Assembly (NCBI RefSeq): GCF_037042905.1
Contig: NW_026974140.1
Coordinates: forward strand, 14,012,001 to 14,076,000
Source: Lytechinus pictus
Taxonomy: Eukaryota
DNA length: 64,000 nucleotides
Direction: 5' to 3'
Shown piece by piece: positions 1 to 64,000 of this stretch. Under the pieces are notes generated by a model, which saw nothing but the letters and a program-made list of their open reading frames with translations, made no database searches and was not told the origin of the DNA. Position 1 is the stretch's first letter. The number at the start of each line of letters is the position of its first letter. The position numbers were made by a program, and so were the translations under genes.

Positions 1-129
1 ATATCTTTTTAAGGAGTTTGTGCAGATCGAGAAACGATATAGCAAGAACGATCTCTGTCGAAGAGAAATTTGTATTGAATCCGCCGGAATTATCCGCCGG
101 TGTAGCGGTGGATTTGATTCCACCGGCGG

Positions 130-685
130 ATACAAAAGAAATAGTGAGTGGATGACGTAATCAGTCTCCTCGTTCGCATACCGACCAGGATGTGCATATA
201 ACTGTTTTGTGAAATATTATTAAGCGAAAATGTATATAAGAAAGTTATGACATTTTCGCTTAATAATATTTCACAAAACAGTTATATGCACATCCTGGTC
301 GGTATGCGAATGAGGAGACTGATTACGTCATCCACTCACTATTTCTTTTGTATTTCATTATGAAATATTCAAATTTTCTCCTCATTATCAAGTGAAATAA
401 CGTTCAATACCTCCCTGAACTTGTGGAATTAGCATTGTTTAATACTAGGCATATATGGTTCAGTCAAGTTGGTCCCTATTGTCAAATTTGAAAAAAAAAA
501 TTGTATATTCAAACAATAAAAAACAAAAGAAATAGTGAGTGAGGGATATCATCGACTTTCTCATTTGCATGTCACTGAGTTGTGCATATCACTGTTTTGT
601 GAAAATAAGCGAATCTTTAAAATGTGATAAAATTTCTTTATTTATTCAAATCAACATTTTCTGTGGTGGACTTGCTTGACCTTTA
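130..685. mobile_element. Rearranged Kolobok/T2-like MITE (family A); left end replaced by an inverted duplication
   Basis: Body matches 4157..4746; right end GGTGGACTTGCTTGACCTTTAA; 104-bp foldback 130..233/250..353. Confidence 0.85.
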
Positions 686-788
686 AATATCTTCCGGGTT
701 TGACGCGGTTTGCGATGTATGCAGATTTGTTTCCTCGGTGGATTCGGTTCAGTTTGAGTCCGTGTATGTATTCATTATTTGTGATCTG

Positions 789-945
789 GGGCCCGTTTCA
801 TAAAGGACTTGCAACTGATGTAACTTTGCCATAATGGCAACTGCCATGGTAACAGGGCTCAACAGCTAAACAGAATCAAGGTTTCCATGGTAGTTGCCAT
901 AATGGCAAAGTTACAAGAGTTGCAAGTCATTTATGAAACGGGCCC
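789..945. mobile_element. Harbinger-like MITE
   Basis: Long TIRs GGGCCCGTTTCATAAA; CTG TSD at 786-788 and 946-948; second copy at 60500. Confidence 0.88.
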
Positions 946-1629
946 CTGGTATGACACCCTCGATCGGCAGCGCATGCGCGGCTCTGGCAATATCGGGAGG
1001 GGGTATTTACGGCCGGATTTTGGTCATTTTTTATCCAGTGGCGGATCCATGCAGCTTCTGACAAGGGGCGCGATGGGGATGGGGGATTAAAGGTGAAATG
1101 TGTTGATATTTCTTATATAGAGCTGTAGATCTGTCAATTGATATTCTAAGCAGTTTTAGTGGTCATGCTTGAAGAAGAATATAGGCGATAAACAAGGCCC
1201 TGCATGGTAAAGTGTCTATAGGCCAAAATTGATCACAGTTATAGTTTATAGCTGTGAGCAATTTAGAGCAGAATCGTCCAAATAATAATAATAATGATAA
1301 TAATAATAGTGAGCAAAAATAGAAAACTTTGATGTATTTTTTAGTCAACCCGAATTTTCTTATTAGAATAGATAAATAAAAATGGTAGGTCCATATTTAT
1401 AACGCAAACTCGTGGTAATATATCTCTATGGGTAGGTCCCTATATAATTTTGAAGGAAAGGGGTACCAATTTGGATTCAACACCCTCTCCCCCTCCGCGC
1501 CTATACATCCGTCAAATATCGGCAACAAAATTATATCAATGAGAAAACATCATAAAATATACATATTATTTCAAATCCATAGAATACTATATGGAAGCTT
1601 AAAAGTGTCACCCAGATGTTCATGTAATC

Positions 1630-1937
1630 ATCTCGTCATGTCTACATCTCTTGGGGTCTTAGGGAAAAGGAGAAGATGCATGACGATATCTCGGATCTCG
1701 TACATCCTGTGGGAGAGATGATCCGATGATAAGATCTTGGATCTCGTCATGTCTACATTTTTTAGAAGAGATGATCAGATGGCAAGATCTTGGATCTCGT
1801 CATGTCTACATCTTATACAAGAGATGATCGGATGGCAAGATCTCGGATCTCGTCATGACTGTGTACATCCATTATGATCAGATGGCAAGATCTCCGATCT
1901 CGTCATGTCTACATCTTTTAAAACAGATGATCTGATG
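1630..1937. repeat. Degenerate ~52-bp tandem array (5-6 units)
   Basis: Recurrent GATGATCxGATGGCAAGATCTxGGATCTCGTCATGTCTACAT. Confidence 0.85.
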
Positions 1938-2342
1938 GATCTGTCAAAAGCTTTTGACACCATTGACCATGACGTACTCTTACGTAAACTTAATGCTTTT
2001 GGTGTCGGAGGGTTAGCGTTAGAATGGTTCAAACGATTATTTGCATAACAGATATCAGTATGTCATGGTCAATGGTGTCCAATCACAGCGTAAACTTATT
2101 ATATTTGGAATTCTGCAAGGTTCTATTCTCGGGCCCCTCCTGTTCCTCGTGTACATAAATGATATCACAAATTCTTCATAATTATTCCGTTATTCATTTG
2201 GTGATGACACTAGCATTATAAATTCTAATAAGAATATTTATGATTTAATATCTATTATACTAATAAAGAAGTTGACAAATATTGTATGATTGGTTCTGTT
2301 GTAATAAACGTTCTTTGAATTTTGATAAAACCAAATTTATCA
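1938..2342 (+). mobile_element. CR1/L2-group LINE reverse transcriptase fragment (dead)
   Basis: Translates [18 protein letters not shown], then [25 protein letters not shown] and WFCCNKRSLNFDKTK, with frameshifts and a stop. Confidence 0.92.
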
Positions 2343-2639
2343 ACCCAATTAAGGTTTCCTCTTCCATGGTTTTAAATTCATTCCGTGTGCAATATTGTGG
2401 AACAGCCTTGATCACAATATACTCAACAAAGTTCAACACTTTCCAAATTCAAACTCTCTTTAAAAAGACTGTACTTTTCTAAAATGAATACATGCTGAGT
2501 TACAATGTATACAATGTTGAATCCTCATTCTCTTTTCTTAGTATTTCTCAGCTTCATGCACACTGCCGTTCCCACTTCCTTGACTCGCCAATGCGCTGTA
2601 TGATGGGCGGAGAACGGTGGGTTAATTCAGCGAAGCAAT

Positions 2640-3884
2640 CAGGGCCGTAGCTAGAGGGGGTATGGGGGGGGGGTGTGACACCCCCCCCCCCCCCCAACAT
2701 TCATGGCAGTCGGCAAAATCATGTACCAGTTGGCAAAATGGAGGATAGGGGAGAAAAAGAAAGAGGGAAAGAAAGGAAGAGAAAAAAGAAAGAAGGAGAG
2801 AGGGGGAGAGAAAGAAAACAAGAAAGAAAGAAAAAAAGGAAAGAAAAATAGGGGTACTAACTTCGAAGAAGGTTACGACTTATAGAGTAAAGACAACCAG
2901 TTGGCAAGTCCATGTAGCCAGGCTTAGAGCCCTACTAGTCAGCAAAATACAAAGGACAAAACAGATGGAGCTATAACACACAAAGTAAGTCCCCGGTCCT
3001 CCCCCAATATAAACAAGCTTGTGAGTTTGCAAATTATACCACAATTATTGACGATTTAACAAACACATTAGTTTTGTAAAATTAGAGGCAAGACTAGGTA
3101 AAGAAATATGGGGTGGGATGAATTTTCAAGGTTTAAGTTGAATAATAATCAAAGCCAAAGTATAGTTGGCAAATTATAAAGTGGCAGAACACTACGCTCT
3201 ACCAATCAGCAAAGTAATGTACAAGTACTGCCCCGTTTCAGATCTGCGGAAAAGAACAAAACACAAAAAACACAAAATGTTCTAAGTTATTTTTACTAAA
3301 TTCTGTCGCCGACGATTTTTTTTTAAATTTATGGTGTCAGAATGTGCTTGGGGTGGGGATGGGTGGGAGTGGGGACAGGTTGGGGTTGCCCAAGACGTTA
3401 AATATGATATAGAATAACATACAAGATAAAGGTAACTTCAATAATTTCTGTAACATTTTTAATGGCTGAAAGAGATACATGTTAGCAGTAGCACTCTTGA
3501 AATTTTAGTTACATCTTGCACAGAAAGTCAATTAAAAATGAACAAATCTTTGATTTTGATATTATTAATGCATAGGGTATATATCATTATACTGCATGCA
3601 AGTTAGCAACTACGGCACACTAGCCTTTCTATTTTGATCCAAAATGTTTATTTTTACAGTGCAAATATCTTTGTATATCTTTGTATAATTTACCTTAATG
3701 TATTCACCAAATGCCACTAATTCAATTCTAAAAATTCAAAATCTTTTAGCATGTGATTATTGTAGGGGGGCACATCCCCCATCAGACTCCCCCTGTGCTC
3801 ACGTTGGCGCTGTCACGCCAAATTTAGTTGGCAAATTTAGCTGGTACACCCCCCCAACAAAATGCTTCTGGCTATACGGCCCTG
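2640..3884. mobile_element. Non-autonomous hAT-like element, 1245 bp
   Basis: Termini CAGGGCCGTAGC / GCTATACGGCCCTG; perfect 8-bp TSD GAAGCAAT (2632-2639, 3885-3892). Confidence 0.9.
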
Positions 3885-4156
3885 GAAGCAATTCCATTGT
3901 TCTCTAGCTCCCTTTATGGTGCGGCGGTTGTTTGAGGAATTGTCATAATTATGCCAGACTCTTTTATTTCTACCTCTTCTAAGTGTCCCCCTCTGTTTCT
4001 CTCTCTCTCTCTCAAATTTGTGTGTATATGCAATATGTGGGTGTGTGTGCCTTAATGTTACATGTATTTTTGATGTATTTTGTATTAAAGGCCTAATGTT
4101 AATTTCAAATTTATAGTGTATGTTGGGACCCTGCCTACAAGCACTTTGCTTATTAA

Positions 4157-4746
4157 AGGACAAGTCCACCCCAACAAAAAGTTGATTTGAATAAAAAGAA
4201 AAAAATCCAACAAGCAAAATTCTGACAATTTCATCAAAATCGGATGTAAAATAAGAAAGTTATGACATTTTAAAGTTTTGCTTAATTTCACAAAACAGTT
4301 TAATGCACATCCTTGTGGGTATGCAAATGAGGAGACTGATGACGTCATCCACTCACTATTTCTTTTGTATTTTATTATATGAAATAGGGAATATTCTATT
4401 TTTCTCCTAATTGTCAAGTGAAACAACGATTAATTCCTCCCTGAACATGTGGAATGAGCATTGTTTTATACTATATGATTCAGTCAAGTTGGTCCTGATT
4501 GTCAAATGTATGAAAAATGAAATATTGTATAATTCAAACAATAAAAAACAAAAGAAATAGTGAGTGAGGGACATTATCGACCTTCTCATTTGAGTTGTGC
4601 ATATCACTTTTTTGTGAAAAATAAGCAAAACTTTACGGTCATAACTTTCTTATTTTACATCCGATTTTGATGAAATTTTCAGCGTTTTGCTAGTTTGATT
4701 TTCTCTATTTATTCAAATCAACATTTTTCTGGGGTGGACTTGACCT
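4157..4746. mobile_element. Kolobok/T2-like MITE family A, full length
   Basis: TTAA TSD; termini AGGACAAGTCCACCCC / GGGGTGGACTTGACCT; long imperfect arms. Confidence 0.92.
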
Positions 4747-5146
4747 TTAAGGGTATCCCTCCATTTTTAAATAATATGTACTGTGTTCATTTCATGTCAT
4801 ATTTTTATGTATACTGATTTTTAAAGGTGGTGAATAACGATTTCAAGAACGATATCTGCCGAAGAGAAATTGGTACTGAATCCGCCGGAGTTGTTAACAC
4901 GATCCCGCCGGCGAATTGTGCATTTGTGTGCCTATAGGCCTATCTGCCAGGCACTGGATCTGCCGTTACACCGGCAGATTGTGTGCCTAACGCATGTAGG
5001 CCTATACTAAAAGTATAACTTTAGGAACGTATCTGCCAGGTACTGAATCCGCCGCTACACTGGCCGTACGTACAGTGTGCAATCCACTGCCAAATATTAC
5101 ACGTGTACGGTACCGTAATTGTACTTGCAGTTTGGTAAACCATATA

Positions 5147-6652
5147 TTATGGGCAGCCAAAAGGGCCAAAATTAACAATCTCAAAAATAAAGAAACTCAG
5201 AAATAAATGCAGTCTCTAAGAAAAAAAATTGCCGCTTATTAGAAATAAATTAACTTCCTCTGAAATAAAAGTGATGACAGCCCGCGACACCGAAGACCCA
5301 CGAGACCGAGGGCCCGTGAGACCGAAGGCCCGCAAGACCAAAGGCCTGCGAGACCGACTTTTTCCCCCTTCATCGGGTGCCGTGGTCGAGTGGTTTAAGG
5401 CGCCTCGTTGCAGCGGCGTAACAGGTGCCTGTTATCAGAGGGGGGAGGGGGCAGAGCCAAATATTTCCCAGTAATTCCGTCTAGAATTAGTGGCATAACT
5501 AGGATGTCAGTTTAGGGGGCAGTATGGTGAGCACGCGGGAAGCGCGTTCCGAGGGGGCCGGGTGCAGGGAGGAGAGTGTACTCCCCCGCGAGAAGCGCGG
5601 AAGGTCCTACATTCCTTTGAATTGTTCCTCATCTGCTCTCACTAATCTTAATACGTCCTCTGCCTGTTATCGGAGGGGGGCAGAGCAAAACACTTAATAA
5701 TGAGCGCGCGAAAGGCGCTCTATATTATAAGGGGAGTTTTTCCCCTCCCGGGCGAAGCACGGAAGCTCCGACGTTTTCTTCGAATTGTTCCTTGCCTGCT
5801 CCTGCTCTTCCTGTTAATGGAGCTAGGGGGGGAGAAAAATTTCGAATTGCGGAAGCTCCGATGTTTCTTTGAATCCACAGGATCATGAAGCAGAATTACC
5901 ATAAAAATAAACGTTAAATGAGTAGAGTTAATGATTAAGTAGTGTCGGTGAAATTAGGCAACGTAAGTTTATACTAAGTAGCGGAAAACTGCATGCACCC
6001 CTCCCTAGCTGCCCCCTCCCCACTAGCGTAACTACGGGGGGGGGGGGGGCAGAGGGGGCATTCTGCCCCCCCCCCCCTGACGAGCCACAACCCATGCAAA
6101 GACGTATCCCTGCCCCCACCCCCTGACGAGCTTGAAGATCTTTATTTCCCCCCTTCCAAGGGAGCGCGCTTCCAGTGCTCACTACCGCCCCTAATCTTAT
6201 TTTTTTTAATTGTTAAGTTATTTGCGAGATTATATATTTCTGGAAGATGACATTTATTTGTAAAATATACTGCTATTCCAATTATGATATTTTTTTTCTG
6301 AATGAGTCTTATATTTCTAAAATCTTTTATTTATGATGATTGGTGAGATTTATTTCTGAGTTGCCTTTTATTTCTCAATGATATGCATTTCTGGTTAAAT
6401 ACTTATATTTATGACTTATGTAGGCCTACTATTCTTTCGAAGTAATTTATTCATTTCTGAATGCTATATTTCTAAGATACTACTTTTCTTTCTGAGGAAG
6501 TTAATTTATTTCTAAGAAACGGCAATTTTTTTCTGAGAGACTGCATTTATGTCTGAACGACTACATGTATTTCGATCTGAGATACTACATTTATTTCTGA
6601 GAGTTTCTTTATTTTTGATATTGTTAATTTTGGCCCTTTTGGCTGCCCATAA
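5147..6652. mobile_element. Long-TIR element (TTATGGGCAGCCAAAAGGGCCAAAATTAACAA ends) just upstream of PGM2, with GC-rich nested fragments
   Basis: Ends are reverse complements over >100 bp with indels; ATATA on both flanks (5142-5146, 6653-6657). Confidence 0.85.
5280..5359. repeat. 16-bp tandem repeat x5 (GCCCGCGAGACCGAAG consensus)
   Basis: Units start at 5280, 5296, 5312, 5328, 5344. Confidence 0.85.
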
Positions 6653-7400
6653 ATATAGCTCAAGCAAGCGGAATCTCAACTCAGACGTAGACCGACCGCG
6701 AACATTTGTGCAGATCTACAATCACTCACGATGGCAGAGCACGTCGATACTGGCAATGCTGACCTGGACAAAGCTATAAAACAATGGTTGGAATGGGATA
6801 AAGTAAGTGATCTAAATTTATTTCATAAATTTTTTTTTTTTAAACCTTATGTCAGTGTCGTGTCTGTTATATTTACTTCGTCTCTTCGAGCAACTCATCT
6901 CGCACAGGCACATCCCGCGCCCGGGCCGCGGCGCGGCGTCGGGGGTTACCGCACCCATGGGTTCATATCGGTCTCGCGTGCGAAGGAATATCACTTATCA
7001 GTCATATTCACACGACACACACGACACATTGAAAATAGATTGGGCTTTTGCCCACATAAAATATCACGCATAATCTGGTATTTCACATTCTGCTATGACA
7101 CTTACCGAATCATTTAGATCCTTCCGTGACTTCTCCTTGAAGTTTCTTTTAAAAAATATGTATATTTTCTTGATCTTTAGAAGTTTAGTGAAGATTTTCA
7201 CGGAGATAAATTTAAAAATTGGTTGGCGTGGATATCAATTTTCTCCTAAAGAGGGCGCGCGATTTATATTCATATCAAAGACACGACAAGGGAAAGACTA
7301 GGCACCACCTACACTATTTTACACGCAAATCCACGCAAGGCATTACGCGAAGTCCCTAAAGTGTCCAATCTTTTCATTGTATAGACTTTGGTATACCGTA
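6653..7400 (+). promoter_or_regulatory. Probable PGM2 TSS/5'UTR and CpG-rich start of intron 1
   Basis: CpG-rich sequence around the first coding exon, contrasting with the CpG-poor gene body; the TSS itself is not determinable. Confidence 0.45.
6731..6802 (+). CDS. PGM2: PGM2 coding exon 1 ([24 protein letters not shown])
   Basis: ATG in ACGATGG context; donor AAA|gtaagt; WLxWDK is the PGM2 N-terminal motif. Confidence 0.93.
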
Positions 7401-10400
7401 TTATTGACGTTCGTTAAAGCTTGTACTGCTGGTTTCGTTCCAGGCATGTGTATTTTTTTCAATTTTATTTTATTAGTCATCGTTTTAAATCAATTGCAAA
7501 AAAGTGTTATCATCGCCAATAGTAATCTTGAATTATATTTTTAAAGGTATTTCATTTATTGGTGCCCATAATTAGTAAATTAATCATAAGAATTGCACAT
7601 TCAAATAATTTAGACACAGTTATAAAATTACCGAGGAGCTGAATCAAGGTTGTGAAATTTATTAGCGCCATGCAAAAAATTGTGTCATATGGCCTTGACC
7701 TTGACCTTTTAGAGAGAAAAGATGTGCCGTTACGTATGGGACGCAGAAAAAAGACAATTTTTATAACCTTTTTTTCAAGTTGAGAATTCTCTGAAAGTAT
7801 TTCATTTGACAGCTTGTAACTTAGTGTGATAGAAGTCACTACACTCTAGTATATCTATGGCAAGTTTCATGTCATAAGCCCAAACCCTCTAATTAAACAA
7901 ATTAATGACATGTTACGTATGGGACAGTTACGTATGGGACATTTTGTCCCCATAGAGAACGTACATAATTTTCCCCATAATTTCAAAAATCCAAATAATC
8001 AAAAATATGGAAATAACAAAGAGTTTTTTTCTTTTAAAATGTTCTATTGAGACATATTTGATATGACTGAAAAGAAAATTAGCCATTTCAACAATTTTTT
8101 TTCTTGTTTTTCATGGTTTTATGTATTTCTATTGTTTTTTATTTTTTTCATATTGTTCCATTTTCACAGTTTTTTCACTTTGATTGTTTTCATCAATCAG
8201 TATTCATAACAAATTAGTCTTTAAACACTAAAGAAAAGGTAAATAATCACTTTTTAGAGCACTCTTGAAATTGGTTTTTCTCCATTCACTTTGTACACAA
8301 ATCTCCCCATTGACATTGTGTGTAAATGTCCCATACGTAACATGTTGTCCCATACGTAACAATTTTTTAATTAAGTTTTAATTAAAATGTAAACTTTATT
8401 TTTGAAACTTTTTGTGGTATAACAATTTCCTACTTAATGAATTAGAACTTCCCAGAGATACAACAGTACAAGTATTGTATTATGAGAAATAACTTAAAAA
8501 AACATCCTCAAATGTTACGTATGGGACATTCCATCCTTGGACAAGACCTAATTTGCATATTTAATTAGATGACACCACTTTTTTCCCAAAAAAGTAATAA
8601 GATGTTATGGGGTCCATGTCCCACCTATGACTAAATCTTACAAGTTTTGTTTTGATTTTCTATGAGTTTTTATAATTGTCCCATACGTAACGCCCATTTT
8701 ACCAATTATGCAAATTAGGTGCCCCAAATTAGCATAAATATGTATATTATCAATGAAATTTTAAAATTCAACATTTGGGCTTTCTTACCCCACCAAATAT
8801 AACTTCTTAAATTAAAGATGAAATTTTGCCTTCTAGGGTGACCTTTTCTTGGACTTGCCCAGGGGCTTAAAATAACAAATTGTATGATTTAACACAATAA
8901 AATATATCATGGAAGTTAATGATGAATTAATACATAATTGATAATAATAATGTTGAACATTGTTTTAATTGAAAATGAAAATAAAGGCACCCATAGATCT
9001 TATAAACATCTCATAAATGCAGGCCTAAACAAAGTATAAATGTACGCTATAGCTGATACTTCGATCCCGCAACCAAATAATGTTGGCGTAAATTAGTTAT
9101 CAGTGGCGAACGAGCAAAAAAAAATTTAGGGTTATTACTATATGGCGTATCAGGCAAAATTTATGAAGGTATCGTTGCGAGCAAGCGACATGACCATAAA
9201 TTTTGACGTTTTTGTTACAAAATTCCAATTAAACAATTTCGCACCTTTCACTCTTTCCTTTTCTTTCTCTACATGAAGAAATTTGGGGGCAAGGCCCCCC
9301 TCCCATGGCCATAAGCACCACTCTTTATTATGCCACTAAAATTGGACTTCAACTTTGAGAATTTGAAACTAAATTGAAGTTATTATCTAAGTAATTCGAA
9401 GGGACAAGAAAAAAATATTTGCAGATTATTTATTTTTACCTAACTCCCCAACTCTGCTCTGCACGTTGAATGTGCCAACAGCCACCCACCAAAGTCCAGT
9501 CCGATTGCCCTGTGCGCAAGTGACCGCATTCGCATATGTTCACCCGAAGTAATTACTAAATTTTGACCATAATTAATCACTCTCTGGTAATATTTCAAAG
9601 TATCTTTTATTACAGTTGATCATTTGGGCCGTTAATAAATAATATTTCCAATGTTATCATGACAAACATTATTATTGAAATAGTGGCATTGTAGAAAAAA
9701 AACAAATTTATAAGCACGAAATCCACCAGATATCTGATCAACCATACTGCGCAGCGTTCGGGACTGGTGAGTGGTACGGCTAGTTTGGAGTTTTCGCCCC
9801 CACGAATTCGGCAAAAACGTTACCATCGCGCTGTGCGAAAGTTGATCAGCGGCTCTCAATCAGAGACTTGAATGTCACTTTTTGCATTATCAAAAATATA
9901 TCATAAACTTTGTTTGATTTTTTTTACACTTACTCTACATGTCCATCTTGATAATTATGAAAATCCATGATGTCTTCTTCTAATGCTGTAAAAAATATGT
10001 CTTCGAAGTGCATGTCTCAGAAAATTGCCAGAAATCGTAGCCTAAAATATCACTTTTTTTAAGTTCAGTCTGGAAAAAATGTTAAAAGTGATGTAAACCA
10101 ATTACCGTGAACAAATGCATCCTCGATCATTGAAATAAGTGTTGGCTAAGCTTTTAAAACTCAGACCGCATTACCATGGCAACTTGGGATAAACCTAATT
10201 TTTTCTTGTAAACATGTTGTTTTAAGGGTAATTTTTAGAGGCATGAAAGTCACCGTATTTTCCAGTATTGTGTTTAAATTTCACATAAAACTGAATTGTC
10301 TGTAAACTTATACTTTTGTGTATGAATATTCATATTTCTTGGAGAATCATAGTTTTTGATTGGTCAATGTTTTAGTCATGGATAATGACTGAGCGTAAAA

Positions 10401-13400
10401 TTATCATTCAAATATGGCACTTTTAAGCTGTTAGGATTTTAATTTAAATACAGTGAAGCTAATGTTTTTTTTTATTTCAATTGAAAATCTAGACCTATAT
10501 ATGCCATTAATCACTTGCTGTTGACAAAGTTTAGATCTGATTACAGTGCATCTTAATAAAAACTAGATAATACTAAATAGGTTCATTATTGCGGAATGAA
10601 ATAATCGCTAGAGGGTATTCATTTGTCTCGCAATCTACATGTACTATGGTCAACAAGGAAATTTGTGATCACTCTCGCCAAAAGTGTTCACTAGCTTTCT
10701 AGGAAATTCGTGATCACTCTCGCAAAAAGTGTTCACTAGCTTACAAGTTCACGAGCTTTCGAGTGCCGCTGCAACTCTTTATCAAGTGACGAAAATTATC
10801 TGATACGGTAGTCAATTTATACCAATCCCCAGGACCGTACATGTACGCACGAACGCGGGAACAATAGGTGGGCACTGATCCGTTATGTGATTGGTCGGGC
10901 GTATATGCAAATAAGCCGGAGGTATATGCAAATACGCCGCGAGTCGGCAATATGCAAATAAGACAAAATTGGCGGGCTCGCTAGTTTCCCGTGGGTGGGG
11001 GTTGACTAGCTGAGCGGTCCTTGCTTGGTCGGGTTGGCGTGCACTGCCACTGCCACTGCCACTGATCCCGCTGTCTCTGTTGAAGTTGTTAGGACAAAGA
11101 CGTATACTAATAGCCTCCTTAATCCTGCGTGTATACCAATGTCTTTCTTTGGCAACGCAATGTATAAAAACTAGATATATACACTTTTGAAATGGCTGCC
11201 AAACAAAATATATATCACTCTTGGAGAAGAGTTCTAGGAAATATAAGTCAATTTTAATATGACACCATACAGTTGGAAACTGCATGTATACATGCTTGAG
11301 TGAATACTGCCTACTTAAAGAGAAATGCCAGTAGTTGCAGTAAACACTGATTTCATGAGAAAGTCTGTAAAACAAGGTTTAATTGTCAGTATATCATCGA
11401 GGATCTAGATCTGGTAGTTACATAAACCGAACTTTGTGAAATCTTGAAATCTACGCTGAAATATGTTCACGCTGAAGATCACTCGCACAGATATGCGCAC
11501 GTGGGGCAGTGTATAATTATTGCTTTGAGCGTCGGGCCCGACGCTTGACCCGAATCCTGTGCTTATTTGCTGATTTCTCAGCAATTACACCATTTCTTCC
11601 AGAATCCTTTGGCACATATGTTTTATTTATACAAACAGACACTTTGGTGGTCATTTTATTAGATTCTGTACGAACTCATTTTGATATCATTACCAAAACT
11701 GGCATTTACCTTTAAATAAAGGGATGTTCCGGGCTGAAAGTATGAATAGTTTAATAGAGTAGAATTCACAGAGCAAAATGCCGAAAATTTCATCAAAATC
11801 GGATAACAAATAACAAAGTTATTGAATTTTAAAGTTTAGCAATATTTTGTGAAAACAGTCGTCATGAATATTCATTAGGTGGGCTGATGATGTCACATTT
11901 CCACTTGTTCTTTTGTATTACATTATATGAAATTAGGTTTATTTAAATTTTTTCCTCCAAGAACTAGAAAAATTGGATTGACAACTGATTTAGTGCATTA
12001 TATATTTATTGCTGCAACTTATTTCATTATAGACATATATTATTCACACAAGTATGAAATAATGAAAAAATTATGATTTTATGTAATAACATAAGAAAAC
12101 TGAAAGTGGAGATGTGACATCATCAGCCCACCTATAAATGAATATTCATGACGGCTGTTTTCACAAAATTTTGCTAAACTTTAAACTTCAATAACTTTAT
12201 TATTTGTTTTCCGATTTTGATGAAATTTTCGGCATTTTTCTCAGTGAATTCTACTCTATGTATTAAGATACAAATATTTTCAGCCCGGACCATCCCTTTA
12301 AATAAAGGGTATGAAAATTAGGCTTGGCAGGAATTAGCCTTCCAATTTCTTTCAGTTTTTTTTTTTAGAGGCAAGTCCTTTGAGGAATTTGTGATGAGTT
12401 AATGATCTATCATGATCAGTTTGTTTGAGAAAATTTCAGGAGTTATTGAATTGAAATTTAATGCATGAGTGAACATGAATTGCAAATTTTAGTGCATCAT
12501 TATAACTTTTTCACGTGGATCTCCACAATTCATAGGAGCCAGGAGAATAGCCGATCAAATAAATTCTGATGTATAATCAGTAATTTATCCAATAAAACAT
12601 ATTTTTAGTTTATATCCTTCACACTACAACTGTATATGCATTAATCTAGTAATGAAATGGAGTAGTGACATGCACTTTCGGGGGGATTTACCAAAATTTA
12701 AGATAGACTTTAAGATAAAGTTTACCGAATAGATGGCAAGATCCTGCGACTACATTTAGCAGGGCTGCCAAGTGCCAACCTTTCATGAGAGACTTGAGAC
12801 ATTGCGAGGGAGTGAAGTGACCAAGGCCAAGGGTGTGCCCAAGGCTGAGCAGGGTGTGGAAGGGGGAGATGAAAGAAAGAGTAAAAACGTAAACGTTCAT
12901 AACTTCAAATTCAACAATGTATGCGGCAAGATAAAAAACATGGATTGTTATGAAGTATTAGCAAAATCTCTGAATTGTATGAATTTAAGGTTGCTACAGT
13001 ATATTCATTTTCTATTATTTTAAAAACATCTTGCCTTCAAATTTCAATGGTTCTTTCAGGCTAATAGTTACAATGTATTACCATGTTTATGATACAAGGA
13101 TCAGTAGTCACTTACACTTGCCATTTCAATAAATATGAAATCTTTCATACTACTATGCTTTGTTGGTATGAAATGTTTGAATGACAAATAAATAAATATG
13201 CCCACTCTATTGTCTTTCAAACGGAAATAAATTGTACCTGTTTCTGATCTCAAAACAACATGACTTTTTTCAACTTAAATATTGAATTGTTTATGTATAA
13301 AGTAGCTTTGTATCCTCTGGAAAGAGCGCTATATAAATCCAATTATTATTATTATTTATTAAAGTCAAAGTTGTAATTGTAGCTCACTCACCTGATTGAT

Positions 13401-16400
13401 AACGTTAATAAGCCAGTTCGTACGTACACTACTGTACACTCTGCACATGATCAGAAGATTCAGCGCATGATCAGAGAAAGGTCATTGGTACTAAAGTGAC
13501 ATGGTGGTTTAAAATTTAATGAGATAAGCACCAACTTTGATGTCTTGATTATTCATATTCTTTTAAATTGTGTTTTTCACTTACATCTACAAAAAACAAC
13601 AATGCATCCACGAAGGACAGTTTGCCAAACATTGTACAACATGCTACAGTACTGTTTGATATGCATTCCAAGTACAAAATTATGCAACAAGTACCTTCAT
13701 AGAGTGATTATTGGTTTGCTATTCTAGTCACCTGGGGGGTGTTTCACAAAGATTTAAGTATGACTTAAGTCGCACTTTAATGCCTACGCGTACATGATAT
13801 GGAACGCGCGATCTTATTGATAGACACGCAGTAGTGCGCGTCCTCATGACACGATCTGACCAATGCGGTCAAGCTTTTCATACCGTACGCAACTTGGTAT
13901 TTAAGTGCGACTCTAAGTCATACTTAAATCTTTGTGAAACACCCCCCTGGTCTATTCAATTTCTTCATCCTGCTATGTAAGGCATGCTTATGTAATATCT
14001 TGCTTTGAAATCTGCCTATCATAATGAAAGAAATGAAAGGACATTTGACCAAAATTGTCCATGAAGTAACTATGAACTGGTCTATTGGCATAGATGATAC
14101 CTTGTAATAACTGCCTACCTCTTAGAACCATTTTTGTCTCACCTGCATAGCAGAGTGAGACTATAGGCGCCGCTTTTCCGACGGCGACGGCGACGGCGGC
14201 GGCGACGGCGGCGGCGGCGTCAACACCAAATCTTAACCTGAGGTTAAGTTTTTGAAATGACAGCATAACTTAGAAAGTATATGGACCTAGTTCATGAAAC
14301 TTGGCCATAAGGTTAATCAAGTATTACTGAACATCCTGCCTGAGTTTCATGTCACATGACCAAGGTCAAAGGTCATTTAGGGTCAATGAACTTAGACCAT
14401 GTTGGGGGAATCAACATCAAAATCTTAACCTAAGGTTAAGTTTTTGAAATGTCATCATAAATTAGAAAATGTATGGACCTAGTTCATGAAACTTATACAT
14501 AAGGTTAATCAAGTATCACTGAACATCCTGCATGAGTTTCACGACACATGACCAAGGTCAAAGGTCATTTAGGGTCAATGAACTTTGGCCGAATTGGGGG
14601 TATCTGTTGAATTACCATCATAACTTTGAAAGTTTATGGATCTGATTCATGAAACTTGGACATAATAGTAATCAAGTATTACTGAACATCCTGTGCAAGT
14701 TTCAGGTCACATGATCAAGGTCAAAGGTCATTTAGGGTCAATGAACTTTGGCCAAATTGGGGTATTTGTTGAATTACAGCCATAAATTTGAAAGTGTGTT
14801 GGTCTAGTTCATAAAACTTGGACATAAGAGTAATCAGGGAAGTGTTATAGAAGGAAATGAAACTCGAAAAGTTCCCTTTGTAGCATGCGCGGAGCCGTTG
14901 TTATTCTCCATAATTGGCTTAATCCCACTCTATCAGGCAAGCTCGTAAAATGATCCCCTGCGGTCGGTCGTAAAGTCCGCTTACGGTCGCTACAGCTGGC
15001 GGAAGTACAGGACTCGCGCAGTGCAATATGGGATAGGCTTGTCTGCTAAGATGGACGCCGAATGTAAACACAGTGACGTTGCATTGACACAATTCTTGGT
15101 TTCAAGATAAATAATTGAATTCAAATATCTTTAAAACTTAACAAGTTAGTCTCCTGCATTGTCATTGCAACGAGACTTCGTCTTCGGGGACTGTATACAC
15201 CTCGTAAGCCTGCGCTCCGGGCCTACGCTATCCCGGTAGCTGTGCAGCCTGAGCCGCACGCAAAATTGTTCCCATCGAAACTGAACTTAAAATGAAACTT
15301 CCCAAAGCCCACCAAACACAGCATTTAATGATTTAATAATGGAACATAAACTGAAATAAATAAATCATGGTCATTTCCATGCAATCTTATACCATTATTC
15401 AGCTGCACGAAAGTCGCTTTCCATGCACGCGTGGCGCTCGAATCGAGTCGATCAACGGCCAAACTGGAGATTTCGGTGAAAATCAACCAACTTTGAAGTA
15501 CCATAACTTTTAGGCACGCGAGAACACGCCAATGAGACAACTACCATCATAAAGATATTTTATTCCTCTTCACTTACATATAACAGAAGAATAGCCAAGA
15601 TTAGCGGGTCATACAATGAAATCTATATATCATATCATATACAAAAATGTAAACAAATAGATAACAAACCTTGTTACTCCGGTATACGAAGGGTGAATTT
15701 GATGAATGAGATATCGGCTGAATCTTTAGAATACACTGGGTGCGAATGTGATAACTACGCATGTCTCCAGCAATCAACAGAGTAGTGCGCAGCCAAAACG
15801 TGTACATATAACTTTTCACTCTGAACTCAGCTATTGAGAAATCATGTAAATGACGTCATGTTATCGGCTCCGAGGTAGTGAGATCAAAAGACGAAGTCGT
15901 TTGGCTAGGAGAGCGGAGATTAGGAGCGAGGCAGGGAAAGCGATAAAAGTAAGCCTTGGTTGCGTAATCATTGCGGCCTGCAGGGGTATTTTGGGGGCTG
16001 GTGAGAGACTTATCAGCAGGGTGTCCCCTCTCAATTTCACTTCGGATTTGCCTAAAGGGGGCAATAAAATCTTACTTTTCGAGTTTCATTTCCTTCTATA
16101 ACACTTCCCTGGAGTAATCAAGTATCACTGAACATCCTATGCGAGTTTCAGGTCACATGATCAAGGTCAAAGGTCATGTAAGGTCAAAGAACTTTGGCCA
16201 CGTTGGGGGTATTTGTTGAATTGCCATCATATCTCTATAAGTGTATTGGTCTAATTCATAAAACGTGGAAATACGAGTAACCAAGTATCACTGAACATCT
16301 TGTGCGAGTTATAGTAGTTTTCAAAATCAGCACTGCTGCTATATTGAATCGCGTGATGCAGGTGAGACGGCCAGAGGCATTCCACTTGTTTTTTTTGCTG

Positions 16401-19400
16401 TGTATTTCTTTTATCTTATTTTATAATCTTCCAGGTATACATTTTTTGTCTGCTGAAGTAAAACCTACAATACTGCAATGATTTGATAACTTCTGTAAAT
16501 AATTCTTCTCTTATGCTGGTTTTCATTAATATGGTTAATAGTTTTCTTGTTGAATGTATTTATATTTCCTTTGTTCAATGTTGTGGTCAGTTTGGGTCTT
16601 ACTATTAATTTTTATCTACGATAATGTTGTTATTGTAAACATGTTCAGTTTGGTCCTTGGAACTTTGTAACATGTACGGGATCTATGTTTTACTTTTAAA
16701 CAGAATGAATAAATGAATAAATAAAATAAATTGTTAATAGGGGATATGTTTGGCATGATTTCATATACATATATTTACCATACCTACAGTGCATTGTTGA
16801 AATTTATTACTTTTAATTCATGCACAATGACATAATTGCATAGAGAAGCATACAAAAATCAAAGCAAATTTTCTTTTTCAGAATATGGCAACCAGACAAG
16901 AAGTCACCGAACTTTTGAATGACCACAACGTCGCAGAGTTGCAAGAGAGGTTTGGGACAAGGATCCAGTTTGGAACTGCCGGTACTGTAAAACAGAAATT
17001 ATATTCATTTTCTTCTTTGCAAATTAAAATTGAAGTAGATATATTTGTATTGAGCCTACATGTATGCAAATACAAAATAAAGATAGGCCTATCATTTGAT
17101 AAAAACATTTAAGTTGGGGAGCACCCAACATCAACAACAAATGCAATGCCACTTGAAGAGGCAAAGTTAGTAGGCCTTTGATTTCAATATTTTAATGACA
17201 AGGCCATATTTCTAATATAGGGCTTAAATGTATTTCTATATACTGTACAACACATACATGTATGGAGAATAAAAAAATGCACAGCAAAACTTTGAAACGA
17301 CCTTCGATGGCAGTGGATTAATTTATGCTCTATCTGGATATCAGTTTAGCCGTCTCTGAATGAGATGAAAATAACCTGTGACTGTTTGCCATCCATCTAA
17401 ACATAATACATGTAATCTAATTTACTTTAAAATTATTGAAAAAAATAGTACTAGCAGTCATTACAGTTCAAGTGAAATTGGTCATTGACGAAACCCATGA
17501 CTTAAGAATATGTCACTCAAAACCATTTCCGTAACTATCACAGAATGCAAAACATCAGGCCTCCTTCAATAGGGAATTCTACTTTCTTCAAATTTTTTGA
17601 ATTTGACCAGAGCTTTAATATACTGATTGGCATAAAGGCAAAATGCAGCATCAGTTGCCATGTCAATGAATAATGCTTTATTTTGATCAATTTTTGGAGA
17701 CTTGTTCATTATACAAGTCCAATTTTAGTGTCTTCTTCCTCTTGTGCTCGTGCAGTACACGTAGGTATGGCATGAATTCTTGATGTGTTTGGGTGTCTAA
17801 ACTCCCTATAGTATGAAATATGCAGCTGACCATAAAGTCAAGTAAGCAAGGGTGTACAGTAGGTTGGTTTGAGAATGGGTAGGTGCATATCTGGGGGAAG
17901 GTGGAACTAAAGTGGTATGGGGGTGCACATCTTGGGGAGGTGGAACTAGAGTTCGGAAAATCAGCTGTTGAAAGAAGAAGGGGTACAAATGTTGCTTTGC
18001 TTGCCAGTGTCGGAACTCGTCTGCCTCAGTGGGAGGGTGCACATGCACCCAGTGCACTCCCCCCCCCTAGCCTAGGCCCTTGGTAAGTAAGCTCCTTGCC
18101 CAAAAGGATATAAATCTTCTTATCAGTTGCTACCATTAAACCTTTTTATATAAGCTATCAGTTTCCTATTAACCTGTAATATGATATATTTCTTATCTGT
18201 ATCTGAATGTAATTACAATACAAACCTTTTGGGAAAATCAAAATGGATAGTAGTAGTTAGGCCTGGTAGTTAGTAGTATATTCAAAGTTTTAAATCCAGT
18301 TTTGTCTCTGTGAACAGGGGTTGCCGGATTTATCTCACACACGCATTAATCTCCTTACCCCTCTCCCTCCACTTTTGCCCGATTCAGACAGTGCATCAAA
18401 TAGTGGCACTGTGAAACTAATTACTTCAACTACGGCTAAGAAGACAGTGACTGAATTACAACTATTTACTACTAATATTGCTTCCATTACTACTACTTAT
18501 ACCACTACTGCTACTAGTACTACCACTAATATTTCTACTACGACTAATACTACTACTACTACTACTCCTACTACTTCATCTACTACTACGATGATGTACT
18601 TCTGCTACTAGTACTACTACCAGGCCTGCTACTACTACTACTTCTACTATACTACTACTTATCTCATTTGCATTTCACTGAGTTGTACATTGTACATAAA
18701 ACTGTTCAGTGAAAAAAAAGAACAAAAAATGAAATAAATTTGAAATGTCATAACTTTCTTTTTTAACATCCGAGTTTGATGAAATTTTCAGCGTTATTTT
18801 TCTCTACTGAATTACTCAACTTTTTATCTAAGGTGGACTTGACATGAACATCAATCTGTTTATACACTTTAGGTCTGAGAGCTGCAATGGAAGCTGGTAC
18901 AGCGAGAATAAATGACCTTATAATCATTCAAACAGCACAGGTATTATTTATATTATTTTTATATTTCAGTGACACTGAGCATACATGAAATGTATATGTT
19001 TTTTCCCTAAATCTATAAAAAAGATCAAAATAATGAAAATCAGTTAGCATGATTCAAAGCTATTAAATACCTCTTTTGGAATTACATGTAAAGTCATAAA
19101 ATGATGTTTTGATATGTACATCTCTCCTCCCCCACCTCCAAAAGAAATATTTTTCAATATAAACAGTTACAGAGGCCTAATTTATATTTTTGGTAAAGCC
19201 ACTTTTCTATCAAGGGCACATTCCAATTACTGTAGAAGCTGTTATTTTCGCGGGGGTTTTATTTTCGCGGATTTCGCGAATTGCCGATCGGCCGCGAATT
19301 TAACAACACGCGAAAATATTGACACACTTCTTAGTCAGTGCCAATGTACCCAACAGCAAAGCTTTGCTATTGAAAACATACTGTGTAGTGAGAAATTGGA

Positions 19401-22400
19401 GATATGCACCTGTATATGTACAAAAAATAAGGCTTAGAAAGTACAGTTAGTGATTCAAAAAGTTAGCTAGAATTTCACTTTTTTAAATTTCTCAAACAAA
19501 ATCAGAGCCTAAACTATTTTCTAATATCATTTTATCAATATTCATACACTCCCTGTAATATCAAAATGTATTTTTCATGAAATAATTTGATTTTATTTTC
19601 ATCTAATTGACTCTATACACACGTATTGGCAGCTATTTGCATACTCATTAATATTCATAAGTCACATGACCAGAGCTTTTAGAGGTGAAGATTCTGTTCA
19701 CAAAATTCCAAATTTTTGCACTTTTACCAACTTTTTGAAAAATGAATCGAACAAATCACAAATTCCAAAGATTGCTAAACCCTGTAGATTACAGATCAAA
19801 TTGTGGCATGATGAATTTTCAGAACTAAAGGTAAAAAAAGGTGAAATTCAAGCCACCTTTTTCCACAGTTCGTAACTGTTTTTACAGGGACATATTTATG
19901 TACAAGAGACACATCAGCATGAGGACTTTGAAGAGTATAAATTTGCACGTAATTTCCACTAGTTTTGCTTCTTAGGAATGCTGTGGAAATGTTTTGTACA
20001 TCTTCCCATCGCGAATTTAACAACCCGCGAAAATGTCGGGACCCCCGCGATTCGCGGAAAATTCTGTACGCGAAAATAACAGCTTGTACAGTATTGCAGC
20101 ACAAATGGTAAAATTCAAAAGAAATGTCAATGGCCACTTAAAGTGGCTTAAAGGTGATTGAAAAGATATTTATTGCCATGGCCTTCGATTCTCTTGGATT
20201 GAGCCCTGGGCCAGTATTATAAGTATAGATGGAGTAATTATTTACTTTTGCTTTAATAGCAAAATACTTAAACTCATATTCAGATCACATTTAACTATTT
20301 TACTTTATCCAGCCAAATTTAAGCAAAATACTCAATAATAACTAATAACCATTGTGACGTCATAAAGTATAAGCCAAATAATGTGTAAAGTATGCATCCA
20401 TCTGTGCACAGAATGTATGACTGCGCGTATCATTTTTGTTAAACTGTACGCAAGCCAGACTTAAGCTGATGTACTTTAAGATTGAAAATGTTACTATAAA
20501 ATATTACTATATGCAGAAATAATAACAATTATAGTGATATCTAATATTGAGCACACACACCGTCTAGAGACGCTCATGGTGCTAGCGCAGCAACAGTTCC
20601 TTTGGATATATATGTACTATAAACAACTACAAATGTAAATGAAGCTAGAAAGCTAGAAATATCTCAACATTACTCCAAATTCTCCAAGAAGCCTAATTAT
20701 ATCTCAATATGCTGTCTCGGAAGTTGGATATAAAGTTGACCCAGATATAATGTTTGCATCAGCTGTTGTTTTTAAAGGAGCTTTATGCTGTCTTACATAT
20801 TGACACTTGTGTACCAAGATGATAGCTACATGTACATGCATTTGTCAATTATGGAATTCGGTATCATGATGTGAATTTGAAAGGTCAAGCCTGCTCCCTT
20901 TAACACAAAGGTTTGTGATCAATTGAGACATGGTAATAGCCATTTCCACTATTCACCAATTATAATCATTGTATAAAATAGGTCTCTGATCCCATATCTT
21001 TTTGTTGAAGGAGCAACACGGCTCCAGTATTTAATTGGCAAGGCAACAGACATTGAGAGCATAAAACAGCACGCAGCTCTGACAGTGGAGATTTGTAGAA
21101 TTAGGTACAAATAGATGCTCAGTGGTAAACAGTCTGAATATACCTGTACCTTGAAATATAGACAGCATTCTTAAATCAAGGCTCTGTATGTTTATACCAT
21201 ACACTGAACTTCTCATTCTTTTTTCTAGGGTCTCCTAAGATATTTAGAATCTGTCAATCCAGAATGTAAATCACAAGGAATCATTATTGGATATGATGCA
21301 AGATACTCAAGTCAAAGGTATGATTAAGTGCATAATTTGTGTTTAAAGAAGATGAATTGCTAATTGATTGAGAGTGATCAGTTTTTCCTAAATATTTGTA
21401 TAGATTTTGTGTCATGTGCAATTTCATTTAGTATTGTTTTTGTCAGACTTTATAAGGTGATGTATTCAGAAGATTTGATGTAGTAATTTACACATGTACA
21501 AATTAATCAGTCTTTAAGAATGATTGTAAAATTCCTCCTTGCTATCAAGTTTAAGATTGCACTGTGTTTATTATATCAGATTTCTTTATTCAAGTTTAAA
21601 ACTAAATCAAATGTCTGATACAATGCAGAAAAAAATAAAGGTTTCCAGTCATATGTTTCTTACTCTATTTATTTTCGTGTTTCATATACCACCAACAAAC
21701 AAATAGAATGCAGATGTATTTCGCTTAATTACAGTTTATTTTCTGCATACTAAGAATCTTGCTATAGGATTTGTCAATTCGGCCGTGATATAGGGTGGTT
21801 TCTCCCATTAATCATCACTCGCAGTGATGGAACTTTTGTATTTTGCTGATCTTTTCAGCCCATAGGTTCATAACGCATTATAAATTAGTCTGCGTACACG
21901 CGAAATGATGAGGTCATTGCCCCATGTTTTTTTTTATCTTCCATCATTCTCCACATGCAGTGACGATCGTGCAAAATCTTGATACTTGTGTTTATAATGG
22001 TTCTCGACGTGGAATTTAAATCATATAATCACCTCTTAACTTAAGGTGATGAGGCAAAGTATCACTTCCTCAGTAAGCTGGATGTACTCGCTATCTTTCT
22101 TCAGCTTCATTTCAGAAAGGTAGCTACTTCCAGTTTGCCTCAAAAGTGATAGTTTACCCATCACCTTCACCAACAGTGATTATTTGCTTAATATCTGTGC
22201 AATTCTTGGAAAACAGAAATACTGAAATGCCTTTGATAATATGTCTTCTGCTGAACTGGTGGAGAGAAAAATGAAAGAAAAAAAAATCTGACTCTAGTAA
22301 TTTCACAGTACCGTATCTATTTTTTACAATACAACCAAATGTCAGCATTTATTTTTTGTACTTACAGTAAGTGCACTTGGACATCTGTATTTAATTTTTA

Positions 22401-25400
22401 AGGCTATCTCAATTTGACCTTTGCCCAGAAGAGCTCACATGATATGTATGTCCAATGCTATGCACACAAATGTATAAATTGACCTACTTATATGAAAAAT
22501 GCAAATAAACTGCATTCAACCTCTTGTCAGCTTTAGTCAATGCACAGACTTGATTATACAGTTAGATTACACAATCTCCTTTACCATCTTTAATACTAGG
22601 AAAAGATCAAAATAAACTTATGACATTTTGAGATATGCATACATTTTGATAATCAGAGTAGGCCTATCAATACTGCTATAAGAAAAGCAGATCTTTAAGA
22701 AATGTTTAAATTAAAGAACTAAGTACTGTCATTATTGTTTCATCAATGCAAATTCACGTGGTGCAGATTGATCTCATACAGTATGTGCTATGCAAGAACA
22801 GATTAATGGTCTTGTTGTCATACAGCAATGATATTCTGCTGTGATTTACATTAGTTAATTGTATTTTGGGGTATTTAAATACTTGAGGATAGTGTAAATG
22901 AAGCAGGCAAGTGCCTATGCAGCAGTAGCAGGAAATCTCGTCTGTCAATTGAAGATTATTGGCCTTATCTCGATCTGACTGAATTCATTTGCCCCACTTA
23001 GCAGAAAAGTTTATGGGAGTTCTTACACGTTAGCCTTAAATTTTTAGTGACAGAAATATATAACTCAAGTAATATGGCTAATATTTGAATAGTTCACTGT
23101 TTATATCTTATAATTTGTAAGGATAATATTTCACAAATTTGTCTTTTTTTTCACTCTGTACATATGTCATGAATTATTTTTGGCGTGTTTTAGGGGTTGT
23201 GAATTTTGTAGAAAACACCGCTTTAAAGGGTATTTGCTCTTTTTAAATCTGAAACTGGTATGGCCCACGTTAAATGTCTCTTGAAATTTGTACGAAATTC
23301 ATACTTCGCCAAAATATGTTTACAATCAGCTGCTGACACTTGTATGAGAGGTCAAGCTTCAATGTTTGTGAAAATATGAATTTTGTCTTAATTTATGGCT
23401 TCCTGAAATCAGTTGTTCCTGTATGAAACCTAGACAGAAATTAAAGAATCTCAATTGTCAAAAGGTTTCATGTAGATGACAGCATCAAGAGCTTACCGGA
23501 TAGCATTTATATAGCCCTGTCTATCTAGTTGCCTCTTCAGATGTGTATAATGAAGTTTTGCTGGTCATTGTAGCAAAGCACAGTTTTGTCTGCCCCTTTA
23601 TATTGTGGATTTATATTTGATTGATGTCTTTATTTCTTTTTCAGGTATGCTCACTTAACTGCTTCTATTATGCTACGAGCAGGGATACCTGTCTACCTCT
23701 TCTCAGATATAGTGCCAACGCCTTTTGTGGTATGTATATATGTAGTTAACTTGTCAATGGTAATGTAAACCATTTTAGTGTGGCACTATGCTATTGAAAT
23801 CTCTCATGATGTTCCTGTGACTTTAAGAAACAATCCTGGCTCTAGCTTTATCGGCTTTCACAGATGCATTCAAGGAAAAGATCATACATGTGCCAGAGAT
23901 GAATTTGTTTCCAGCATGCTATAGATTCAGCTACCTTTAAATGCCAATTTTTTATTTTTTTATTTTAGCCATATGCAATTCGGAAGTATGGGTGTGCTGT
24001 TGGTGTCATGGTTACGCCCTCCCACAATCCTAAAGGAGACAATGGGTACAAGGTATACTGGAACAATAGTGCTCAGGTACAATGTCTTTCTTTTTAAAAG
24101 TCTTTGTAATTGTAAAGCTATAGCTGTAGTTAGCCACAATTCTGAATGTATTGCTTCCCCCTAAACTGTAGCTCAGTTGTTCTGTATATTTATCCATTTA
24201 TATGACTTACTCTATTGTTAATCCAGGGTCAAGAATAATATTTTAGGTAGTCCAGGATAGAAGAGTCATGACCTTTTTTTATATACACTTTAGGCCCATG
24301 CAATGTTTTTTAATGGTTTTTCTTATCAATTCGAGGGTGCTGATTCCGAATATGAATGATGCCACTCTTGTAACCTTGAGCATTTTCCCCAAATATGCAA
24401 AATCCAATATGGTCGCCTAAATATTGCCCATGGAAATCACAAAATTGCATGTACATTGACCATGAAATGCCTGTAATTATGACACACAAGTGAAATAATG
24501 TCTAAAAACATGATTTTTGACAAAATAATCATTTCCTTGATATTAGAAATGGGTGCTAGACTCCTGTATGCTCTATTATGTGCAATATGAATCAATAAAG
24601 CTGTTTTTCACAAGAGGGAGCAGTAAAATTGTAATCTATGAGTGAAGTACTGTCTGAAAAAAGTGAAAACATGATTGCTAACCAAATATGTCATTACTTA
24701 TGTCACATATGTGATTTTGATATTCCAAATGGCTGCTATATGCCCTATACTACCTCACTATATTATGAACAATTTGAGTGGGGACAAATAATCTTAACAA
24801 AATTTGGCTTTGTTTGACTACAAAATGCCTATAATTGTGATGTAAGAGTGAAATATACTGTTTGGCAATATGATTTTTAATGTGTTTAATTTCCTTTGCC
24901 ATAAAGATGGTAAATGCAGTATTTTGAAATTCAAAATAGCCACCATAGGCTATAACAGTATCATACAATGCGAATGGAGATTCTATACTTTTTAACAAGA
25001 GTGGGCATCATAAAATGCATGTAATTGTGATTTTATAGGTAAATTGTTGTCTGGAAGCATGATTTCTAACAAAATATATAATTTTTTCTGCCATGTAGGT
25101 ACTGTATTCTGAAATTCAAAATGGCTGCCATGGGCCTTCAAAGTATTTGCATGTATGTACAATGTGAATGGTAACAATTCTTTTTTACAGAATTAGGTTT
25201 TGCTTCACTATAAAATTAATGTAATTGTGTTTTATGCCTGAAATATTGTATGAAAACATGATTTATAATGAAATAAATCATTTTTCCTGCCACATATATG
25301 ATAAGTACTGTATTTTGAAATTGAAAATGGCTTTCATAAAGTATACAGGGTTCTATGGCAGCCATTTTGAATATCAAAAAAATAAATATATTGTCAAAAA

Positions 25401-28400
25401 TCATGTCACTTCCTCACAATTATAGCCATTGTATAGTCAAGGTGTGTGCAATTTTTGTGATTTCCATGGGTAATTTGCATATTTTGGTGGTCATATTGGA
25501 TTTTGCCAATTTGCAGAAAATAACTCAAGGTGACGCAAATGGCATCATTCAGATTTGGAATCAGCACCCTCAAATTGACAACAAACCATAAAAAGACATT
25601 GTATTTATCAAAAAACAAGGTTCGGTCCATTTTCTATGGGGCCCAGCCTGGACTAAGGAGACCAAGAATGATGGTGGAGTAGTTATATCATTTCATCCCT
25701 AATGCTACAAGGTTGCCGCATTTGTTAATGTAATTAGTTTTACTGCACTTTTTTTTTTGTATATTGATATCCATGGTGTAGTAATGAGGAAAGGATTAAG
25801 TTTTGTTTTAATAGCCAATTTTCTATTTATTATTTTTATATTTTCAGTTTGTTCTAATAATAATTATATTAAGTTCAATATGTCATATTTTGGTGGACCT
25901 ATATAGAAATCTAATAAAGTGGTTAATCCCATGAGTAGGAAATAATATTTTCTTAATGATATTTATAAATGATTAGCAATGAATTGATAAGAAATGTGTT
26001 GCTGAGGAGCTTCAATGATAAAGCAACTACCCAAAGTAAAAGCAAAACTTATTAATTTCAACTTTTGTAATGATTTATCTGTACCTAGATTATCAGCCCT
26101 ATTGATAAAGGGATTGCTAAAAACATTGAGGAGAACTTAGAGCCATGGTCAGACTCCTGGGATACATCCATCTTAACGAGAAGTAAACTATTGACCGATC
26201 CTTTTGATGATGTTCTAGATAGTTATATCCAAGACCTACAACAAAAATGTCTACATAGGTAAAAATATTTGATTGTAGGGTTGAAACATTTTTTTTTAAT
26301 TATAAGAAAAGTAAACAGTTACAAAAATGATATGGTGTATTTATATTATTGCTCACATATCCACCTTTTTAGGTGCTCAAGGCATTCCTATTTTACCCTG
26401 GCTAAGCTAGGCCACCAATTTCAGTGCTAAGCCTCTATGGATTGATTAATGTTAATTTATTAGGTGATGATTTGAAATTGGTGTCTATGGGAATTGTTTC
26501 TTGTTCTGTGAGAGAAACTTGTATATATAAAGATAGAAATATCATTAAGACTGATTCATATATTTAGACATATATTTTGTTTCTATCAATCTATTTCTAA
26601 TTGATATTGGTGACTTAGTGCTATATAATGCTACTAAATATTTTTCTATTCAGAGAAATAAATGAGAAGACCCCATTGAAGTTCACATACTCAGCCATGC
26701 ATGGTGTAGGTACTAAATTCATATGTGCTGCAACTCAATCCTTTGGATTTCAACCACTGATTATGGTGAAAGAACAGGTGAGCTTTAGTTAGATTAACTC
26801 AAGTAAACTGCTATTTGTCCCTTTAATGTTTTGAAAATACTTCAATGAGCAACAAGATGTAGGTTAAAATGAAATTAGTGTATAAATCATCCCCTTAGTT
26901 GTTGCAAAGGACAGTTGTTTTGTAGATGCAAAATAAGTTTTATGTACATAGATGGCCTACATGTACTCGGCTCTAAATTAGCCCTCATAACCATGTTATT
27001 GGGTTTAATTTTCTCTTTGTAATTTAAAAACTAGATGTTCATGATGAATCAGATTTTCCTTTTTATTATACGCCCGTCCTAGACGGGATGTATTATGGTA
27101 TCACACTCGGTGTCTGTCCGTCTGTCTGTCCGTCCATCCGTTAACTTTTCCATGTAAACGCGATAACTTCGTTTTGACTGTATCAAGACTCATATAATTT
27201 GGTGTGTATTATACTAGCATGGATCCCAGGAAGCCTATCGATTTTGGGGGTCAAAAGGTCAAGGTCACAGTGACATGCTTTCATCTTACCCTTCTAAAGT
27301 TCTTGTAAACGCAATAACTTCAGTTTAACTTCACCTAGGCTCATATAATTTGGTGTGTATGATACTAGCATGGATCCCAGGAAGCCTATCGATTTTGGGG
27401 TCAAAAGGTCAAGCTCACAGTGACATGTTTTCATCTTACCCTTGTGAAGTCCTTGTAAACGCAATAACTTTAGTTTAATTTGACCTAGGCTCATATAATT
27501 TGGTTTGTATGATGTTAGCATGGATCCCGGGAAGCCTATTGATTTTTAGGTCAAAAGGTCAAGTCGCCAACTTTCTTTCTTGCTTGACCAATAACTCCAT
27601 TTTCCATGTTACAGGCTGACGTATTATGTGCTCGCCCTAGCGATCTCATGAAACTGCTAACTATAATGTCTTTGTGTTCTTTGTAATGACTCAGATATCA
27701 TTAAATAGGTTTTAGTTGAAGCAACCTTGGTGTATTCAAAGAATAGCACAATGTGGATGATCTTTTTTACTGAAAGAGTAATAAGGATAGAGATATGATC
27801 TCTAAATTAAGTGATGAAAAGCAATAATAAGAACCACTACACACCTGTGGACCATTTCATAAAAGGACTTTGTGGATAAAACATCCGACTAAGTATGTTT
27901 TATCTGACAGTTACCATAGGAACTGTTTTTATCACCCAATAAAAATCAAGGAAAGTTGTTAGATATGACAACTTGTCGGATTACAAATGTTGATGCAATG
28001 CTCTCCTGTGCTTGCTTCCATCAAATCTTCAACTCCCATATCTAATCCCAAGGTAAAATATTAATCCAGATAATTTTTCCAGTCCTGACTGGTCTTTGGA
28101 TTTTCACTTTAATAGTTAAACTGTTTAGCAGTCTTCCTTTGTATTGTAATGAAACCCATAGGTTGAACCAGACCCTGAATTCCCCACCGTCAAGTATCCC
28201 AATCCTGAAGAGGGAAAGAGCGCCCTTGATCTCTCCATGAGTACAGCCAAAGCCAACGGTAGCTCCATCATCATCGCCAATGACCCTGATGCTGATAGGC
28301 TGGCAGTAGCTGAGAGGCAGAGAGATGGACAGTGGAAGATATTCACTGGGAATGAGCTTGGTGCACTCTTAGGTTGGTGGTGCTACTCGTGTGCTAAACA

Positions 28401-31400
28401 ACAGAATGGAGTCGAATCAACAGGTAGGATTATGTTAAATTTTAAACACAATAGAGAGAGTTTGTGCTGAGAATATCAACTTTAATTTTATAGGAAGCAA
28501 ATAATGACCACTGTTGAAGGTGAATGAACAAGCTATGTAGGAGGCAATTTAAATGTAGCTATCACAATCTTATCCTCCACTGCACTGTAATGATGATGAT
28601 TTGCTTTATATTTTTGCATTGGAAACAATACAAAGGACATGAACATATTTCTTTTAAAAGTGACATCTTTACTAGAACAACGTGGATTTGTATGACCAGG
28701 TGAAATGTTGATAATGATTAATCTGATATTGAATCTGCTTAGAAATGCAGTATTGAAGTGATATGAATTATTCACTAAATGTTTATTAAGTTGATATGAT
28801 CATATTCTGGCAAATGCAGAATGCCACCATTTGTTTGATGGGCCATTTGCTCTTTATCACTGATCAATTGTACCAAATCAGATGGAAACATTCTTGGTAT
28901 GTGGGCTCTTTCTTAAGAACAAGACCAATCTTCACCGTCATGATCTTCTCAGTAAAGTTGACACAGTTTTCATCTCCCAATGTTGATTCTGGAATGCTGA
29001 TGATCCAGACATTGTTCCTTTGGGAGCATCCTTCGCTTTCGTTGATATCAACGTATTGATGGCAACTCTAGATTGTAATTTATGCACCTCCGATTCCATT
29101 TTTCTCATTCTTTTTCAAAGCATGCATATTTTTCCCCTCACTCTTCGGCTCTCGTGCTACTGGCAGAGTTCAGATTATTTCTCAAAAATCTTGAAGTTCT
29201 TCAATGAGGCAGTGGTATCTCGGATCATCTCTGATCAACTTGTTGATGGCTGCTTTGAAGAACTTATCTATTTCATCATGGTTTACGTTGTCTTGCAAGT
29301 TCAAGGAATCTAAACAGCTGGAAGTGTCCTTCAGTTCCTTGTGGTCTATGGACTGGCCTCAACACCGCATAGTGATCCAGTATTTGATGGTTTCAGCTCC
29401 CTTGAGGTGTCTGATTCTGAGGTATCAGAAAGTCCTCACCTGTGCCTGACTTAAAAGCATCTTTGGCTTATTTGTTGCTGACTTCTTCTTTAATTTTTTT
29501 TTTTTTTTTTGGGGGGGGCATGATGAATGTTGAGTCAAAAAGAGCAACAAAATAATCCAAAACCATCCAAGAGATTAGAGAATATCAAATCCAAGTTGAA
29601 AAAATTACAGAGGCTAAATGTCACGTCTTATTCTTAGACAGCCATTTATATCTATTTTCTATGTGATAAATATCACTTCAATACTTTCTTTCAGTAATTC
29701 TTTTGAAAAAAATGACTAATTTCTAAAACTTAAGTGAATTTGTTCTGATTGTATATTTTGACAGTCCTGCTAGGCCAAGCTTTTTTTTCAACATGTAAAT
29801 CTTGTAGAATTTATACAAAATTGTGTACATATAGTATATTTTCATCTATTTTAGCGGATAAAGTCATGTACACATACATACTGTCTCTGAATTAACTGGT
29901 CAGATGGAGGTTGAAATAGACATTATAGAAAATTTGTCTTCCAGAAGTAATATTATTTAAAAACCAACCATTTAGTCTTTCTAATGTTTCCATTGTTTTC
30001 TTATTTTTCATCCACAGATAGCGATATGTACATGCTTGCCAGCACAGTCTCATCTAAGTTATTGCAAAAAATGGCAGAATATGAGGGCTTTCACTTTGTG
30101 GTAAGGGTAAATGAAACTTTTATGGGGGATCAATATATTGCTTTGAAAAAATAGAAAACATCAAACTTCGTTGTAACTTATTCTCAGAAAATATGTCTAG
30201 TAAGCAGATTATTTAGTTATTTCAGGGGATTTTTTTTTTAAAGTAGCTTGAAAGTTTTGGCATGCACGTAACAAAAAATATGATTTTAAGAATACGTTAT
30301 TTAGTGGTATGAAATGAAACAATGACCAGGGGATGAGGTAGGTAGCTGGAATCCAAAAGCAAATGTAATGTGTTGTAAATTTGGTCATGGGTATATCCTG
30401 CTGATTCAGTAGCTTCCCTTGGGTCACTACACATTCTGACTTATTATTTATTCTTTATTTATTTCAGGAAACACTGACGGGTTTCAAATGGATGGGAAAC
30501 AAAGCTGTTGATCTGATCAAAGAAGGAAAGAATGTTATCTTTGCTTTTGAAGAAGCAATAGGTAAGGTGATATCTCTTAATCTTTAAAGAGTTTGTGTAT
30601 GTTACACCGTAGTCATTTTCTATGAATCTTATCAAACCAGGTATTGTAAGTGGGATTATATTGCTTTATTATTCTCTTAAATTACCTGGTTTACAGTCTA
30701 TAATGGAAAAATTATAATCTGTACTTGCGTGTGGATGATTCTGTTTTGTAATAAATTGATCCTGGATAAACCTATTCTTTAAAGTAGAACTATATTGAAA
30801 ATCGTAAAAATGGAGAATCATATATCAAATTAAAGGAGAAAATAAGGAGAACACGATGGTGTAAATCATTTATCATGGAGACCGATGGAACTCAGTTAAT
30901 TGATAGTTTAAAGTTCTCTCTCTGAATGCTTCAAACACGCAGAATTACGTCCGCGAAATTGGGGATTTTTTATGACGTCACTTTCTGTACGAGAGGTGTG
31001 ATTGGCTCTCCAACGTGAAGCTCCACTTGCATGCAAAACCTGTTGCGAGGGTACGTTTTCTCCACATTGTCACTGAATACTTCGATCCCGAAATGAAAGA
31101 AAACCCAGAATTTTATCTAAATTTGGATTTTCAAATTGATGATTATGAAGATGAAGAGAATGATGATGAAGTTTCTAACTCTAGAAAAACAAAGTGACGT
31201 GGGTAGAGGTATACATAAGGGGAATTACGCCGGTGATTATGAGTCGGACAATTCAACTTGCATGCCGATTCGCTACCAACACATGCAGCTGATAGCTGCT
31301 CCGCGGGTCAAATCCATGAAAATGAATTCCATCACGACCACATCCAGACAGAGTCTCTTTCTTCTATCAACAACATAATGAGAATGAAAATAATGATATA

Positions 31401-34400
31401 ACTGTACTTACAAACAAGTGAATATATCCGAACCTAGGCTGAAGGTAAATCAACTCAAGGAATAACAGCAGACGATATGCACCGACGATGAATTTCACGT
31501 GGCTGGGAGATTGTCACTCGTTCTGTTAGATAAAATTTCTATCTCATTATTTTGACTAAATTACGAAACTCTGAGAATTAGTATTCTACATAAAAATTAA
31601 GTAACACCTGGTACTATTTTTTGAATTACGATAAAACCTTTTTGAAGCAAAGAAAATGAGGTAAATTAAAATTAGATATAAAAGATCATCCGCCTAGCTC
31701 GCATTCGATTGTAAACAATCAGCAAGGCGAGCACATAGAGTTGGATAAAGCTACGCTCCAACTCTATGGGCGAGCAAGCCAATGAACTGAAAATACGTAT
31801 TTTCAGTTCAGTGGAGCAAGCTGGCCATGTGCTTTTGATTGTTTGTTTACAATCGCATGCGGCTAAGTGGATGATCCTTTATATCTTATTTTAATTTACC
31901 TCAATTTCTTTGCTTCAAAAATATTTTATCGTAATTAAAAAAATAGTACCAGGTGTTACTTAATTTTTATGTAGAATACTAATTCTCCGAGTTTCGTAAT
32001 TTAGTCAAAATAATGAAATAGAAATATTATCTAACAGAACGAGTGACAATCTATTCCAGCCACGTGAAATTCATCGTCGGTGCATATCGTCTGCTGCTAT
32101 TCCTTGAGTTGATTTACCTTCAGCCTAGGTTCGGATATATTCACTTATTTGTAAGTACAGTTATTTTATTATTTTCCTTCTCATTATGTTGTTGATAGAG
32201 GAAAGAGACTCTGTCTGGATGTGGTCATGCTGCATGGAATTCATTTTCATGGATTTGACCCGCGGTGCAGCTAGCAGCTTCATGCGTTGGTAGCGAATCG
32301 GCTTGCAAGTTGAATTGTCTTACTCATCATCACCGGCGTAATTCCCTTAATTTACCACCATCCACGTCACTTTGTTTTTCTAGAGTTAGAAACTTTATCA
32401 TCATTCTCTTCATCTTCATAATCATCAATTTGAAAATCCAAATCTAGATAAATTTCTGGGTTTTCTTTCATTTCATGATCGAAGTATTCAGTGACAATGT
32501 GGAGAAAACATACCCTCGCAACAGGTTTTGCATGCAAGTGGAGCTTGACGTGGGAGAGCCAATCACGCCTCTCGTACAGACAGTGACGTCATCAAATTCG
32601 AGTCAATTCAGAGACCGATGCGAGGCATATTTCGGAGAGGCATTTTAGCGCTTTTTAATCGGCGATTTCCACCTTATGTATTATTTTCGTTATTTTTGAA
32701 TGACCTAATGGTAATCCTCACATCATTACCTTTCCACTGATATATAATAAGGCCATATTCATAATCAATATATTTCTCCTTTAATGGTTTCATGTCCTAT
32801 TTAAAGGTCAAGTCCACCCCAGAAATATGTTGATTTGAATAAATAGGGAAAAATAAAACAAACATAATGCTGAAAATTTCATCAAAATCGGATGTAAAAT
32901 AAAAAAAGTTATGGCATTTAGAAGTTTCGCTTATTTTTCACAAAACAGTGATATGCACAACTCAGTGACATGCAAATGGGTCAGTGGATGATGTCCATCA
33001 CTCACTTTTTCTTTTGTTTTTTATTGTTTGAATTATACAATATTTCATTTTTTACATATTTGACAATAAGGACCACCTTGACTGAACCATATAGTATTAA
33101 ACAATGCTAATTCCACATGTTCAGGGAGGAATTAATTGTTGTTTCCCTTGACAATGAAGAGAAAATTATAATATTTCATATTTTATATACTGAAATACAA
33201 AAGAAATAGTGAGTGGATGACGTCATCAGTCTCCTCATTTGCATACCGACCAGTATGTGCATATAACTGTTTTGTGAAATTAAGTAAAACTTTAAAATGT
33301 CGTAACTTTTTTACTTTACATCCGATTTTGATGAAATTTTCAGTGTTATGCTTGTTGGATTTTTCTCTTTTATTCAAATGAACTTTTTGTTGTGGTGGAC
33401 TTGTCCTTTAAATCCTTGTGTATTTCAGGTTAATGTACATGAATCATAGCTTGTATTGTTGAAATCTTTCACACACCATAATCAGTTAATGGGACTATAT
33501 ATCTTTGCCTACATCCAGGGTTTATGTGTGGGACTATGGTAATGGACAAGGATGGCATCAGTGCTGGAACGTTAGCTTGTGAAATGGCTGCATATCTCAA
33601 GTCAATCAACCTCACATGCACAGAAAAACTAGAAGAAATCTATGCAAAGTAAGCATATTACAGTATATTGTATGATTAAACAAAAAAAAGTGAAATTAGA
33701 GAATATATCAGTATGTTTCATACCTTCTGTAAATGATGATTACTTTTGAATTCAAGCTATTGTAAACATATCAGTGTTCCTTAACTCACTAGAAGTTTCT
33801 ATATTTTTGAAAGCAATATAACAATAGGATTTTTATTCAAAAGATTCTAGACATTACTTTCCTCCTCCCCTATATTGCCTTTACCCCTGTTTGCTCCTCC
33901 TTGTCTTCACCCCCACCCCTTCTCTGTATTTTCACCTCATTGTCATTTGTCTCTCTTTCTGTTATCTCTCTCAGGTATGGTTACCATGTGTCAAAGAATT
34001 CTTACTACATCTGTCTCCAACCTGCAACAATAATGGCCATGTTTGATAGGATACGAACATTGCATCAAGGATCAGTAAGGATTTTTTTCTTTAAATCATT
34101 GAAAGCAATCGTGATTATATAGATACTTGTATAGGGTGTTAAATCATTTTGATATGCCGTGTAATATAAATCAGTATTGTGACAAAGTATCATGTTCTGA
34201 TTCCACTACCTTTGTTACTTTTTTGGTGTAATCTCATTATAATTTACAGCCAAGTTTTCAAATAATAATTTCCACTGAGACCATTAACTATTTTTAGAGC
34301 TTGGAAATGTCATTAATATCATTTTCAGACAAAAATAGGAATCGCCATTTTAACAACAAATTTTTCCTTTAAAAAATGCCAAAATTGTGTATAAAGGGGG

Positions 34401-37400
34401 CCATTTTATATGATTTCCCTCCCATACTTATAAGTGTCATTTTCATTCCCATATTTTGCGTTAAAAATGGCCAAGTTGATATTAGACCAAGTTAAACACA
34501 ATGTTATACAAGCTTATAATTTATGATGAAAGGTGTGTTACGTTTCAGCACAGTTGAATAGTTGAACAGTTGACATCAATTTCAGAATAGTGCCAACTGC
34601 CATCATGCCCCCCTCCCCCGATCAAAAACAACCCAGTCATTGAGAGTAAAAGGATTAATATGCTTTCTTGATATGACATAGAGATTATGATTTATTACGA
34701 TGCATATTTTTGTCTCTTCCAGTATCCAGATTCAATAGGTAATAGCAAAGTAACATCTGTAAGAGATCTGACGACGGGATATGATAGTTCTCAACCAGAC
34801 AAACAAGCTGTAAGTAAACAAAAAAAAGGGGGGGGGGGGCTTATAAGATATGAGGAAGAACTGAGAATACACTGAGCCTTTAATCTGAAAATGGGGATTT
34901 ACCCTGTAAACAATCAATTAAACATAAACATTTCTTATAATGTATAGACATTTCTTGTAGACAATCAATTGAACATTTCTTATATATTGAATGACTTTAA
35001 ATCAGTTAAAAGAATATTCAGTCCCTTAGAATCTTACTTTGAAGAAAAGTTGTTTATAATCAGTGCCTACATAAACCCTCTGCCTCCCTTGGTTTTCTGT
35101 ATAATATAAATTTTTGTGTATTGGAATTGTAGAAATTTTTATGATGAGAAATAGGTTTGACTAGGTCCAGTCAATGTAATAACTCTGTTTCATTGATTAA
35201 AAGAACCTATGATTTTGTGCTTATAGTTTAGGTTGCTCCCTGTTTAAATTTGGTTCACCAATATAATAAAGTCTGTTAAGATTTTTATTTTCTTTGTACG
35301 CGCTTTGGGCCTTATGGGAAAAGTGCCGTATAAGTAATCAGTATTATTAAGTGGCATAAAAATGTAGTGCTGTTATCGGTAAGAAAATTCTCTGTCGATA
35401 TATCGCTAAAAATATCTTACCAATATCGATAATTATCAACAAAAGAACACAATCGATATGCATTTTTTATGCATTGATTAAATATTAGCAATGTCACAAT
35501 AGTTGGTACTTGTCTTTGGTCGCTAAAATTGAGCTTGCGCTTGTGAAAGTTTTTGATGTGATCGAGTGGAATTGAGTGCAGTCACAATATTTGGATTGTC
35601 ATGATTATAGCGAATTGAGATCGTGTTTTGTGGCTAGTTAGTATTCGTATTTTGTTGAGATTTTGGAGTAATTTCTGTTGATGTTCTGTTCATTTTGAGG
35701 AAAAATACATTTTCTGTGATTTTCCGTTTCAGAAAAGCCACTTTCAAAAGGCCGTTTCCATGAATTCCGTCCATTATCTGCAATCGCGGAAAATCACTGT
35801 CATGTCCCTACATAATAGTGGTATTATAGACAACGAGAGAAAGGTTATAGATATCGCTAAGTGGCAAAAATATGCGATTATCGACAAGACTAGTGATAAA
35901 GAGGTTAATAGCACTATAAAAATGTGAAAACCACACCTGTCTCTAAACACAATATGTAATATTTTCATTCTGATGAGATTATTGACAGAACATTTCTCAT
36001 CTTCCTTGAGTGGTCTTTATACATATGTTTCCCAATATATCTTTGTTTCATCCCTTTATAGATCCTCCCTGTAAGTAAATCAAGTCAGATGATCACATTC
36101 ACATTTGACAACGGTGTCACAGCTACTCTAAGAACCAGTGGGACTGAACCAAAGGTCAAATACTATACTGAAATATGTGCAGACGTAAAACAGAGGTAAG
36201 TCCCTCTCTGTGAGCCTTCTTTTGAATTTGATATGAAATTCTACACAGCATTTTTTATAAGCAGAATGATTGCCCATAGTGTGTAGTACTGTTCCTGTCT
36301 CTTCAATTTTTTTATATTGATTTTAAATTGGATATCTTAAATGTTCAATCTTAAAGTTTTGGTCGATTTAAATCAATCATCAATGAAAGTGGGTGGTAAA
36401 AAACTTTTTTCCTGAAATGAGAGAAAAAAATTCAATGAATTCCTTGGTACATTATCGTTTTCATAAATATTGATAAGGCATTATAGATTTTTGTTTTTAA
36501 TTAAACCCAATTTTAATTATGGAATACCACCTTCATAACAATTTTCCTTACCTAAGAGGTTGATATACCTTAGTGTTTCAGACATCTGTTCATAAAGCTA
36601 TACATACATATAAAGAAAATTGATAACCTAAATTTTCATGATTTTATAAAATAATAATAATAATAAATGCAAATTATTAGGCACCATATCCATCTCTTAA
36701 GAGATGCTCAAGGTGCACAAGTGAAAGGGGGGGGGGGCAAAACAAAATAAAGAATCTTCATTGATAAAATGAGCTCTCCAGGATCTCTCGGAGGGAATTC
36801 CATAGTGAGGGCCCTGCATGGATGAATGCCCCATCCTCCCACTTTGTTTTACATCTCTATCACTTTTTGTCTTGCCTGCAGAGCAGAGCGAGACTATAGG
36901 CGCTGCTTTTCCGATGGCGGCGGCAGCATTGTCAACATTGAAATCTTAACCAAGGTTAAGTTTTTGAAATGTCATCATAACCTAAAAAGTAAATGGACTT
37001 AGTTCATAAAACTTGGACATAAGGGTAATCAATTATTAATGAAGATCCTGCCAGAGTTTCAAGTCACATGACCAAAGTAAAAGGTCATTTAGGGTCAATG
37101 AACGTAGACCATGTTGGGGGAATCAATATCGAAGTCATAACCAAGGTTAAGTTTTAAAAGTCAAGTATATGGACCTAGTTCATGAAACTTAGACATAACG
37201 GTAATGGTATATCACTGAAGATCCTGCCCGAGTTTCAGGTCACATGACCAAGGTCAAAGGTCACTTGGGGTCAATGAACTTTGGCTATATTGGGAGTATT
37301 TGTGGAATTGTCATCATAACTTTAAAAGTTTATGGATCTAGTTCATGAAACTTGGACATTAAGAGTAACCATATATCCCTGAATATCCTGTTTGTGATTC

Positions 37401-39347
37401 AGGTCACATGACTAAGATCAAAGAGCATTTAGGTTCAATGAACTTAGGTCATATTGGGGTTATTTGATGAATAGGCATAATAATTTAAACATTTTATGGA
37501 TCTAGTTCATAAAACTTGGACATAAGAGCAATCAATATCCCTGAACATCCTATGTGAGATTCAGGTCACATGACACATGTCATTTAGAGTCAGCGAACTT
37601 TGGTAATGTTGGGAGTATTTGTGAAATTGTCATAAATTTTAAAGTTAATGGATCTACATGTAGTTCATGAAACATAACATAAGGGTAAATCAAGTATGAA
37701 TTATTGTTTTGCACATATCTTAGGTCACATGTTCATGGTCAACGGTCATTTTGGGTCTATGGACATAGTATTTTATTGTCATATGAATGTTTTCTTTTGT
37801 GAAGGATTATTCAATGGCTGTTTTTGTCTCGCCTGCGTAGCGGAGCGAGACATAGGTATCACTATTTCCGGCGTCGTCGTCGTCAACAATTGTGTTGTAC
37901 ACCCAATAACTTTCTATAGCTTCGAGGTGGGATCACCAAATTCATACCAGAGGTCCATCTCCTGAAGGCACAGGTCAAGTTCGAATATTAGTCGAATGTG
38001 AATAAGGTCAAAGGTCAATGAACTTTCCATGACTGGCACTGTGCTGTGTTGTACACACAATAACTTTCTATATCTTCGAGTTGGGATCGCCAAATTCATA
38101 CCAGAGGTCCATCTCCTGAAGGCACAGGTCAGGTTCGAATATTAGTCGAATGTGAATAAGGTCAAAGGTCAATGAACTTTCCATGACTGGCACTGTGCTG
38201 TGTTGTACACACAATAACTTTCTATAGCTTCGAGTTGGGATCGCCAAATTCATACCAGAGGTCCATCTCCTGAAGGCACAGGTCAGGTTCGAATATTAGT
38301 CGAATGTGAATAAGGTCAAAGGTCAATGAACTTTCCATGACTGGCACTGTGCTGTGTTGTACACACAATAACTTTCTATAGCTTCGAGGTGAGATCGCCA
38401 TATTCATAACAGAGGTCCATCTCTTGAAGGTGCAGGTCAAGTTCAAATGTGAGTTGAATTTGATTAAGGTCAAAGGTCAATGAACTTTCCATGACTGGCA
38501 CTGTGCTGTGTTGTACACATAATAACTTTTTATATCTTCGAGGTAGGATTGCCAAATTCATACAAGAGGTCCATCTCTTGAAGGTGCAGGTCAAGTTCAA
38601 ATGTGAGTTGAATTTGATTAAGGTCAAAGGTCAATGAACTTTCCATGACTGGCACTGTGCTATTTTGTACACACAATAACTTTCTATAGCTTCGAGGTGG
38701 GATCGCCAAACTCGTAACAGAGGTCCATCTCTTGAAGGTGCAAGTCAGGTTCGAATGTGAGTTGAATTTGATTAAGGTCAAAGGTCAATGAACTTTCACA
38801 CTACTTTGTTCCTCTAGTGACATGAACTTTATAATTTGATACTTTTTAACACTAACATTTTACTTCAGAACTCAGTACTCTCTATACCTGAACCAGATTT
38901 TGTATTTTACTTGTTTATTCTTTAAAGACTGTTGTTATTTATTTAATGAGCTATAGTTCTTGGCACTATTTATAATATTCACACAAATTTGCCAATGGTA
39001 CAATAGAAAAGCTGTCAAAGTTTCTTAAATGTTACCCTTCAGATTTGACATGCAATCTCTTCATGACTGCAATATGCAGGCGAGACAACGCTTGGCGTTT
39101 GCCTTGTTAAAGTCAGCACTGCTGCTCTATCGATTCGCGTAATGCATGCAAGACTGCCAGAGACATTCCACTTGTTTGTCAACTCTTCTTGAAATGTGAA
39201 TATTAAAGTTGGGAACTCATTTCTGTCTCTTTTTTAATTTACAGATGTAAGGAGGAGATTTCTGATGAGCTGAGCAAGTTTGTTGATATCTTAGTGGAGG
39301 AATTACTTCAGCCTGAGGTGAACAAATTAATTCCCAAAGGCGATTGA
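6731..39347 (+). CDS. PGM2: Phosphoglucomutase-2 / phosphopentomutase, 16 coding exons, 602 aa: join(6731..6802,16882..16981,18873..18940,21229..21317,23645..23729,23969..24076,26089..26258,26654..26777,28162..28423,30018..30100,30468..30561,33519..33648,33975..34074,34723..34809,36062..36195,39245..39347)
   Basis: Manual splicing gives an open 1809-nt frame with GT-AG introns. Alpha-D-phosphohexomutase motifs: FGTAGLR, GYDAR, phosphoserine loop [16 protein letters not shown], metal loop DPDADR, sugar loop FEEAIG, phosphate loop [12 protein letters not shown] (not SHNR) and WLEWDK/PNPEEG/TGFKWMG point to the PGM2 subfamily. Confidence 0.96.
11064..11153 (-). mobile_element. Penelope-like GIY-YIG endonuclease C-terminal fragment
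   Basis: Minus-strand [28 protein letters not shown] matches the R-x-I-K-E-A-I-x-I...NRDxG pattern. Confidence 0.75.
11319..11711. mobile_element. Kolobok/T2-like MITE family C
   Basis: TTAA on both sides; termini AGAGAAATGCCAGT / ACTGGCATTTACCT. Confidence 0.85.
11720..12297. mobile_element. Kolobok/T2-like MITE family B
   Basis: Termini AGGGATGTTCCGGGCTGAAA / TTTCAGCCCGGACCATCCCT; long palindromic arms; copy at 51429. Confidence 0.9.
13735..13946. mobile_element. Harbinger-like MITE
   Basis: TIR GGGGGTGTTTCACAAAGATTTAAGTATGACTT; CTG TSD within an ACCTGGT target. Confidence 0.9.
14131..16390 (+). mobile_element. Helentron-associated (HINE/pearl-like) element with minisatellite core, interrupted by a P-like insertion
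   Basis: TTTTT-GTCTCACCTGC 5' subTIR, (GGC) microsatellite, tandem AGGTCAAAGGTCA core units, 3' GCAGGTGAGAC then CTTGTT in a T run; no TSD. Confidence 0.82.
14835..16111. mobile_element. Non-autonomous DNA transposon, probably P superfamily, 1277 bp
   Basis: Perfect 38-bp TIR CAGGGAAGTGTTATAGAAGGAAATGAAACTCGAAAAGT; 7-bp TSD GAGTAAT; removal restores the host repeat unit. Confidence 0.9.
16882..16981 (+). CDS. PGM2: PGM2 exon 2 (NMATRQEV...RIQFGTAG)
   Basis: ttttctttttcag acceptor, G|gtactg donor, FGTAG motif. Confidence 0.93.
18465..18660. repeat. (ACT)n imperfect microsatellite
   Basis: Direct reading; explains the Thr-rich pseudo-ORF. Confidence 0.9.
18661..18844. mobile_element. Right-end fragment of MITE family A
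   Basis: Matches 4585..4745 and ends GGTGGACTTGAC. Confidence 0.75.
18873..18940 (+). CDS. PGM2: PGM2 exon 3 ([23 protein letters not shown])
   Basis: ctttag acceptor, CAG|gtatta donor, phase 1 to 0. Confidence 0.94.
19230..20091. mobile_element. Tc1/mariner-like MITE
   Basis: TA TSD; TIR CTGTA(G/C)AAGCTGTTATTTTCGCG; TTCGCG-rich subtermini. Confidence 0.88.
21229..21317 (+). CDS. PGM2: PGM2 exon 4 (GLLRYLES...[13 protein letters not shown])
   Basis: ttttttctag acceptor, AG|gtatga donor, GYDAR motif. Confidence 0.94.
23645..23729 (+). CDS. PGM2: PGM2 exon 5 ([28 protein letters not shown])
   Basis: tttttcag acceptor, gtatgt donor, PTP motif. Confidence 0.94.
23969..24076 (+). CDS. PGM2: PGM2 exon 6, catalytic serine loop ([36 protein letters not shown])
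   Basis: tattttag acceptor, CAG|gtacaa donor, SHNP motif. Confidence 0.95.
24248..25655. mobile_element. Academ-like non-autonomous element
   Basis: TAGTCCAGG / CCTGGACTA termini; 3-bp TSD AGG; long imperfect subterminal inverted repeats; internal AAAATGGCTGCC repeats. Confidence 0.82.
26089..26258 (+). CDS. PGM2: PGM2 exon 7 ([20 protein letters not shown]...KCLHR)
   Basis: acctag acceptor, AG|gtaaaa donor, frame continuous. Confidence 0.93.
26654..26777 (+). CDS. PGM2: PGM2 exon 8 ([19 protein letters not shown]...VKEQ)
   Basis: ttctattcag acceptor, CAG|gtgagc donor, MHGVG motif. Confidence 0.94.
27059..27650 (+). mobile_element. HINE/DINE-1-like element
   Basis: TTATACGCCCGTC..GACGGG 5' hairpin, (GTCY)n microsatellite, three ~118-bp core repeats. 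Confidence 0.78.
28162..28423 (+). CDS. PGM2: PGM2 exon 9 ([18 protein letters not shown]...[13 protein letters not shown]...[11 protein letters not shown])
   Basis: Metal-binding DPDADR loop; cccatag acceptor, G|gtagga donor. Confidence 0.95.
28800..29650 (-). mobile_element. LINE 5' end / ORF1 remnant (L1-type ORF1p)
   Basis: Minus strand gives a coiled-coil-like stretch, then [19 protein letters not shown] (cf. E-x-RSRRNNxRIxGIPE); degraded. Confidence 0.65.
30018..30100 (+). CDS. PGM2: PGM2 exon 10 ([28 protein letters not shown])
   Basis: tccacag acceptor, gtaagg donor, STVSS motif. Confidence 0.94.
30468..30561 (+). CDS. PGM2: PGM2 exon 11 ([11 protein letters not shown]...FAFEEAIG)
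   Basis: atttcag acceptor, G|gtaagg donor, sugar-binding FEEAIG. Confidence 0.95.
30783..32780. mobile_element. Kolobok-like 2-kb element containing a giant internal inverted repeat
   Basis: TTAA TSD; termini AGTAGAACTATATTGA / TCAATATATTTCTCCT; arms 30972..31720 and 31837..32592. Confidence 0.85.
31734..31768. mobile_element. 35-bp TIR micro-element
   Basis: CATAGAGTTGGA-11 nt-TCCAACTCTATG flanked by 8-bp direct repeat GGCGAGCA. Confidence 0.8.
32805..33407. mobile_element. Kolobok/T2-like MITE family A (opposite orientation to 4157)
   Basis: TTAA TSD; AGGTCAAGTCCACCCC / GGTGGACTTGTCCT. Confidence 0.92.
33519..33648 (+). CDS. PGM2: PGM2 exon 12 ([15 protein letters not shown]...EEIYAK)
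   Basis: catccag acceptor, AA|gtaagc donor, DKDG motif. Confidence 0.94.
33975..34074 (+). CDS. PGM2: PGM2 exon 13 ([16 protein letters not shown]...LHQGS)
   Basis: ctctctcag acceptor, gtaagg donor. Confidence 0.93.
34723..34809 (+). CDS. PGM2: PGM2 exon 14 ([29 protein letters not shown])
   Basis: ctcttccag acceptor, gtaagt donor, RDLTTGYDS motif. Confidence 0.94.
35365..35916. mobile_element. hAT-like MITE
   Basis: TAGTGCT / AGCACTA termini; perfect 8-bp TSD TAAAAATG; TATCG-rich subtermini. Confidence 0.85.
36062..36195 (+). CDS. PGM2: PGM2 exon 15 ([15 protein letters not shown]...[13 protein letters not shown])
   Basis: ctttatag acceptor, AG|gtaagt donor, RTSGTEPK phosphate loop. Confidence 0.95.
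37821..39108 (+). mobile_element. Nested HINE-like element with 154-bp tandem core
   Basis: TTTTTGTCTCGCCTGC ... GCAGGCGAGAC, hairpin, CTTGTT; inserted in a T run of the host with no TSD. Confidence 0.82.
37891..38797. repeat. 154-bp tandem array, ~5.9 units
   Basis: Exact 154-bp period, also visible in the repeated ORFs at 37914/38068/38222/38376/38530. Confidence 0.95.
39245..39347 (+). CDS. PGM2: PGM2 last coding exon ([33 protein letters not shown])
   Basis: tttacag acceptor, phase 2 fits exon 15, LQPExNxL C-terminal pattern, TGA stop. Confidence 0.92.
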
Positions 39348-40320
39348 GGGCACCATATCCTTATCACACATCATGATGAAAATAGCCACCAGCGGCTACC
39401 AACCATTTAATTGCAGAGGCATCATCAAATGTATTCAAGTAACCCTATGGGGAATTAATCATCGGTATTGTTGATATCTTAAAGGGGTCATTCTAGAAAA
39501 AATGAAATATCACAATTCATGAAAATCCTGTCTGAACCATCTTTTGGCCTACAGCCCCACACTTATTTAGAAAAAAAGCTGCTCACAAAACACACATACA
39601 CACATTGCATATTTTCAGTTACCAGCAGAGTTCTCCACAATTCAAATTCAAAACACATTACAGATAAAAGCATTACATTTTTTGTAATGGATTTGAACAA
39701 ACTGGATTGCACATTGACGCCAAAGCAACACCAGCCACCAAGCACACATGCAATGCATTGGCCATCCATCCATGTTATTGCTCAGACAAAATGTCACAGA
39801 AACCATGCAAGGTTCCAAGGCTACTGGCCAAAAGATGGTGGGACAGTAAATAGTGATGTTTTCATGATGAGAATGACCCTTTCAAGCTTTTATCTGTTCT
39901 AGAAGGAGTGGATGGCCCGAAAGAATAGTGCTTGAAAATACATTGGGGTCATTGGATGATTATGACAGAAATAACGAAAATGGATATGTGAATGATTATA
40001 TTTGTGCCTCAGCAAAGCTGAATAGTATAATATATTATCTGAAATAAAGTTGATGGTTGAATTATAAATGATATATGCTGATAAATTATGTAAAGGATGG
40101 TATATGTTTATTGCATACAATTTTGTAGCACCATCTATTCCGATGGGACTTCTATTTTAGTTTTGCAAAAGGTATATAGCAAGGTTTGTTGTAATGAATG
40201 CACTTGCAAAAGATCAAGTATATTCGACTTCCAATATTTTTGCAGCGTTTAAACAGAATCATCAAGCTGCTTTATTTCCTGGCAAATATTTATTTGCAAA
40301 AAAGCATAACTAAAAAGAAG

Positions 40321-40366
<46 letters not shown>

Positions 40367-40450
40367 GGAAAGGATCAAGTTTGTTTTTAAGATTTATTTC
40401 ACTGTGAGGAGTATTTTGTTTGAATGACAAAGGAAGTAGTATTGATATTT

Positions 40451-40613
40451 ATATAATATTGACTTGAGGGGAACATCAAATATGTCGCCTGCAACATAAT
40501 CATATTGGCCTGAGTCTTTAGACGAGGGCAATGTGGATTATTTGAGGGCAATGTGGATTATTTAAGGGCAGCATATTTGATGTTTCCCGAATGAACAGCC
40601 AGTCAATATTATA
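40451..40613. repeat. Foldback repeat downstream of the PGM2 stop
   Basis: ATAATATTGACT..GGGAACATCAAATATG / CATATTTGATGTTTCCC..AGTCAATATTAT; internal 20-bp duplication. Confidence 0.7.
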
Positions 40614-41299
40614 ATTATTACCTATAAGGCTGTACAGTGTGTTATTGAAGCTATTATTTTGAACAATTTATATGCCTGTTTGCTTATCACTACTTCTGCT
40701 TTCTGGTTATTCACGAACCTAGCGAAGTAACCCTTAATAAGCAATTGTGACGTAAATTGTTACCTTGCAGTCGCGCTTTATGCATGGCGCGCACATTCAC
40801 TTAACGAGTAGAAGTCTTGCGCTTGGTTTTGTGTATGGATTGGCCGTGCTGCACATTATCTACAATGCGTTGGTTCATAAACTGGTTCCAGCCAGTCTTC
40901 TCAAATACTGAAATTCGTGATCAGAATCGGCTCCTACTGTGCAAGCGCACGCAAGCCGAAATATGGTCAATATTGTTCTCTGTTTTGTTAAAGATTTCTA
41001 TAGGCAAAGCCCAGGGAGGGCAACATGGCAAATGTTTACCTCGTTGGTCTTGGATTGAAAGTAGCGAGCAAAATATGACTTTTATTTATCTGCTAAAATG
41101 CCTGGTATAGGTAATAATATACGATTAAGTGTCCCCAAGAATTATTGAGACACTATACATTCACATCTCTGTAAAAGGAGATGTGAAGTTTGCTGGAAAG
41201 TGGAAACACGAAAATCGTAACCTGGCTATCATAAAAGAGCTAATGAATTGTATATCTTATGAAAGAAACAAGAATAGCCTTTGTATTTTACTTAGTCAT

Positions 41300-42030
41300 G
41301 TCTCCACCCACTATAGGTGGTATCAGTGGCAATATGATTCCGGGTTGTTCGTCCGTCCCCCCCCCCCCCCCCCCCCCCGTTTTTTTTAAAATGATAACTC
41401 AAGAATCCATTTGACGGAATGACTTCAAACTTAGATCTTGTATGTATATGGGAATGACAATGATTTGATTAGTTTTGGGGGTTTTAGGGTCAAAAGTTGA
41501 AGGTCACAAAGGTCATTGTATACCTCAGATGCCTTGTTCTTGCGATAAGAATGTATTCTTTTGTTGGCATATGTTGGCCCTGATAAGGACAACCCAAACT
41601 CAATGTACCATGAAACTACTATACTCTTATTCTTCGCCTTGAAATCCTTCAGAAACTACAAGCTCTTGACATATTATCTTCAAACTGGGGTGATGAATGC
41701 ATATTGTAGTGATGATTTTCTGACAAGTTTTTCAGGCTACAAGGTCAGAGGATCAAGGTTACAGAGATGGCTTGTACTTGTGGTAGCTCATTAAACATTT
41801 GAGGTATCTACTTCAAAATTGGAAGATGTTTGCTTACTGGAGTGACAATGATCTGATTAGTTTATGGGAACAGAGATCAAAGGTCAAATGTCACAGTGGT
41901 CATTCATCTTAAAATCTATCTTATTTGTTATAAAACAAGAACTTTTTGAAAGATTGACTTCAAACGTGATTTATGTATGCAAGCATATATGAATGACAAC
42001 GATCTTTAGTTTTGGGGAATGGGCATGTTG
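41300..42030 (+). mobile_element. Degenerate HINE-like element
   Basis: GTCC microsatellite/poly-C, then diverged core units with AAAGGTCA motifs. Confidence 0.5.
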
Positions 42031-43640
42031 TTATTTAATCTCTAGATTAGCAATGTCTAAATTAATTTGATAGCTTTCACATTATTATAATAAAATATGC
42101 AATATTATAGTTCAGATCTGGCAATGGCTGAGGGATAAATTTTTTACTGTATGCAGTCGAGAATCTATGTAGTTGCAAATTGTAAAGAGTCATGCATGAA
42201 TGATTATGAATTATTAAATGCGATGTTATACTTTCAAACCTTGCTGTGATCATTGAAGCATAATTTGCAATGCTACAATGATTAATAATTATTTCTTTTT
42301 CAGAGATATTAGAAATTCCTAGTTATTTCATTTGGAATACTTCATTTCAAAAATATTTTTGGACAAATTAATGTCTGTTGCCTCTTAAAATTTGGTACAG
42401 GGGTTGCAATTCGATTCAGATTTATTCCTGGTAAAGTGAATAAACCGATGGAAAGTTTAGCATCAAATGGAAAGATATTATCTCATCTCTTTGTGAATTT
42501 TTAAAGTTTCTTTTTTATATTATTATTGTTTATATTCATCATTATTTTCCTCTTTGTTTGTATGTGTTAAGATATGATATGAATCCTACTGTCTTATTTA
42601 AATGTTTATTTTTTTGTAATTGTGAACATGTTTGTTTTTGTTTATTGCTTCAAGACATCTGTCAACAAGGTTGATCCAGACAATAAGTGGTGTATCTAGA
42701 TACTCTCAACGTTGAAACAGGGCTGGTTAAATGACATATTATCATTGGATGATTATTTTAGGAAGCAGGCATAAGGGTCAATTACCTGCCCTATATCTGT
42801 CCAAGTAGCACTGTGAAAAAAGCATAATCTATATGTTATCAATACTGCATGAATTAATGCTTAATATCCACCTCATTTCATGTGGCATTATGAATACATG
42901 GCAGGAAAAAAAAAAATTTGATATAGAAGATATTATGATCAGATAGGTAACATGATACTGATCAAATTCATGAAAAAAAATGAATTGAGAAGTAACAATG
43001 CAGCTGTTCATTTCATTGTTTTTATGGTCATTTGAAGCTTCATTAAGAGTCGTTAAGAGATTAATTATTTTCATAATACATATAATATATAGACTGCTTT
43101 TGTAGAGAGTGAAACATATAACTTGAATTGTTTTTACATTGCTTTGATGCTCGCTGTATATTACTGGAATGTTATTCTACTTTTACAAGATTTGGTAGTT
43201 GAGATGTTTATCTTTAACTATATGATCTGAAAAAAGTTAAAGAAATGTTTCATCTATGTACCTGTGTAATTTTGAATTATCACAAATTTTGCTGCTTTAA
43301 GTTCTGTAGTGCTGCAAAATGTCTCTTTTTTTTCAGGTTGACTGGTTGAGTAAATTTCTCTTTTTATATCTGTGAATATGTTTGGCATCCTTAGATTTAA
43401 TGAGATTGAAATCAGTGAATATCGGGATAAACATATTTCTAGGGAGTTTGACAGCCCATATTCTAAACTATGATATACACGTCGGTGGATTTGGGATAAA
43501 CATACTCTATGGGAATTTAACGACTTAGTATATGCTAAACTCTGATAGCATCATTTAATTGTTAATTATGATTATTGATGTTAATGTGACACATATCTCA
43601 CATAGACATTTTACAGGTTTTTGTGCTTGGTAACTGATGA

Positions 43641-43962
43641 TGCTTTCACATAAAGGTAAGGTCGCAATGACCATACCCAGCGACCGATCAAATCATGATG
43701 TGAAAGCATTTTATTGTACTCAGTGACTGATTGTTTTGGTAAAAAATGATCGGTCGCTGAGTATGATCGGAAAGGTACTACAGCGACCGATCGAAATGCC
43801 CTTTTCATCCTTTGTGACGTTAATGTGCATCGCGTAAAGTATGCGCAGATAATGATGTGCACAAACCTAAAGCGACCGATTACTCTAGGCCTATCCAAAT
43901 TTTGACGGTGGTGTGAAAGCACATCCGATCGGTCGCTGCGACTGTACCTTGATGTGAAAGCA
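43641..43962. mobile_element. MITE with TGCTTTCACAT TIRs
   Basis: TGCTTTCACATAAAGGTA / TACCTTGATGTGAAAGCA; internal AGCGACCGATC repeats in both orientations. Confidence 0.75.
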
Positions 43963-45063
43963 GTATACCTAAAGATAATGACTAAATGAACATTGGTCTC
44001 TTGACTGTAAGAAAATAATCAAAATCTAACAAACAAAATAGAGAGAAAACAACAAGATTTTATATTTAGCTAAGCATACATTTGATAGAATAGTGGAGTA
44101 AGATAAAGCACAGTTTTATATCCTTGCTTATCTTTAGATCACTCTTAATTTAGAAGTTATCTTATTCAGGGGGTGTTGTAAGACATTTCCAAATAATTTC
44201 TAACATTGATTTCAAATTTGCAATTCATAAAGTTTATTCTTCCTTTGCAAGATGTAGCTTACAATTAATTGCAGATTTGAAATTTTTTTTTTTTTAATAG
44301 GATTATACAGTGACCTGCTATTGACTTATTAATTGATCTCATGTTCTTGCAATACCCCCATACCATTTTAATATACTTGATATTCTTTTCAGAAATAAAA
44401 GATATTGGTGCTTTATGGAATATAGTCCTATTAGTTACCATCAGTCCGTTACAGTTTGTTCCTGTTGTTTATGAAATACTTTCTGTGTACATATGTTGTA
44501 CAAATATTTTTGACTTTCATGTATTTAAATTTGCTCTATGTTTGGTAGTAACGAATCATTGTACATTTGTGTTTGAAAATATATAAGTGGTGCATGGATG
44601 TTATATTAAATTGTTGACCAGTCCGTACTATTGAACCATCGACTTATTATACCAACAAAAAAATTAAACTATAATGATAAGACAAAAGACAAGTTTTATC
44701 TATATTCCCGCACTCAAAACCAAAGATAGTTTATTTCACATTTATTTTAATCTAATGTTTTATAATGTTGATGGATCCTTTGATTATTTTTTTTATGTGT
44801 GTACTGTTTAAGCTTAGGCACTATTCCTAAACCCTGTGATGTGTCTTTTCACAGGAACCACGATTCACTGCCTGTTTGCAAAAGATCCCAGCATTCCCTC
44901 TTATCTTTTTTTTTATTCTTCCATCTCGTATCATCGTGTGCTCATATAGGATAGATGTAAACAGATGCTCAGTGGGATTTCATCTGAAATATGCAGCTCT
45001 GATTTTGTTATGGTGCCTTTGATTATAAAAAAAATTCCATGGTTTAAATTAAGTCTTGTCATG

Positions 45064-45194
45064 AATGGTTACATTGCATAATGTAAGATCCAAATGTTAT
45101 ATTTGTTGCCATCGAGTAGACCATTAATGGTTACATGGCATAATGTAAGATCCAAATGTTAGATTTGTTGCCATCGAGTAGACCATTAATGGTT
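45064..45194. repeat. 62-bp tandem duplication
   Basis: Two units with 2 mismatches; AATGGTT at the junctions. Confidence 0.9.
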
Positions 45195-47130
45195 TTATTT
45201 AAGATGAAATAAATATAATGCACAATGCAGATACAGAAAATTATTTATTTTTTTCATTAGAAAAGTAGACTGTAAAAAGATAAACTTAAATATATTTATT
45301 TTCATTCAATGCGTCCTTTCAAAAAGATAAGAAAATGTAACTAGAAACAGCTTTGCTCTTGGTTTTTTTTATATTCCTCTTTGAATTCATATTATTTAGG
45401 GGTAAAGTAGGGCATTGTTAGTATTCATAATTATATATGTACCTCAGGTCAAATTAGGTTTTGTTTTGTTTCTCGACATAGCAATTTGATTGCTCTTTTT
45501 AGTGCCACAAAATTTACTTGTTTGTGTGTGTACAGGCACCTTTAAAGGTTATCAGATTATAATCTGAATGTTTCAAAATAAAGTCATATAACACCAAAAT
45601 TTGTGGCATTTGAAGTATACGTCATTTTATTTGTGTACATTCATATACTGTATATACAGTATTAATCTTAATTTGTTACATGTTTATCAATTTATTAGTT
45701 TATCTGTTTGTTTTTCTTATTTCTTTTTATTTCTCATTTTATTTATTCATTCATTTTACTGAACATTCATTCACTTTTTTCATTAATATATTATTTTATT
45801 TATCTGTATGAGTAGCCTCAGAAATTCATTAAGTGAAATTTGAAAGTAAAAAGTCTGCTAGCGGCTCTGTCAAACAATTTTGCGCTGCTGATTTATGGCG
45901 AAAAAATGTTGAGGGGGCATAATGGCCTTTGGGACTGAAAGGGTTCAATATTTGTATGATATGATTTGATGATTTTTGTACTGAAAAAAATAAGCAGACT
46001 GGTTATAGGCCTATTGGATGTGCTTCTCAGCCAATCAATAAAAAGGTGTTCACTGAAATTAATAAGTGCTGATTGCTGACAACTTTCAAGAAACGCCCCC
46101 AGAATCTTATTGTCTTCTGGTATTTACAGATAGGGGCAGCGGAACAGTTTTGATAGTGGGGGGCTGACCATGCAAAAAAAATCAAAGATGATAATTTTTA
46201 CGATTTTGGACACGGCTCCCCCCCCCTTGTTTTGTGGCCCTTGAGACACCTTGAAACTATTAAACCAATGGATCATCTGTTTTGATTTTATTTCAGAAAA
46301 TTAATCCCGATAGATAACCAATATTGATATACTTTGAGATTGAAGACTCTCACCTCTAGTACTAGTAGATCATTAAAAATGGAGTGGTTGTAAAGGAGAA
46401 TTATAAAGGCACTTCAAAATATAGGCTCTTATACACGCACATGTTACCTTCTTAGCATTTTGACAAAATTTAATATTTAAGGCTTCCTACAATAAATAAG
46501 CAGGATATTAAAGGATACAGGTTTCCCAGTGAAAAGAATAGAACTAAATTCGTCGTTCTAAGATTAAACAATTAGTAATGAAATCGGGGACAAGCAGTGA
46601 ATTATTAAGACAATAAGGAAGGAAAATAAGCGTAATTGAAAGTGAATTGACCTTTCTAAACCGAAGTCTGTTTTCCCCGGACGTTTTAGTGTCATTTCCC
46701 AGGTTCCTGAACAGGTTGTTTTTCTTGGAATTTTAACTGAATGTTGTACATGAACACATATTGGCATCGAAATGGTGATTATTATCATCTGTCGTGATGT
46801 ATGAAGAGGAAAGGAAATGATCTGGCCACCAATTAGCATGCTGGGGATGTGGGGGGGGGGGGCAGGGGCGAGTGCAGGTACAGAAATCATAATGATGGAC
46901 AAAAGTGATTACGATGTTCAAATCTACCACCACCTATTTCCAATAGCACTATCACCACCGCAGGGGTGGGGACTTCGACCACAGGTGTTGTACTTATCAC
47001 CTGTCATTGTATCTACTTTAATAAATCATGTAAAACGTCTCCATGTGTACCTTCATTAGAGCCTGGATCAACGCCAATGCTCTGCTCGATCACGTGCCAA
47101 CCAATTTACTCTCCAGAACAATTTATACTT

Positions 47131-47400
47131 TTCAATTCAATTCAATTCAATTCAATTCAAGGTTTATTAAAAACGTGAGTCGCAGCCAAATGGCTGAATT
47201 GGTCATGTATACAAAGTTAAAACAATTAAAAGACTCATTACATATTTCAAACATTAAAAAGCAGTACACCTTTGTAAAAACTGACATGAGAAATATGTGT
47301 ATAGGCAAGAATACTTAGGCAATGAAAATTTACATACATGTACATAAGATAATGAGGAAAAGGTAAATTAAGAATAATAAAAACAAAATAAGTAAGCTGT
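47131..47400 (-). mobile_element. LINE 3' tail with (TTGAA)n
   Basis: Minus strand: hairpin CAGCCATTTGGCTG, AATAAA, then (TTGAA) repeats; inner boundary uncertain. Confidence 0.6.
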
Positions 47401-49630
47401 AAAAGATCAATAAAAATATATATTTGCTTTCTGTTGAGTGAAAGTCTTATAACATTGACAAAATAATTAATTATTTGGTCATTTCAAATGCAGTCTTTAT
47501 AGCATTGACATAATAATTGGTTGATTGGTTATTTCAAATTTAGTCGAATAGGGAAGGCATTGTTGCCAAAAGATTTGTATAACGATAAAGTAAAGCCGAT
47601 GACCGGGGTATTATTGAAGTCTCAAGCACTTAAACAATGAATACTCTCCTGCTCACCAAATTTTACAGGCCGTCTATTCCTCATTATATATATATATATA
47701 TATATATATATTTCTCAAACATGCTAAAGGCATTTGTTTTCATTGCCGGATTCTTTCATTTGCAATAGATCCAGATCATTCTTCTTTTAAGGGGTAACAT
47801 GATTACATCATGACATGATTTATTGGAATAAGCATACCCAAATCTTCAGTCATATTTCATCACAGTGGCAACGCTCATAAGTGTACCCCAAAGCACAAAA
47901 CACTTTTGCTCGCTCTTTCGCGCGCTTTTCGACGATCATTGTTAAGCGAAAAGGGATGCCTCAGCATGGTTGCATCATTTGTGTCTGCATGATTTCAGAG
48001 GACGATGCCTAGTTCGCAGGTTTGATATTGGATTGTGTTTACAAGGAACCTATTGCACTGGTAGCGAATTATTTTTTCAGTGGATCGGGTTTTCAGAAGG
48101 AAAAAAAAATATTCAAGCTTTTTCAACGATAGTGTTTTGTGAGTAGAAAATTTTCCTTATTTTCTCATCTCTAATTCTCCTCTTCATCCTTATATTTCTT
48201 TTTTTCTTATTTTCCAATATTCCACTTCCTCACTCACTCTTCTTACTCTTCATTTTTAAAATCTTTTTTTCTCATTTGTTATTTTTACTTCCATTCCTTT
48301 CTTTTCTTCCTCTTCCTTTTCTTCTTCTACTTCTGCTTCTTCGTCATCTTTATCTTCTCAATTTCTAATTTTCTTCTTTTGAAGCAATGACATTTTTACG
48401 GACTTTTCCTTTTTAGAAAATTTCCTTTATTTTGCTTTATTAATTTATACCTTAATATCGTGTAAATTCTTTAGAGCTTGACATTAATTTCGTCATGCAT
48501 GTGTCTATAATGGTTCTTTTTAAATAATTTATCTTTTTAATTTCATTATAAAGATCAATGCCAGACATTTCAATCACTTAGTTTATAGGCAATTTCTGGC
48601 AATGAACCAACTCATTTGAGCTGATTTTTAATTTTCTTGATTACGATCCACAGGAAATAGCCACTTGCTGTGACCACTTTTGATATTCATAATTTGGATT
48701 GTTTCAAATTTCAGTTTCACAAAAATAATGAAAGAAATGTATTGTTTTTATCATTTAACTTCCACATCGTATGAAAATCAATTACCAGTATCCGCCTTTC
48801 TCTGAAAGTATCAATAAAAACAATATGAACAACTAAAATTACATAAATTACATTGTGTTTATCAATCTTTCTGTATGAAGATATAATTTCATAATAAAAG
48901 CATGAAAACTACTATATACATGACTTGTGTACGAATAAAAAATTTTGTTGTGACTATTTCAATAACGAAATTCGTATGAAAAGAGAAACTAAATAAATGT
49001 ATTGAATTACAAATATAACCAATGAAAATAAGTTTTCAATAACTAGATTCTATAGTGAAAAGATAAATCAATAATAGTACGAAAGTGTTTCAAAGATCTG
49101 ATGTAACTCAAAGGGGAATAAGTTTTGAACGAAGTACTGTCCGGCAGGAAACTTTCTATCATTTCAGAAATTTGTTTCTACCAATTATAGTCCCAAACAA
49201 CCTTAATTCTATTAGGAATGAGCAAAGCGAACGAGGAAAACCAATGACTTTTACATAATATCTGAACTATATTGCATGCTATCTGTCATAAAGTTTCAGA
49301 TTGTGCACCCAATATTTATTTTTGAAAAACTTTTTCACTGCTAGATATAATCTAATTTGTTCCATCATCTGCCACAAAAGATTATCTTGTTATCATGTCT
49401 TTCTCCCATTTTTTTTCTTTCTTTGATATAAAAAGAGAAAAAGAATGAAAAATAATGTGATTTTCATTCTGTAAAATTTTCTGTAGGAATATAACTCATC
49501 TATATTTTGTCCCTTGATTCCCCATGTATCTGCAAAAAACCCAAATATCTTTGTTCTTTATTTTGTTTCTTTGCTTTGTTTATTTACCTTTTTCCCTCTA
49601 ATTGCTTTTGATTATTATCAGGAAATTTCT

Positions 49631-49973
49631 CCGGGGAGGGAGGCAGTCAAATATATTGCTGTACACATGTGTGACCCCAAAAAAACGCAATCGCTTGGTC
49701 AAACGTATTTAGGGTTTGATTGTGATTCAAAAGCTTTCTTTTAAGACTAGCCAAACGTGTTCAGGGTATGTTTTTCCCCCACAAGCTTTTTCCCGGGGTC
49801 ATATTCTGGCGACAACTTGTTTAGGGGCCAAAAAAATGTGTAAATAAAGTCCCCCATAAAACTTGTTTAGGGGGTAGTTTTGCACACAGAGAAAAACTCG
49901 TTTAGGGGATGTTTGGAAATAATTTGGTCACGCATGTGTACATCAATACGTTTGACTGCCCCCATCCAGGGGG
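49631..49973. mobile_element. MITE with GGCAGTCAAA..TGTACACATG TIRs
   Basis: Imperfect terminal inverted repeats; internal GTTTAGGGG repeats. Confidence 0.65.
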
Positions 49974-50107
49974 TGTTTCTATTCTGTACATTTCCGAGAA
50001 GGGTTATGAATTTTCTCTACTCTGTCTCATCATTTTCTACAACAGAATAATTAATTTCCTTGTTTTATTTCTTATTTCATTTCCATTACCATCGATGTAT
50101 CCTTGAT

Positions 50108-50328
50108 CATCATTGTGGTTCATTGGTAGAGCGTCTGACTCATGTACGTGAGGTCGTGGGTTCGATTCCTTCCTGAATCGTACCACATATACCTCAGAAA
50201 ACGGACCTTCTTTTTGTCAGGCGCTCAACATATGAGAAGAGATAGGGTAATAATGATCATGATGATACGCAAAGTCCGCTAGGAGAAAAGTTCATAATGA
50301 GCTTAACCCGCTACCCTGGTAGATAATA
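50108..50328 (+). mobile_element. tRNA-derived SINE
   Basis: A box TGGTTCATTGG (50116) and B box GGTTCGATTCC (50159); no acceptor stem; body ends GCTACCCTGG. Confidence 0.75.
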
Positions 50329-51428
50329 GCAAGGATTGAAAATGTGTGTGTGTGCGTGTGGGGGGGGGGGGTCAGCAGTTAGGCTATATACAGTATAAGC
50401 TGTGATTTAGCGCGTGAGTGAATGTGAGTCTTGATTATCACATGCGGCCTATAAAATTAAAGGCCAAAAGAGGCCCAGTGAAATGGAGAAATAAAATTAG
50501 TATGAAAAATAATGATATGTCATGATAAAATCACTTCAACAAAACGGAGACCAGCCTTAATATTGATCACAAAAATACACTGTCAAATTATATACAATAT
50601 ATATTGCTTTGTTAGTGTTTTTTTTTTTAATTAGACATCCTTTTTCTTTAAAACAACAGAGACTTAAGGAGCAATTTCGATTATTTTGTACTTGGAAAAA
50701 GTCATGTTTTCCATTTCCTTTTTCAGACTCGCGATAAGCCTGAAAATCGTTGAAATTAATATAACTTTTATTGGTTTTGTGCATATGGAAAGTCGCATTT
50801 CAAGATGATTTCTTTCATATCTTGGGTGGATCTGTCACCAAAATGTAATTAAATATGGAGTCAATCAAAAATTATATGAAATTTCAAAGAGCTTACATAC
50901 AAATCAGACGATTCTTTAACCCTCTTGTAATATCGATCGAATTATTATTATCGATTCTTTAGTGTCCATGGCAACACGATATATCATTTCCTTGTTAAAT
51001 AATCTTCTCGCGATCGTCTGAGACTTGAGGATGAAGATGATCTGAGTAAAATGGGTCATGTTTATTCAGAATCCTGCCAGGTAGCAAACCTTCCTTCTGT
51101 TCAAATTGTGTGGCATAAAGGATATTTTTAGAAATAGATCAGCGAAATTATAATCTAGCATTGAATCTTATGTCCCCGAATCTGTTTGGTGGCAAAAGTG
51201 GATTATGAATTTCTGTATTAGAATTCACGTAAATATATCTTTTATCTGAAAATGGATGGTTTTTATTTGCTTATATTATTATCGCAAATAATCATCCTTA
51301 CTAAAAGTTTTAATAAGTAGAATTCCCAACCTTATTTTCTATATCTTTCTTTTCAGTGGTAAACGAAGGGGTGGTACTACACGGTAAAAACGCTGTTTGA
51401 CATATGAACTTTACTGTAGTTGCTTTAA

Positions 51429-51991
51429 AGGGATGATCTGGAAATATTCATATCTTAATAAATAGAGTAAAATTCACAGAACAAAATGCTGAAAACTTGA
51501 TCAAAATCGGATTACAAATAACAAAGTTATTGAATTTTAAAGATTTTGCATTATTCCGTTGAAACAGTTCTAGGCATGTCCTTTTGAATATTCAATGAGC
51601 AAACTGATGATGTCATATCCCCACTTGTTATTTTGTATATTATTATAATATATGAAATGAGGTTTATTTAAAAAAATACCAAGAACTAAAACAATTTGAT
51701 TGATAACTGATGAAGTGCATTAATTATTTATTGCTGCAACTTATTTCATTATAATGGAGATACATCATTTACAAAAGAAAAAGGAAAGTGGGGATGTGAC
51801 ATCATCAGCCCACCTGATGGAATATTCATGATGACGTGCAAATAATTGTTTCCAAAGAATATGACTAAACTTTAATTTTCAATCACTTCGTTATTTGTTA
51901 TCCGCGGTTTTGATGTAAATTTTCAGCATTTTGCTCTATGAATTTTACTCTATTTATTTTGATATAAATATCTTCAGCCCGGAGTATCCCT
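51429..51991. mobile_element. Kolobok/T2-like MITE family B, second copy
   Basis: TTAA-AGGGATG start, CAGCCCGGAGTATCCCT end; homologous to 11720..12297. Confidence 0.88.
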
Positions 51992-53397
51992 TTCAATCTT
52001 TCATAACAAAGTATAGTTTTTATGTTCAATCTCCAATTGTTTAAAATGGTATTACTAAAGCTCATATAGTAAACAGCGTTATATGAAAAAAATGAAACAT
52101 ATTAATGTAAACAAATATGAGACGACAGTCGCGTATTATATTTCAAGTAGTAAAAAGAAGAGAGGAAAAAGAAGAGAGAGAAGGGGACACTAAGTAAAAG
52201 GCTAAAAGAGGAAAGAAAAGTACTTTACAAAATAGAAATATTTGTTTTGCTAATTAATAGGAAAGCCTAAGCCGTATATGCGTATATACCATGGGAGGAT
52301 GGGAATTAAGTGAAATATGTGATCTTGTATATGGAACGTTATTTGGTAAAAGAAAAGGAATAATGATAGAACTCACATACAATTTCCCCTTTTCAACACG
52401 GGAGCTTAATTGTTATTTAAACGTAACTATGGTTTTATAACAACAGCAGATTAATCCTGTAATAATTGGTAATTGATGGCAATCTCAACGTGTAAAATAA
52501 TTTTGATCAGTCACACCAAGAAGACCTACTCCAAACCGAACGATGATATGCCATTCGAAATAACGTAATACCTTTGATTGGTCTGGATTCAGTTTCTGGG
52601 TGTGACTGAAGCATTTTTTATAAAACCGAATGCTCCTCTACTCATAATTTCTCTTTGCAATCAGGGGCTATCTGACGCACTCTGGGTGAGATGATTGAGC
52701 ACCATTAATCTGCGTTATGTTTTCAAAGATCATGTCAATATTTGTCATAACGCTTGATTATCATCTATCATCCGCTCCTCTCACGGGATCACATTGTATG
52801 TTATTATGAACTGGTGTCATAACACATGAATGGAAGTCATATTACATTGGTCGCAGTCAGCTAGATAATGTTATGGTAAGGTATACATCAGTAGTCTATG
52901 ATACTCGATGCCCTTAATGCAGATGTATAGGCCTATATATTAAAATTCGTTTGTAAGCCTATGTCTTTTTTGGAAACAATCTAGTGTGGTTTTGTTAATA
53001 TAAAGTTATATTTATTTAAGTTTCAAACAAAACCTATTAATTCATCTTTGGATATCTACCTATATGAGCTTCATTCTGTTTTGGAAGTTTTAGATTTTGA
53101 AATTTGTATGTACTTGTCATGACATAGGCTACAAATGGACAAATGCATAGGGATTTATTTATTGCATGGCAGTGATTTTGTAGTTACTTAAAATTCAAAT
53201 CGAATAATCAACTACGCCAATCTAGGAAAACACTCTAAGACTTCAAGATGCATGGGGGGTGGGGCAATCTGCATCCACATTTTTTTATGACTGGTAAATT
53301 AGCAGATTTTCTAGTTTTCTTTTCGCTCGCTACGCCTGATCGATGTAAATTCAGGGCCAGTTTAGATGATCGCATATCGTTCGCAATGATAATAGTA

Positions 53398-53658
53398 CAC
53401 TGTAAAAAATATTGGGTAAAATTTTAACCAGCATGAGGGTAATTTTGTGTTCAACCCATTTGGGGCAGTATTTTACCCAATGCCTGGAAGCATATTGTCC
53501 AGTAAGTAAAAAATGATAATAATAAGCAGTAATTACCTTAGAATGGGCAAAAATTTCATCACACTGGATAAATCAAAATGCCCAAAAAGAAATGCCCATT
53601 GTTGGTTGGACACATTATTACCCTCACGGAGCATTTTTATCCAATATTTTTTAGAGTG
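53398..53658. mobile_element. CACT-ended MITE (EnSpm/CMC-like)
   Basis: CACTGTAAAAAATATTGGGTAAAA / TTTTATCCAATATTTTTTAGAGTG. Confidence 0.8.
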
Positions 53659-53660
53659 CA

Positions 53661-53871
53661 CACTCTAAAAACACTGAATAAAATTTTACCCAATATTGGG
53701 TAAAAGGGAACATGCATGCATGTTTGCTGGGTAATTTTGTTTTACCCCATATTTGGCTATTTTAACGCAACATTTCGTAAAATTTACAAAATATTTGGTA
53801 TCTTTTTACCCATTAACCAACATGCATGTTCCCATTTTACCCAATACTGGGTAAACCTTTTTTTTAGAGTG
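53661..53871. mobile_element. Second CACT-ended MITE abutting the first
   Basis: CACTCTAAAAA / TTTTTAGAGTG; internal TTTACCCAATATTGGGTAAAA palindromes. Confidence 0.8.
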
Positions 53872-56800
53872 TAGGCCTATACAAATTTTCTAAATGGCAA
53901 AATATAACATTTCCAAAAGAAAGTACTTTTTGTCCATACTCGCTGTAGAATGACATAAACAAAAAGGTGGCGCAGGTTGATTTCGGAAAGCAAGCAAATC
54001 TGATCAAGACAATCTGATCGGACTAATATAATGCATATAATGTCTTATGCGTATATTGTTCAGATGATGAAAATGGGTTTGATCACTTTTTACATCTAAA
54101 TTGATGTTAATTCCGAAGCAGTATAGGTGGACCCAACCAAATACATAAATCAGATTGATGCCCATGCGGCATTTACATACTATAAAATACTCTAATTTAA
54201 ACAGTATGGATTTAAATAATATTTCAGATCGACTAGTGACCAATGGAATTCAGGATTAATTTGAATCCTTATTCATAAAATAACAAAGATTTCATTTTTT
54301 ATTCTCACGATATTTATTGTCTTATACGCCTCGATGAGAAAAAATGGCAGACAGGTGGTTGTAGAAGACTTGTAACAGCATGGCACTTTTTTTTTGCTCA
54401 TCCCTTGATTAATCCTATAATGAGACATTGATATAAAAACGACACGCTGTGCATCCTGTTGAGAGTGTGCGTAGAAACACTGATAATCCAAGGACATTTG
54501 CAGAGCAGATTGTTTAATCCCACATGTTCCTGTATTCTTCACATAATAGTTGGAGGCATGGGAGAATGGTGAGTTTGATTGAAGATAAAGTTCTATTTTG
54601 TTGAGATACTAGCTTCGAATGTTTATCAGAAAGGAAGATCAATTCGAATTATTATAGACGCTGACTTGACTTGATGACGCTGGTAACAAAACTAAAACAT
54701 GACAGCAGTTGGCAATTTTGTGTTATTTATTGCATGTATATAGTGCTACTGCTGCTATTATGATGATAACGATGATGACGAAGACGACGGTGACAATAAT
54801 ATGATACCGACATAATGTTGATGATATGCCAGTAGAGTTATGAGACAAAAGTTTTGAGGGGAAGAACAGGCCTACGTACGGGGGGGGGGGGGTTACTTGT
54901 AAACAGCGAGACAGTGAGTTAAAACTTGACATTTTGAATATAAATTGTGATGAATTTTAACATTAACATCCTAATGATTTCAGATTTTTACCCTTCCATG
55001 CCTTACTTTTTCTTGAAGTTTTCTCCTTTTTTTTTCTTTCGGTCGTGGAACATGGGGGGGGGGGGTGTAACCGTGAATGACTCATGCCTGCCTCATCTGT
55101 ACCACAGTGTGTGTTGAGGAGGACGATATTATTATGACAATGGTCATAAAGATAAAGTCACACGACGATTATAAAAATGCTGCTGATTATGTTGTTGATG
55201 ATGATAATACTACTGCTGGTGGTGGCGATGATGAGGAGGAGGATGGCAACATTGACTTATTCAGTCAAATGGATTTTCAGTATCAATATTTTGTTAAATA
55301 TACATTGTTTAGTCTATAACAGAATGTCATCTTGTCATGTCTTTATATCAGTCACATCGAACTTGTAGCCCGAAGGTGACACATGATAATGTGTCATGGT
55401 ATTTAAAGGTGTACGTCAAGTCACCGTTCAAGGTATGTAGGCAAGGCTTATTATAATTATGAAGTCATATCGTTATGCATGCTGAGATCAGGGGTATTTT
55501 GATAGGAGGGGGGGACGACTGACTCAACTGAATAACAGGTGTAATTAGAGTTACGCGACATATCGCTCTTTATGTCTATATTCTCTATGTCTTTTACTTC
55601 ATCTTTCCTCTCCTTTCTCCTGTTTGTTTGTATTTATTTCCATATAAAAAGAGTAAAACAAATCATATATCATAAAAATATAAGATCAGTACTGATCTTC
55701 CATGGGTCTTTTTATTCATTACTTGAAAAATCATAGAGGGTGGTCGCCCCCCCCCCCCCCCACGTGGCGCCGCTTCTTCCCTTTTCAGTTGATGTAAATA
55801 AATGTAATTTAAAAGAGATAGACTTCACTTATTTTCCTTTAATTATGTCAATGTTTTTGTAATATGGAAAGGTAAGGGCAAAGGGGCAACGACTCCATAA
55901 GATTTTTCAAGTAGTGGGGGAGGTGAAAATAAAGAAGAAAAAGAAGAAAGCGGTCTAGAGATTACACCGTCAATCAAAAATGACGTTACCTTTATGTTGT
56001 CTTGCCCTTATCGAAACACTCTTACGCTGCCCCTGTGCATTGTGTTACTAAAATGTTAGAATAGAGCGTATACGATTACATGTATTTGTACTTTTGTAAA
56101 ATTGTTGGGAACTTTCTAAAGCTAACTACTATTTTAGCTCATTTCTTAAGCCGTGCGTATAACTTTAATTAAAATTTACACTTCTGAGAACAGTGGTGTT
56201 GAAACGACATTGATTATAGACACAAAGCATTACATGGTGTTGAATTTATAGTGTTACTTGTGTAAGTATAACACATTTTGTTTGTTGTTTCAATACTGTT
56301 TTGCGTTGTGTTCAATCATGGTGTATTTTGAACACCTGTCTTCAACGTTATTTTGAAGTTAAGTTTGTTTCCTCGTTTCTTTCCATAATTATTCGCAGCT
56401 TAATAAAACACATATAGGCCCTAAATGAATTGCTAAATATAGGCATAATATATAGATCTCTTTCTACGCAGTCATATATCTTCCTGAACCTAAACGAGGC
56501 AATTGATTGCCTATTTTCTCGTAACCCATGTTTCGTTTCAAATTGCATTTCAATCAAGCAATCCCCCTTTCTATCAAACTGCCTTCTAATTAATGCTCTT
56601 ATTTTCAACTTAAAACTCCAATCTACCGACCATATAAAAATAAGTGAATGTCCGTTGTGCTTTGACACTACTTCTAGTCTATCTCATTTGCCAAGTGGAA
56701 TTCAATTTCCAATAAGCCAAACGAAAAGGACGATAGGTTTTCTTTCTTTGAAAGTATTCTGACCTACCGTTATATACATGTATAAATGCACTTTATTCGT

Positions 56801-59800
56801 TCGACTCCAGTCATACTTTTATCCTCAGTATAACCCAATTTGAATGCATGAAATACTCGTTTCCGATACAGCCATTATTTCATTTTGTATAATTATGAAC
56901 CGTTGAGTGATGAACTTGGCATGCCAACTCATGAAATAAGAAGTCAATCCAAATTGCAATTATTTACGAATATCTTTTACGTTTGTATGACCTAATAGAT
57001 GTATACATTATCAGATAAAGAAAAATTAGTCGATAGGTCGATACATGGGTACAGAATACAATGTCAGCTTGAACAATAGCTTACATTATTGGTGGGGTCG
57101 CCGCCCCCCCCCCCCCCGCCTACCCTGACTCTGAGAAAAACTTGATATGGTTTAAATGGTTAACATTTGGAATTGTTTATAGGTATATCTGTCACTATAT
57201 TCGTCGAAAATGTTTGCTTTATTTGCTCGCAACTGTTAAGTTATTCCATACGTCATGTTCTAACCCATTAGTACGCCACTGATCTTGAACACTATCCGGT
57301 GAATGTTTTTCGTAACTTTTAAGTAGGCCTACGTGGTTCTTTATTTATATATAAAAATATACGTAAAAATACGATAGGAAAAAGAAACAGTTGAAAATTC
57401 TATTATTTCTCATTTATTTTCTTTCAAACGCTTAACCACGAATTTGAAGGGTTTAAAATAGATATGTTTGAACCTGACTATCCCGTGAAACAGTGTCTTT
57501 ATGTCGTTTGTGTTTTGTGTGACCGGGGTGTTGCTATTGCAAGACCATGCAGGAGCGAAGTAATATTGGAAAGTTATCCTTATAACGAAAAAACCCGAAA
57601 CCAATCAAAAGCTCATGATCGCTTTCAAACTGAAAAACGAGAGGATAAGCACATGCATTGGAACAATCAAAGTGCACTCGGTATCATTACTACAATATGA
57701 ATATAAGAACGTGAAGAAGGGACATGAGAAATGTGTGTGAGAGAGCGAAAGAAAGGTCCGATTGACGACAGCCCGGATAAAAAGTTTTAAGAGGGGGGGG
57801 GGTTAAAAGTGAAAGATAAATAATGAGAAAGAAAGATGGTAGAGGGAGAGAAAGGAAATGTAAGAGATATCATAGAAAGGCAAGGAAAGGGAAAAGAAAG
57901 AGAAAAAAAGCGAGAAAGATGTTGAATAAAATTAGAGTAACTGGTGCAATGGGGGGGAGGGGGTATTACTGAAATAAAGTGAGGGAGGAGACCATGGTTT
58001 CAGATAAACTAATGTTAATTAGGATAAATCCTGTTAGCTGGTTATAGGAGACAGTTCATTTGTATAGGTAGACAGATAAATGAAATAACTATACAATTTG
58101 AAAAATAACAACGAACAAAATAAAAATAAGTAATGGATGAATTTCGAGGAAATTGCCGCCGGTTATCAATTTTGCAATTTTCAGAAACAAAATAATAGTT
58201 CAAATTCTGTTCTCGCGAATAGATTTTTTTAACCTAATCGATATTGTTATATTTAGATAAAATAGAGCACGAAAAATATATATGTTACCATTATTATACA
58301 TTGGCACATCTATCCGTTATACGAGACAGTGGCACGGATATAGTCTCTCCGTGATTTAGCCTGACAGTGAAATCCCATACGGTAGGGGAAAAAATGTATG
58401 ATTAACATAATCAAATTAACCAAAAAATAATAATTCTAGATTGAAAATTTTGGCTTTTTCTTTGATTTTGAAAAGCAAGTATGGTTGAATTAGCACTAAG
58501 TGGTTTTATCACTTCGACAATAAAATATGTCGCTGGATGTCTGTTAAAAGTGGTAGATTAAAGTGTAGAGTTGGGTGGGTCGACCCCTCAACCCCCCCCC
58601 CCCCCTTTCCTGGCGTGGACTTTTTTTTTCTCCCATTTTATTGTTAATTAGAAAATTGTGATTAAGACTTTTCTCCTCAAATAAATTAAACAAATATGTT
58701 TGGTCCTACTGCTCCCCTCCAGGTTACGAGGCGATGCCAACCCCCCCCCCCCCCATTATTTCCAGTATCTACTCTCCCACTTCCAATATGATGCGGTGCT
58801 CGTGGGCACAGTTCATTTCGTATATGAGTTCATGCAAGTTTTAATAGAATCGTACCTTTCTTTGGATAGGTTTCACTGACAGAACCAGGTCATCACCAAA
58901 GAGCTTCCGAGAATCGCTTTCTACAGACTGAAAGAAATTCGTGAGAAATAAGCGAAAATGTCATATTGTATAATTGTATATTGAAGATATTGTATAATAG
59001 AGAGGGGGAACAGAGACGATGGGACGACAGGAGGATTTAAAAAAAAGCAGAGGGATGGATGAGCGTTGACATAGCATCAACAAGGAAGGAAAAAATCGAG
59101 TAGGGGAAAACGAATAGGCCCCTTCCCCAAACAAACAAATAAACAAGCAAAACAATACAAAGCAAAAACAAAACAAAAGAGAGAGTGCTTTAGAAATTCA
59201 AGTAAAATTGCAACCATGCCTGTATTATAACCATATTCTTATTGCTTACTTTTTTGTACCTTTTTTAAACTTTCAAACGATAAGGAGCAGTTTACATCTG
59301 CAGAAATTTACTACAAATAAACAATATATTTCACTGGAAAGCCTAATTGCGTATAAATTGCAATTCTTAATAAATTTAAATCTAAATACACGTGCCTGGA
59401 AAGACTATTTTTGACATTCAGTCATCCAAAAGAAATATTTCAAGAAGAACAATCCATTTTTATAATTCAAGAAAAATCCATGTAGTCAGAAGACAGTCAT
59501 AATGCTTTTCTTCCAACTGCTTTATAGAGGTCATGATTTAGTAAAAGTTACAGAGATAGAGATTTCGAGAGAAAATATCCAAAAAAAATTAGTTCTTAAA
59601 ATGCTTTAAACAACAAGCCATCAGCTCGCAACTAGTATTCATGAGAAAATAAGTCGTAGAGTGTTGAACAAAGCAATCGAGGGTCGATTTGAGAGGAGAC
59701 TATGAAAGAAATCACTCCGAGGATCATTCGAAAATCCATCGTTGATTTCTTCTAACTCTTTTCGATATAATCACTCTAAGAAGCACGTTTCATGGATAAA

Positions 59801-60499
59801 CTTTGGATCTATCATGTCTCATTCATGAAGGATCACCAAGGATTTTAATTAGTGTTTCCTCTATACTCCTCCCCCAAATGTATTGATTTCTTGTTTTGCT
59901 GCTCAATTCATTTTAAATCATGTACACCTCTCCGTTGAGATGTGTATTTTCTGCTCATTCAAATAGGTAACTTGATATTTAAGTAACATTTTGTACACGT
60001 AGGAGTGGATCCAAGGTGTCAGAGATTAATGATTTTTATTTTGAAAGGCTCTCGCTACCATCAATCGTGTTTCGCCAAAACGAGACAGGCAAACAAGAAC
60101 AAAGTCTATTGCTCCTTCTAGCAATCAAACAATGAAGGGTGGTGATTTCGTTCCAGGTCTGTTCCTACTTTCATCTTAAAAAGGTAATACAATAGGGGCA
60201 ATATTTATCGCAGGGTACTAAATGTTTGCAAATTTTAATGAAAAGGAAGCAAACTTCCACTGTACCCCCCCCCCCCCCCTCTTCCCGGCCAGATAATTTT
60301 CTTAAGGCAGGAATACTGACAACACTTAGTGTCTTTCGAATATATCAGATACCCATAAATAGAAACCATCAGAAAGAAAAGGGCATCAGAAGTATACCAG
60401 GTCGGTACTGAACCTACAACCTCCGAAAATAATGGTTAGACCGCTTGACCGCGGAGCCTCTCGATTTTTCTTTTTGGAATATGTTCAATAACTGATCTG

Positions 60500-60656
60500 G
60501 GGCCCGTTTCATAAAGGACTTGCAACTGTTGTAACTTTGCCATTATGGCAACTACCATGGCGACCTTTATTATGATTGGCTGCTGAGCCCTGTTAACATG
60601 GTAGTTGCCATTATGGCAAAGTTACAACAGTTGCAAATCCTTTATGAAACGGGCCC
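60500..60656. mobile_element. Harbinger-like MITE (family of 789..945)
   Basis: Same TIRs; flanks CTG and CAG; internal part inverted relative to the first copy. Confidence 0.88.
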
Positions 60657-62759
60657 CAGATCCCATTTGGATAAGACAGTATACAAAAAAAATATATTGA
60701 CATTGCTTGCCGGCGACTTCGTACTGAATTACTATATAGGCACAACGCGAGATAAAAATAGACATCCCTGTATTGATGTACGGGGCACTGTTATCCGTTT
60801 TGACGTAACAATTTTCGGTCCTGAATTTATTTTGACTCACCACTTTAACTTGCCTACCCGTGTCAATATCTTCGTCCATCTTGGAGATTGTTTCGCTCCC
60901 GATAATTTTGAAGAAACTTCATAATGTCTCCTGTAGTTATTTTTCCTTTTAATATGCCACCTCCTCACGTTCGACGGATGATGTAGACTTGACAAGTCTT
61001 CTATATCACTGTCATCTCAATATTTCGATTTATTTAAATCAGTTTTGTATTTCTGCTTCGTTTGTCATGTTATTAGCAACTTTTCGGGGATGAGAAATTT
61101 TTTTATGAAAAAAAAAAATATATCGAGCAAACTATTAAGTGAATTAACGTATTGTTGAAATCACCATGTTGCTCTTTAAATCACGAAAAAAATAAAGAGA
61201 GTTTAATTGTGCTTTTAGTCTGGCTTCGGCGCATTTTCAGTGTCGGGTGTCGATTAATACTTGTTCGTCTGTAGGCCTAATGGCTTGTCGGTTATTCTTC
61301 GCTTGCATAGATTCACTTCATGGTAAATGTGGTGCCTATATGAAAGTTTTGCTTGTCTGCGGTAAGTTTGTTTTAGTAAGCATTTTGGTCAGGTTAGGTC
61401 TTATTTTCCATGTTACGTTGATGTAATTGGTGAATCGATAAATGGTCTTTTCTGTATCGTTCTTGATAATGTAATGGAGGTATTGATGACTTATGCAGAA
61501 CCAGGGGCTATCCTGTTAAATGAAAACTGTTTCTGTGATGCAGGTCTTCTGAATCCAGACTCACCCCCTCGTGAATCAGCTGAAAGGTTACACGTTTTTA
61601 GGTTGTCTATGCTTAAGGCTGTCATTACCATCATAAGCTTGGGGCTTTGACTTAGTATTTACATTATGATCTTCTTTTCCTCTATCTAATTATGCATAAT
61701 CGGACTTTCATCCTTCTCCGCTGGTTAAAGGTGAGGTAAATCCTATTGTGTCCTTATGTAAACTATATATATAACTTAAACTTAAAATCACTTTTCTTTT
61801 AATGGCAACACGTAGTTAAAGAATATAGAATTCGAATTTGATAAGGCCTATACGATCTTCTACATTTACATATTTTTAATTGTTGATCAGGCTACCTGGA
61901 TATGACTTTCAAGTTTTATTGGCCCTATGCTTTGCAAGACTTCCATAATTATGTCCCCTCCACTAAAATTGAAAAAAAAATATGGAGAAGGTTTATCAAG
62001 AATTATCTAACGTATATTTAAGAGATTTAAGAAGGAAAAGTTGGATACATACCAAAATATGGCTTTATTCCGTCAAAATTTCGAGTGTGTGTAATTCCCA
62101 ATGGTATCGGTTTATTTAGTCAGAAAAATAAATACCCAATACTCTTGGAGAGTAGACTAGTCGTAATATCGGTTGATAACCATTATGAAACCCATGGCTT
62201 TCACAGTTCCTGCTAGCTCATTGAGTAAGGCGACAGACTGGAGATTCATCGTTCTGCAGCAAGAGGTTCGAATCCAAGTTCCAGCCGGAAGTAAGAAGAA
62301 AAATAAAGAAGAAAAAGAGAATGAAAGAAGGGGGTTTTGGAGAAGAATTTTTTTAAATTAGTGGAGGGGACATAAGGAAGTCTTTCCCTATATGCTTAAA
62401 TAAATGAAATGAAATGAAAAATTATGTGCAGCAATTGCACTTGGAATGAGAAAAGAGTGATTTTTTTAAATATAGAATGTTATTTTTCTACAAAATGTGG
62501 GTGAAATTATTGGTACCGAAACGAACTTGGTCACATTTTTAATATAGATAGACAGCACCAGGGACTATCCGAGATGATTAAACCGGTTGCATTATATACG
62601 CAGGTATATATTATCTCTCCCGGTGCTATACTTTCACATCTTACCTAGATAGTGTAATGCGTGCATGTATGTATATTTAACACCTGAAAATATTTATATA
62701 CACTATTAGTTGAAATATGATTTATTTTTACACGTGACCATGGTAGTGATGGTAATTAC

Positions 62760-62982
62760 TGATAATTGATGAAGAAGAAAAAGCTAAAATAAAGAGGAAA
62801 AAGGAGGAAGAGGGAAAGAAGGAGAAGAAGAAGGAGAAGGAGAAAAAGAAGAAGAAGAAGAAGAAGAGGAGGAGGGGGAGGAGGAAAAAGATGATGATGA
62901 TAATGAAGAAGTTGAAGAAGATGGGGGAGGAGGAGGAAGAAGAAGAAGAAGAAGAGGAAGAGGAGGAGTAGAAAAAAAGAAG
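62760..62982. repeat. Purine-rich (GAA/GGA/GAT) low-complexity tract
   Basis: Direct reading; source of the Ser/Phe/Leu-rich pseudo-ORFs. Confidence 0.9.
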
Positions 62983-63589
62983 TACATACGAAATCATAAT
63001 GTGTACTGCAGTTAGGCAAGAAACAGGCCTGTAGACTTATTATTAATATTATATGTTATATTTTATTTGAAAATTACAGGGTAAAAAATTTCAGGAATGA
63101 AAAAATCACGAATTGCGAATTTTATTACACAAATGAAAAATAAAAACACATATAGAAACACCATCAACAGAAGGTATTGCCCGATAATCGTAATGTCTAG
63201 GATAATTCTGCATCTCTGGTCGTAAAAACACACATCATGTATTAAAATTATGATGAGTAAACAATCTTCGTAGCTGCATATATACTTTCACCATCACGTG
63301 TAAATGATTATGCCATCGGCTGTCATCCCCCAAGTGACTATTTTCTTTCTCTTTGTGACCGAGTTGTTATAGCGATTAAGCGCTTTTCCATTTGTCTTAG
63401 GCCAGTATTTCAGGGACCATCGCTCCTGGCTTAGCGATGGCTTAGGGAGGGAGGTTTGTGTGTGTGTGCGTGTGTGGGGGGGGGATTAAATTGGATATTC
63501 AAAATATGAAAATTTTGAACCGATTTCAAGCTTAAGCTTGAATCATCAGGGAGGAAGGTGTTGAAAAAGTAAAGAGAATAAGAGGGATA

Positions 63590-63856
63590 TACTTTCTAAA
63601 TGCAAAGGAGCTAATCTGGTCCCTCCTCTCATAGTGAGATGAGGGGCCAGTCCTGATTTAATAAGATTCAATCTTTCAGGAGTGAATATTTACCTTTTTT
63701 TAGAGTGAAAGGTAAGAAAAGACGTGCACTTTCACAAAAAGGTAAAAAAAATCACTCTTGAAAGATTTAAATCTCATTCCATCAGGACTGGTCCCTCATC
63801 TCACTCTGAGAGGAGTGTGATTAGATAAAGATTAGCTCCTTTGCATTTAGAAAGTA
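63590..63856. mobile_element. Palindromic MITE; a second partial copy runs off the window end (~63900-64000)
   Basis: TIR TACTTTCTAAATGCAAAGGAGCTAATCT; 63945-64000 is the reverse complement of 63646-63700. Confidence 0.78.
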
Positions 63857-64000
63857 CGTAGAAAGAGAGGGGAGGAGAGAAAGATGATAAATTTTTAAAC
63901 CTTTCTTTGAGTGAAAGTGGGTGTGTTTTTTAACCTTTCATTCCAAAAAAGGTAAAAATTCACTCCTGAAAGATTGAATCTTTATAAATCAGGACTGGCC

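Follow-up and report, generated by a model that had tools for sequence, protein, structure and literature searches.

Palindromic TA words in the Lytechinus pictus genome as probable excision scars of cut-and-paste transposons with GG...CC ends

The comparisons described here suggest, with good confidence, that most copies of the palindrome TAGGCCTA in the genome of Lytechinus pictus are excision scars of cut-and-paste transposons which integrate at TA and possess GG...CC ends. The stretch of DNA under study (hereafter 'the window') comprises 64,000 nucleotides, C20:14012001-14076000, of an assembly totalling 811.7 Mb in 368 pieces, and a sequence-only reading had listed eleven positions of TAGGCCTA in it and proposed a new class of transposon footprint. 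As we picture the process, integration would duplicate the TA, and upon excision the transposase would cut the non-transferred strand within the element, at a distance of two letters from either end. A 3' overhang consisting of TA and two letters of the element would thereby remain on each flank, and end-joining would fill in and ligate the flanks to yield TA-GG-CC-TA, that is, six letters more than the original TA. Such scars would be neutral, would build up at ~0.1% of the TA sites and would subsequently decay through point mutation. While we infer a 2-nt staggered cut and end-joining repair, a 3-nt GGC overhang joined through its self-complementary GC would give the same word.

A search of the window returned exactly the eleven positions listed, and the accompanying estimate that fewer than one would be expected from composition proved correct: 100 dinucleotide-preserving shuffles gave a mean of 0.52 (maximum 3; none of the 100 reached 11) and an order-3 Markov model gave 0.49, and, homopolymers set aside, no other 8-mer in the window deviates as strongly from this model as TAGGCCTA. 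The next palindromic outlier, TA repeats aside, is TACATGTA, with 14 copies versus 2.6 expected from the order-3 model. The top 8-mer outlier overall is GGGGGGGG, and homopolymer runs of 10-22 G or C letters are seen at 17 places of the window (e.g., 41357-41378, 2681-2695 and 60265-60279). Genome-wide, TAGGCCTA has 66,473 sites, corresponding to ~1 per 12 kb (the density in the window is ~2-fold that of the genome) and to ~0.10% of the ~64.7 million TA; together with the 224,046 sites of TACATGTA, the two words sum to 290,519. The reversed word, which was used as a control, has 3,425 sites genome-wide versus the 66,473 of TAGGCCTA, but it contains a CpG and is thus a weak control, so that other control words were chosen. 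The 16 words TAGG-NN-CCTA, when pooled, have 5,230 sites genome-wide, which is the control level and represents no enrichment; unlike its +8 relatives, the exact 8-mer is thus enriched. A genome sample of 355 kb contains 39 copies of TAGGCCTA, compared with 8, 7 and 4 copies of the palindromes of same composition TTGGCCAA, ATGGCCAT and AAGGCCTT, and 39 of the 82 AGGCCT hexamers of this sample fall within TAGGCCTA. Neighbours differing by one mismatch exhibit a modest excess. The +7 form TAGG[G/C]CCTA makes up ~84% of the 80 TAGGNCCTA matches listed (17,295 in total) and exceeds expectation ~9-fold, as would be expected if one of the ends now and then left three letters behind instead of two (3+2), and the imprecise forms TAGGTCCTA and TAGGC-TA are present in MITE contexts. 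The region C1:730870-731213 holds five TAGGCCTA in 300 bp amid many TCTAGATCTAGA-like words and TAGG/CCTA words; scar-like palindromes seem to have piled up locally here, or to form a low-complexity repeat.

The polarity of the change was deduced from paralogous repeat copies within the one genome assembly. Using blastn within the window, the family-A MITE copy at 340..560 (plus strand) was aligned with paralogs at 4390-4585 (plus strand) and 32983-33180 (minus strand). The alignment with 33180-32983 has 86% identity and one clean 6-bp gap at AATACTA[GGCATA]TATGG, this paralog being free of the insertion, and the copy at 4390-4585 reads ...TATACTATATGA; the earlier claim of a 6-bp insertion in this MITE copy is borne out by both. 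What stands at 446..453 is TAGGCATA, which indeed differs from TAGGCCTA by a single letter. We considered TAGGCATA as a separate scar class and rejected it: 25 of its 39 copies in the 355 kb sample belong to one C1 tandem array and the remainder is close to expectation, so that the window's TAGGCATA is best read as, and probably is, a decayed or imprecise GG-CC scar. The array itself (approximately C1:751350-758000) is built from ~58-bp units, each CCCCCCCCTGTTG-TAGGCATA-ATCGTTAC, and inflates the counts of TAGGCATA.

A genome-wide search in which two anchors are fixed and the gap between them may vary retrieves every copy with extra letters at a given TA, and the insertion spectra obtained in this manner, which may be described as unbiased, come from three unrelated repeat contexts. 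In all three, the copies with extra letters at the TA are mostly TA-NNNN-TA palindromes. For the family-A MITE context ATAC-TATA-TGG, 1,528 copies were found unfilled genome-wide, while 67 carry 4-8 extra letters, the latter including 26 exact TACATGTA, 5 TACWGTA (TACAGTA/TACTGTA), one TACCGGTA, one TACTAGTA and 2 exact TAGGCCTA, along with decayed forms, TAGGCATA of the window among them. A third exact TAGGCCTA at this TA was provided by a separate search, in a copy with a variant right anchor. The context AAG-TA-TCAC yielded 5 TACATGTA, 2 TAGGCCTA, one TACTAGTA and one TACCGGTA genome-wide, and the context TTG-TATA-ATTC, likewise genome-wide, yielded 5 TAGGCCTA, four of which are located at the G-TA-T position, 5 TACCGGTA, all of which are located at the other TA, 4 TACATGTA and 2 TACTAGTA. 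The occurrence of TACCGGTA and TAGGCCTA at different TAs suggests that they stem from different transposases, each with a target taste of its own. In this context (TGAAATATTG-TATA-ATTCAAACAAT), the TACCGGTA class, which includes CpG-decayed as well as +5, +7 and +8 variants, is confined to the second TA, TAGGCCTA favours the first TA (G-TA-T), and TACTAGTA and TAGATCTA are present too.

Across the three contexts there are ten exact cases in which TA has become TAGGCCTA; where several copies of a MITE are scarred alike at one TA, they could go back to a single scarred master, so that these ten cases may represent fewer events. If, for the most cautious count, every position in a context is allowed a single event and the paralog cases are added, at least eight independent events of this type remain. 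On C1, where 200 kb were compared, a clean +6 at TA versus two to three paralogs is exhibited by each of the sites 674196 and 781213. The scar rate at the MITE site, 2 in 1,595 copies, agrees with the ~0.10% observed for all TA. A net insertion at TA relative to the unoccupied site is thus seen in repeat copies and paralogs, with window sites 43886 and 4935 as exceptions.

The flanks of the scars likewise resemble those of transposon targets. Half-site flanks of TAGGCCTA are symmetric, R-TA...TA-Y, with a pyrimidine at +1 in 81%, A at +2 in 40%, T in 43% and A in 13% at +3 (the background around TA being flat), and T at +5 in 30%; G is found beside the scars in 36% versus 18% in the background. 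The flank profile of TACATGTA is like that of TAGGCCTA, with less C at +1. The symmetry of R-TA...TA-Y supports a target-like preference.

It is well established that footprints of Tc1/mariner elements consist of the first or last 2-4 element nucleotides between TA dinucleotides, and that Sleeping Beauty leaves TACAGTA or TACTGTA after end-joining (PMC6943129). The scars described here share with this system the TA duplication, the terminal letters kept between the TAs and the repair by end-joining (PMC6943129), and TACWGTA and TACATGTA, the latter of which corresponds to 2-nt retention, are found at the same TA sites. The core, however, is GGCC, whereas that of Sleeping Beauty/Tc1 derives from CA..TG ends, and the source ends must hence be GG..CC and not CA..TG. 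Moreover, Sleeping Beauty footprints are products of assays, whereas the 66,473 copies counted here are fixed or segregating in the germline of a wild genome. GC-rich GG... termini are also characteristic of the ISL2EU / PIF-Harbinger (PHIS) elements, but PHIS duplications are AT (ISL2EU), TWA, CWG or others, and not TA (PMC4482050). Specifically, ISL2EU as the source would need a duplication of AT at A-AT-T (PMC4482050), whereas both the scars and the GGGGAAGGCGGGGTAAGTTG family introduced below have TA; since ISL2EU/PHIS elements duplicate AT, TWA or CWG, their scars would not read TAGGCCTA and they are excluded. The window does contain, at 787-957, a 171-bp MITE with GGGCCCGTTTCATAAAGGACTTGC inverted ends and CTG on both sides; a CWG duplication of this kind would agree with membership in the NuwaI group of PHIS elements (PMC4482050). 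While the mechanism of excision footprints is already known, GGGGAAGGCGGGGTAAGTTG as a candidate source is new here, and the literature searched, with incomplete coverage, contained no report of TAGGCCTA or TACATGTA as a genome-wide record of scars, nor of the GG-CC class or of scarring on such a scale.

In order to find a source, 355 kb were scanned for TA-flanked inverted ends beginning with GG. Most candidates turned out to be internal to larger repeats, and one survived: an 880-bp element (L050:2172-3051) with GGGGAAGGCRGGRTAAGTTG ends, TA on both sides and no target duplication beyond the TA. A hAT element with TAGGGG ends was rejected as an identification, the L050 copy being devoid of an 8-bp duplication. 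The exact terminal inverted repeat GGGGAAGGCGGGGTAAGTTG is found at 1,060 ends genome-wide (374 + 686), corresponding to ~530 copies, and the family exhibits 20-bp inverted ends in the arrangement TA-GGGG...CCCC-TA and hundreds of near-identical copies. This shows that TA-targeting elements with GG..CC ends exist in the genome and were recently active; TA-duplicating transposons with such termini, as envisaged by the sequence-only reading, are thus at hand with ~1,060 perfect ends. TA directly precedes ~95 of the 100 GGGGAAGGCGGGGTAAGTTG ends listed and the DNA beyond the TA is variable. The letter before the TA (G in ~63% and A in ~33% of the ends listed, by hand tally) is frequently not the same at both ends of a copy, and thus belongs to the flank and not to the element. 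Paired ends are mostly ~0.87 kb apart, without a long reading frame between them, and some are 1.4-3.5 kb apart (e.g., C2:35150081-35153009, C2:41660011-41663539 and C2:32702059-32704047); putative autonomous copies may be among the latter. This family (GGGGAAGG...) combines a TA target-site duplication with terminal inverted repeats, as is asked of IS630-Tc1-mariner elements, and among its 95 TA-flanked ends listed six read ACATG before the TA; provided that T precedes, the TA into which these elements inserted may have been part of an older TACATGTA scar. When compared with Tc1/mariner MITEs by ends and TA alone, GGGGAAGGCGGGGTAAGTTG elements likewise have TA on both sides, inverted ends and R-TA-Y targets in an alternating AT context, but their ends start with GGGG instead of the usual CAG.

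The letters of the scar core are the terminal letters of this resident TA-duplicating family with its ~1,060 exact ends, and we infer that the GGGGAAGGCGGGGTAAGTTG family, or relatives of it, made the scars. Its preference for G before the TA agrees with four of the five TTG-TATA-ATTC scars being at G-TA-T and with the 36% versus 18% of G beside the scars. By hand tally, the outer flanks of the family are variable with a bias to A-T-R-T-R before the TA, and A is found five letters out from the TA in ~74%, for which the scars have no counterpart; agreement of the scars with the hand-tallied family is limited to the three positions next to the TA (C/T, A, T/not A). Since the scars lack this strong A, GGGGAAGGCGGGGTAAGTTG may be one source only, perhaps a late one, and not the main one. 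Three other candidates were dismissed. The GGTGGGCTGATG 'MITE' (window 11876-12134) has the flank ATGAATATTCAT in all of its copies, and its TA-GG is thus internal to a larger repeat; the GGTCGGACTCAGCG ends are preceded by a conserved AAGTACCTCT; and GGCGGAGGCTGCAG (C1:779044) has a conserved ATCTA upstream of nearly all 127 ends.

Sources of the CA..TG class are obvious. At 131..352, the window contains a TA-flanked MITE with CA..TG ends, TA-CAAAAGAAATAGTGAG..., which form perfect 16-bp inverted repeats; it belongs to the very abundant family A, with TA-CAAAAG... ends and unrelated DNA beyond the TA, and ends of this type would leave TACATGTA. The second obvious source is a Tc1 element of 1.7 kb at C1:664112-665816 (L007:4112-5816) with ends TA-CACTACTCAAAAAAAG (TA-CACTAC...). 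Its uninterrupted frame of 380 amino acids matches HTH_Tnp_Tc3_2 and DDE_3, and, judging from the sequence, the element may still be active.

Six letters might also be added at TA without full insertion and excision, for instance by abortive strand transfer through a transposase or by another TA-specific nuclease with templated repair, and we regard this as unlikely. In its favour, a donor element was not encountered at any scarred site: the search for a GG-ended element sitting in the family-A MITE TA gave two unclassifiable filled sequences and nothing clear. Furthermore, ~530 GGGGAAGGCGGGGTAAGTTG copies face 66,473 scars, and in the outer flanks the family and the scars differ in their preferences. 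A few copies hopping repeatedly would, however, leave many scars per element, and an invariant GGCC core calls for an invariant template, such as is provided by element ends. In addition, the letters typical of Tc1/mariner ends are those of the parallel classes CATG, CWG, CCGG and CTAG, and the resident Tc1 element has TA-CA..TG-TA ends and an intact DDE_3 transposase frame.

Comparison with paralogs at individual sites of the window bears both on the excision of GG..CC-ended elements, which we prefer, and on the explanation that TAGGCCTA arose by chance, by point substitution from near-matches such as TGGGCCTG, or by multiplication inside repeats. The latter fits the site at 43886..43893, which is due to point substitutions and not to an insertion: about 27 paralogs of equal length read CTCTGGGCCTGACC or close variants thereof, with TGGGCCTG as the near-match, versus CTCTAGGCCTATCC in the window. 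On C1, the paralogs at 760553 and 762124 both carry the word, and the sites at 661005 and 697700 are each one letter away from a paralog. The order-3 expectation is 2.4 copies in the 355 kb which hold 39, or ~5,600 genome-wide. Of the 66,473 sites, roughly 8% would thus be due to chance and substitution, and 43886, as one of these, fits the background of ~0.5 per window. In contrast, the site at 6421..6428 shows +6 at TA, 8 of 13 paralogs being exactly 6 nt shorter across 70 nt centred on the site (the paralog at C10:27245599 reads CTTATG-TA-CTATTC); these 13 were obtained by a search with the 70 nt of DNA, an exact-anchor search for paralogs having found none. The site at 4935..4942 is of complex origin without a clean +6, since seven paralogs read TGTGTGCC-TAGTACCGTA-TCTGCCAGG where the window, at equal length, reads TGTGTGCC-TATAGGCCTA-TCTGCCAGG. 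At 4997..5004, the word lies within ~41 extra bases at the equivalent place of the next repeat unit, and paralog matches end before it. The segment 4880-5060 consists of two adjoining repeat units with TAGGCCTA in both at the equivalent TAGTACCGTA position, which may have been hit repeatedly or repaired badly. At 53872..53879, the word adjoins the end of a dispersed repeat, and its first TA comprises the last matched letters of that repeat: six paralogs match through ...AGAGTG-TA and then stop, which fits, though falls short of proving, a scar in the TA flanking the repeat. The sites at 17084..17091 (27 bp from a TACATGTA), 22659..22666 and 46006..46013 are in unique DNA which matches only itself in the genome, and the count for the window is completed by 52928..52935, 57324..57331 and 61272..61279.

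Polarity within the window is thus represented by one +6 site (6421), one substitution (43886) and one same-length replacement (4935). A substitution origin, named beforehand as what would speak against the footprint reading, is realized at 43886, while 6421 shows the insertion instead. The proposed GG..CC footprint class as such stands on the net +6 events, the R-TA...TA-Y flanks and the resident GGGGAAGGCGGGGTAAGTTG family; it does not cover 43886, nor does 4935 show the clean +6. As the main cause, substitution is refuted by the clean +6 at TA in many contexts, and its share of ~8%, the unenriched TAGG-NN-CCTA words and the flanks render it quite improbable as a general explanation. In agreement with the sequence-only reading, these flanks are unrelated at the 11 sites of the window, as they are at 28 further sites, and a single dispersed repeat family as the carrier of the word was rejected because flanking sequence is not common among the 39 sites.

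The surroundings of the two words differ. Within ±500 bp, the observed/expected ratio of CpG is 0.84 for TAGGCCTA, 0.58 for TACATGTA and 0.72 for random places in the 355 kb, where some sites are clustered, and the difference between TAGGCCTA and TACATGTA has p = 1e-4 (Mann-Whitney; 355 kb, with some sites clustered). On a bias toward open chromatin, which the sequence-only reading had asked about, this bears only indirectly. That selection kept or spread TAGGCCTA as a palindrome with a binding function (insulator, promoter or transcription factor site) would agree with its CpG-richer surroundings, but integration preference explains the bias equally well, TAGGCCTA arises de novo in MITE copies at the genome-wide rate per TA, four other TA-NNNN-TA words behave alike at the same TAs and the flanks bear a transposon-like target signature, so that this explanation appears very improbable.

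If most TAGGCCTA are excision scars, it is tempting to speculate, albeit only tentatively, that the genome represents a countable and class-resolved fossil record of germline transposition, in which ~66,000 GG-CC scars and 224,000 CA-TG scars were left by different transposases with different chromatin tastes, the former in CpG-rich and presumably unmethylated DNA and the latter in CpG-poor and presumably methylated gene bodies. Both words could then act as built-in reporters of past germline methylation and transposition rates. Excision scarring would also explain a striking k-mer anomaly which might otherwise be mistaken for a regulatory motif, and the TA-GGGG...CCCC-TA family provides a concrete element for testing. 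Finally, while footprints are usually studied assay by assay, here one 8-letter word would mark tens of thousands of excisions, allowing one to estimate how frequently cut-and-paste elements move, where they land and how germline breaks are repaired in a wild animal.
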